Origin: a virus
Taxonomy: Duplodnaviria > Caudoviricetes
Strand: one strand, 5' to 3'
DNA: 34,705 bases
Virus record (IMG/VR): IMGVR_UViG_3300022178_003189
Location: 1-34,705 of that record
Shown piece after piece: positions 1 to 34,705 of the stretch. The stretch's first letter is position 1. Each line of letters starts with the position of its first letter. The translations under genes were made by a program, and so were the position numbers. The notes under the pieces are model-generated. The model had not been told where the DNA came from. It searched no databases and worked only from the letters and a program-made list of their open reading frames with translations.

Positions 1-1308
1 ACTGTTCCCGTTGAGATGTATATCATATAGGCCTGTTATAGGGCCTTCCGCTATCGCGTAGCATGAGTGTACTTCCGTAGACTCGTGGTTTCTAGTATCT
101 ACGAAGAAGGGTATAGTATCTACTCTCTGTACTCCATATACTACAGGTAGATATTTGGCTTGCAAGTTGAACTTAAGATCTAGTTCGGTAGGTACATCGT
201 ACTCTACTTCTTTAGTATCTACGTCGCTAACCCCTCCATACCAGTTTTTATCTACGTCAACTTCTACTCGAGTTTCAGTTTTCTGGTATACTGCTGTAAG
301 ATTTACTGACGTGGTTGCGTGTGCAAAACCTAAATCGTCTGCATAAGCTTCCCGTATGGCAGCTTCCCTGTCTGGCAAACCGTCAGCGTTTACAGCTCTA
401 TGTGATGTATCTTCCGTTCTTCGTCCTTGTACTCTATTAAAGTCCGCCCAATGACTGGCTGCAGTCCACGTAATAGTAGAGGACCCAGGTCCATCGGTTA
501 GAGCAGCTTTAGATATGATCCCTCGAAAAGTTAATATACCGCCCTGAACACTACCGGGACTATTATTTGCTCCTCCGATTATACTTCCTGCTGAAATAGT
601 GTCGCCATTAGATAAAGTAGTAAACTCTGGAGCAATAAATACTTTATGTACGTAAACTTCTCGATTAATATAGCTAGTATACGAGGTAACTTCTTTGGCT
701 GTTGTAAGGGCGGTTAGTTCTTCGGACGTAAGATCAATACTGGTGACATCAGCAGAGGCTGACAGTGATATTTCAGGCATTGTAGTAGCTGCAGTATAGG
801 TAAACCCGTTGCCTCCGTTTATAAATGTCCTAATTATGACAGATACACCGTCAAAGCTGCTATTACTTGACCTAATTGTCGCTTTATCCCCTTCTCTAAA
901 TCCAAGCTCTACAAAGTTAGTAACCCCGGTGGCGTTTAGTGTACCAGTGCCACCCTCTGTAGTCGATACAGTAATAAAACGAGGCTCAATCGCTTGAGAG
1001 TCCAAAGTAGAGGAATCGAGTACTATATTAATACTCGATGCTTTCGCCTTTATAGTCTCGTTTACAGAACCAGCTTTAACAAGCTTGTTTGCTCTATATA
1101 CTTGAGGTCCATTACCATCGCCATCATCAAACACGATATCATAAGGTGCGTCTGATATATAAGTATAGTTTTTAGAGTCTGTAGAAGCTACTCCCAAATA
1201 TTGAGATACTTTTGTAGGTCGCTCAAACTTTAATAAGTGAGCATACGTAAAAGGCACATTATCAATAAGTGCCTGTTTTAGTGTTGCATTAATTTCTCTA
1301 AGTGCCAT
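1..1308 (-). CDS. Baseplate hub protein (T5 pb3-like), N-terminal part; runs off the window edge
   Basis: Not in the ORF track because there is no stop in the window. ATG at 1306-1308 overlaps the upstream stop (TAATG). The frame is open to base 1: MALREINATLKQALIDNVPFTYAHLLKFERP...TWTAASHWADFNRVQGRRTED...FNLQAKYLPVVYGVQRVD...CYAIAEGPI. These motifs and the position after the distal tail gene match T5 pb3. Confidence 0.88.
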   Translation of the reverse strand, partial: MALREINATLKQALIDNVPFTYAHLLKFERPTKVSQYLGVASTDSKNYTYISDAPYDIVFDDGDGNGPQVYRANKLVKAGSVNETIKAKASSINIVLDSSTLDSQAIEPRFITVSTTEGGTGTLNATGVTNFVELGFREGDKATIRSSNSSFDGVSVIIRTFINGGNGFTYTAATTMPEISLSASADVTSIDLTSEELTALTTAKEVTSYTSYINREVYVHKVFIAPEFTTLSNGDTISAGSIIGGANNSPGSVQGGILTFRGIISKAALTDGPGSSTITWTAASHWADFNRVQGRRTEDTSHRAVNADGLPDREAAIREAYADDLGFAHATTSVNLTAVYQKTETRVEVDVDKNWYGGVSDVDTKEVEYDVPTELDLKFNLQAKYLPVVYGVQRVDTIPFFVDTRNHESTEVHSCYAIAEGPITGLYDIHLNGNS

Positions 1309-2048
1309 TACGGTTGGGCCTCCTCTAAGCTAAGGGATAGTTTGTATAGGTTATTAACATCTAGGCTGTAGCCTATATCTTTGTTTTTATTGATTACTCG
1401 GAACTTTACATCTGTAAAATCCACAGTGGTGGTCGATGATTGTACAGATCTCTGCAAAGGCGGAGTAAAGCTAATTCTAACCTGAGCTGTGGTAGGCTGA
1501 GTAGCTGCCGAATAATCAGAATTGGTCTCTACTCTAGTAACCATATATACTTTTAGATGATTGGTATCGTTGGTATCTGTTATAGTAAAAATGTCACCTG
1601 GAGAAGGTGCTTTATGAGTTACAATTGCAAACGTAGTACCAGACTTAGTATCTAACATAAATGTATCTTTACCCGCCGCTACATTAGCAGTAGGCTTCAA
1701 AGCGCTAGTAGCTAGGTAAGTAGCAAAAGTACTATCTTGGGGTGCTGTATACTGAGGCAAGGACACAAAAAAGTGAGAAGTAGCACCTTTCTTTTGAAGA
1801 AGAAAAGCGTGCATAGGCTCAAACTCGGCACGAGTAAGTGGGTTGTAGCTTATGCTTATATCCCACTTATGCCCTGCTATATTACGAACAATTGCTCGCC
1901 CAGAGTTAGTTCTAGTAGTCATACTGGGTAGTACTGATTTTAGAGACACGGAAGCATACCCAGGTCCATTGACAGGAAGCGTTCCAGTGCTAGCCCCCGC
2001 GTGGGTTATTGGGTTATTCGGATCCGGTAGTACATGTGTAAATGCCAT
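1308..2048 (-). CDS. Distal tail protein (Dit, T5 pb9-like)
   Basis: 246 aa with LPDPNNP, PGYASVSL, KWDISISYNPLTRAEFEP and KVYMVT..PPL motifs. Lies between the tape measure and hub genes. Confidence 0.85.
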   Translation of the reverse strand: MAFTHVLPDPNNPITHAGASTGTLPVNGPGYASVSLKSVLPSMTTRTNSGRAIVRNIAGHKWDISISYNPLTRAEFEPMHAFLLQKKGATSHFFVSLPQYTAPQDSTFATYLATSALKPTANVAAGKDTFMLDTKSGTTFAIVTHKAPSPGDIFTITDTNDTNHLKVYMVTRVETNSDYSAATQPTTAQVRISFTPPLQRSVQSSTTTVDFTDVKFRVINKNKDIGYSLDVNNLYKLSLSLEEAQP

Positions 2049-5000
2049 TAGATTGTTGCTCCTTCACTCGCAGTATCCACGTTCTCTAGGAATGTGTCTC
2101 CTACTTGGTTTGCTGATTCTCTTATCATTGCTATTATATTTGCTCTCTGTCTTATTAATACATCTTCTACACCTGCTGAATCCATCGCTGAGATATTAAA
2201 ACTTACATTAGACCCCGCTCCGCCTGCTGCTGCAGTATCTCCTGCAGGTACAATTGTTCCTGGTGTGTCAGGCATAAATAGTTCAGGTCCTTGCTCTCCT
2301 ACCATGAACCCTGTGCTACCGCCGGCTGCTCTGTAACGAGCTCCAGTAAATGCAGGCTTAAAGTTGTTAGCATTTCCTAAACCTTCTCGACCGCGAGCAT
2401 ATCCTAACTCACCTACAGCACTCTGCGACTTCGATAGATCTACTGAATTTGATCTTTCTCCTTGAGAGACAGAGCTTGGACCTGCAGCTGCTCCTCCTGC
2501 AGATGCGGCACTACCACCACCTTCGTACGTAGTTGACTTAACAGCGGCCAATTGTGCCATACCCATAGCTAAGTTAATTGCTGACCAAGGCAGACCAAAA
2601 GTCAGAGGGCTTGCGGCGATCGAACCTGCTACTGCTTGAGCAGTAGATATAATTATGGAAGCCATCTTCATCTTCTTCTCTTTCTCAAAAGCTTTCTTTT
2701 TAATAGAATCTTTTTTCTTTTCTAGAGCCGCTATTTTTGCTAGACTTTGTTTTGATTTTCCGTCACGCTTTCTTTCTGCAGCAATTTCTTTATCTACACC
2801 TGCTACCTTAGCTTTCGCCTGCGCTGCAAATATGCCCGACATTGCGGTAACTGCTGTAGCAGCTACCGATAAACCTTCTGACATACTAATTTTTCCGTCT
2901 TCCATTGCGGTTTGCATGGTTTCGCCTAAAGTAAGGAAGCCACTTATAGCGGTGCTCATGAACTCTCCCTCTGGACCCATTTTGGCTAACTCTTCATTCA
3001 TAGGGCTTACGAAATCTGCTAACTGAGAAAAACTTTCCAGTTCTACTTTCTTCTCCTTACCTTCTCCGGTACTTTCCATGCCGCCCAATACTGCGGTAGT
3101 CTGCGCTGCAGCTCCTGACAAAGCTCCTTCGGTACTCTTTATTTTTTCTATTTCGGCTAACTTGGTTTTTATAGCTAACTCTTCTCTCAGGTTTATTAGC
3201 TCTTGTTGCTTGACAGGATCTTTTTCGGCAATAATCTTTGCTTCTAATATCTTTTGGTCTAGTAAGGTTTGAGCTAAAGTAATCTGTGCACTGACTATTT
3301 TATTTCTCTCCGTCCCTAAAAAGCCTGCATATGTGTTTGAGACATTGAGTGCCTTCTGTGCAGCTTCAATTGCTATTAAGTCATTTATGTATTCCTTGGT
3401 ATTTACATTCTCTCCTAACGCTTCACTGAACTTACTTAGTGCTTCAGAGGCGAAAGCAGAGTCTGGGCCAAGAGCTTTACCTGCTGCTACTGCTACACCA
3501 TTAGCCTCTGTCTCTAGCGCCTGTAAAGAGACTCGAGCTTTCATTAGATCGCCAGAACCAATATTTTGCCTAATGTTAGAGATAGAATCATCTAGTGCTC
3601 TCATTCCGCTTGTTGCAGCTTGAGAAGCTAGCTCTAATCTTTGGACTTCTGAGGTGTCTCCACTCTTTAAGGCGTCCCCTACTTTCGAGCTTACCTTGCC
3701 TACTTGAGAGAACTTAGACTGAACAGCCGCCATCTTTGTAGGGTCGCCACCTGCAGAGGCCATAGCGTCTCCTATTCCTAGGCTACCTATGGCGTTGAGA
3801 GCAACTGATTCTCTGTTTAAACCATTCTTTGTTTTTAGCTTTCCTATGATACTATCTAGATCTTCTTTCATCACATCTAATGTCTCATTAAATGCTTCTT
3901 GTTCTTCTTTTGCCACTCTTGTAGCTGTTGCAGTATCTTCCATGTTCTTTAAGAAACCGCCTATCGAGGACTTCTCAAAAGAACCAGATAGATCGGATAC
4001 CATTTGAATACCGTCTTCCATGCTTTTTGGAAGCAAGAATTTAGGTATAGAACTAACTATCTTATTGAAACCGGCTATAACCCCGTTGATGATAAAATCA
4101 ATACCGCTTAGTATCTTTTTGACCAAAGTAAATGGAGCTTCCATTATCTTTTGCCCTATTTCCCACACCATCATAAGTGCGCCGATAATACCTGCCATTT
4201 TCATAGCTTTGCCTACCATCTTGCCAGTGAATTGAGCTGTCCTACCTATGGCGCGTAGTGCTCCCGTTCCTGCTCTTTTTGTCTGTAGCCACATTTTCTT
4301 TACTACTAAACCTGTGCGCTTGAACTGTTTCTGTATAGAGAAGTTCGTTTTCTTAGAGTACCGAACTTGCTGCTTTAAAGCTCTTCGCATGATTTGTATA
4401 TCTTTCATACTTGCTTTTTTGAGAATTTTAGACTTAATCTCTCCATGCTTCTTAAAGTCATCTTCCGCGCGCTTAAGCATCGCACGAGTCTGCCCTATCT
4501 GAGCTTTGGACATTTTGTCCCCACCAGCAAGCTTACCTATTAAACCACCTTTAATGCCGGTTCTTTTAGCGGCATTTCTGGCAATCTTATTGGCTCTTTT
4601 CTGTTGATCACCTGTCTTCTTTATCTCTCTGGTGACATTGGCGAGATTAGCTTTTGTACTATCCAACGCTGCTTGTTGCCCTTCATCGAATTCTTTAAAC
4701 TTATTTTTAACCCCGTCCAGAGGTACCATCATTTTGAATATACCAATACCTAAAGCACCGAAAACGGTGACAGCAGCTACTGCGTTACTAGAGATTATAT
4801 TGGCCATGCCCTCGAAAAGAGGTAGAACCATTTGAGTACCTGTTTTTGCCAAATCCTCAAAGGTTTTTGACAGGCGTATGAATGCGTTTGTTTGTGCGGG
4901 GACTTTACCAAACAGTTGATCTGCTTGTTTCATTGTCTCTAAATAAATGGCTTGTGAGCGTTGTGTATCTGTCAAAGAATCTGCAGTAGTATTTAAAGAA

Positions 5001-5650
5001 GCCGCATAGCTCTCCGTAGCTGTTTTGAGTCTTAAAGTAATACCCAATTCATCTAGTAATTCTGGTTCCGCTTTAGATACACCTCTTAGTAGTCTATCGA
5101 AAGAATCCCCAAAATCTCTACCAAGAGCAGTAGATGCTTTGCGAGCGGCTACAGCTAAGTTATCTAACTGTTTAGGAGAGAAACCTTTGGCTAAGCCAAT
5201 ACCTGCAGCTTGAGCAGCTTCTTTAAACCCTAGCATGCCGTCACTGGCATTGCGAAGCCTATCGGTTACACTTCCTAGTGCTACACCTGTATTTGCTGCA
5301 TAAGATATTTGAGACTTCTCTAGGTTAGATACGTCTGCTGCGTTTTTAAAGAAATTAAATGCGGCGCTAAGGGCGAACACGTTAGCGGCAAGAGTTGCGT
5401 ATGCACCTACTAAAGAGGAGCTGCCCCCATTGATAGTCTGTGCTTGTTTGGCGAATCCCTTAGTAGAATTACTAGTAGCTCCCGAGACACCTTTTTCTTG
5501 TTTGTGGTAGCCTCTTCGTTTCTTACTAAGTTTTTCGGTGGAAGTGGCGAGCTTATCTGTTGCCTTGGAAGCTTTTTTAGCTTCACCGGATATAACAGAT
5601 AAGTCCCCATTATCATCAATCTTTATGCGTATTTTTACTTCGCTTCCCAC
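2048..5650 (-). CDS. Tape measure protein (T5 pb2-like)
   Basis: 1200 aa, Ala-rich and helical. N-terminal LVGAYATLAANVFALSAAF and GVSKAEPELLDELGITLRL, hydrophobic central segments, C-terminal AAGG..FMVGEQGPELFMP motif. GTG start. Confidence 0.95.
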   Translation of the reverse strand: MGSEVKIRIKIDDNGDLSVISGEAKKASKATDKLATSTEKLSKKRRGYHKQEKGVSGATSNSTKGFAKQAQTINGGSSSLVGAYATLAANVFALSAAFNFFKNAADVSNLEKSQISYAANTGVALGSVTDRLRNASDGMLGFKEAAQAAGIGLAKGFSPKQLDNLAVAARKASTALGRDFGDSFDRLLRGVSKAEPELLDELGITLRLKTATESYAASLNTTADSLTDTQRSQAIYLETMKQADQLFGKVPAQTNAFIRLSKTFEDLAKTGTQMVLPLFEGMANIISSNAVAAVTVFGALGIGIFKMMVPLDGVKNKFKEFDEGQQAALDSTKANLANVTREIKKTGDQQKRANKIARNAAKRTGIKGGLIGKLAGGDKMSKAQIGQTRAMLKRAEDDFKKHGEIKSKILKKASMKDIQIMRRALKQQVRYSKKTNFSIQKQFKRTGLVVKKMWLQTKRAGTGALRAIGRTAQFTGKMVGKAMKMAGIIGALMMVWEIGQKIMEAPFTLVKKILSGIDFIINGVIAGFNKIVSSIPKFLLPKSMEDGIQMVSDLSGSFEKSSIGGFLKNMEDTATATRVAKEEQEAFNETLDVMKEDLDSIIGKLKTKNGLNRESVALNAIGSLGIGDAMASAGGDPTKMAAVQSKFSQVGKVSSKVGDALKSGDTSEVQRLELASQAATSGMRALDDSISNIRQNIGSGDLMKARVSLQALETEANGVAVAAGKALGPDSAFASEALSKFSEALGENVNTKEYINDLIAIEAAQKALNVSNTYAGFLGTERNKIVSAQITLAQTLLDQKILEAKIIAEKDPVKQQELINLREELAIKTKLAEIEKIKSTEGALSGAAAQTTAVLGGMESTGEGKEKKVELESFSQLADFVSPMNEELAKMGPEGEFMSTAISGFLTLGETMQTAMEDGKISMSEGLSVAATAVTAMSGIFAAQAKAKVAGVDKEIAAERKRDGKSKQSLAKIAALEKKKDSIKKKAFEKEKKMKMASIIISTAQAVAGSIAASPLTFGLPWSAINLAMGMAQLAAVKSTTYEGGGSAASAGGAAAGPSSVSQGERSNSVDLSKSQSAVGELGYARGREGLGNANNFKPAFTGARYRAAGGSTGFMVGEQGPELFMPDTPGTIVPAGDTAAAGGAGSNVSFNISAMDSAGVEDVLIRQRANIIAMIRESANQVGDTFLENVDTASEGATI

Positions 5651-5651
5651 G

Positions 5652-6014
5652 TTATTTTCTCTTTAGCTTATCCCTTTCACGCTTCATATACTCTGCGGAT
5701 TGGTTTATAGCTCTTGAGTCTAACCAGTTTATAAGTTCCAGGAAGAGCTCAGTATCTTCTATTTCGTACGCTTTAATCAATTCTGTTAGGTTGGAGTAGT
5801 CCTTCCCTAAATACCCTATATCAGCTACGAGTCTGTCCCCTAACATATTGAATATGCTTATGCTTATCTGCACTATGTTAGGTAGATCTTTCCACTCTAC
5901 GGGTATTTTTTGAGGGTCGGGCTCCGTACCCATTTGTTCGCAGATCTCAAAGTATTTATCTGCTGTTACTTTTGCTTCGGCGTTGTTAAAGAACTTAGTC
6001 AGCCGTTCCCACAA
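5652..6014 (-). CDS. Tail assembly chaperone, downstream (T-like) part
   Basis: 120 aa with YFEICEQMGTEPDP and FNMLGDR..GYLGKD motifs. Immediately upstream of the tape measure gene and overlaps the preceding chaperone in the +1 frame. Confidence 0.8.
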   Translation of the reverse strand: MWERLTKFFNNAEAKVTADKYFEICEQMGTEPDPQKIPVEWKDLPNIVQISISIFNMLGDRLVADIGYLGKDYSNLTELIKAYEIEDTELFLELINWLDSRAINQSAEYMKRERDKLKRK

Positions 6015-6429
6015 CTCCTCCTTCTCCGACTGTACGAAAGTTGTCTAAATCAAAGACTACCTCGTTGAGCCATCCATCAAATTCCGCTGATTGACTTACT
6101 AAGATTTCTGCATTTTCTACAGAGAAATCTAACTCTTGTGATAAATCTACTCCCTCGGTTTCGATAAGAATCAAAGTCTCTAGATGCTCTAGTGTGAGAC
6201 CTTTCCAGTTCTTGATAACTGCTTGAGTGAAGTACTGTACAAACTTCTCTTCATCAAGTACTTCTTCCATTTGACGAGTTTTACGGTCGAGCTTTTGGCT
6301 AACACATCTCTTACGTAAGTTTTGAAGTTCTTTACGAGAAAGATTAACTACTTCTACTTCGAATCCTGTTAGTCCTGGGAATTCTACCCATGCTGATTTG
6401 CTGTCTATGATTAAATTTTTCAGTTGCAT
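5995..6429 (-). CDS. Tail assembly chaperone (G-like)
   Basis: 144 aa with VEFPGL.GF, IKNWKGLT and terminal LDNFR motifs. AGGAGG RBS upstream. Canonical position between tube and tape measure genes. Confidence 0.85.
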   Translation of the reverse strand: MQLKNLIIDSKSAWVEFPGLTGFEVEVVNLSRKELQNLRKRCVSQKLDRKTRQMEEVLDEEKFVQYFTQAVIKNWKGLTLEHLETLILIETEGVDLSQELDFSVENAEILVSQSAEFDGWLNEVVFDLDNFRTVGEGGVVGTAD

Positions 6430-6441
6430 TTAAAAGCCTCC

Positions 6442-7464
6442 TTAGGCTGTTGTGTATGTTAAGTAATTGGTAAAAGTGTCTGCATTACTTGCCAGTCTCC
6501 AGTCATATTGATTTGTCACAACAGAACCTGGAGAAACTCTGCTTGTGAAGTTAATTGGTGCTTCTAATTTTATGCCGTAGTTCGCGGAACCTATTCTACT
6601 ATATAATATAGCTTGTAGTGTGGCACCTTGTGAGTAAGTAAGAACAGGTGCTGTAGCGTAGTAGGTCACACTCCCTGCGATATTTCTATTACTAAGGGAG
6701 AATCCAGAAGGATATTGAACATTGGTGCCGGGCGTTACGGCATCTACTTCTGTTAATGCTTTATGCACCGTCTGATAGCCTGTCCAGCTTACAGCATTCT
6801 GTAGTTCCATGTTTATAGATGCCGCATGCTCACTTCTATTATGTCCTGTAGCGCTATAGCTAGGTCCGAAGTAATGATCAGTAAGCGGAAGAAAACTTCT
6901 AGTAGCGGATCGAGCAACTACATTGGCAGTAGTAAAAGTGGGTATAGTCGAAAGCGCACTAAAGGCTGCACTTATATTACCTAGACTGTCTACTATCTTG
7001 CCTCCGTTTATGGAGGTTGTGGTGGCCAGACTGTTTATAGAAAGTTTTGTTCCTTGACCACTTAACTCTAAAGATATAGGTGCGCTATTTGATGCAGTAA
7101 AGTTACCGCTAGTAAGTACACAATCTTCTATGGAATATACTACTGCGTCAATTATAAAAAATAAGTTGAAAGTATTTAAGGTATGCTCTGTATTTAAGTC
7201 TACTAATAAATTGAATACTACATCAAAGTCAGATTCTTTAAGTAATGGTATAGTAAAACCAAAATCAGCTGGGTTTGCCTTGGAGATAGAGCCCGCCTGT
7301 ACAAGGCTAGAAAGACTATGTAGTGTCTTTTGTTTGTATGTGTGTTCGGTAAAAGTCTGAGAGAAAGATATCCCATCAGGAGTTATATCTAACTTATACG
7401 TATCAGTTCCCACAGTAGGCTGCAAGTAAACATCTGCATTCTCTAAAAACTGATAAATATCCAC
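6442..7464 (-). CDS. Baseplate tube / minor tail protein (T5 p140-like)
   Basis: 340 aa with a tube-protein-like N-terminus (ISFSQTFTE...KTLH...ANPADFGFTI) and C-terminal YDWRL. Syntenic with T5 p140. Confidence 0.8.
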   Translation of the reverse strand: MDIYQFLENADVYLQPTVGTDTYKLDITPDGISFSQTFTEHTYKQKTLHSLSSLVQAGSISKANPADFGFTIPLLKESDFDVVFNLLVDLNTEHTLNTFNLFFIIDAVVYSIEDCVLTSGNFTASNSAPISLELSGQGTKLSINSLATTTSINGGKIVDSLGNISAAFSALSTIPTFTTANVVARSATRSFLPLTDHYFGPSYSATGHNRSEHAASINMELQNAVSWTGYQTVHKALTEVDAVTPGTNVQYPSGFSLSNRNIAGSVTYYATAPVLTYSQGATLQAILYSRIGSANYGIKLEAPINFTSRVSPGSVVTNQYDWRLASNADTFTNYLTYTTA

Positions 7465-7512
7465 ACTGACTCCAGATCCCGGCCTAGGGCCTGTTCATAA
7501 TTTCTTCTGTAT

Positions 7513-7541
7513 AGTATATGATAAACAACCTATCATGTCAA
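7513..7541 (-). promoter_or_regulatory. sigma70 promoter for the p140-chaperone-TMP-baseplate operon
   Basis: TTGACA-17 bp-TATACT on the minus strand with an A/T-rich UP region. Confidence 0.8.
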
Positions 7542-7557
7542 GATTTATTTTTAGGTA

Positions 7558-10500
7558 CTAGGTTATCGATGATGATCTATACGTTAATTTTACGATGTCA
7601 GTGTCGTTGGATAAAAGTGGCTGAGTATCTTCTGCAGAGAAGGATACAGAAAAGGATGCTATATCTCCGCCTGATATTTCGGGATTGACTAGAGTGACCT
7701 TAGGCATCTCGAACTTCAGTCTATTTGTACTAGGTGCGAATCCTCCCATATCAATGGTCAACGGAAGAATCTCTATGGTATCATCAAACAAAGAAGAGAT
7801 AAACTCTTTAGTGTCTAAACCATTGTCGTCCATTATGTAGCCAGAGAAACTTCCGGATACTTGTAGAGACCCCGAAGTGAAACCGATAGGGCGATCTTTC
7901 TCTTTTAGCAAAGGATAAGTTATAGGCATTAACCCGTTGTTTATGCTAACACTTGCTGCAGTAATAGGGAAGTTTACGCCAGTTCTGAATGTAGCTACAT
8001 ATCCATGATCATTTCCCGCTAATCCCGGTACTTCACCAATTCTAGATCCACCTGCAATATGTCCATTGCTTACTGCTAATGAGTGTCCAAAAGCATCGGC
8101 ATCGGCCAACTTGGAAGGGTGAAACGTACGTCCTTCAGACCAAGATTTTCCGTAATCAGTAGAGTTCCAAATGTATCCGAGGCCTGCAGAATTTATTCCG
8201 TTGGTGTCGAACGTATGACCGCCTGCCACAATAGTAACATTCTTACCGTTCTCAGACGTGTCCATATCTACAGGCAGTCCGAAATAATCATTAACCTCTA
8301 AATCAGCAAAGTCTACAGTTAGTGGAAGCAGAGTAGTTACATGATTAAATACGCCTAATGTCGAAGTAGTATTATAGACAAATACACCTCCTGTGTTACT
8401 TAAGCCATTCAGTACATCTAGTCCGTGCTCTCCAATGATCATGGTACCTTCTGCAAGCTTGACTTGGCGACCTCCTTGAGATGCTCCGGTAGGCAAGTAT
8501 TTTCTCTCTGCTAGCGACCAGTCTTTTCCATTATTTGTGGATTTGAAGGAGTAGTAAGTACCGGCACCTTCTCCAGAAGCACATACTATAGCCACTCCGT
8601 CATATATAGCTACTCCTCTACCGAAATAATCGTGTGCTGCACTGGTGCCGCCATGATCTGACCCAACTAAATGCTCTCTCTTAGTCCACAACGCTCCTTC
8701 TCTTCTATAAATAGCGGCGCTGCCTGCTTTGTCGTTGCCTGTAGAAGTATTATCTAGCCAGCAACCTACAATAAGCATGTTGTGATATAAAGACACGTCC
8801 CTGCCAAATTCTAGGTACGTGTCACCGGTAGCGGTGCCTGTAGGGTCTATAATTGCTTCTTGCTGCCACAGGTCTGCTTTTAAGGAGAAGATATTTACAC
8901 GGCCTGTAGTATCTGTACCTCTGCCTTGTTCTCCTATTGCTACCTGCCTACCGCAAGGTGAGATAGAAATTGGACTACCATCATGGGGTCCTCCAAATTG
9001 TGCACTTCCTTCAGGTGAGAAGGAAAATAAAGTCTGTTTAAATACCCAAGCGTTAGTAGCTTCATCAAATTTAAAAACTTGTACTGAGCCTGCATCGCCT
9101 GTGGCAGTATCATCTCCATATGCGGATACCATCAACCAAGGGTACTGCATGTCCATTGCCGCTCCAAAATAATCATGCGATGTAGGCGAATCAGGAAGCA
9201 TGCCACCACGATAAAGAACTTCTTTACTTTCTTGCAGACCAAATTCCATGCTACTAAGTTTATTTACTATGTAGTTATCTGTTAGCGCTAACCCCGTTTT
9301 GTTCTCACACATTGAAGGGTGGAAGGCAGCCTTAAAGAAGTGCCAAGAGTGTATATTCTCGCCTTCAAAAACTAAACTATCATTTACAGATAGACCTAAA
9401 GTAGTACAGTCTATTCGCCCTCTACCCTCCTGGTTCATAACCCAGTTCGTACTAAGACCTACAGCGTGGTTGACCCCGGCTGGAGATAACAAAATAGCAA
9501 AATACCTTTGTCCGTTGATAACTACAGAATCGTAGCTTCTAGGATTGTAGCGGGCATTTAGTGTTATGTAGTCTGCTGTAATGCTGGTCACAGTTCGGGT
9601 AGTAGTAGCTACGCTTAATCCTGTTCGGTTTTCTAGACATCTAGTTAATATATTGCCATTACTCAATGTGAAGCTATAGTTAGTACGACCCATTGCACCG
9701 CCTAAAGATAATGCTTTTTCAGTATCTAACGTATGGGATAACTCCCAAGTTGTTTCGTTTAAGTTGTATTGGTATAGCTTGCCTCTACCGTAATTCGTAT
9801 CGGTAGAGCCCCAACGTGAGTAATCGTCTGAGCCTGCGACTAATAGTGTAGTTCCATCAAAGTCTAGGTGGCGTCCGAAATAATGTTGCGTTGCTGCAAG
9901 AGGAGACGCTATAGTTTGTGTAAGGGACCAAGCTGTTCCATTATGTGTAATTACCAGCACTGCACCGCTATCAAAAAAGCCGGCATGTGAGTCTATGTAG
10001 GCCATGCCAAGCATGACGGTACCGTAAGTTCCGCCCTGGCGGTTATATTTACATATTTCGTTCTGTGATGCTATTGGTTTACTACCGGCCCCGATACTTA
10101 ATGTCTGCTCTAGTGACCAAGTTTCTCCCGCGTCTGATGTAGTGTAAAAATAAAGATTTTTTCTGCTCGGAATAACAATTCTGTCTCCATCTATCTGCAC
10201 ACTTCTTCCGTATTGCGCGTCCGTTCCATCTGTGTTATATAATATAGCCTTTTGCACCCATGCGTTGCTTACAAGCTTCCATACAACTGCTGCACCAATA
10301 TCATCGTTTAAACTATCTCCGGAATCGTGCCCAGATACACCTGTTACTAAATAGTCTCCGCTCATTGCTACTGATTGACCTAGTCTATCATCATCATAGT
10401 CCCCTGAGACTCCGTCATCGTCACCATTATCCTCGTCAAAGTCAGGACTAGAATAAGCCGCTACAAGAGTCCAGACTCCTGCAGCTCTAGTAAAGTAGTA

Positions 10501-11352
10501 GAATCCTCCGTCTCCGCCCAGGCGATTGACTGCACTTATAACAAGTTTATCCCCTTCGAGAGCCATAGAGACCCCGAAGTACTCATGGCCTGCCGTCTCA
10601 GTAGGTCGTAAAGTCTGTTGAAACTCCCACGTACACCCACCATCATTTGTTACATACACATGAGCAGCACCATCGTAGTTATTTGTATCAGGGGCGTTTT
10701 CCCATGAGTGTGCAAATATTGCAGTATTGCCTTCCATTGCAGCCATTTTTCCACTGTCAATGTTGCCGCTTCTATGTTGTGGCGAGTTATCTGCAGACTG
10801 TACTAAATCCTGTGGGTCGAACTTTTCTAGATGCGTTCCGTACCCGCTCCAGTTGATTGTTGCCATAGAATCTATAGCAACGCTGGCATCTGCACTATTT
10901 AGCTTGCAACCTCTTAGTTTATACCCAGTATTATTTTCAAATACAAAGTACAAATTAAAGGTATCTAGTAGCTCGTCTCTTGACATTGTTACTACTTGTG
11001 ATGCTGCTGATACTGTAGAAGGGGAATTAGCATATGAAGTGGCGGAACCTTTGGAAACTAGCTCCCACAGTACATCTTCCACTGCTCGCTCCTTAGATCC
11101 TTGTGTAAAAGGCCTAACGAAAGTCGAGAAAGAGAAGTTTGCAGGAGCATAGCTAGCTTTTATCTTTTTATTAAATCTATTTAAGGAGTTTCTTGTCGTA
11201 CCTCCCCCTACTAAAGTAGGAGTAGCTAACTCTACTGATTCAGATCCCTGTGAGAACGAAGGGGTGCCTGTAACAATAATCTGCCACAAGTGGCCATCCT
11301 TGCTCTCAAGGTATACCTTAGTTTCATTACCATAATAAAAGTCATTAGCCAT
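7558..11352 (-). CDS. Tail tube protein paralog with two inserted FG-GAP/Asp-box beta-propeller regions
   Basis: 1264 aa. Three segments align by eye with the adjacent major tail protein: FSFSTFVRPF/FSFSTYARPF and ATINWSGYG/ATINWSGMG, then NYIVNKLSSM/NFIQNRLSTL, then RPIGFTSGSLQVSGSF/KPIGHVTGTRSVSGSL. The segments are separated by repeats such as YFGVSMALEGDKLVIS and DYFGRGVAIYDGVAIV. Confidence 0.85.
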   Translation of the reverse strand: MANDFYYGNETKVYLESKDGHLWQIIVTGTPSFSQGSESVELATPTLVGGGTTRNSLNRFNKKIKASYAPANFSFSTFVRPFTQGSKERAVEDVLWELVSKGSATSYANSPSTVSAASQVVTMSRDELLDTFNLYFVFENNTGYKLRGCKLNSADASVAIDSMATINWSGYGTHLEKFDPQDLVQSADNSPQHRSGNIDSGKMAAMEGNTAIFAHSWENAPDTNNYDGAAHVYVTNDGGCTWEFQQTLRPTETAGHEYFGVSMALEGDKLVISAVNRLGGDGGFYYFTRAAGVWTLVAAYSSPDFDEDNGDDDGVSGDYDDDRLGQSVAMSGDYLVTGVSGHDSGDSLNDDIGAAVVWKLVSNAWVQKAILYNTDGTDAQYGRSVQIDGDRIVIPSRKNLYFYTTSDAGETWSLEQTLSIGAGSKPIASQNEICKYNRQGGTYGTVMLGMAYIDSHAGFFDSGAVLVITHNGTAWSLTQTIASPLAATQHYFGRHLDFDGTTLLVAGSDDYSRWGSTDTNYGRGKLYQYNLNETTWELSHTLDTEKALSLGGAMGRTNYSFTLSNGNILTRCLENRTGLSVATTTRTVTSITADYITLNARYNPRSYDSVVINGQRYFAILLSPAGVNHAVGLSTNWVMNQEGRGRIDCTTLGLSVNDSLVFEGENIHSWHFFKAAFHPSMCENKTGLALTDNYIVNKLSSMEFGLQESKEVLYRGGMLPDSPTSHDYFGAAMDMQYPWLMVSAYGDDTATGDAGSVQVFKFDEATNAWVFKQTLFSFSPEGSAQFGGPHDGSPISISPCGRQVAIGEQGRGTDTTGRVNIFSLKADLWQQEAIIDPTGTATGDTYLEFGRDVSLYHNMLIVGCWLDNTSTGNDKAGSAAIYRREGALWTKREHLVGSDHGGTSAAHDYFGRGVAIYDGVAIVCASGEGAGTYYSFKSTNNGKDWSLAERKYLPTGASQGGRQVKLAEGTMIIGEHGLDVLNGLSNTGGVFVYNTTSTLGVFNHVTTLLPLTVDFADLEVNDYFGLPVDMDTSENGKNVTIVAGGHTFDTNGINSAGLGYIWNSTDYGKSWSEGRTFHPSKLADADAFGHSLAVSNGHIAGGSRIGEVPGLAGNDHGYVATFRTGVNFPITAASVSINNGLMPITYPLLKEKDRPIGFTSGSLQVSGSFSGYIMDDNGLDTKEFISSLFDDTIEILPLTIDMGGFAPSTNRLKFEMPKVTLVNPEISGGDIASFSVSFSAEDTQPLLSNDTDIVKLTYRSSSIT

Positions 11353-11364
11353 ATTCTATATTCC

Positions 11365-11387
11365 AAAGAAAGGGGCCGAAGCCCCTT
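11365..11387 (-). terminator. Rho-independent terminator after the major tail gene
   Basis: Minus strand reads AAGGGGC-TTCG-GCCCCTT followed by an interrupted U tract, TCTTT. Confidence 0.8.
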
Positions 11388-11405
11388 GCTGTTACTACTT
11401 AGTTA

Positions 11406-12518
11406 TTAAGCGAAGTAAGCGATTGAACACTCGTCAGTGCCGTCAATGAACTGAGGAAGTGCATCAAAGGTAGCCTCTACAGATACAACATCGTCGAAAC
11501 TATGTTGTGGAATCTGGAAGTGTGAGTGGTTACACTGAAAACGCAATCTAGGAGTGGCTGAAGTTGTGCCACCGATATTAACAGTTAAGTCAAACTCATT
11601 GGTGATCTTACCTGTTGAAAGAGTTAAATCTTCAAACAAGTCTGCAGATCCAGCCGCAGCATCATCCAAGTAACAAGTTAAAGAACCTGAAACACTTCGA
11701 GTTCCTGTAACATGGCCAATAGGCTTATTAACAACGCCTAACTCTTCTGGAGTTAAGAAAGTAAGGTTATTAGAAACTGTAATGTTTCCGCCGGTTAAGA
11801 CCAAGTTGTAAGAACCTAAGATTGATTCACTTGCAGATGCAGTTAGAGCCAAAGTACTTAATCTGTTTTGGATAAAGTTGCTTGTGCTTGTAATCTTCTC
11901 ATCTATAGTTGTTGTTGGAGCAGACCCTTCAGTAATAGTAGTGCCCATGCCCGACCAGTTAATTGTTGCAATGCCTTCGATATCAAAATCAATACTTGCT
12001 TCGTTGAAAGCAGCACCGTTGATTTCATAAGCCATAGAGCCACTACCTGATTCATTAGGGATTACAAACGTTAATACAACTCCAGAAGCCAAGGTTGGTA
12101 CATTAGACTGAGCAAACTCAATGTTCAAGTCGGTACCATCTGAGGTAGAAACTGCAGATGAGCCACGTTTCATATCACCGGCTGTCCAAGTGTCTGCACC
12201 TAGCAACAAGCCCCAAAGAATTTCTTCTACGGCGTGGATATCGTTGTCGGTATCGCCAGCTGCTTTAGCGTAAGCTGCAGTACCTTTAAAAGGTCTAGCA
12301 TAAGTCGAAAAAGAGAACTCTACAGGGGCTAAAGAGTTATTAAACATCTTTCTGCCTCGGCGACTAACTCCAGTTGCACCAGTTGCTTCTGATAAAGTAA
12401 CTTCTGCTGTGTTTGTTGATTGAGAGAACGAATAGCCCTCTAATACTGGGATTTCCCAAACTTGGCTGCTGATCCCGGAAACGTATAGTTTTACGTCTCT
12501 ACTCATAAAAATTGACAT
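11406..12518 (-). CDS. Major tail tube protein (T5 pb6-like, lacking the C-terminal Ig-like domain)
   Basis: 370 aa with SRDVKLYVS, WEIPVLEGYSFSQ, RGRKMFNNSLAPVEFSFSTYARP and DIEGIATINWSG motifs. Strong AGGAG RBS. Confidence 0.93.
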   Translation of the reverse strand: MSIFMSRDVKLYVSGISSQVWEIPVLEGYSFSQSTNTAEVTLSEATGATGVSRRGRKMFNNSLAPVEFSFSTYARPFKGTAAYAKAAGDTDNDIHAVEEILWGLLLGADTWTAGDMKRGSSAVSTSDGTDLNIEFAQSNVPTLASGVVLTFVIPNESGSGSMAYEINGAAFNEASIDFDIEGIATINWSGMGTTITEGSAPTTTIDEKITSTSNFIQNRLSTLALTASASESILGSYNLVLTGGNITVSNNLTFLTPEELGVVNKPIGHVTGTRSVSGSLTCYLDDAAAGSADLFEDLTLSTGKITNEFDLTVNIGGTTSATPRLRFQCNHSHFQIPQHSFDDVVSVEATFDALPQFIDGTDECSIAYFA

Positions 12519-12581
12519 AGTTATTCTCCTATGGAACTCTTGAAAGAACTAAGCGTGAACATCTGTTCGTGTTAGTAGTTT

Positions 12582-13034
12582 CTAATATCGAACCTCTATT
12601 TGTAGTTCTCCTACTCCTAGTGGCTCTAGTACGCCCTCGTCAGTATCTATACTAAGGAGAGAGATTTGGTGTGTGTAATGTGTACTGCCTTGAGCGTCCG
12701 TATATAGTAGTCTAGAATTATTCTCTACTACTGTCTCTACATCTTCCATAACTGCAGCTAGCGCATCTTGCGCGTTTTCTTCGTCTACGTAGCATCTAAC
12801 AGTTATAGTTAGAAATCTATCTTTGTATCCACCGCCTTGGTATTCTCTGGTTTCTTGTCCTGCGTTTAGGTGGACCGCAGGAAAGTCAGTAACTTCATCC
12901 CAAAACAATAGTCTAGGACTTACGTTATCGAATAGATTGGTCAAGAAAGTCCCTGTACCATCTATAGCTTTTAATTGTTCTGCTAGAGCAGTTACTATGG
13001 CGCTTCTTCTAGTTGTATAAGTTCTTGTAGTCAT
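12582..13034 (-). CDS. Tail terminator protein (T5 p142-like)
   Basis: 150 aa with RSAIVTAL, FWDEVTDFP, ETREY and C-terminal IDTDEGVLEPLGVGELQIEVRY motifs. Confidence 0.88.
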   Translation of the reverse strand: MTTRTYTTRRSAIVTALAEQLKAIDGTGTFLTNLFDNVSPRLLFWDEVTDFPAVHLNAGQETREYQGGGYKDRFLTITVRCYVDEENAQDALAAVMEDVETVVENNSRLLYTDAQGSTHYTHQISLLSIDTDEGVLEPLGVGELQIEVRY

Positions 13035-14335
13035 TATGTTCTCCTAGTAAAGAATCTGCCAATCGCAAGTTTTGATGCTATGTCTCTTATAGACTTATCT
13101 ATTAACTTTCTCGGGTCTCGGTCTGAATCTGCAAACCTGGAACCGCTACTAGCCTCGAATACCTCATATGGGTCTCTGCGGTACGTGTATCCTATGCTTG
13201 GCAACCCCGTTTTTGTGGTTGCTATGTCAGTAACTTTGACGCTGTTTGAAAATCTACCTGTGCGATTCTGTAGGGCAGGCTCATTCATGTTCTCTCTAAT
13301 TTTCTCTGGCAATGCTTTATTTAAAGAAGCAATTAGCTGTAAAGGGGTTGAAGATACGCCTTGATTCTTTTTGGCTTTTTTCAGTCTTTTACGTTTTAAA
13401 GCAGCAGAAGTTACAGCACCTTTTCCAGCGCTATTCATCTTTGCAACTGTTGTAGAGTGCTTAACCTCTTCTAGTTTAGAAACTTTATGGTTCTTTTTCC
13501 CTTTAAAAGATTTTAATACTGCATTTTTTGCTTGTTTTTCTTTTATCTGTTTAAAAGAGTCTGAGCCTTTTAACTCTGTAAAGTATCCACCATCTGCTAA
13601 CTCTTGTATTGCCTTATTTAAAGTCTTTTTGAGATCCGCCTTTCTATTCTTTGAGATACCGCCCTCTTGTTTATTATCTACGGCAGAACCTATGAAAACG
13701 TTCATCTGATCTGTTTTGGTATCTCGTACAACTTTAAGGTCTATCTTTCGTTTCTTAAAGAACTTTATTATAACAGACTTAGATCGTTGACTATCATCAA
13801 GTACGGAGTTGTCTATTGCGTCTCGTACTTGCGACTCTACAATACCTTCTAAGTGTCCATGCTCTAGGTTGAATATGTCACCTGCCTGCATTTCTGTCTT
13901 TTTGCCCAATACTATTTTTACCGACTTAGAAAAATGCGAAGCAATTATCTTAATCTGTTGCTTATATGTGCTATATATCTTTGCATATCGGTTAGTTGTC
14001 TTGGCATCAAAGGAAGCGACAATCTTAGCAGTGGTAAAAGTATGCAATCGAACACTGGGGTCTTTGCCCGCTATTCTTTTAATATCGGTACCAATATGTT
14101 TTATCAGCTTTCGAACATCTGGTTCAAGCAATGTCAGTATAGTATCTACATCGGACTTACTTATATCGGTAAACTGGTTTTGTAGCACCAGAGTTAAAGC
14201 CCGCCTAAGACCTTTTCTAGTTACTGTGAAAGAGTGAGCCTGATAATTGGCTGTATTCTTTCGGTATTCAGTAGAACTACGGGACAACTCTTTATTCAGC
14301 TTTTCAAGAAACTTTTGCTGACTAGCTCTACTCAC
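13034..14335 (-). CDS. Neck / tail completion protein (T5 p143-like), N-terminally extended and very basic
   Basis: 433 aa. C-terminal LQNRTGRFSNSVKV...YTYRRDPYEVFE...RDPRKLIDKSIRDIA matches the p143 type, and the gene is syntenic. Confidence 0.8.
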   Translation of the reverse strand: MSRASQQKFLEKLNKELSRSSTEYRKNTANYQAHSFTVTRKGLRRALTLVLQNQFTDISKSDVDTILTLLEPDVRKLIKHIGTDIKRIAGKDPSVRLHTFTTAKIVASFDAKTTNRYAKIYSTYKQQIKIIASHFSKSVKIVLGKKTEMQAGDIFNLEHGHLEGIVESQVRDAIDNSVLDDSQRSKSVIIKFFKKRKIDLKVVRDTKTDQMNVFIGSAVDNKQEGGISKNRKADLKKTLNKAIQELADGGYFTELKGSDSFKQIKEKQAKNAVLKSFKGKKNHKVSKLEEVKHSTTVAKMNSAGKGAVTSAALKRKRLKKAKKNQGVSSTPLQLIASLNKALPEKIRENMNEPALQNRTGRFSNSVKVTDIATTKTGLPSIGYTYRRDPYEVFEASSGSRFADSDRDPRKLIDKSIRDIASKLAIGRFFTRRT

Positions 14336-14907
14336 TAGTGCGTCCTGTAAAGGTCGAGTACTCTTTTAATGTGGTCTGGAAAAGATATATCGCTGCGAGC
14401 ATTCTGTATAGTAGCGCCTTTAATAGTCTTGCGCTCTTTGTGCTCACCTTTAAGATAATAAGTTACTGTATCTGCTACTGCCAGTAACAAATCTGCAGGG
14501 GTTGAGTTATATCCTGCAGCGTAAGTAACTTTAACGGAGTTAATGCCTTGTTTCCAGTTTTGATAATGACCGCCAGAAACTCTATACAATGTGTCTGTAG
14601 CAGCGTCTAACTCTACATCATCAGTATTAGATAAAGTAGTATAAGTGCCTCCAATTTCGGTACGCTCCTGTACAGTTACAATTGTAACAATTGGGCTTTC
14701 CGTTAACTGAATTGCGTTTGTACCGTAGTTTACAGAAATGGTCTCTACCTTATTGGAACCGCTATAATGATCTATAATACTGTTTCCACAATAAGTTTTT
14801 ATTAATTGACTCACAGACGAGATAATAACTTCCGTGCGAGCGTCATGCTGAGTATTTGAAATGCCCTCAAGCTCTTTATATTCGGTTAGTGTTATTAAAT
14901 TTGCCAT
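14335..14907 (-). CDS. Head completion / head-tail connector protein (T5 p144-like)
   Basis: 190 aa with LITLTEYK, VKVTYAAGY..PADL.LA and FPDHIKRVLDLYR motifs. Confidence 0.88.
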   Translation of the reverse strand: MANLITLTEYKELEGISNTQHDARTEVIISSVSQLIKTYCGNSIIDHYSGSNKVETISVNYGTNAIQLTESPIVTIVTVQERTEIGGTYTTLSNTDDVELDAATDTLYRVSGGHYQNWKQGINSVKVTYAAGYNSTPADLLLAVADTVTYYLKGEHKERKTIKGATIQNARSDISFPDHIKRVLDLYRTH

Positions 14908-14923
14908 ATTATAAGTCCATTAA

Positions 14924-14957
14924 TAAAAACTTGGGGGCGGCGAACCACCCCGAAGTT
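14924..14957 (-). terminator. Rho-independent terminator after the capsid gene
   Basis: GC-rich stem GGGGTGG-TTCG-CCGCCCC, extended by AACTT/AAGTT and followed by TTTTTATT on the minus strand. Confidence 0.8.
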
Positions 14958-14973
14958 ATTAGTATTACTACTA

Positions 14974-17055
14974 TTATACGTACGATGCACGTACTACAGG
15001 TCGGTTACCAGCAGTGCCAGCTTCAATTTGATTGAAACCAACAGACTGAGAAGCAATCAACGCTGTGCGTTGGTTAGCAACTTGGTACTCAGACTCGATG
15101 TTAACACCACCTAAACGTGGAATAACATAGTTATTTACGTTAACTGCAGCAGCAGCGGTAGTGGCTACGTCACCACTAGCATTCAAGTTACTAGCAAGAA
15201 CGTCAGAAGCAATAACAGGAGAACCGTATACAGTACCGATTAAACCAGAGATTTTAGACGCTAAAGCATCGCCAACTTCTGATACATCAGTAAATCCAGG
15301 ACCATCGATAAGCTGTAAGTAGCCATCAGTAGGTAAGATGTAAGCTACATCTTGAGGATTCATACCAAATTTACCCATGTCTTGACGCATTGCTAACAAG
15401 CCATTTGCAGTGATTTCTTGACCAGCAGCAGAAGCATCAATTGCTACTTGAGCGTCAGCGGTTGCAGTATCAACGTCACCAGTAGGTGCAACGCCATAAG
15501 CGCCAGTTACTGTATCAACACCGTCATGACCTACTAGACCATTTTCTACAGTAGTTGAAGAGTTACCAACTAAACACATTTTGTCCATCGCTTTGGCGTG
15601 TGAACGTACAAGAGCTGATTGAATCATTGGCAACATAGCGATGATAGTTTGCTCATCAGTATCGTTGCTAAGGAAAGTACCTGCTACTAAACGGAATGCA
15701 CGTAAGATAACTTGAGTAGTTGCATATGCGCCTGTTCCGCCAGCTACACTATTAATGATAGTGTTATCAGTATCTTGAATACCAGTAGCACTAAAAGTAG
15801 CGAAACCAGTATCAGGAGCGATAGGTAATACAGTTGCACCAGAAGTAACTGCAATTTCACGGAATAAACCAGCAACACGTTGCTCTAAACGAACAGCTTC
15901 TGTGAAAGAAGAGATAACGCTAGAGTCAATACCTAATGAACCTGCACCAGTATAAGTAATATCTAAACCAGCTTTTTCCATAAGATCTTTTGCGAATTGA
16001 GTTTCCATGCCTTTGCCAGTGATAGCGCCAAGGATTTTAGCTTGTAAAAAGTCGTTGCCCCATGCAGAAACATCGCCAGATTTACGACCAGAAAAGTCAC
16101 GCTTGCTTTTACGCATAGCTTCTAACTCAGCAGCTTTTTCAGCTACTTGAGCTTCATACTTTTTAGTAATCTCTTGAATTTCAGAATCTTTTGCTTTTGC
16201 AAAATCAGCTTCCATGTCAGCAACTAAGCGATCTGCACCAGTTTCAATACCAGTACGGATTGTGCTTTCTACTGCAGCTTTTTCAGCTGCTTTTTGTTCT
16301 ACTGCGTCAGCAGCAGCTTTTTGTTCCGCTACATCAGCGGCTTTTTGTTCGGCTTGTTTCATTGCAATTTTAGCAGCAGTTTCTTCAGCTACTTTCTTAG
16401 CAAATGCTTCCAAGTCGATTCCGGATTCATTAGTATCCATTTTGATCTCCTGTTTTTCCGATTTCTCGGAGCTTGTAGGTGCATCACTAACCAGGTTGGA
16501 TGATATTTCATCTTCTTTGGTCAGAGACTGACCTGTTAGATCTACACGATTGGTGAAAGTTTTCTTGAACTCATTGTACTCTTCTTCAGAGTCAAACGAT
16601 TTCGCGAGAGAAAAAGTAGCTGCTTGATTGCATGGTACCGATACAACCGATACTTCAAACAACTCAGCATCCTTAATCAATAATCCGTCAGTTTCTTTTA
16701 TATAATCAGCATCCTTGACTTTGAAACCAACGGAAAAGGCCCCAAGAACACCGTCTTTTACTAGTTCACAGACATGAGCAGGAGCAGATTTACTAATCTT
16801 TGCTTCTAACTCTAGTCCATTCTCTGTTACTCTAACTCCTGTAGCACGACCAATAGGTTTATCATAGTCATGATTAAATAGTATTACAGGGTTATTTTTA
16901 AAATTTTCTAAACCACCTTTTTCCCAAGCCTCTTTAGAGATTACATCTCCAGCTCGGTCAGAATGGTTAGTGCTAGCCATACCTCGTATCATTACGCTGC
17001 CGTCATCATTTTCCTGAGACTTGAACATAGAGGCTACATGTAAGATTTTATCCAT
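14974..17055 (-). CDS. Fused HK97-type prohead protease + scaffold (delta domain) + major capsid protein
   Basis: 693 aa. N-terminal protease motifs (DRAGDVI, NPVILFNHD...PIG, AFSVGF, LFEVSVVSVPCN), then an Ala/Glu/Lys coiled coil, then an HK97-fold capsid region (YLQLID, GLIGTVYGSPVIAS). Confidence 0.93.
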   Translation of the reverse strand: MDKILHVASMFKSQENDDGSVMIRGMASTNHSDRAGDVISKEAWEKGGLENFKNNPVILFNHDYDKPIGRATGVRVTENGLELEAKISKSAPAHVCELVKDGVLGAFSVGFKVKDADYIKETDGLLIKDAELFEVSVVSVPCNQAATFSLAKSFDSEEEYNEFKKTFTNRVDLTGQSLTKEDEISSNLVSDAPTSSEKSEKQEIKMDTNESGIDLEAFAKKVAEETAAKIAMKQAEQKAADVAEQKAAADAVEQKAAEKAAVESTIRTGIETGADRLVADMEADFAKAKDSEIQEITKKYEAQVAEKAAELEAMRKSKRDFSGRKSGDVSAWGNDFLQAKILGAITGKGMETQFAKDLMEKAGLDITYTGAGSLGIDSSVISSFTEAVRLEQRVAGLFREIAVTSGATVLPIAPDTGFATFSATGIQDTDNTIINSVAGGTGAYATTQVILRAFRLVAGTFLSNDTDEQTIIAMLPMIQSALVRSHAKAMDKMCLVGNSSTTVENGLVGHDGVDTVTGAYGVAPTGDVDTATADAQVAIDASAAGQEITANGLLAMRQDMGKFGMNPQDVAYILPTDGYLQLIDGPGFTDVSEVGDALASKISGLIGTVYGSPVIASDVLASNLNASGDVATTAAAAVNVNNYVIPRLGGVNIESEYQVANQRTALIASQSVGFNQIEAGTAGNRPVVRASYV

Positions 17056-17056
17056 A

Positions 17057-17371
17057 TTACTTCTCTTTTTTAACTGCTGATTTTGCAGCAGGCTTAGCTT
17101 TTGCCTTAGGCGCAGGCTTGGGAGTAGGTTTAGCTACTACCTCTGGCTTAATATTGTTAGCTAAAGCCCATAACTCAGGCTCTACCTTACTCATGTATAT
17201 TAAAAAACTATTCCAGCTTTTGAAGTTGCTTAGAATAAATTTAGGTGGCATACCTCTTGGTCTAGAGCCATCTGATCTATACTCATAGTAGTTTGGAACT
17301 TTGCCTTTTTCTGCAAAGTATAAACCAAGGGTTCTTGTTATATTATTCTTTCTCTGGGTAGTTAATGGCAT
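17057..17371 (-). CDS. Hypothetical basic protein with a Pro/Lys/Ala tail, at the T5 head-decoration locus
   Basis: 104-aa ORF coupled to the portal gene by TAATG overlap. C-terminus KPTPKPAPKAKAKPAAKSAVKKEK. Confidence 0.7.
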   Translation of the reverse strand: MPLTTQRKNNITRTLGLYFAEKGKVPNYYEYRSDGSRPRGMPPKFILSNFKSWNSFLIYMSKVEPELWALANNIKPEVVAKPTPKPAPKAKAKPAAKSAVKKEK

Positions 17372-18561
17372 TAGTCTTCTTCCTCTGCGGGTCTACCGCC
17401 TTCGTCTGGATTTACTGCAGAGCCTGCGATATTTGCAGGAATTCTGATATCTTGTGTATTTTCTATTTCATCGAAACCTAGACGCTCTCTAGCTTCTGCT
17501 GCAGTAATAATTCCGCCATTTACTAGTGATGTATAGTATGCGGATTGATCTCGTAGTTCTGGCTGCAAAGCTGGAATATCTGTAGTGTCTTCTTTTATTT
17601 CGAAACCAAAAAATCTCTCTAAAGCATAGTTAATTTTTCGGTTGATAGGAAGTATAGTCTCTAAATAATACATTCGCATATTTGGGCGAATGTTAGCGTT
17701 ATTACCAGAATCAAACATTAAGTAAGGGATTCCCAATGCTTTTGCTAAAACTTTTTCGTTTTCTAAAATTGCATTTTGAAAATCTAAGTCTTTAAAGTTT
17801 ATATTAGTAAGATCCTCTACTTCGAGACCACCATCTAAAATTAAAGGTCTACGACCTCCATTCTCTGGGTTGTATCTGGTTGACCAGGACTGCATCATGC
17901 GTTCTTTAATTTTCTCCGATAAAGTATTTGGAGATTTAAGTACTAATCCTGGAACTGCACCATTCTTAAAAAAGTTATCCTGAAAATTACGCATAGCTTT
18001 AATAATCTTCATAGTACGAACTGCAGGCTTTAATCTAGATACTCCTCGATACATACTATGAAAAGAATTTTCTTTTACGTGTATGATTTCTGAAGGAGAG
18101 TAGTCTACATCATTATAAGTATACTTCTCTACATAATCTTTAGCGTCTGCGTGTATTTGTACATTATCTGCAGGAATATGGTATAAATGAGCACCATCAT
18201 AGTATATAAAAATATTACCGTCCAGCAAGTAGTCAGTAATTAGGTTACGTTTGAATGTGCTAATATCTTGAAACAGGTTTGGCTCAAGGTTTAAAAGTAG
18301 GTCTACTTTAGATCGTTTGATTCCTTTTACAACACTTTGCCCTTTTGTAGGTCCGCCTACACGAACAGGAATTTCAGCAACGTCATCTACAATCATATTT
18401 ACCCCACGATTAACTATCTCTAGTTCTTCGTAGAATTTCTCGTAGGCTGTATGGTCTTCTCTGGATGAGTTAATTTCTTGGACATACTGTTGAATTGGAT
18501 TAAGTTTGAAACTTACATCCTCTTCTTCTTTTCTTCCTAAAATATTATCATACCAAGCCAT
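17371..18561 (-). CDS. Portal protein (T5 pb7-like, HK97 family)
   Basis: 396 aa with EPNLFQD..F...D.LLDGN, EIIHVKEN...GVSRL, FFKNGAVPG and GIITAAEARERLG motifs. Confidence 0.95.
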   Translation of the reverse strand: MAWYDNILGRKEEEDVSFKLNPIQQYVQEINSSREDHTAYEKFYEELEIVNRGVNMIVDDVAEIPVRVGGPTKGQSVVKGIKRSKVDLLLNLEPNLFQDISTFKRNLITDYLLDGNIFIYYDGAHLYHIPADNVQIHADAKDYVEKYTYNDVDYSPSEIIHVKENSFHSMYRGVSRLKPAVRTMKIIKAMRNFQDNFFKNGAVPGLVLKSPNTLSEKIKERMMQSWSTRYNPENGGRRPLILDGGLEVEDLTNINFKDLDFQNAILENEKVLAKALGIPYLMFDSGNNANIRPNMRMYYLETILPINRKINYALERFFGFEIKEDTTDIPALQPELRDQSAYYTSLVNGGIITAAEARERLGFDEIENTQDIRIPANIAGSAVNPDEGGRPAEEED

Positions 18562-18910
18562 GTTTTTCTCGTTGTATTCTTACCCAACGTTCCTGCTTTG
18601 TAGCAGTACTTAGTAGTGGGTCTTTACCATAGATAGAGTGTAGTTGTAAGTGGTGTTTGTGACATAACGTGGCGGTATACTCATACAACTCTGCGTCATG
18701 TTCATCAATAAATTCTTCTCGCCATTCTAGTACGAGATATGGCTCTAAGCCTTGTTCCTTAACCCATTTGTGTAGTAGTCGAGTTAAGCTGTGAAAGTGA
18801 TGGAAGTCTAGCTTTACGGTATCTCCGCAAATCTCGCATTCACATCCCTTTTTGTACTTAGACTTCGCTTTATCACGAATGTATTTTACTAAATCTCTTT
18901 TCAGTTCCAT
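18548..18910 (-). CDS. HNH nicking endonuclease (T5-type)
   Basis: CEICG..LDFHH...TLCHKHHLQLH motif, located between terL and portal as in T5. Start moved to ATG 18910 (MELKRD) because the longer ORF-track start lies in the promoter -35 box. Confidence 0.88.
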   Translation of the reverse strand: MELKRDLVKYIRDKAKSKYKKGCECEICGDTVKLDFHHFHSLTRLLHKWVKEQGLEPYLVLEWREEFIDEHDAELYEYTATLCHKHHLQLHSIYGKDPLLSTATKQERWVRIQREKHGLV

Positions 18911-18923
18911 TTTCTTATCCAAA

Positions 18924-18952
18924 ATTATAACTAGTTTCAGGTTTATTGTCAA
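18924..18952 (-). promoter_or_regulatory. sigma70 promoter for the head operon
   Basis: Perfect TTGACA-17 bp-TATAAT. Confidence 0.9.
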
Positions 18953-18973
18953 ACACTATTTTTCGTACCTGCA

Positions 18974-20278
18974 TTAGAACGTGCCGCCACCGGTTTGAAA
19001 TGAGTATAGTGCGTACCTTAAAGCATCTGCCATGTGCGAGGCCATATTATGTTTTGGCTTTTCTCTAGCAAGGTTGGGATTAGTATCCCACTGGTAAGCA
19101 TCTAGACACCCTAAGGTCTCTTTGCATTCTTGGTGCACAAACATAGTATCATTATCTACGATGGCAGCTACATAAGCTATACCATCCAGCACCGACTTCT
19201 TGGCGTTTATAGTACTAATATCATAGTTCTGTGCAAAGTCAAAACGGGTCTGCGCGGCAGCGGAATCTATATAGATATAGTCTATATCCCACTTATCTAT
19301 TAGTCCTTGTATTTGTATGGCATGTTGCTCTGTAGTACGTTCTGAATCATAGTACTCATCTAATACATGAAATACAGCATTATCCCAATCATACGCAATT
19401 ACACAAAATGCAGTAGGATCTCTATACCCTACATCAAGTCCTGCGAATATGTCCATACCTTTTGGCTCAAACCTGCTGTAGTCCTGGACTTGCGTCTCGA
19501 AATTAAAGTTCCAAATCTGTCCTTCGTAAGTATTAAAATCCGCCTCGTACTCTTGCTTAAATTCTGCCTCACTCATAGACTTTTTAGCTTCTGTTATATC
19601 TGATTCGGTCATTCTAGGGTTGTCTTTATAAGTTGCACGTATTGAACACCATTCAGCAAACTCGTCGCTGTATCCTCTATAAAAGAACTCTGAGAACCAA
19701 TTGTTGCGGCCACGAGGGGTTGATACAAATATAGCTTTAGAGTTAGGCTTATCTAGTGTGGGACGTAGTGCTACGTTGAAAGCATCTCTACCGTCTGATA
19801 GTGCTGCTTCATCGAATATGATAAGATCGTAGCTTCGGCCTACACAAGAATCTACCTGATTTACGGAACCCATACGAACGTTTGAGCCATTAGATAGTGT
19901 GATAACTTTATCTTTTGCGTTATCTTTTGTTACTTCTAAGTCAAAGTGTTTTATGAGACCCCGTTGTAGGTCGAAAGAAATCTGAGACAGTGAGTAGTTC
20001 GGTGACATTATCAACACATTACAGCCAGGAATAAGAGTAACTAATTGACCAATAATATTGGCTATGTACGTCTTGCCTTGTCTACGTGACAGTGCTGCTA
20101 CTATGAAGCGATACTTAGGGTTGTTAACTGCATTGATCATAGCTATTTGCGACTCTAGCGGTTCAATGTTTAACATATCTAAGTAAGGCTCTACAGGTAT
20201 CTTCAAGAAACGATCAGCGGAGTCAAGCTCCACTATTTCGCTGCTTACTATGTCTTTTCTACTTATTTCTATTGCCAT
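18974..20278 (-). CDS. terL: Terminase large subunit
   Basis: 434 aa with Walker A SRRQGKT, Walker B LIIFDEAA, coupling motif VSTPRG, and RNase H-like GLDVGYRD...SHMADALRY. Confidence 0.97.
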   Translation of the reverse strand: MAIEISRKDIVSSEIVELDSADRFLKIPVEPYLDMLNIEPLESQIAMINAVNNPKYRFIVAALSRRQGKTYIANIIGQLVTLIPGCNVLIMSPNYSLSQISFDLQRGLIKHFDLEVTKDNAKDKVITLSNGSNVRMGSVNQVDSCVGRSYDLIIFDEAALSDGRDAFNVALRPTLDKPNSKAIFVSTPRGRNNWFSEFFYRGYSDEFAEWCSIRATYKDNPRMTESDITEAKKSMSEAEFKQEYEADFNTYEGQIWNFNFETQVQDYSRFEPKGMDIFAGLDVGYRDPTAFCVIAYDWDNAVFHVLDEYYDSERTTEQHAIQIQGLIDKWDIDYIYIDSAAAQTRFDFAQNYDISTINAKKSVLDGIAYVAAIVDNDTMFVHQECKETLGCLDAYQWDTNPNLAREKPKHNMASHMADALRYALYSFQTGGGTF

Positions 20279-20322
20279 TTTTACTTGCCTTTTGATTTAT
20301 GTTCTATCTTTAAATACAGCTA

Positions 20323-20628
20323 TTACCATTTTACTTTATCCGCCCAATATGCTGCAGACATTTTGCCTTTAGCAATATTTTTAGCGTGACGTGCTTTAAA
20401 CGAACGACGCTTTGCTTTCATAGCCGCTGATTCTCCTGCTTTTGGCTTACCAGCAGTTTTAGCTCCTTGTTGTCCAAAACGAATAGTCTTTACTTTACTG
20501 CCAACCTTTGCTACAACAATGTGAGATTTCTTTGCGTGACCTGGTGTGCGTTTAGGCTTATTGTACCCAGAGACTTTCGCCCGCTTTAGGCGAGAGTCTT
20601 TTTTACGGGGCTTGCGCTTAGCGGGCAC
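20323..20628 (-). CDS. Small, highly basic hypothetical protein (RFGQQG...RRSFKARH...SAAYWADKVKW type)
   Basis: 101 aa, Lys/Arg-rich. GTG start with GAGG upstream, in operon context. Confidence 0.8.
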   Translation of the reverse strand: MPAKRKPRKKDSRLKRAKVSGYNKPKRTPGHAKKSHIVVAKVGSKVKTIRFGQQGAKTAGKPKAGESAAMKAKRRSFKARHAKNIAKGKMSAAYWADKVKW

Positions 20629-20707
20629 CTTTCTTACCTCTCTTTTTTGGCTTTTTCTTTTTTGGTCGTCCTACTGTTGAACCATATGTTCCTCTACCTT
20701 TTGGCAT
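20618..20707 (-). CDS. 29-aa protamine-like basic peptide MPKGRGTYGSTVGRPKKKKPKKRGKKGAR
   Basis: Below the ORF-track size cutoff. Strong RBS AGGAGGT just upstream of ATG 20707, stop TAA at 20618-20620. Fills the gap between the neighbouring genes. Confidence 0.8.
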   Translation of the reverse strand: MPKGRGTYGSTVGRPKKKKPKKRGKKGAR

Positions 20708-20708
20708 A

Positions 20709-21203
20709 TTAACCTCCTAACGGGCTTGACGCCGCGTCTAGACCTTTCCAAAGATCATCTACTTCTGTCTTAAATGTTTTTACGTCCTTTTCAAAATCCT
20801 GTACATCTTCTAAACCTTCCTCTACTTTATCTTCTAAGATTAGAAAGTCTTTTTCTAGTTGGTTGACTTTATCTGTTGAAGCAGAGGCGTCATCTAGTAC
20901 TTCCTGTTGTCTATCACCTATATTTTTCAAGGTTACTCCTAGCTCTGCTAGTTTGCCTTGTAGATGTGCAACATTGTTGTCTTCTAGTTGAGTCCTTACA
21001 GTTGCGAGATCCTGTTCTATATCAGATAAATCAGGTATTACTATAGAGCCTAAATCGTCTTCTATAGTGGCTACTCGAGAGAAAAACTCAGAAGCTGCCC
21101 AAATGCCCCCACCTATTGTAGTTGCAAAACTAAGCATAATTGCTATGTATACACCCTTGAATGTAGTTCCACCAATTGTTAATTCTGTATTCTCTAAACT
21201 CAT
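20709..21203 (-). CDS. Single-pass membrane protein with a coiled coil
   Basis: 164 aa. Hydrophobic segment VYIAIMLSFATTIGGGIWAA followed by a heptad-like acidic helix. Confidence 0.75.
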   Translation of the reverse strand: MSLENTELTIGGTTFKGVYIAIMLSFATTIGGGIWAASEFFSRVATIEDDLGSIVIPDLSDIEQDLATVRTQLEDNNVAHLQGKLAELGVTLKNIGDRQQEVLDDASASTDKVNQLEKDFLILEDKVEEGLEDVQDFEKDVKTFKTEVDDLWKGLDAASSPLGG

Positions 21204-22021
21204 GGAAGTTCTCCCATTTCAGGTGCGGGATCACTATAAAAGCCTCCGTCTGAAGGTCCTCCTAAGTAGTCTTGTGGGTCTCTTTTTGTATCATAGCCCA
21301 GTAGAGAGGCTGTGTCTCCGTACTGAAAATATCCTTGAATCAGTATATCGGTATGATCTAGGTACACAGTGAGATGGTCGTCGTGCGCACCATAGAATGC
21401 AGTTGAGCGAGTCAGATTAGAAAAGCTATCTATAGATATAGTATCGGTTGTGGATAGTATATCTACGTCAAGCGAAGCATTTTTAAACACTGCGGCGCTT
21501 TGAGAGAATGTTTCAATCTTCTCTATAGACTCGTTGAACACCGCTACAGTTTGGGTGTCTAGAGTTAGGTCACTAGAGCGTATGAAGTTTTGCATATCTA
21601 CTCTTTCTTCTGCAGTTTCTGCATTTGCAGTTATCTCTACAACGGCTGCTACTTTAGATATTTCTGTGGCAGCGCCTGCAAACACCTCAATAGTTGCGCC
21701 GAGGGATTCCATAGAGTCTTGATACTGGTCTTCGTAAAAATCTGCTGCTGTATAGTAGTTAGCATTTACTACGTCTATAAGAGCTTGGTTATACGTGGAA
21801 ACCACTATTTGATCTATTTGTGCCTCTGTGTAAGTTCCTGGTACTACTATATTTCCGTTGAGGGCTGCCTGTGCTGCAGCATCTGCTTGCTGTCTTGCTA
21901 TAGCTACTTGATCGTTTATATAGTTTGAGCTAGTTACTAAACTATCAATCTCGCTCTGGGACTGTGCTAGTCCTGAAGCGCTCGCTAATGCTGCGAGTAT
22001 CACCAACCTCTTGGTTTTCAT
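21200..22021 (-). CDS. Secreted/periplasmic acidic helical protein, function unknown
   Basis: 273 aa with signal peptide MKTKRLVILAALASASGLAQS and a GGAG RBS. Confidence 0.75.
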   Translation of the reverse strand: MKTKRLVILAALASASGLAQSQSEIDSLVTSSNYINDQVAIARQQADAAAQAALNGNIVVPGTYTEAQIDQIVVSTYNQALIDVVNANYYTAADFYEDQYQDSMESLGATIEVFAGAATEISKVAAVVEITANAETAEERVDMQNFIRSSDLTLDTQTVAVFNESIEKIETFSQSAAVFKNASLDVDILSTTDTISIDSFSNLTRSTAFYGAHDDHLTVYLDHTDILIQGYFQYGDTASLLGYDTKRDPQDYLGGPSDGGFYSDPAPEMGELP

Positions 22022-22595
22022 CTTGCTTCTCCCCTCTGCCCAACACTAGGTCGTAGTATTCTTTACGCTCCAGGTAATTAGGAACGAAAGTTTCGGGCTG
22101 TCTTCGCATAGTAATAAATGCGGCTTTTCCTACAACGAGCTTTCCGTTGATTGACAATGGACAAGGCGTTCCACTAGAGAACATCGCTTCCCATACTTCG
22201 TCACTCTGACACATTCTTGCTATTGCAGCAATTGTCATGCCAAGTCCTTTTAAAACAATTGTATCCTTTCTACGATTACACTCTGAATCTTGAACATACT
22301 TACCTTTGCTAAACCCTATCACCTGTGACTGTACTCCTGCTGATAAAGATTTAAGGCAACTGTCCTGGCCCGCAGACATTAGAGAGGGCGCTGTAGCAGT
22401 AGAGACAGGTATCTGACTAGATGCTCCCGCTCCATTGTACTGATTTGTGTTGCTTTCCGAAGTATTGTTGCTATCTACGGTAGCCCCTTGGTAGTTGTTG
22501 TTTAGGTCACCTTCTTGGTTAGAAGAGTTATCACTATTTTCTTGTGAGTGAGAAAGTGCACTAAAGCACAGTAAAACAACTAGTGCTTTTTTCAT
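21945..22595 (-). CDS. Secreted protein with an Asn/Ser-rich N-terminus and a 4-Cys domain
   Basis: 216 aa with signal peptide MKKALVVLLCFSALSHS and APSL...DSC...ECNRRK...MCQ...GTPCP motif. Confidence 0.75.
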   Translation of the reverse strand: MKKALVVLLCFSALSHSQENSDNSSNQEGDLNNNYQGATVDSNNTSESNTNQYNGAGASSQIPVSTATAPSLMSAGQDSCLKSLSAGVQSQVIGFSKGKYVQDSECNRRKDTIVLKGLGMTIAAIARMCQSDEVWEAMFSSGTPCPLSINGKLVVGKAAFITMRRQPETFVPNYLERKEYYDLVLGRGEKQDENQEVGDTRSISERFRTSTVPERD

Positions 22596-22605
22596 GTTTC
22601 ACCTG

Positions 22606-22797
22606 CTATTTATATGTATTTGGTAGTTTAATGTCGGATACGTTTACTGAGTAGGGTGCGCCGCTTACTTTGACTTCTTTTACAACAACTTCTTCTACAC
22701 CAATAAAATCTTTTGCGTCTTTTTCGTTTCTGAATTTGCGTATTGTAACGCCTTCATCTACTACGTAAAAGTTAGCTCGTCGTTTAATTATATTCAT
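22606..22797 (-). CDS. Hypothetical protein
   Basis: 63-aa ORF coupled to the upstream gene by ATGA overlap. Confidence 0.6.
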   Translation of the reverse strand: MNIIKRRANFYVVDEGVTIRKFRNEKDAKDFIGVEEVVVKEVKVSGAPYSVNVSDIKLPNTYK

Positions 22798-23018
22798 CCC
22801 ATTTTCCCCGATAGTACCGTAATAACTAGAGACGCCAAAAATAGTATGGCAGCTCCTCCAATTGTTATGGTTCTTGATTCTATACGTTTAAGAGTTTCAT
22901 CAATATGATCCAGTCTACGAAAGTTAGATTTCCATCTTTCTTCGCACTGGACTATATGAGTCTCTGTCTCTCGCTCTAGAGAATCCAATCTACTGTGATC
23001 ATTCGCTTGTTGGTCCAC
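22794..23018 (-). CDS. XhlA-like coiled-coil protein with a C-terminal TM helix (possible holin-associated)
   Basis: 74 aa, HIVQCEERW...RLDHIDETLKRIE followed by a hydrophobic C-terminus. Confidence 0.6.
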   Translation of the reverse strand: MDQQANDHSRLDSLERETETHIVQCEERWKSNFRRLDHIDETLKRIESRTITIGGAAILFLASLVITVLSGKMG

Positions 23019-23466
23019 TTAACAACTTCTCCATCAGCTTACCATAATTTCCCTGTCCAAAAGGTATTGACTCATTTATTTGAACATTCGTCTGGTTCTT
23101 TATATTACCCGATTGAGCTTTTTCTAACTCTGCTTGGGCTTTGATTTCGTCCATGCGCATCTTATGCGCCATTTGAAGTAAGTCTGCAAGATCCTTGCTA
23201 GAGTAAATCCCAGTTTCCTGAGCTTCTTCTAGTTTGGATGCAATCATTTCGTCTAGTACTGCTCCTATCTGATTCTTATTACGGTATCCAAGGTCTAGAT
23301 AGACGGTGTCGACATAACGTTTAACCTCTCTAGAGTTTAGGTTCGCTACCACTTTGTCTTCAGGTACGCACAAATGTTCGCTAACTGCACGAATGTTGCC
23401 GAACTGTAAATAACTATTCGCTATTTCCAGTCCTTCAGGGGATATTTTGGTTACTTCTTTAGCCAT
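22999..23466 (-). CDS. terS: Terminase small subunit (T5-type)
   Basis: ISPEGLEIANSYLQFG, LEEAQETGIYSSKDLADLL, TNVQIN and NYGKLMEKL motifs. Start placed at ATG 23466 because the longer TTG start is the promoter -35 box. Confidence 0.88.
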   Translation of the reverse strand: MAKEVTKISPEGLEIANSYLQFGNIRAVSEHLCVPEDKVVANLNSREVKRYVDTVYLDLGYRNKNQIGAVLDEMIASKLEEAQETGIYSSKDLADLLQMAHKMRMDEIKAQAELEKAQSGNIKNQTNVQINESIPFGQGNYGKLMEKLLSGPTSE

Positions 23467-23473
23467 GTTAGAA

Positions 23474-23502
23474 ATTATAGAGGAGTTAAGTTCAAAAGTC
23501 AA
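23474..23502 (-). promoter_or_regulatory. sigma70 promoter of the terS-terL operon
   Basis: TTGACT-17 bp-TATAAT, with only 7 nt between the -10 box and the terS ATG. Confidence 0.85.
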
Positions 23503-23524
23503 GTACTATTTTTTATACCCAGGC

Positions 23525-23552
23525 AATAAAAAGCCCCCAGTAAAGGAGGCTT
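23525..23552 (-). terminator. Rho-independent terminator after the OMP-like gene
   Basis: AAGCCTCC-TTTACT-GGGGGCTT followed by TTTATT on the minus strand. Confidence 0.75.
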
Positions 23553-23571
23553 CTTACGAACTTAGAAAATA

Positions 23572-23910
23572 CTACCAGAAAGTGTAGCGTACTTCAGTTT
23601 CTAGCTTATGGTTCCAGTCCTCTACATTGGTGCTTTCAATTTTACCTTTGATCTGCAAGTCACCAAACTTAACTTTGTACCCTGCTTCTGCAGCAGTACC
23701 AGTATCAAAGTCTAAACCAGTACCAAATTTACCGTACTCAACATAAAAGTTTTTTCCGATTGAGGTACCGAGACGTAAATTACCTGTAGTCTCTTCAAAT
23801 GAACCAAGAGTATCAAACTCTGTAAAGCTTACATTGTTCTTGTACTCAATGTATGGACCTGCTACCGCTAAAGGTGCAACTAGTGCTGTTACTAATAATA
23901 AATTTTTCAT
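23572..23910 (-). CDS. Small outer-membrane beta-barrel-like protein
   Basis: 112 aa from ATG 23910 (GGAGA RBS). Signal peptide MKNLLLVTALVAPLAVA, alternating amphipathic strands, and a C-terminal beta-signal-like ETEVRYTFW. Confidence 0.72.
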   Translation of the reverse strand: MKNLLLVTALVAPLAVAGPYIEYKNNVSFTEFDTLGSFEETTGNLRLGTSIGKNFYVEYGKFGTGLDFDTGTAAEAGYKVKFGDLQIKGKIESTNVEDWNHKLETEVRYTFW

Positions 23911-24029
23911 AAATTCTCCATTTCTTTTTCGATTAGTCGAGGACATAGTATACCTCAAATCTCCTCCAAAAGTAAAGTGAAAAATTCACAAAAGTTGGTA
24001 ACATTTTTCGTAGGTTATGGCACCGAAAG

Positions 24030-27000
24030 CTATCCTGTAGTGACAACTATACTGCCACGATAGACACCAGAGCTACTGCCCGTCTTTGTATAGTAATAAG
24101 TACCTGGAGTATGCGGAACCCAAGTTACTTGACTATTTGCTGTACCTACATTATTTATAGTCTCTTCATTTAGTACATTATTTGTTGCCGAGGAACTATA
24201 TGCGGTCTTTAGTGACATAGATGCCTCACTAAATGTGATTTTTAGTCTATCGCCTGTGCGCATGGTTAATGTCTTGTTCGGTACATTCGAGAATGAGCCA
24301 TTCCTGTCGGTGCCAGACAGTTTAATAGTACCACTAAAAGTAGTAGTTACTGTATATGTAGGTCCGGTGTAAGGAACTGTGTCTATAGATATTACTGTGT
24401 CGGTAATATTATTGATTGTCTCATTATTCCAGGGCATGATACCATGCTGTCCACTACTCTGCCCTCCATCTACAGCTCCGAAAAGGTAGCTGCTCACTCT
24501 ACGCACTTGGTAATAAGCACCCCTTTCTATCGTAATATACTTCGCGGCAATTGAAGAGGTATTGTTATCTGTCCGTGCTATACCTCCTTTATATAGGGCC
24601 CAGTACTTTGTAGTATGGTAGTACGTTCTTTCACTGAGTCCAAGAGTATCACTTTCTGTTTCTGTTTCGGTTCTGATGCACTCTCTATGCGACTGTACCT
24701 TTGTATTATAAAAGAACGCTGGCGCCGCAGAAGTAGTAAGCGATATCGTAGAGCTTGCTGTTGGAGTAAATTGGCTACTATGGCTCTGGAAGTTACCTCC
24801 CCAACTATTGGCCTTGAGACTTCCACAAGAGGGCGTAACCGGATTTGAAGGGTGAGATATATTTGCAGTGTCTGTTATGAGCAGAGGTCTAGATCTGGAG
24901 TCGAACACTGTTACTCCTGCATTTGATAGTATTTGCATGCCATGGTCGCCATGAGGCGTGGGGGCAGAGGGCGGCTCAGAGAATATGTAAAGCTCTGGAG
25001 CGCCCCCTACGTTGTAGGCGTTTACATCGAAATTTCCGTTATCAGCTACAGTGTAAGGGCCTGTACGTTTAACTGGTACAAACGAAAAGTGTTCTGTATA
25101 TGTAGTATTATCAAAGTCAAAAGTGTAAGTATAGTTTCCTACAGTAACTCCCTGTGCTATCCCTCCTACAGTATTTGAGGACGTTATTGTGCTGCCGTTC
25201 CAGATAAGCTTCTCTTTCGTGCTGCCAGAGCTAGTCAATCTCCCATAGTTGGCTCGTAATAGGCCCCTAGCTGCGGAGGTTAAAGATACTTGATGGGCTT
25301 TTGTATGTGTAGTGCCTCCTCCAGTGCTCACATAAGAATAATTCCATTTGCTACTATTACTACTGGCATAGCTATACTTCGTGCTTAAAGGGTTTTGATC
25401 GCTGTAACGGTATGTAGGGAAATAGCTAAGTAAGCCTACGTTCTCGTGGCAATTCATTGCTTCGAATGTAGTACCAGTAGAATGCGTAGTTCTGTAAGCC
25501 CTATTAGGTCGCGCCACTGCCGAAGTCGAGCCTATCGTTATGTTGGCGAGGTAGTAAGGCTGTATATTTACACCATGAATATTATCTACAACACCTCTTA
25601 TGCAAGCTACGCCGGGAGTAAAGCTTCTTGTTTGCGTCTGAACTGTATCGGGAGTAGTTACAAAACCAGCGTGTCTCCACAGAGATGGATCGACTGCGGT
25701 GTGGTAAGATTTATTTCCATGGTGCTTTATTAAACGTACAGTGCTACCTGGAGTCCTAATAAGACTCATTTGAAAGGGGTGAGCCGGTGGTACATTAGTC
25801 CCAGATTGCTCAACTTTGACGTAGAAAGTACGGCCTTTTGCATGTAGTATATTGTCAATATCAGTGTTATGTACTGCGGAGAGTGTTCGGTCCCAAGGAT
25901 CGAGAGTCATGTCATAATCACTACTGGTTGTACTGACAGTCTTAAAAGTAGTAGTTCCCTTGTATAATGTATATGTTCTAGTACCTGTTATATTTTCTGT
26001 TTTAATATTTACTGTAATTCCTTGAGGAGGTGACTTCGCCTCTACTTTGGGATATGTCGCAGTCTGTAGGAGCTGGCTAAAACTAATGTTAGTGCGAACT
26101 TGCAAGTGAGGTTGTGAAGAAGTTGGTTTATAGTTCCACACTTGTTGGCTTACCCATATTTCGGAAAGCGTACCATCTAGTGCTCTAACATTTACGCGGT
26201 ATCTGACATGAACACTGCCCCCAGATGATTGAGTCGCATACACACTGGATGAATAATTTGAATGATCAGCCATTAAAGCTAGCTCTGTACTTTGATTCGC
26301 TGGTACTGACCACGTACCTGGAGTAAAAGGTGCAGGACTCATGCCGTTGGTGGCACTGTTGGTGGAAAGTAGGTTTTCATAAATGTTTACGAACTTTAAA
26401 GAGTATTCTCCTGGAGACAGAGAGGCTGCTGAAGCTCCATGATTGTAGGTAAGGAAGCCGGTGCCGTTATACACGCGTACGAGTCCTCCACTGTCTACAA
26501 AAGAAGTACTATAAGGTATGCGTAGCGTGTGTCCTCCATACAAAACGCCGAACGACGTTGGATTAGTCTGCGAAGGATTAAATGTTACTGATTCGTTAAA
26601 CGAAATACTGTCTGAAGTGAAGTTTGTTACCTGTAGCTTTGCTAACTGAGACGTACCAAGGTTGGTCACTGCATTATTTTCATCTCCCAAAGGTCGAGTA
26701 GTATCAGCAGTATCACTACGTAGTACGTGGTAGCTTTCATCTCCTTTCAACAGGACATCTATGTCCATGTCATTATCTAGATAATGTGTGGCACCTGATA
26801 GGCCAGCACGAAGTGTAAACCCATGTTGAGTAGTAGGTAATCCGAGTAAGGTGTTTCCATTGTTCGAATATGCCCAAGGGTTAATCCCTAAACTAGGTTT
26901 ATGATAAGTGGTATCCCAATATTCTGTATAGTCAGCAGGGTTGTCTGCACTAGTTTGGCCCAGATCAGGGTCTAGGTGTGCAGGGAAGTTGGTAACTTGT

Positions 27001-28334
27001 GACTGGACTTGGTATAAGCGTAATTCATGTCTAAGAGCTTCGCTGTTGTCTAGAGGGATTGCGAAAAAGTCCATATTGCTTGGAGTATAGTTTGACGTTA
27101 AAGTAAATTGATAAAGCGGGCTCCCCGTTGCTGTTGCACTTACACCCGGCCAGCCTCGTACGTAGAAGTTGAAGTGTTCGAACTTGCTGCCTCCTATAGT
27201 AATATCTGCGGGTGCCCGGTTTCTATAGTACCAGGTAATAGCGTCAAAATCCATACAAGGGTGATTACCAGATACCTCTAAGTAGTACCCTACGGTAGCA
27301 TTATACCCCAAGCCTGTAATTTGCTTGAAGCCTGACCAGGTTACGTAGGTCTCGCCAGAACCAAAAGGATCGCTAATGCTTTTAGGCCAGTTTGCGTACT
27401 GACCAACCTTAATTTTTTCATAAGACCACTGACTAATGTACAGTCTAGTCTTACTATTAACATAATCGGAGGCATTGGAATCCGTTTTGATAAGTGGGTA
27501 AGTATAAGACATATCTGCACGCTTTTTCTCGTGAATTCTATGTATATAACTACTAAGCCTAGTAGAGGCATCGGTAGGTGTTAGTACGTAGGGTGCCGAG
27601 CCAGTATTAGTATCTGGAGTCCCTTCAATATCCCCACCATTATACTGAAAAACCGAAAGAACGTTGCGTCCGCCAGAGGAATAGCCTTTCCAAGAAAGAT
27701 ACTGACCAGTTCTTAGTATGTTTGAAAATTCAACTCTACGGCCTTGAGGTATGTGCTCTTGCTGATAGGCTCGAGTAACGCTACTAGTAGAAGTGTTATA
27801 GGAAGAGTAGTCGCTGCACAGAACCATTGCACCTCTACTAAGGCCTCGTCCAGTTGTGAGTCCCTCACCGTAGTTTTCAGGTATAATCTGTACCTGTCCA
27901 ATTGTTCCAGAGGCACTAGTGCTATCCGGCCATATAGGAGTTTCCCACTCTTCAGGCAGAAAGAACTGCTCTAGGGTCATATCGAACCCTTGTGCAGGGG
28001 TAGTAACAATTAGAGGGGGCACATAGTTGGCCTGGTCTTCCGGTCGTGTATTCGATATTAATTCTATGTTCCACTCGTTATCATTGCCTGTAGGAAACAC
28101 CTGCGTTACGGCATAAGATTTGCCCGAGAAGGGTGTGGTAAAGAAAGGTATAGGGAGTGAACTACAGTTACTTACCGTATAGTTAAATAAGGTAAAGCCT
28201 CCAAAGCCTGATTTAGGTGAAGTACTTCTACTATAGTCGGGGCTGAGGATTCTTTTTACAAAAGTTAAGTTTGTAGTTTGATCAGTAATTAAGTACTCAT
28301 CATCGTCGTTTTTTGAAACAAACCCATATGCCAT
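24030..28334 (-). CDS. Large tail-tip / receptor-binding protein (T5 pb5 locus)
   Basis: 1434 aa, Ser/Thr/Gly/Tyr-rich beta protein. N-terminal MAYGFVSKND..LI.D and internal HGMQILSNAGVTVFDS..PL motifs are typical of siphophage tail-tip proteins. Last late gene before the putative terminal repeat. Confidence 0.7.
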   Translation of the reverse strand: MAYGFVSKNDDDEYLITDQTTNLTFVKRILSPDYSRSTSPKSGFGGFTLFNYTVSNCSSLPIPFFTTPFSGKSYAVTQVFPTGNDNEWNIELISNTRPEDQANYVPPLIVTTPAQGFDMTLEQFFLPEEWETPIWPDSTSASGTIGQVQIIPENYGEGLTTGRGLSRGAMVLCSDYSSYNTSTSSVTRAYQQEHIPQGRRVEFSNILRTGQYLSWKGYSSGGRNVLSVFQYNGGDIEGTPDTNTGSAPYVLTPTDASTRLSSYIHRIHEKKRADMSYTYPLIKTDSNASDYVNSKTRLYISQWSYEKIKVGQYANWPKSISDPFGSGETYVTWSGFKQITGLGYNATVGYYLEVSGNHPCMDFDAITWYYRNRAPADITIGGSKFEHFNFYVRGWPGVSATATGSPLYQFTLTSNYTPSNMDFFAIPLDNSEALRHELRLYQVQSQVTNFPAHLDPDLGQTSADNPADYTEYWDTTYHKPSLGINPWAYSNNGNTLLGLPTTQHGFTLRAGLSGATHYLDNDMDIDVLLKGDESYHVLRSDTADTTRPLGDENNAVTNLGTSQLAKLQVTNFTSDSISFNESVTFNPSQTNPTSFGVLYGGHTLRIPYSTSFVDSGGLVRVYNGTGFLTYNHGASAASLSPGEYSLKFVNIYENLLSTNSATNGMSPAPFTPGTWSVPANQSTELALMADHSNYSSSVYATQSSGGSVHVRYRVNVRALDGTLSEIWVSQQVWNYKPTSSQPHLQVRTNISFSQLLQTATYPKVEAKSPPQGITVNIKTENITGTRTYTLYKGTTTFKTVSTTSSDYDMTLDPWDRTLSAVHNTDIDNILHAKGRTFYVKVEQSGTNVPPAHPFQMSLIRTPGSTVRLIKHHGNKSYHTAVDPSLWRHAGFVTTPDTVQTQTRSFTPGVACIRGVVDNIHGVNIQPYYLANITIGSTSAVARPNRAYRTTHSTGTTFEAMNCHENVGLLSYFPTYRYSDQNPLSTKYSYASSNSSKWNYSYVSTGGGTTHTKAHQVSLTSAARGLLRANYGRLTSSGSTKEKLIWNGSTITSSNTVGGIAQGVTVGNYTYTFDFDNTTYTEHFSFVPVKRTGPYTVADNGNFDVNAYNVGGAPELYIFSEPPSAPTPHGDHGMQILSNAGVTVFDSRSRPLLITDTANISHPSNPVTPSCGSLKANSWGGNFQSHSSQFTPTASSTISLTTSAAPAFFYNTKVQSHRECIRTETETESDTLGLSERTYYHTTKYWALYKGGIARTDNNTSSIAAKYITIERGAYYQVRRVSSYLFGAVDGGQSSGQHGIMPWNNETINNITDTVISIDTVPYTGPTYTVTTTFSGTIKLSGTDRNGSFSNVPNKTLTMRTGDRLKITFSEASMSLKTAYSSSATNNVLNEETINNVGTANSQVTWVPHTPGTYYYTKTGSSSGVYRGSIVVTTG

Positions 28335-28337
28335 ATC

Positions 28338-28682
28338 TTATCTTCCTAGTATTAGTATTTTGCACGCTGCACTATATGCGTTAAAAGTATTATTCTCTGA
28401 GTTTGTGGTAGTGCCTGAAGTACTTGTAATAAGAACTGATCGTACACTGTTATTGATCGTTACGGTAGGCACTAGTTGTTTTTCGTCCACGGCTACATCG
28501 CTTATAATTTGCAAGGCTACTCTAAGCTCCATGCCTGCGGGTAAACTGTTTCCACTGAAATATATTGTCGAGGCGGTATCTCCTGAAGGTATATTTAAGA
28601 CGGCCACCTGCATCCAACTTTTAGAACTTGTGTCCATTAGTAGGTTTTCGTCTCTGTCGTATACTTGCAGTCCAAAAGCCAT
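28338..28682 (-). CDS. Small tail-tip partner protein
   Basis: 114 aa starting MAFGLQVYDRDENLLMD, the motif of small genes that precede T1-like receptor-binding genes. AAGGAG RBS. Confidence 0.65.
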   Translation of the reverse strand: MAFGLQVYDRDENLLMDTSSKSWMQVAVLNIPSGDTASTIYFSGNSLPAGMELRVALQIISDVAVDEKQLVPTVTINNSVRSVLITSTSGTTTNSENNTFNAYSAACKILILGR

Positions 28683-28708
28683 AGTAGTAATCTCCTTCGA
28701 TTTGATAA

Positions 28709-28737
28709 ATTATACTTAATTTTAAGAAATTTGTCAA
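28709..28737 (-). promoter_or_regulatory. sigma70 promoter of the receptor-binding operon
   Basis: Perfect TTGACA-17 bp-TATAAT. Confidence 0.9.
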
Positions 28738-28775
28738 GGTATATTTTTCAGGGGGTGTTAAGGTTTGTTGCACTT

Positions 28776-28842
28776 CTTTGGTACCTACTTGCTTTACCAT
28801 TGGGTATCATCTCTGCAACCTTTGGCACCTACTTGCTTTACC
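28776..28842. repeat. 23-bp direct repeat x2 (CTTTGGYACCTACTTGCTTTACC)
   Basis: Copies at 28776-28798 and 28820-28842, one mismatch, 44-bp period. Confidence 0.9.
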
Positions 28843-28885
28843 GTTTTACTTGAGGTTTACGTGGAAGTGTGCGCGGCGCGCTGCA

Positions 28886-28933
28886 AATGAGAATGAGTCT
28901 CATTACCGCCCCCTAATGAGAATGATTATCATT
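28886..28933. promoter_or_regulatory. Two tandem Fur-box-like 19-mers
   Basis: AATGAGAATGAGTCTCATT (28886-28904) and AATGAGAATGATTATCATT (28915-28933), compared with the gammaproteobacterial 9-1-9 consensus AATGANAATNATTNTCATT. Confidence 0.65.
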
Positions 28934-28993
28934 TGCATCTGTCCATGTAGGTCTGTGACTTTTTAGGTAAGGGCATAAGGTGGTCATTTAACA

Positions 28994-29049
28994 CTATAAA
29001 ACAAGGTGTTTTTGAACATTTTTTTATTCAAAAACCCCTTGTTTTATAG
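28994..29049. repeat. 23-bp-arm inverted repeat (hairpin/cruciform) just after the ppk2 stop
   Basis: CTATAAAACAAGGTGTTTTTGAA / TTCAAAAACCCCTTGTTTTATAG, one mismatch, 10-nt loop. Confidence 0.85.
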
Positions 29050-29051
29050 GC

Positions 29052-29675
29052 TTAAATGATCTTCTCTAACTCCTTGTTTAATCTTTTTATAAACGCTAAA
29101 CGTCCTGCACTTTTATCATTGTAATTTATACTGAACCAATCGCCGCAATTATTAACCATAGATTCTTTTTTAATACTCATAGCATTATATTTTTCGACTG
29201 CCATTTTATCATTCTCTGATAGCTTCCAATACTTGAGCGGTGATACTTCGCGGTGATTAATTCTAGCTAACTGTTCAACTTCTGAAATAGACAACCACAT
29301 TTTAATAAACGTGATAGGCTTTTTCTTTTCCCATATTAGAACGGACTTCATAAAATTACTATATTGCTTATCACTACACCAACCATTAACAGGTTGAACC
29401 AAGGCGCGACTATACCAAGAGCGATCATAGAATACTATTTGATTATCAGCGGGCATTTTCTTGAGCCATGATGCCAGCCAATTATCCATAGCGTGCGCGC
29501 TAGGCTTAGATGATAAGCATACACTGAACCATTGCGGATTAAGGTATTGTGTAAGCGTTCGGATTGTTCCCGTTTTTCCTGCCGTATCGCGCCCCTCTAA
29601 TATAACAGCGATACGCCCCCGATTTTTTTCTGCTAATTTGTTGAGCTTGGCTTGCTCTCTCTCTAATGAATTCAT
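29052..29675 (-). CDS. ppk2: Polyphosphate kinase 2
   Basis: 207 aa with P-loop EGRDTAGKTGTI, Walker B FYDRSWYSR, and IKMWLSIS..EQ..R...R..SPLKYWKLSEND lid motif. Confidence 0.93.
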   Translation of the reverse strand: MNSLEREQAKLNKLAEKNRGRIAVILEGRDTAGKTGTIRTLTQYLNPQWFSVCLSSKPSAHAMDNWLASWLKKMPADNQIVFYDRSWYSRALVQPVNGWCSDKQYSNFMKSVLIWEKKKPITFIKMWLSISEVEQLARINHREVSPLKYWKLSENDKMAVEKYNAMSIKKESMVNNCGDWFSINYNDKSAGRLAFIKRLNKELEKII

Positions 29676-30382
29676 GCAACTATACTCCCGTGGATATTTT
29701 TATCTTTGCCTTTTGCGCTTGGGTTTACTAAACGCCAAGGCGCTTTATTATATACGTTATAGGGTATCTTCTTTTTTGTTTTGAAACATTGGCGCAATAT
29801 CTCTACCTCAATAACGCAATCACTTAGGGCTGTATGATCTTCGATAAAGCCATGATCACCTGAACAAAAACGATAAGCGAATTCTGCGCCTGTCTTAATG
29901 TTGCCCTTGGGTGATACCCAACCGAATGATTCTGCAATCTTTTTATAATTGCGGCTTTTTAGCTTTGCTTCGCAAGCGAATTGCCATATATCCAAGACCT
30001 GCATTTTAGACTGTAAAACGCGATCTTCTCCCGTTAGGCTTTTATGGGTGTTGGACATTGCCCGCATATCAAAGCCGATATTATAGGCGGCTATTGTCGT
30101 TACGTTATACTCTACAATATCCGATCTCAATTGATCAATGATTTCTTGCCAAGGCTTCATTGTGATTTCGCTATTGTCTAACATGGGTGCATAATGCGAG
30201 AACAATTTTTTAGCGTAAAATGCGCCCATCATAATTTTTGGCTGTGTGAAAATCTCAGATACTAAGGCGTTATAGCTGGTAAGCTGGTTCCCATCTTTGT
30301 CGTGTATGATATAGCCAAGGTCATAAACATTACCAGATAAATCAGCCGTTTCGGTGTCTAATGTTAGAATCACGTTTTTCAT
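29672..30382 (-). CDS. DEDDh (DnaQ-like) 3'-5' exonuclease
   Basis: 236 aa with ExoI LDTET, ExoII AYNIGFD and ExoIII HTALSD. Confidence 0.88.
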   Translation of the reverse strand: MKNVILTLDTETADLSGNVYDLGYIIHDKDGNQLTSYNALVSEIFTQPKIMMGAFYAKKLFSHYAPMLDNSEITMKPWQEIIDQLRSDIVEYNVTTIAAYNIGFDMRAMSNTHKSLTGEDRVLQSKMQVLDIWQFACEAKLKSRNYKKIAESFGWVSPKGNIKTGAEFAYRFCSGDHGFIEDHTALSDCVIEVEILRQCFKTKKKIPYNVYNKAPWRLVNPSAKGKDKNIHGSIVA

Positions 30383-30385
30383 AAT

Positions 30386-30865
30386 TTAAGCCTGTAATTT
30401 TTGGTTTAGGTCAATTGCATTAAGAGCGTTTATTTTTAATTCATTCTCTGCCATTTTTAGAACAGACAAATTGTCGTCAATGATACAAGCCGCAACACGC
30501 CAGCGAGCACGCGGGATTTTGAGCTGAATTAATAAGCGCGATATTTTTGCAAACTTCATGCGATCATCTGCACGATTATCGCCAATAGAACGGGACATAA
30601 TATAATCGGGTTGCATATTGTGTAAAGCCAAAAATTCATAATCTGGCTTTGATAATACGCGAGCCGTACAGATTGCCGTTTTTTTGCTAGGATCTTTGAT
30701 AAACCTTTTGAAACTAGCAGCCAAGGGTAAGAGACGATCTTGCATAATTTTTTCATGGGTGCAATTCTCTATCCAGTTATCTAAATCAAGCGAACCATCT
30801 GCACGAGTCAATTGACGGTGCGAGCTATCAATCACTGTGTGATCTAAATCAAAAATATATAACAT
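30386..30865 (-). CDS. HAD-superfamily phosphatase (possible nucleotidase, T5 dmp-like role)
   Basis: Motif I IFDLDHT, motif II CTAR, motif III Lys, motif IV IIDD. Start at ATG 30865 is coupled to the upstream stop (TAATG). Confidence 0.82.
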   Translation of the reverse strand: MLYIFDLDHTVIDSSHRQLTRADGSLDLDNWIENCTHEKIMQDRLLPLAASFKRFIKDPSKKTAICTARVLSKPDYEFLALHNMQPDYIMSRSIGDNRADDRMKFAKISRLLIQLKIPRARWRVAACIIDDNLSVLKMAENELKINALNAIDLNQKLQA

Positions 30866-31059
30866 TAAACTAAACTCCAAATATAACCAATAATACCGAC
30901 AATATTTAAAACAATTAAATTGTGCATTTTTTGCTCTACCGCTTGGGTGGTCAATAATGCTAAACCAACAATTGCGAAAATTTTACCGATTGTGTAATTT
31001 ATTAAGAATGGGGCGAGGCATAAAAGCCCCGCACCAATCCAGCCAGCTAAGGCTACCAT
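30865..31059 (-). CDS. Small integral membrane protein
   Basis: 64 aa, almost entirely hydrophobic (2-3 TM helices), abutting the A2-like gene. Confidence 0.75.
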   Translation of the reverse strand: MVALAGWIGAGLLCLAPFLINYTIGKIFAIVGLALLTTQAVEQKMHNLIVLNIVGIIGYIWSLV

Positions 31060-31371
31060 TTACACGTTACTCAACAAAGCAGACAATGCCGACGCTGGAG
31101 CTTTTAGCAAGCCGTCTAGCGAACCATCATCCGCATCTACCGCTTTTGTAATTGCTTTGACAATATCCAGCTTTGAGACTGCCGCTTTTTTGCGAGCTGG
31201 TTTTGCTTTGACTTCGTAGTCAATGCCCGCACTTTTTGCTTTTGCAATAACGGAGCGGCTTGTAATACCAAGACCGAATTCTGTAGCCAAGGCCGCACAC
31301 TTTTCAGCGTTTAAAGGCGCTTGAGCGGTCATTGTTTCGATCATTTCAACTGTGTATACTGATTTTGACAT
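31060..31371 (-). CDS. A2: T5 A2-like pre-early DNA-binding protein (second-step DNA transfer)
   Basis: 103 aa with pattern LA.EFG..T.RSVIAK....Y....K.DIV..I.....L.GL.KA...L. GGAG RBS, and first gene behind strong promoters in the pre-early position. Confidence 0.7.
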   Translation of the reverse strand: MSKSVYTVEMIETMTAQAPLNAEKCAALATEFGLGITSRSVIAKAKSAGIDYEVKAKPARKKAAVSKLDIVKAITKAVDADDGSLDGLLKAPASALSALLSNV

Positions 31372-31407
31372 GTTTAATTCTCCAAAGAATTGTATTTAAG
31401 AGCCGCT

Positions 31408-31617
31408 ATTATATCAAATAAAGGCGCGACTGTAAACCTTTATTTGTTGGTAATTTTACCATTTTTGTGTGGGTTGGTTTCCCGTATTTCTGAATTGAAT
31501 TATAGCAAGGTTTTTCTTTATTGTCAACTGGTAATATTACCATTTTTGCCGACTAGGATTCTCTTGCCTTTCCCCATTTCAGAAACACATTATATCAATT
31601 ATTTTCGCAAATGTAAA
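31408..31617 (-). promoter_or_regulatory. Three tandem strong sigma70 promoters (~90-bp period) driving the A2-HAD-exonuclease-ppk2 operon
   Basis: TTTACA-17-TATAAT (31408-31436), TTGACA-17-TATAAT (31499-31527) and TTTACA-17-TATAAT (31589-31617). Confidence 0.88.
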
Positions 31618-31707
31618 GCGTTTTCTTAGACTAAAAAGGCATAAGGGCGGCGCCAAATATGCAAAAACGGTATAAGAAAATGCTTTACATGGCTTGATTT
31701 TTATGAT

Positions 31708-31733
31708 AAAATTGGCGCAGGGGCGCCGATTTT
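31708..31733. terminator. Bidirectional hairpin terminator
   Basis: AAAATTGGCGC-AGGG-GCGCCGATTTT, downstream of the mini-peptide operon. A plus-strand TTTACA-17-TAAAAT promoter-like site (31684-31712) overlaps it. Confidence 0.55.
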
Positions 31734-31797
31734 TGACCTGTGTCAAGCCCCATGTTTGCCGCTCGCGATTTGACATATGCGCTAGAATATGCCTAGT

Positions 31798-31875
31798 CTA
31801 ATATGGTATCACTCCGCACTGCGTAAAGAATAATAACAGGATAGCTGCTACAAAAAAGAATTCGGAATTATTCAT
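31798..31875 (-). CDS. 25-aa membrane peptide MNNSEFFFVAAILLLFFTQCGVIPY
   Basis: Read manually. AGGA RBS and a single hydrophobic helix. Confidence 0.6.
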   Translation of the reverse strand: MNNSEFFFVAAILLLFFTQCGVIPY

Positions 31876-31885
31876 TGGTATAATC

Positions 31886-31960
31886 CTATAGGTATTGTAA
31901 TGCTAATACAGCAACAGCGATGATAATGGCAAATTGAAACAGAAATCTTAAAACGGTCAT
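31886..31960 (-). CDS. 24-aa membrane peptide MTVLRFLFQFAIIIAVAVLALQYL
   Basis: Read manually. ATGA overlap with the upstream gene and an AGGGG RBS. Confidence 0.62.
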   Translation of the reverse strand: MTVLRFLFQFAIIIAVAVLALQYL

Positions 31961-32217
31961 TGGTATAACCCCTTTGTTAGATACGCAACACAATCTGTAG
32001 CGTCTTCATCATAATAGCAAAGCGTTTTACCACATTGCGATACTGGAATGATATTTTGTTCCATCATATCGCGCTGCAACTCTCTGCGACCGCGTCTAGC
32101 GCGGGTAATATCAAAGCACCATTTTTGCATGCCGATGGCATCACCCGTGCGCAGGTCGTACGCTTCATGCGTGTAAGACCCGTCTTGATTCATTCTAGAT
32201 TTAATATATGCTTTCAT
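31957..32217 (-). CDS. Hypothetical pre-early protein
   Basis: 86-aa ORF, translationally coupled on both sides. Confidence 0.7.
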   Translation of the reverse strand: MKAYIKSRMNQDGSYTHEAYDLRTGDAIGMQKWCFDITRARRGRRELQRDMMEQNIIPVSQCGKTLCYYDEDATDCVAYLTKGLYQ

Positions 32218-32375
32218 TATCTGAACTCTCTAAATGTTACGGCTTTAAAGCACTGAGAATAATAATCTATAATTTGATCTCTTTCTTCCCACAATATCAG
32301 CGCAGGTATGTATACTGGTGAGATAATAAGGTGGAGCAACCCAAGAAAAAACATTTTAATCTTTGACTTTTTCAT
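32217..32375 (-). CDS. 52-aa membrane-anchored peptide (MKKSKIKMFFLGLLHLIISPVYIPALILWEERD...)
   Basis: Read manually. TAATG overlaps at both ends. Confidence 0.68.
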   Translation of the reverse strand: MKKSKIKMFFLGLLHLIISPVYIPALILWEERDQIIDYYSQCFKAVTFREFR

Positions 32376-32464
32376 TATTTTGACTCTCTAATTTGTGATA
32401 CTGCGAACGCTATCGCGAAAATTGTTGGTAAGACTACGATTAATAATACTGCTGCTGCTGTCAT
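32375..32464 (-). CDS. 29-aa membrane peptide MTAAAVLLIVVLPTIFAIAFAVSQIRESK
   Basis: Read manually. GGGGAG RBS, first gene after the 32491-32519 promoter. Confidence 0.68.
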   Translation of the reverse strand: MTAAAVLLIVVLPTIFAIAFAVSQIRESK

Positions 32465-32490
32465 GATGCTCTCCCCTATTCGTTAAAAGA

Positions 32491-32519
32491 ATTATATCGA
32501 ATAATGCTGCAAACGTCAA
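32491..32519 (-). promoter_or_regulatory. sigma70 promoter of the mini-peptide operon
   Basis: TTGACG-17 bp-TATAAT. Confidence 0.85.
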
Positions 32520-32545
32520 CACTTATTTTATGTGAATATTACCGC

Positions 32546-32574
32546 TTGCAACCTGCTCTGCGGTATGGTATAAT
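32546..32574 (+). promoter_or_regulatory. Divergent sigma70 promoter firing into the repeat tract
   Basis: TTGCAA-17 bp-TATAAT with an extended -10 TG. Confidence 0.7.
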
Positions 32575-32579
32575 AATTT

Positions 32580-32940
32580 TGGCGCGACCGCGCCGCTCGG
32601 GGTTTGTCAAGCTTTATTTGTGGGCCATGTGCATTTAATTTGTGTGACCCCGCCCAGCTTGGTCTCCCAGAGATTCGGCGCGGGGGCGCCAGTAGTAGTA
32701 CGACGATGATATTGGTGGTGGGCCGCGCCGATTATACAGTATGTAAGCGATATTTGTCAAGTCTTTTATGTAAATTGCCACGAATTATATACAATTTGGT
32801 CAGTCTCTGCACAATGGCGCCGAGTAGTAGTACGACGATGCGCCGAAACAGTACCTGCGCCAGTAGTAGTACGACGATGTGTTTAAAATATGCTCTGCGC
32901 GCCGATTATAGCACACCCCCGCGGGGTTTGTCAAGTACTT
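32580..32940. repeat. GC-rich non-coding repeat tract, candidate injection stop signal (iss)
   Basis: AGTAGTAGTACGACGATG x3 (32691-32708, 32823-32840, 32862-32879), each preceded by GCGCC. GCGCCGATTATA x2 and GGGGTTTGTCAAG x2. Position after the pre-early genes matches the T5 iss. Confidence 0.65.
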
Positions 32941-33139
32941 TCGCGAATTAGATGGCGTAAATCAGGATAAAGTAGTCTAATTTGGGATAACCCCGCAGCG
33001 GGGACGATAATATGAGATAATTTTGGAAAATTGTAGTAAATAAGACTTGACATCGCGACCCCGTCCGGCCCCCCGGAATTACAGCCTTTACGGTTGACAA
33101 GTTTTTTCTTTCTTGGTGGACATAAAATTAAAATATCTC

Positions 33140-33168
33140 TTGACTTTAGCTTTAGAAATCTGTATAAT
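33140..33168 (+). promoter_or_regulatory. sigma70 promoter for the tRNA pair
   Basis: TTGACT-17 bp-TATAAT. Confidence 0.85.
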
Positions 33169-33279
33169 ATCTTTATTGAATTGAGACATGAAAGAAAAGT
33201 TTTTAAGCAACAGTTTCGCACTTAGCGTGGTAAAACACGATATAACATAATCAGATGATCACTGAGTGCAACTAATAAA

Positions 33280-33353
33280 GCGAGTGTCGTATAATGGTAT
33301 TACATCAGCCTTCCAAGTTGATAACAGGGGTTCGATTCCCTTGACTCGCTCCA
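33280..33353 (+). tRNA. tRNA-Gly(TCC)
   Basis: Acceptor GCGAGT/ACTCGC with a 7th-pair G-G mismatch, anticodon arm TCAGC-CTTCCAA-GTTGA, T loop TTCGATT, discriminator T and encoded CCA. Confidence 0.92.
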
Positions 33354-33358
33354 ACAAT

Positions 33359-33434
33359 GTCCCATTCGTCTAGTGGTCTAGGACATCGGGGTTTCATCCC
33401 GGTAACAGGAGTTCGAACCTCCTATGGGACGCCA
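33359..33434 (+). tRNA. tRNA-Glu(TTC)
   Basis: Acceptor GTCCCAT/ATGGGAC, anticodon arm TCGGG-GTTTCAT-CCCGG, T arm AGGAG-TTCGAAC-CTCCT, G discriminator and CCA. Confidence 0.95.
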
Positions 33435-33463
33435 TTATTTATTAAGTAGTTATCATTTAGTTC

Positions 33464-33492
33464 TTGACACAATGCTGAATTCAATGTATAAT
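33464..33492 (+). promoter_or_regulatory. sigma70 promoter of the putative ncRNA
   Basis: Perfect TTGACA-17 bp-TATAAT. Confidence 0.9.
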
Positions 33493-33498
33493 ATGTTT

Positions 33499-33900
33499 TA
33501 AGAAATTGAGAAATAAAAGTTTAAAAGATTAGGTTTTGGGTTATTCATCGGTCACTACGTGGCATAAAATCTATAAGACTAGGGTAAAGCGTGATTCCCC
33601 TAGCTCCAGAATCTTTCTATTTATACTTTATTTCTGCGTGTAGTCCCCACGATAATTGGACTAGGTTTCTGTCTGACCTTAACAAGAGCAGCGCTGGCAG
33701 AGTCGAGAACCTGCAAAGTTGGGATCCTCCTACTAAAAGCGAGGATGGTTTCCTAGTTTCTACACCTAAAACTAGGTTTTATACTGAGAGTGTTCATGTA
33801 AAACGATTAGCTCAGTAATCAAAAACAAAAAGCCTACTACAATTTGCTACCTTTTGTGCCCCTTGATTAAACCGTTTCGGTCGATGATAGGGGCTTTTTT
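33499..33900 (+). ncRNA. Putative ~400-nt structured non-coding RNA
   Basis: Own consensus promoter and terminator, no RBS-led ORF. A long closing stem (33509-33540 pairing with 33605-33635) is followed by six consecutive hairpins. Confidence 0.65.
33858..33900 (+). terminator. Rho-independent terminator of the ncRNA
   Basis: GCCCCT...ACCG-TTT-CGGT...AGGGGC followed by TTTTTT. Confidence 0.75.
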
Positions 33901-33926
33901 GTGCCCCAGCAAAAGTACGAAAGTTC

Positions 33927-33955
33927 TTGACACATACTAAATTTTGATGTATAAT
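33927..33955 (+). promoter_or_regulatory. sigma70 early promoter
   Basis: Perfect TTGACA-17 bp-TATAAT. Shares AGTTCTTGACACA...ATGTATAATAT with the 33464 promoter. Confidence 0.9.
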
Positions 33956-33987
33956 ATACTTCTAAAACTGATAGAAGGAAGAAAATT

Positions 33988-34317
33988 ATGGGCAACGTAT
34001 TACAGTTTAGCAGCAAGACGGACAAGATAAAAGAAAGTATGTATGAAAAAATAGCTAAGATGGAAGAGCTGTACCAAACAATCGACCTAGCAGTTACAGA
34101 ACTGTTAGCAGCAGAGAAAGAAGCTGATGATGTAGAACGAGAGTTTAACAAACAGCTAAGAATTTATGCAGATATTGTAGGTGAAGAGAATGTTGAAGTA
34201 GGTTTCCTAGAGTATGCTCCAGAGATAGAAGTTTATCTAGATGATGAAGGCATACCTGACATACGATTCGCTAATGACCCCGAACAATTAGAACTATTCC
34301 CAGAGGAAGAACAATGA
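33988..34317 (+). CDS. Acidic coiled-coil hypothetical protein
   Basis: 109 aa, AAGGA RBS, NVLQF start and C-terminal QLELF. Confidence 0.8.
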   Translation: MGNVLQFSSKTDKIKESMYEKIAKMEELYQTIDLAVTELLAAEKEADDVEREFNKQLRIYADIVGEENVEVGFLEYAPEIEVYLDDEGIPDIRFANDPEQLELFPEEEQ

Positions 34318-34634
34318 AAAACGTAAACTATTCAGAAGAAGTAACCGCTACAATCGTGGCTGCCTACGCAGCAAATCCCAGCATGGAAACAGTTAAAGAT
34401 CTAGCAGAGACCTTTGACAAGACAACGAAGTCAATCATAGGAAAGCTGTCTAGAGAAGGAGTATATCAGAAAGAGAGCTATACTACGAAGACTGGTGCTA
34501 AACCCGTAACCAAAGTAGAATTAGTAACACAGCTAGCAGATTATTTACAGATAGAACTAGATTCAATAGCAGGACTAGAGAAATCACCAAAGGCAGCATT
34601 GCAGAAAGTATTGGATGTGTTGACAATTAACTAA
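34314..34634 (+). CDS. T5 D3/A2-family DNA-binding protein
   Basis: 106 aa with pattern Y.EE.T..IV..Y...V..LAE...T.KSIIGKLS.EGVYQK...K.ELV..L.....I.GLEK..K..L. Paralogous to 31060-31371. Confidence 0.75.
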   Translation: MKNVNYSEEVTATIVAAYAANPSMETVKDLAETFDKTTKSIIGKLSREGVYQKESYTTKTGAKPVTKVELVTQLADYLQIELDSIAGLEKSPKAALQKVLDVLTIN

Positions 34635-34651
34635 TAACATCTAGTCCAACC

Positions 34652-34688
34652 AACCCCGTAATGAGAAATCGCTACGGGGTTTTTCTTT
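34652..34688 (+). terminator. Rho-independent terminator
   Basis: AACCCCGTA...TACGGGGTT followed by TTTCTTT. Confidence 0.85.
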
Positions 34689-34705
34689 ATCTGTAAGATC
34701 TTATA

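Follow-up and report, generated by a model that had tools for sequence, protein, structure and literature searches.

Tube proteins in related tails

The tail of T5 and DT57C combines a pb6 tube, a p140 tip ring and a p132 collar (PMC5717097, PMC10038345, PMC10713586). T5 has two genes of the tube fold, and the diverged one, the undecorated p140 (9% identity to pb6), serves as a special ring; like T4 gp54, it is a tube paralog that forms a single ring (PMC10038345), and P7-1 gp78/gp79 provide a further example of diverged paralogs that make single rings (PMC13338283). The rings of T4 gp48/gp54 and P7-1 gp78/gp79 also lie at the tip end, but in contractile tails, and the available text on these tube-variant rings describes no large variable cargo. 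Decoration of the tube is best compared with SPP1, where, according to the available part of the source, a minor FN3-extended form of gp17.1, proposed to aid adsorption, arises by a frameshift of one gene and has an identical core and a C-terminal decoration (PMC8718954). The same partial source describes domain 2 of the YSD1/Chi major tail protein (MTP), which is likewise inserted inside the tube fold and exterior, but is a small, ring-stabilising beta-sandwich in the major subunit, at a different site (PMC8718954).

The stretch of viral DNA analysed here (34,705 nucleotides, hereafter the window) shares with T5 the duplicated tube fold and the gene order terminator, MTP, p140, chaperones, tape measure and Dit, and a p132-like gene is found in a close relative (L102). 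It differs from T5 in that a third tube-fold gene, with about 900 insert residues, lies between the other two, and from SPP1 in that this paralog is a separate, old ORF behind a hairpin, with a core 27% identical to that of the MTP and with internal inserts.

An extra tube gene in a T5-like structural module

The gene at 7558..11352 (all features described are on the minus strand) encodes an extra pb6-type tube protein of 1264 aa, recognised by its matches to the MTP and to T5 pb6 and by full-length homologs at 48–89%. It sits in a T5-like structural module between the MTP gene upstream (11406..12518; 370 aa, pb6-like, no Ig domain), which is separate, better conserved and has a strong ribosome-binding site, and a gene for a p140-like tip tube protein (6442..7464; 340 aa). 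The latter matches Pfam PF23779 at E 1.9e-4, which falls under the curated cut-off, while its homologs pass; the paralog gave no match to this p140 profile at E 0.1. An origin of the 1264-aa ORF by frameshift or assembly fusion was ruled out by the full-length homologs and the collinear pieces, and several contigs support ORF continuity across the junctions. In contigs from RNA libraries (runs X17 and X18), coverage is unbroken over the MTP and patchy over the paralog, but such contigs cannot rank genes. The species-genome collection, consulted for a host, contained no relative.

An earlier note on this DNA had read the gene as a paralog of the adjacent MTP with its tube sequence in three collinear pieces, and both points hold. 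Residues 5–177 (29%, E 2e-16) and 1127–1258 (28%, E 8e-11) match the window's own MTP, and T5 pb6 is matched over two collinear segments (E 4.4e-14 for the whole sequence), the two tandem tube subdomains following the order of pb6. By alignment to the MTP and pb6, subdomain 1 comprises residues 1–181 (10810..11352) and the remainder of subdomain 2 residues 1124–1264 (7558..7983). Between them, residues 676–706 (9235..9327) form the linker end and the first strand of subdomain 2. Pairwise BLAST (E 0.15) and a small HMM (3.0 bits, with 3.9 for the top one of 1000 shuffles) detect this middle piece only weakly. An ungapped MTP profile places it at residues 686–705 (nt 9297–9238) with a score of 31.4 against 14.0 for the runner-up; 0/300 shuffles matched that score in the window protein, and 0, 1, 1, 0 and 0 of 300 reached the corresponding scores in five homologs. 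Independent confirmation comes from four relatives lacking the preceding insert (L007, L056, L097 and L098), in which the segment stands directly after the N-terminal half.

The fold is clearest in P0023, a clade member without inserts, whose predicted structure (pLDDT 87) superposes on pb6 with Z 26.3 and rmsd 3.5 over 294 aligned residues (Foldseek E 1.2e-22, TM 0.77), as against TM 0.62 and Z 22.5 for the 298-residue T5 tip chain. In the model of the window protein (residues 65–1264) the tube pieces are of low confidence (block pLDDT about 30–75, pTM 0.49), and the fold matches listed for this 1200-residue model include no tube chain, the lists being filled by propellers. When the three tube pieces were modelled as a complex of separate chains, the score was 0.13 (mark 0.32), which counts neither for nor against their assembly.

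Two predicted propellers inserted at defined loops

Insert 1 (residues 182–675, 494 aa; 9328..10809) and insert 2 (residues 707–1123, 417 aa; 7984..9234) are each predicted to form a seven-bladed propeller of FG-GAP/Asp-box type. The site of insert 1, mapped via a bare relative, is the linker joining the two tube subdomains, and that of insert 2 is the first beta-hairpin loop of subdomain 2. Pfam FG-GAP_2 (PF14312) matches the paralog at E 4e-35 (120 bits), with five stretches passing individually; eight FG-type motifs are found by regular expression, and the GAP half of the repeats is degenerate. Two propellers with about ten FG-GAP-like repeats had been proposed, of which the propellers and the repeats stand; the count falls short of the number of blades, since the strand list of the predicted model reads as 7+7. 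That model has the seven four-stranded blades and FG-GAP/Cage repeats by which the integrin type is recognised (PMC3192720). A structural search with propeller 2, the one of the two that was searched alone, ranks integrin alpha propellers highest (Z 29–34), tied with the bacterial enzyme propeller CylK (Z 32.4). A search for stand-alone sources of propeller 2 returned one weak match.

Resemblance to integrin alpha thus extends to the predicted seven blades, the FG-type motifs and the top structural matches, whereas the window protein lacks a DxDxDG loop joining strands 1 and 2 and carries four Asp-boxes instead; no other part of an integrin is present. In the seven proteins scanned, no 1,2-loop has a strict Ca2+ motif of the DxDxDG kind; one loose Ca2+-like motif, at 309, precedes an FG motif and does not occur in P0006. 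The acidic loop pointed out earlier is located at residues 304–322 (10387..10443), ahead of an FG-type motif and at a position that differs from the integrin Ca2+ position; it is possibly a metal or ligand loop. All four Asp-boxes named in the earlier note were recovered, at 235, 405, 938 and 1064 (four occurred in 0/2000 shuffles). Such boxes are structural and not ligand-binding according to the available part of their description (PMC2716378), and their presence is no sign that glycans are bound. What speaks for attachment to eukaryotic surfaces or particles, suggested in that note, is limited to the fold; the integrin Ca2+ loops are absent.

Propeller 1 gave pN/pS values of 0.84–1.29 in comparisons with the window, but 0.29 for L050 against L084. 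Among six variants it has 52 amino-acid-changing and 25 silent-only codons, and the changed codons are not clearly enriched in loops (19/52 in strands against 45% expected). This pattern is no more than suggestive of diversifying selection. The model also contains a small beta domain of ~90 aa (residues 576–665; 9358..9627), unassigned and set into the final blade of propeller 1, that had escaped the earlier note and matched nothing in PHROG or Atlas.

Clade structure and exchange of inserts

Proteins of the paralog type (339–2411 aa) form a clade separate from both MTPs and p140. In a 234-row tree, 27 paralog rows and one unplaced row make up one side of a branch (FastTree 1.0), and in a 54-row subset the clade branch has an SH-aLRT of 100. 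Members are either bare or carry differing inserts at the same two loops, which is the variability that the earlier note had hoped to find by surveying related genomes. The central cassette and two tube frames occur in all four combinations, one of them seen again in an independent assembly; the four combinations imply that the cassette has been exchanged by recombination. L007 carries a single insert at site 2, yet this is closer to insert 1 (E 1e-15) than to insert 2 (E 1e-5). Three further members (P0027, P0029 and P0030) were looked for in viral contigs for their gene context and were not found. Each of the 907 cultured-phage records matching the MTP had one matching place only.

That the paralog replaces the Ig domain missing from the MTP, as had been suggested, is rejected because half of the complete MTPs at paralog loci (6/12) are long, decorated proteins of over 400 aa, and because no paralog accompanies the short, Ig-less MTPs of two cultured T5-like phages.

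It is improbable, in our judgement, that the protein is no regular part of the virion, being instead a free or occasional tube-like protein (an assembly regulator, a decoy that misleads host sensors recognising tube proteins, or a component of a minority of particles), or that its propellers are enzymes or scaffolds rather than adhesins. The tie with CylK, the stand-alone FG-GAP propeller genes that phage nt-1 carries outside its tail modules, the existence of bare members and the weak expression signals described below would suit such a role. Against it, both subdomains and their core residues are conserved throughout the clade, with the tube part under purifying selection (pN/pS 0.09–0.39), and unrelated folds are swapped at the same loops, as surface display would predict.

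Gene slot, expression signals and divergence from the MTP

Wherever a locus record extends to the gene after the paralog, as 15 records do (about 9 distinct variants), that gene is p140. L107 is no exception, even though its paralog is separated from the MTP by three other genes. At 19/66 loci the MTP is followed directly by the chaperone, with neither gene in that slot, and another class of duplicate (L022, L025 and L031) fills the slot between the tail terminator and the MTP. These positions bear on whether the protein forms a dedicated ring or block elsewhere, either as several stacked tip-end rings or as a top ring beneath the tail terminator. Divergence from the MTP and scarcity suit any dedicated position, but constant adjacency to p140 points to the tip and the terminator–MTP slot belongs to the other duplicates, so we consider this arrangement unlikely.

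A terminator-like GC hairpin with a T-rich tail (11365..11387) ends 12 nt ahead of the paralog start codon, and the ribosome-binding site is weak, which makes the product probably minor in amount, in agreement with the earlier reading. Such hairpins occur at 13/13 paralog loci, which are not independent, against 0/25 MTP–p140 loci; the hairpin region of the window shows no stronger folding than shuffled sequences (z -0.5), and a scanner did not list it.

The tube core of the paralog is 22–27% identical to the MTP of its own phage, compared with 61–62% for another type of duplicate. Of the MTP consensus, the paralog retains 0.30 in the long hairpins that link ring to ring and 0.56 elsewhere (P 0.012, from non-independent columns and with the first hairpin poorly registered); the other duplicates keep it at 0.94 and 0.93. 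The long assembly loops themselves are present in the paralog although the consensus is reduced. In a tail of pb6 type, the MTP is the major subunit of a shaft of roughly 40 rings.

Free co-polymerisation along the tail, as first envisaged, becomes less likely in view of this low core identity and the lost hairpin consensus. A minor subunit placed among MTP subunits at intervals along the shaft, in the manner of SPP1 gp17.1, retains a lesser but real chance: the bare member is closer to pb6 than to the T5 tip chain, terminator read-through would fix a minor ratio of paralog to MTP, and mixed tubes are known, at 3:1 in SPP1 in the available part of the report (PMC8718954). The SPP1 forms, however, have one common core, in contrast to the 27% identity here, and the paralog of L107 adjoins p140 rather than the MTP.

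A proposed ring above p140

Our leading reading, on whose truth we are evenly divided, is that the protein forms a single trimeric ring, present at low copy and placed between p140 and the end of the major tube, with six propellers as exchangeable accessory adhesins. The hairpin, the p140 adjacency and the 22–27% tube identity favour such a dedicated ring over scattered co-polymerisation. Directly supported are the paralog's own clade, its fixed slot before p140, the shared insertion sites, the pb6 fold of the bare member and the mosaic cassette. Read-through of the MTP terminator would drive expression and keep the protein scarce, and the trimer would sit with the last MTP ring above it and the p140 ring below. 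With its two ends side by side, each propeller would hang off its loop and leave the tube unbroken. The inserts would face outward just above the tail tip, where the propellers may reversibly bind cell-surface or capsule ligands and be swapped as these change.

Some observations count against the single ring. The pb6 inter-subdomain linker, equivalent to insert site 1, contributes to ring-to-ring contacts (PMC10038345), and the order of the genes gives no more than an indication of where in the tail a protein sits. By analogy with the T5 p132 collar, which also contacts the last tube ring, a p132-like collar could crowd the paralog ring. Since bare members endure with no cargo to display, the ring must serve at least one other purpose.

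More speculatively, and with doubt prevailing, an aquatic branch of T5-like phages may have evolved a ring dedicated to cargo, made of a third tube protein that a terminator holds at low copy and that serves as a plug-in platform. Its payloads of 550–2000 residues (integrin-like propellers, nested binding domains, unrelated folds), swapped by recombination, would constitute, in addition to the fibres, a second exchangeable adhesion system, which might attach the virion to gels, particles, algae or other surfaces that do not belong to a host.

If the ring exists, siphophage tails can acquire an extra tube ring devoted to display, the tube fold accommodates two inserts of 400–500 residues at defined loops, and a determinant of host range or habitat has been overlooked by fibre-centred annotation. 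The two loops are indicated as display sites on phage tubes, and the natural series of members with 0, 1 or 2 inserts or N-terminal cargo lends itself to testing the function of tail decorations.

A sigma-70-type promoter-like site (11/12; 7513..7541) lies between the paralog and p140, and similar boxes are present in five related loci.

Genomic setting and architecture of the tube paralog

The window, a single contig, spans a structural module of T5-like phage type, encoded on the minus strand: terminase, portal, protease-capsid, adaptor, neck, tail terminator, major tail protein (MTP, 370 aa), the 1264-aa ORF (7558-11352, minus strand; the paralog), a p140-like gene, chaperones, tape measure, Dit and the hub start. 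Its DNA occurs in runs whose labels read freshwater, aquatic or marine metagenome. Prohead protease and major capsid protein are fused (14974-17055, minus strand; 693 aa), whereas cultured T5-like phages have separate genes. A 1434-aa ORF (24030-28334, minus strand) had no match in Pfam, PHROG or Atlas.

The paralog had been read in the earlier note as three tube pieces separated by two inserts with FG-type repeats, four Asp-boxes and an acidic loop, and all of these were found where claimed. Searched alone, the middle tube piece gave a BLAST E of 0.15 and 3.0 bits with a small HMM, which a shuffle exceeded; an ungapped profile ranked it far ahead, at a level reached by 0 of 300 shuffles. It comes directly after the N-terminal half in relatives with fewer inserts, and residues 692-706 are the position at which MAFFT places the same strand from two bare (insert-free) relatives.

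Phylogeny and cassette exchange

Six full-length homologs share 48-89% identity with the paralog. The MTP retrieved 80 loci, nine of which carry the paralog, and the paralog alignment brought in another 19. When 1.84 billion representatives were searched with a profile, 498 matched, and among the best 150 of these the top 13 exceeded 200 bits and the next scored 172. In a midpoint-rooted, tube-only tree of 234 distinct rows, with p140 excluded, a branch with a support of 1.0 separates 27 paralog rows, together with the unplaced P0037, from the rest (SH-aLRT 100 in an IQ-TREE subset of 54 rows, 16 + 12 chosen and 26 drawn at random).

A survey for variable inserts at the same two loops, proposed earlier, yielded members from bare to doubly loaded, with differing cargo: bare (339, 341, 346, 346 and 358 aa), an FG-GAP propeller at site 2 only (941-942 aa), unrelated cargo at site 2 only (1302, 1329 and 1448 aa), N-terminal cargo (900 aa; 1330 aa with a propeller) and both sites filled (1253-1265, 1959 and 2411 aa), the 1959- and 2411-aa members having further domains nested within their propellers. 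Because bare and loaded members are twice sisters (P0025 with L097; P0031 with P0030), cargo has been both gained and lost.

The central, insert-bearing cassette is also exchanged. Between tube frames A (P0001, P0006) and B (P0002, P0007) identity is 61-67%, against 93-100% within a frame, and between cassettes X (P0001, P0002) and Y (P0006, P0007) it is about 45%, against 94-99% within a cassette; all four combinations therefore exist. At the DNA level cassettes are 93-100% identical while flanks drop to 60-78%, and locus L091 has a left arm of frame A and a right arm of frame B. In an independent assembly, one contig agrees with 7964-10829 apart from 51 differences and departs from the window beyond either end, which argues against a single-assembler chimera.

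Among 50,697 cultured-phage records, 907 matched the MTP, each at one place, and none covered 80% of the paralog; in two cultured loci inspected, the tip tube gene directly follows the MTP. Literature drawn largely from outside subscription journals yielded no account of T5-like phages with a third tube paralog, nor of tube proteins carrying an FG-GAP propeller. The observation holds and reaches wider than the note had it; it represents a variation on the T5 tail plan.

Predicted structures and orientation of the inserts

The model of the bare member P0023 (pLDDT 87.3, pTM 0.86) best matches pb6, the T5 MTP (TM 0.77; Z 26.3, rmsd 3.5, 294 aligned), above a 298-residue T5 tip chain taken from its length to be p140. 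The expected pb6-like fold thus holds for the bare relative; in the window protein's own model (residues 65-1264; mean pLDDT 69.5, pTM 0.49) the propellers are well predicted and the tube pieces poorly. Single-domain tubes cover either residues 4-170 or residues 187-341 of P0023; site 1 accordingly falls within the linker joining the two subdomains, and site 2 within the loop that comes after strand 1 of subdomain 2. Propeller 2 best matches integrin alpha (Z 33.5, rmsd 3.3, 367 aligned), level with CylK, an enzyme (Z 32.4), and above WD40 proteins (Z 28.9 or less). On our reading of the model's strand list each propeller has seven blades and would be closed by a strand from the insert start, so that both insert ends would lie together.

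The inserts probably point outward, since the 40-angstrom lumen holds the tape measure (PMC5717097), the equivalent loop touches outer parts in lambda and T6SS (PMC8718954), and ordinary MTPs bear inserts at both sites (L057, L075-L079; P0103). P0103 (1162 aa, MTP clade) carries a site 2 insert of about 800 residues, apparently of repeated binding modules.

From the location of the propellers, the exchange of cassettes and the role proposed for decorations on tubes, a role that the review itself regards as unverified (PMC8718954), we infer that the propellers act as adhesins. The integrin Ca2+ motif, as defined in PMC3192720, is absent from the inserts, and Asp-boxes are described as structural (PMC2716378); neither motif therefore names a ligand. 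Eukaryotic surfaces and particles, suggested in the earlier note, are possible targets.

Position in the virion and expression

p140 (6442-7464 in the window) adjoins the paralog in all 15 records with the next gene visible (L098 ends too early), including L107, where three genes (4274-7973; proteins of 147, 368 and 714 aa) separate MTP and paralog. The start of the 714-aa protein resembles the paralog N-terminal cargo. Co-polymerisation with the MTP, as first proposed, appears less likely than a dedicated ring given this constant adjacency, even in L107, the 22-27% identity between paralog and own MTP (five loci), against 61-62% for another kind of MTP duplicate (L022 and L031; see below), and the loss in paralogs of most MTP consensus in the long hairpins, which in the last tube ring of DT57C touch the tip ring below (PMC10713586). 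The same comparisons indirectly favour one dedicated ring above p140, to which we give an even chance, about twice that of co-polymerisation.

In 13/13 paralog loci the start codon is closely preceded by a GC hairpin with a T-rich tail; after the MTP the same type occurs in 0/25 loci with p140 next, 2/19 with a chaperone next and 5/9 with a neck gene next (66 distinct MTPs, first 70 nt; related, non-independent loci). The window hairpin was not among the sites listed by a scanner, and z-scores of the hairpin region in six loci ran from -0.5 (window) to -5.0. AGGAG precedes the MTP and only GGA the paralog; a promoter-like site (11/12) precedes p140 in the window. Judged by these signals, the paralog would be made at a low level by read-through.

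Other tube and tip variants

A second kind of MTP duplicate lies upstream of the MTP (L022:7013-8893, L031:6857-8890, L025:3-890), with 61-62% identity to it in L022 and L031. This kind is younger; its inserts occupy the first loop and the interior of subdomain 1, and the plain MTP is preceded by a promoter-like site. It is a better candidate than the paralog for true co-polymerisation.

T5 p140 reportedly has to remain undecorated, whereas homologs of 495-617 aa carry a large insert near the N-terminus (L014:10239-11813, L022:10218-11915, L025:2239-4092, L031:10338-12017, L032:8397-9884), with a Laminin_G_3 match in L022. In L005, L012, L016 and similar loci a chaperone directly follows a pb6-like MTP, without p140; the L012 genes past the tape measure look lambda-like in size and order, and a pb6-type tube may be joined there to a lambda-type tip. 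In L058-L074 the neck gene lies downstream of the MTP, not upstream of the terminator gene. A close relative, L102, encodes a 2587-aa hub and central-fibre fusion (10741-18504) followed by a p132-like collar gene.

What the first reader, a model, noticed from the sequence alone, without database searches (positions are those of the whole stretch)
33499..33900. Unannotated ~400-nt multi-hairpin RNA with its own promoter and terminator beside the tRNAs
Seen: a perfect sigma70 promoter (33464-33492) and a terminator (33858-33900) bracket a region with no credible ORF. In the 5' domain, AGAAATAAAAGTTTAAAAGA..GGTTTTGGG pairs with TCCAGAATC..TCTATTTATACTTTATTTCT and encloses hairpins GTCAC/GTGGC and CTAGGG/CCCTAG. 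The 3' domain has six back-to-back hairpins with unrelated sequences but similar geometry, mostly 9-11-nt loops: TAGTCC/GGACTA (33641-33663), CTGTCT/AGAGCAG (33669-33691), GCAG/CTGC (33697-33714), ATCCTC/GAGGAT (33724-33746), CCTAGTTT/AAACTAGG (33752-33776) and TACTGAG/CTCAGTA (33782-33817). I do not recognise it as tmRNA, RNase P or tRNA. Known: large phage ncRNAs such as GOLLD occur beside tRNA genes. Inference: a new early phage ncRNA, possibly a processed array of decoys against RNA-binding defence proteins or nucleases, or a scaffold RNA.
Basis: partly seen in the sequence, partly recalled or inferred. Interest (0 to 1): 0.82.

Follow-up and report, generated by a model that had tools for sequence, protein, structure and literature searches.

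The report
Phage RNA of swappable pseudoknot cassettes
A T5-like aquatic phage carries a roughly 400-base non-coding RNA gene built from small predicted knotted folds that related phages gain, lose and swap like cassettes, and it likely works as a string of decoys that soak up the host's RNA-binding antiviral toxins.

Summary
The unit is real: a 12/12 sigma70 promoter, a terminator and no conserved ORF (stop codon in 97.5%-identical relatives). The 'six hairpins' are better read as back-to-back compact H-type pseudoknots: each loop pairs with the bases just upstream (cognate pairing ranks 2 of 720 permutations), and 25 of 27 substitutions in close relatives spare the model. The same promoter-RNA-terminator slot holds 59 distinct RNAs (177-652 nt before the terminator) in related uncultured T5-like phages, built as mosaics of shared, covarying modules; none matches Rfam. 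A profile trained only on natural ToxI antitoxins ranks module 1 first in the whole window, and a close relative carries a module 22/26 identical to a Pectobacterium ToxI repeat. Best reading (about 45%): an early multi-cassette RNA decoy against RNA-binding defence proteins, type III toxins first. Against: whole-RNA folding energy is ordinary, A-rich cleavage linkers are missing, the ToxI statistic is partly generic, and type III toxins were found in none of about 400 genomes of Colwellia's class. T5's unexplained RNAX is similarly modular and offers a direct test. The scan earlier noted similar swappable cassettes on other DNA.

The parts
33464..33492 (+). sigma70 promoter of the RNA; start predicted near 33499
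   Evidence: 12 of 12 consensus match; kept in L007, L008, L087, L088, L089, L092
33509..33635 (+). 5' domain: long closing stem ending in a three-way junction with two hairpins and a conserved A-rich strand
   Evidence: z -2.80; 9 of 38 pairs with two-sided change in 6 sequences; same layout as 'module A' of distant relatives by eye, but the module A model does not score it
33637..33662 (+). M1: predicted H-type pseudoknot (33637-40 with 33648-51; 33642-46 with 33658-62), the most ToxI-like cassette
   Evidence: 96.8% of cells paired in 7 sequences, one two-sided change in each stem; top hit of the ToxI profile in the window
33663..33691 (+). M2: predicted H-type pseudoknot (33663-66 with 33676-79; 33669-74 with 33685-91, one bulge)
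   Evidence: compensatory pair and wobble in L087; rank 9
33693..33714 (+). M3: hairpin 33697-33714 with a weak possible pseudoknot
   Evidence: invariant in the closest relatives, so no covariation support
33717..33746 (+). M4: predicted H-type pseudoknot, 3-4 bp first stem
   Evidence: rank 12
33747..33776 (+). M5: predicted H-type pseudoknot with a 7-bp second stem; the first stem is replaced by a different 4-bp pairing in L090, L007, L092
33777..33817 (+). M6: 7-bp hairpin with a conserved 22-nt loop that can pair with the U run upstream
   Evidence: two compensatory pairs in L087; loop conserved in 6 sequences
33818..33857 (+). single-stranded A-rich then pyrimidine-rich tail; 33842-33854 is a 13-nt exact match to an E. 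coli plasmid ToxI repeat but lacks the first strand of the knot
   Evidence: not significant alone: score 26, shuffle maximum 30
33858..33900 (+). intrinsic terminator
   Evidence: z -2.49; the same hairpin in L087, L090, L092, a shorter one in L007
33282..33434 (+). upstream tRNA-Gly(UCC) and tRNA-Glu(UUC) behind promoter 33140-33168; neighbours, not required parts
   Evidence: absent upstream of most related RNAs
33988..34634 (+). downstream 109-aa acidic ORF and T5 D5-like DNA-binding protein behind their own promoter 33927-33955; synteny markers
   Evidence: the 109-aa protein has no PHROG, Pfam, PDB or named Atlas match

Best explanation
This is a stand-alone phage non-coding RNA gene made of a folded 5' domain and a row of six small, unrelated cassettes predicted to fold as pseudoknots, which likely act as decoys that bind and neutralise RNA-binding defence proteins of the host, with ToxN-type toxins the best-supported candidates. 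Shown: promoter, terminator, loss of the ORF, pair-preserving variation, gain, loss and exchange of cassettes between relatives, and resemblance of some cassettes to natural ToxI monomers. Inferred: host RNA polymerase makes the RNA in bulk early in infection; each cassette folds on its own; when phage-driven shut-off depletes the host antitoxin, the cassettes would fill the toxin's RNA-binding site. Different cassettes would cover different toxins or other RNA-binding effectors, and recombination would keep refreshing the set. No binding partner, transcript ends or phenotype was shown.
For: Pseudoknot tiling: 6 A-rich knots tile 33635-33822, against at most 4 in 300 shuffles; cognate flank-loop pairing ranks 2 of 720 permutations, 105 of 5000 loop shuffles do as well, and the array is the only one of 736 window tiles with 5 knots. 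Of 27 distinct substitutions in close relatives, 15 are unpaired, 10 keep a pair and 2 break one, although 106 of 181 bases are paired. Cassette turnover: L087 has an insertion of about 60 nt, L090 joins parts seen in L007, L087 and the window, module A sits first, last or alone. Family-wide covariation, pseudoknot stems included: module A 15 of 21 pairs, 33 sequences; a second module 10 of 13 pairs, 20 sequences; 127 strict knots against 68 expected in 59 units. ToxI likeness: my two-stem profile from 40 natural monomers ranks M1 first and M2 and M4 ninth and twelfth in 69 kb; 13 hits above 15 bits in 60 units against 0-3 in 6 shuffled sets, 10 of the 13 in the window's clade; L008 module 22 of 26 identical to a Pectobacterium plasmid ToxI repeat, score 32 against a maximum of 24 in 30 shuffles. 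Natural toxin loci L442 and L448 also carry non-identical knots. Precedent: phage PhiTE pseudo-ToxI (PMC3475682, passages); ToxN is freed by transcription shut-off (PMC13728456, passages).
Against: No A-rich single-stranded linkers between the cassettes (0-5 nt), whereas ToxI monomers use such tails for cleavage and binding (PMC5086642, passages). A one-stem covariance model of ToxI gives no significant hit (best in-array E 6.3). Plain sequence similarity to ToxI is not raised family-wide (21.6 against 21.2) nor for the window (26, shuffle maximum 30); the same holds for CptI and TenpI (22.5 against 21.8). The structure-preserving null is biased: chance knots in coding DNA also beat it (p 0.002, 2.3 bits each, against 7.4 in the clade), the window alone is not significant (p 0.107) and clade modules are not independent. 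ToxN, TenpN and CptN were found in 0 of 401, 0 of 400 and 0 of 400 genomes of Colwellia's class, while they were found in 8 of 121, 7 of 150 and 5 of 120 of a gut-anaerobe class; the host is unknown. M5 resembles a preQ1-like hit by eye, so small knots converge. Scanner thresholds were set after seeing the data, and the loose scanner also finds 8 knots in 550 nt of coding DNA. Whole-RNA folding energy is ordinary.
Confidence: 0.45

Rival explanations
1. The cassettes titrate housekeeping RNA-binding factors (ribosomal protein S1, Hfq or ProQ, RNase E) or form a scaffold that helps the phage redirect translation and RNA decay.
For: Strong promoter at the start of the early region; conserved A-rich strands; S1 binds pseudoknots and Hfq binds A-rich RNA (recalled, no call).
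Against: Conserved host factors would not be expected to drive fast cassette turnover; only 3 GGA motifs against 4.8 expected, so not a CsrA sponge.
Confidence: 0.16
2. The RNA is an array of aptamers that sponge small molecules such as immune nucleotides or metabolites.
For: Compact knots with A-rich third loops are common aptamer folds (recalled); M5 resembles a preQ1-like Rfam hit by eye; module A has many invariant unpaired bases around a covarying knot.
Against: No riboswitch family matches at E up to 10 in the window or up to 5 in 20 related loci; the M5 first stem is replaced in L090, L007 and L092.
Confidence: 0.12
3. The knots are roadblocks that protect a base-pairing small RNA (the 3' tail) or the transcript from nucleases.
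For: Unstructured tail directly before the terminator; pyrimidine-rich ends in many relatives.
Against: The tail differs among close relatives; its best duplex with the rest of the window is not better than shuffles (5 of 25 as good); protection would not need many different cassettes. Host targets could not be tested.
Confidence: 0.12
4. The slot collects mobile or catalytic RNA modules (for example a self-cleaving module A) with little host-directed function.
For: Module A occurs alone before ORFs and at either end of arrays.
Against: No ribozyme family match; the window's 5' domain does not match module A; a dedicated promoter and terminator are kept.
Confidence: 0.1
5. The region encodes the 75-aa ORF 33591-33818 or is unstructured spacer.
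For: The ORF is open in the window; whole-region folding z is -1.20.
Against: Stop codon in L088 and L089, and the same base change in three sequencing runs; no family match; pair-preserving substitutions.
Confidence: 0.02

Closest known systems
Pseudo-ToxI of phage PhiTE (PMC3475682, passages read)
   Same: Phage non-coding RNA with ToxI-like pseudoknot units proposed to suppress a type III toxin.
   Different: PhiTE has 1.5 copies of one repeat that expand under laboratory selection; here six unrelated cassettes stand in a natural gene with a separate 5' domain, and cassettes are exchanged across a phage group. Activity is untested here.
Type III antitoxins ToxI, antiQ, CptI, TenpI (PMC5086642, passages read; natural loci)
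   Same: Promoter, tandem compact H-type pseudoknots with A-rich loop, terminator; M1 and two cassettes of relatives fit the ToxI profile.
   Different: No near-identical repeats, no A-rich linkers, no toxin gene behind the terminator, extra 5' domain.
T5 RNAX and the other seven 'stable RNAs with unknown functions' (NC_005859 annotation)
   Same: T5-like phage, tRNA region, own promoter, several hundred nt; RNAX orthologs also gain, lose and move internal blocks, and some blocks look like knots.
   Different: No sequence similarity beyond 12-mers, no module A hit, RNAX has a tRNA-like arm near its 5' end, and knot enrichment in five RNAX versions is not significant.
Racr and vsgRNA RNA anti-CRISPRs (PMC10651486, search listing; 10.64898/2026.06.01.729453, abstract)
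   Same: Phage RNAs that mimic host defence RNAs and sequester the protein.
   Different: Those are single units mimicking CRISPR repeats or tracrRNA; no CRISPR repeat match here.
GOLLD and ROOL large phage RNAs (10.1101/2024.12.08.627333, search listing)
   Same: Long structured phage RNA beside tRNA genes.
   Different: No Rfam match; independent exchangeable cassettes rather than one conserved ornate fold.

Membership tests
Type III antitoxin (ToxI/antiQ) | Units fold as compact H-type pseudoknots with an A-rich loop | tested here: met
   Predicted only:
Type III antitoxin (ToxI/antiQ) | Tandem near-identical repeats of 34-36 nt | tested here: not met
   No internal repeat of 18 nt or more in the window's unit; some natural arrays are also non-identical (L442, L448)
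Type III antitoxin (ToxI/antiQ) | A-rich single-stranded linkers bearing the toxin cleavage site | tested here: not met
   Linkers of 0-5 nt
Type III antitoxin (ToxI/antiQ) | Toxin gene directly behind the terminator | tested here: not met
   Next ORF has its own promoter and no family match
Type III antitoxin (ToxI/antiQ) | Sequence and structure match to known monomers | tested here: inconclusive
   Own two-stem profile ranks M1 first; one-stem model and Rfam give nothing; null partly biased
Pseudo-ToxI decoy | Binds ToxN and suppresses abortive infection | not testable with these tools
   Needs binding and plating assays
GOLLD/ROOL | Match to the Rfam covariance model | tested here: not met
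preQ1-I or other riboswitch | Rfam match and position in the leader of a regulated gene | tested here: not met
   No match; the next gene has its own promoter
CsrB/RsmY-type sponge | Many GGA motifs in hairpin loops | tested here: not met
   3 GGA against 4.8 expected
T5 RNAX | Sequence homology | tested here: not met
   Best match 12 nt, E 0.10; no phage record matches the window RNA
Module A of related phages (defined here) | Score on covariance model R1 | tested here: not met
   Window 0 hits; L087 5' domain E 3.7

The most novel reading that the evidence does not exclude
T5-like phages keep a general-purpose RNA counter-defence locus: one early transcript that strings together interchangeable RNA folds, each mimicking a different host defence RNA or binding a different immune molecule, so that one gene neutralises many systems and is re-armed by cassette exchange. 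T5's long-unexplained RNAX would be the same device in a laboratory phage.
Probability: 0.3. Interest if true: 0.92.

Novelty: new variant of a known kind. Interest (0 to 1): 0.74.

Why it matters
Phage counter-defence is catalogued almost entirely as proteins. A natural, widespread RNA gene built from exchangeable decoy folds would add a class that gene-centred searches miss, would supply dozens of new covarying RNA modules, and could point to host RNA-binding defence proteins not yet known. It also gives a testable idea for the T5 stable RNAs that the reference genome still lists as of unknown function.

Tried and rejected
Rfam: nothing for the window region, L003 or 20 related loci. Cultured phage records: no real match to the window RNA or the L055 RNA. 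An AT-rich motif scan gave 120 viral loci that were nearly all chance; a stricter motif gave 4, three already held and one coding. The module A motif in bacterial genomes gave 120 loci from 37 of 64 parts of the collection; 100 of the 120 were scored and none reached the level of true copies (best 27 bits against 40-92). L165 was dropped from the unit set as coding; 8 of 33 motif loci were dropped for lack of a nearby promoter. RNA-run contigs: X13 and X14 contigs end at 33705 and 33709 and an X14 contig starts at 33497, and bins without cover lie in the structural genes; contigs cannot show ends or level, so this is not used as evidence. One-stem ToxI model: no hit. CptI and TenpI similarity: none overall. 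Antisense target of the tail inside the window: none. CsrA sponge rejected. Motif search in the supplements of PMC10690425 found nothing, but 3 of 6 text files were not searched and 3 further files cannot be read, so modules may be among its candidates; bioRxiv supplements were closed. Resemblances to twister, ykkC-type and NAD-II riboswitch folds were recalled, got no Rfam support and were set aside.

Full report
Setting. The window is a 34.7-kb fragment of an uncultured tailed phage. Its tail, head and terminase genes and a D5-like protein match PHROG families; the closest cultured terminases, about 50% identical, belong to Pectobacterium phage My1 and Vibrio and Klebsiella phages that I recall as T5-like. 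Near-identical DNA is held by freshwater, aquatic and marine runs. The host is unknown; a gammaproteobacterium is an inference from those relatives.

Observation. Promoter, terminator, 5' domain and hairpins are at the stated places. Folding energy supports the 5' domain (z -2.80) and terminator (z -2.49) but not the whole RNA (z -1.20) or the 3' array (z +0.53, -0.71). The 75-aa ORF carries a stop in L088 and L089, which are 97.5% identical over the region. Six RNA runs from five studies hold 0.40-0.61 of the words of 33200-34000 and contigs of the four laid cover the unit wholly or in part; these are contigs, DNA may be in the libraries, so ends and level are not shown.

The hairpins are predicted pseudoknots. 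In each 3' unit the 3-5 bases just upstream of the hairpin can pair with the 5' side of its loop, leaving an A-rich third loop. Six such knots tile 33635-33822; none of 300 shuffles gave more than 4. Thresholds were chosen after seeing the sequence and the loose scanner is permissive, so I added controls that keep the hairpins: cognate flank-loop pairing ranks 2 of 720 permutations, 105 of 5000 loop shuffles do as well, and the array is the only one of 736 tiles of the window with five knots. Of 27 distinct substitutions seen in L087, L088, L089 and two run contigs, 15 are unpaired, 10 keep a pair (three compensatory pairs, four wobbles) and 2 break one, with 106 of 181 bases paired. M1 in 7 sequences is 96.8% paired with one two-sided change per stem, modest against shuffles (24 of 500). 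M3 is the weakest.

A family of cassette arrays. Loci around relatives of the D5-like gene (165 loci with duplicates) often show an ORF-free gap between two near-perfect promoters. I hand-picked 49 such gaps and added 25 of 33 motif loci; 59 distinct units remained, 177-652 nt, median 370. They hold 127 strict knots against 68 expected; 47 of 59 exceed their shuffle mean and 7 of 59 the maximum of 20. They are mosaics: L087 has an insertion of about 60 nt, L090 combines parts seen in L007, L087 and the window, and blocks recur at different positions. Two modules of more distant relatives covary strongly, knot stems included: module A (15 of 21 pairs, 33 sequences, collected by a motif) and a second one (10 of 13 pairs, 20 of 25 sequences aligned); related sequences can beat such shuffles, but the slid controls fall to 30-57% paired. 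The window's 5' domain has module A's layout by eye but does not score on its model. No unit tested matches Rfam.

What the cassettes resemble. A two-stem profile from them ranks M1 first (18.4 bits; training range 15-34) and M2 and M4 ninth and twelfth over both strands of the window. In 60 units it finds 13 hits above 15 bits against 0-3 in six shuffled sets, 10 in the window's clade. An L008 cassette matches a Pectobacterium plasmid repeat at 22 of 26 positions and M1 matches the L443 monomer at 18 of 23. The limits are real. A structure-preserving null gave 128 against 47 +/- 18 for 11 clade modules but p 0.107 for the window alone, and it is biased: 41 chance knots in coding DNA also beat it. 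The fair comparison is 8 of 11 non-independent clade modules against 8 of 41 chance knots at p below 0.1. Plain similarity is not raised overall, a one-stem model finds nothing, linkers lack A-rich cleavage sites, and the three type III toxin families were found in none of about 400 genomes of Colwellia's class, one per species and often incomplete. So the RNA is not a type III antitoxin by membership; that some cassettes work like one is a supported lead.

Mechanism. Most likely (0.45) a strongly expressed early RNA whose independently folding cassettes bind host RNA-binding defence proteins, so that toxins freed by host shut-off (PMC13728456, passages) are occupied, as with PhiTE pseudo-ToxI (PMC3475682, passages). 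Fast cassette exchange under a fixed promoter and terminator fits an arms race; this step is inference. Rivals are titration of housekeeping factors, ligand sponging, nuclease protection of a small RNA and a collection of mobile or catalytic modules.

A laboratory handle. The T5 record annotates eight stable RNAs of unknown function among its tRNAs, among them the 719-nt RNAX behind its own promoter. RNAX matches 527 phage records, 220 over at least 80% of its length; in four orthologs internal blocks are gained, lost or moved, and one block scores 19.8 on the ToxI profile. There is no sequence homology to the window RNA and knot counts are not significant (11, 6, 27, 60 and 9 of 60 shuffles as high), so RNAX is an analogue to test, not a shown homologue.

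Novelty. Ten literature searches listed no description of this RNA or of heterogeneous pseudoknot arrays in T5-like phages; the library lacks most subscription papers, and unread supplements of PMC10690425 may hold some modules as unnamed candidates. What I saw of papers: passages of PMC5086642, PMC3475682 and PMC13728456; abstract and outline of 10.64898/2026.06.01.729453; file list and a partial motif search of PMC10690425; listings only for the rest. Earlier scan notes describe modular pseudoknot RNAs in other phages; none shares sequence words with this region, I did not test them, and they came after my reading was formed.

Verdict. Observation confirmed and refined; a real, uncatalogued, modular phage RNA; decoy function likely but untested. 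New variant of a known kind, interest 0.74.

Noticed in passing
T5 NC_005859 40848-41566 (L481:14849-15567) and L482-L485: RNAX orthologs of cultured T5-like phages keep their ends but gain, lose and move internal blocks; several blocks look like small pseudoknots, and one in Klebsiella phage pzk-kv23 scores 19.8 on the ToxI profile.
   Followed up: partly
L055:1982-2076 and 33 other copies: Module A: an 80-100-nt three-way junction with a covarying pseudoknot and many invariant unpaired bases, found first, last or alone in these phages; no Rfam match; possible aptamer or ribozyme.
   Followed up: partly
L442:1329-1429, L448, L443, L445: Natural ToxN/AbiQ-family loci whose antitoxin region holds non-identical pseudoknots or a single one, not the textbook identical repeats.
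   Followed up: partly
window 32686-32879: Three copies of a 23-nt repeat lie among perfect minus-strand promoters in a gene-poor stretch between the divergent early regions; possibly an origin or DNA-transfer signal.
   Followed up: no
window 29052-29675 (-): Polyphosphate kinase 2 gene (Pfam E 3.7e-45) in the early region.
   Followed up: no
window 33988-34317: Acidic 109-aa protein that follows the RNA in many relatives; only unnamed viral clusters resemble it.
   Followed up: partly
L003:268-330 and related units: A module with two U-rich strands and a downstream A-rich tract that could form a U-A-U triple helix (seen).
   Followed up: no
L032:1767-2342: A tRNA-Met gene lies inside one of the cassette arrays, before its terminator.
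   Followed up: no
window 31060-31371 (-): A second D5-like gene on the opposite strand (PHROG E 0.00028).
   Followed up: no
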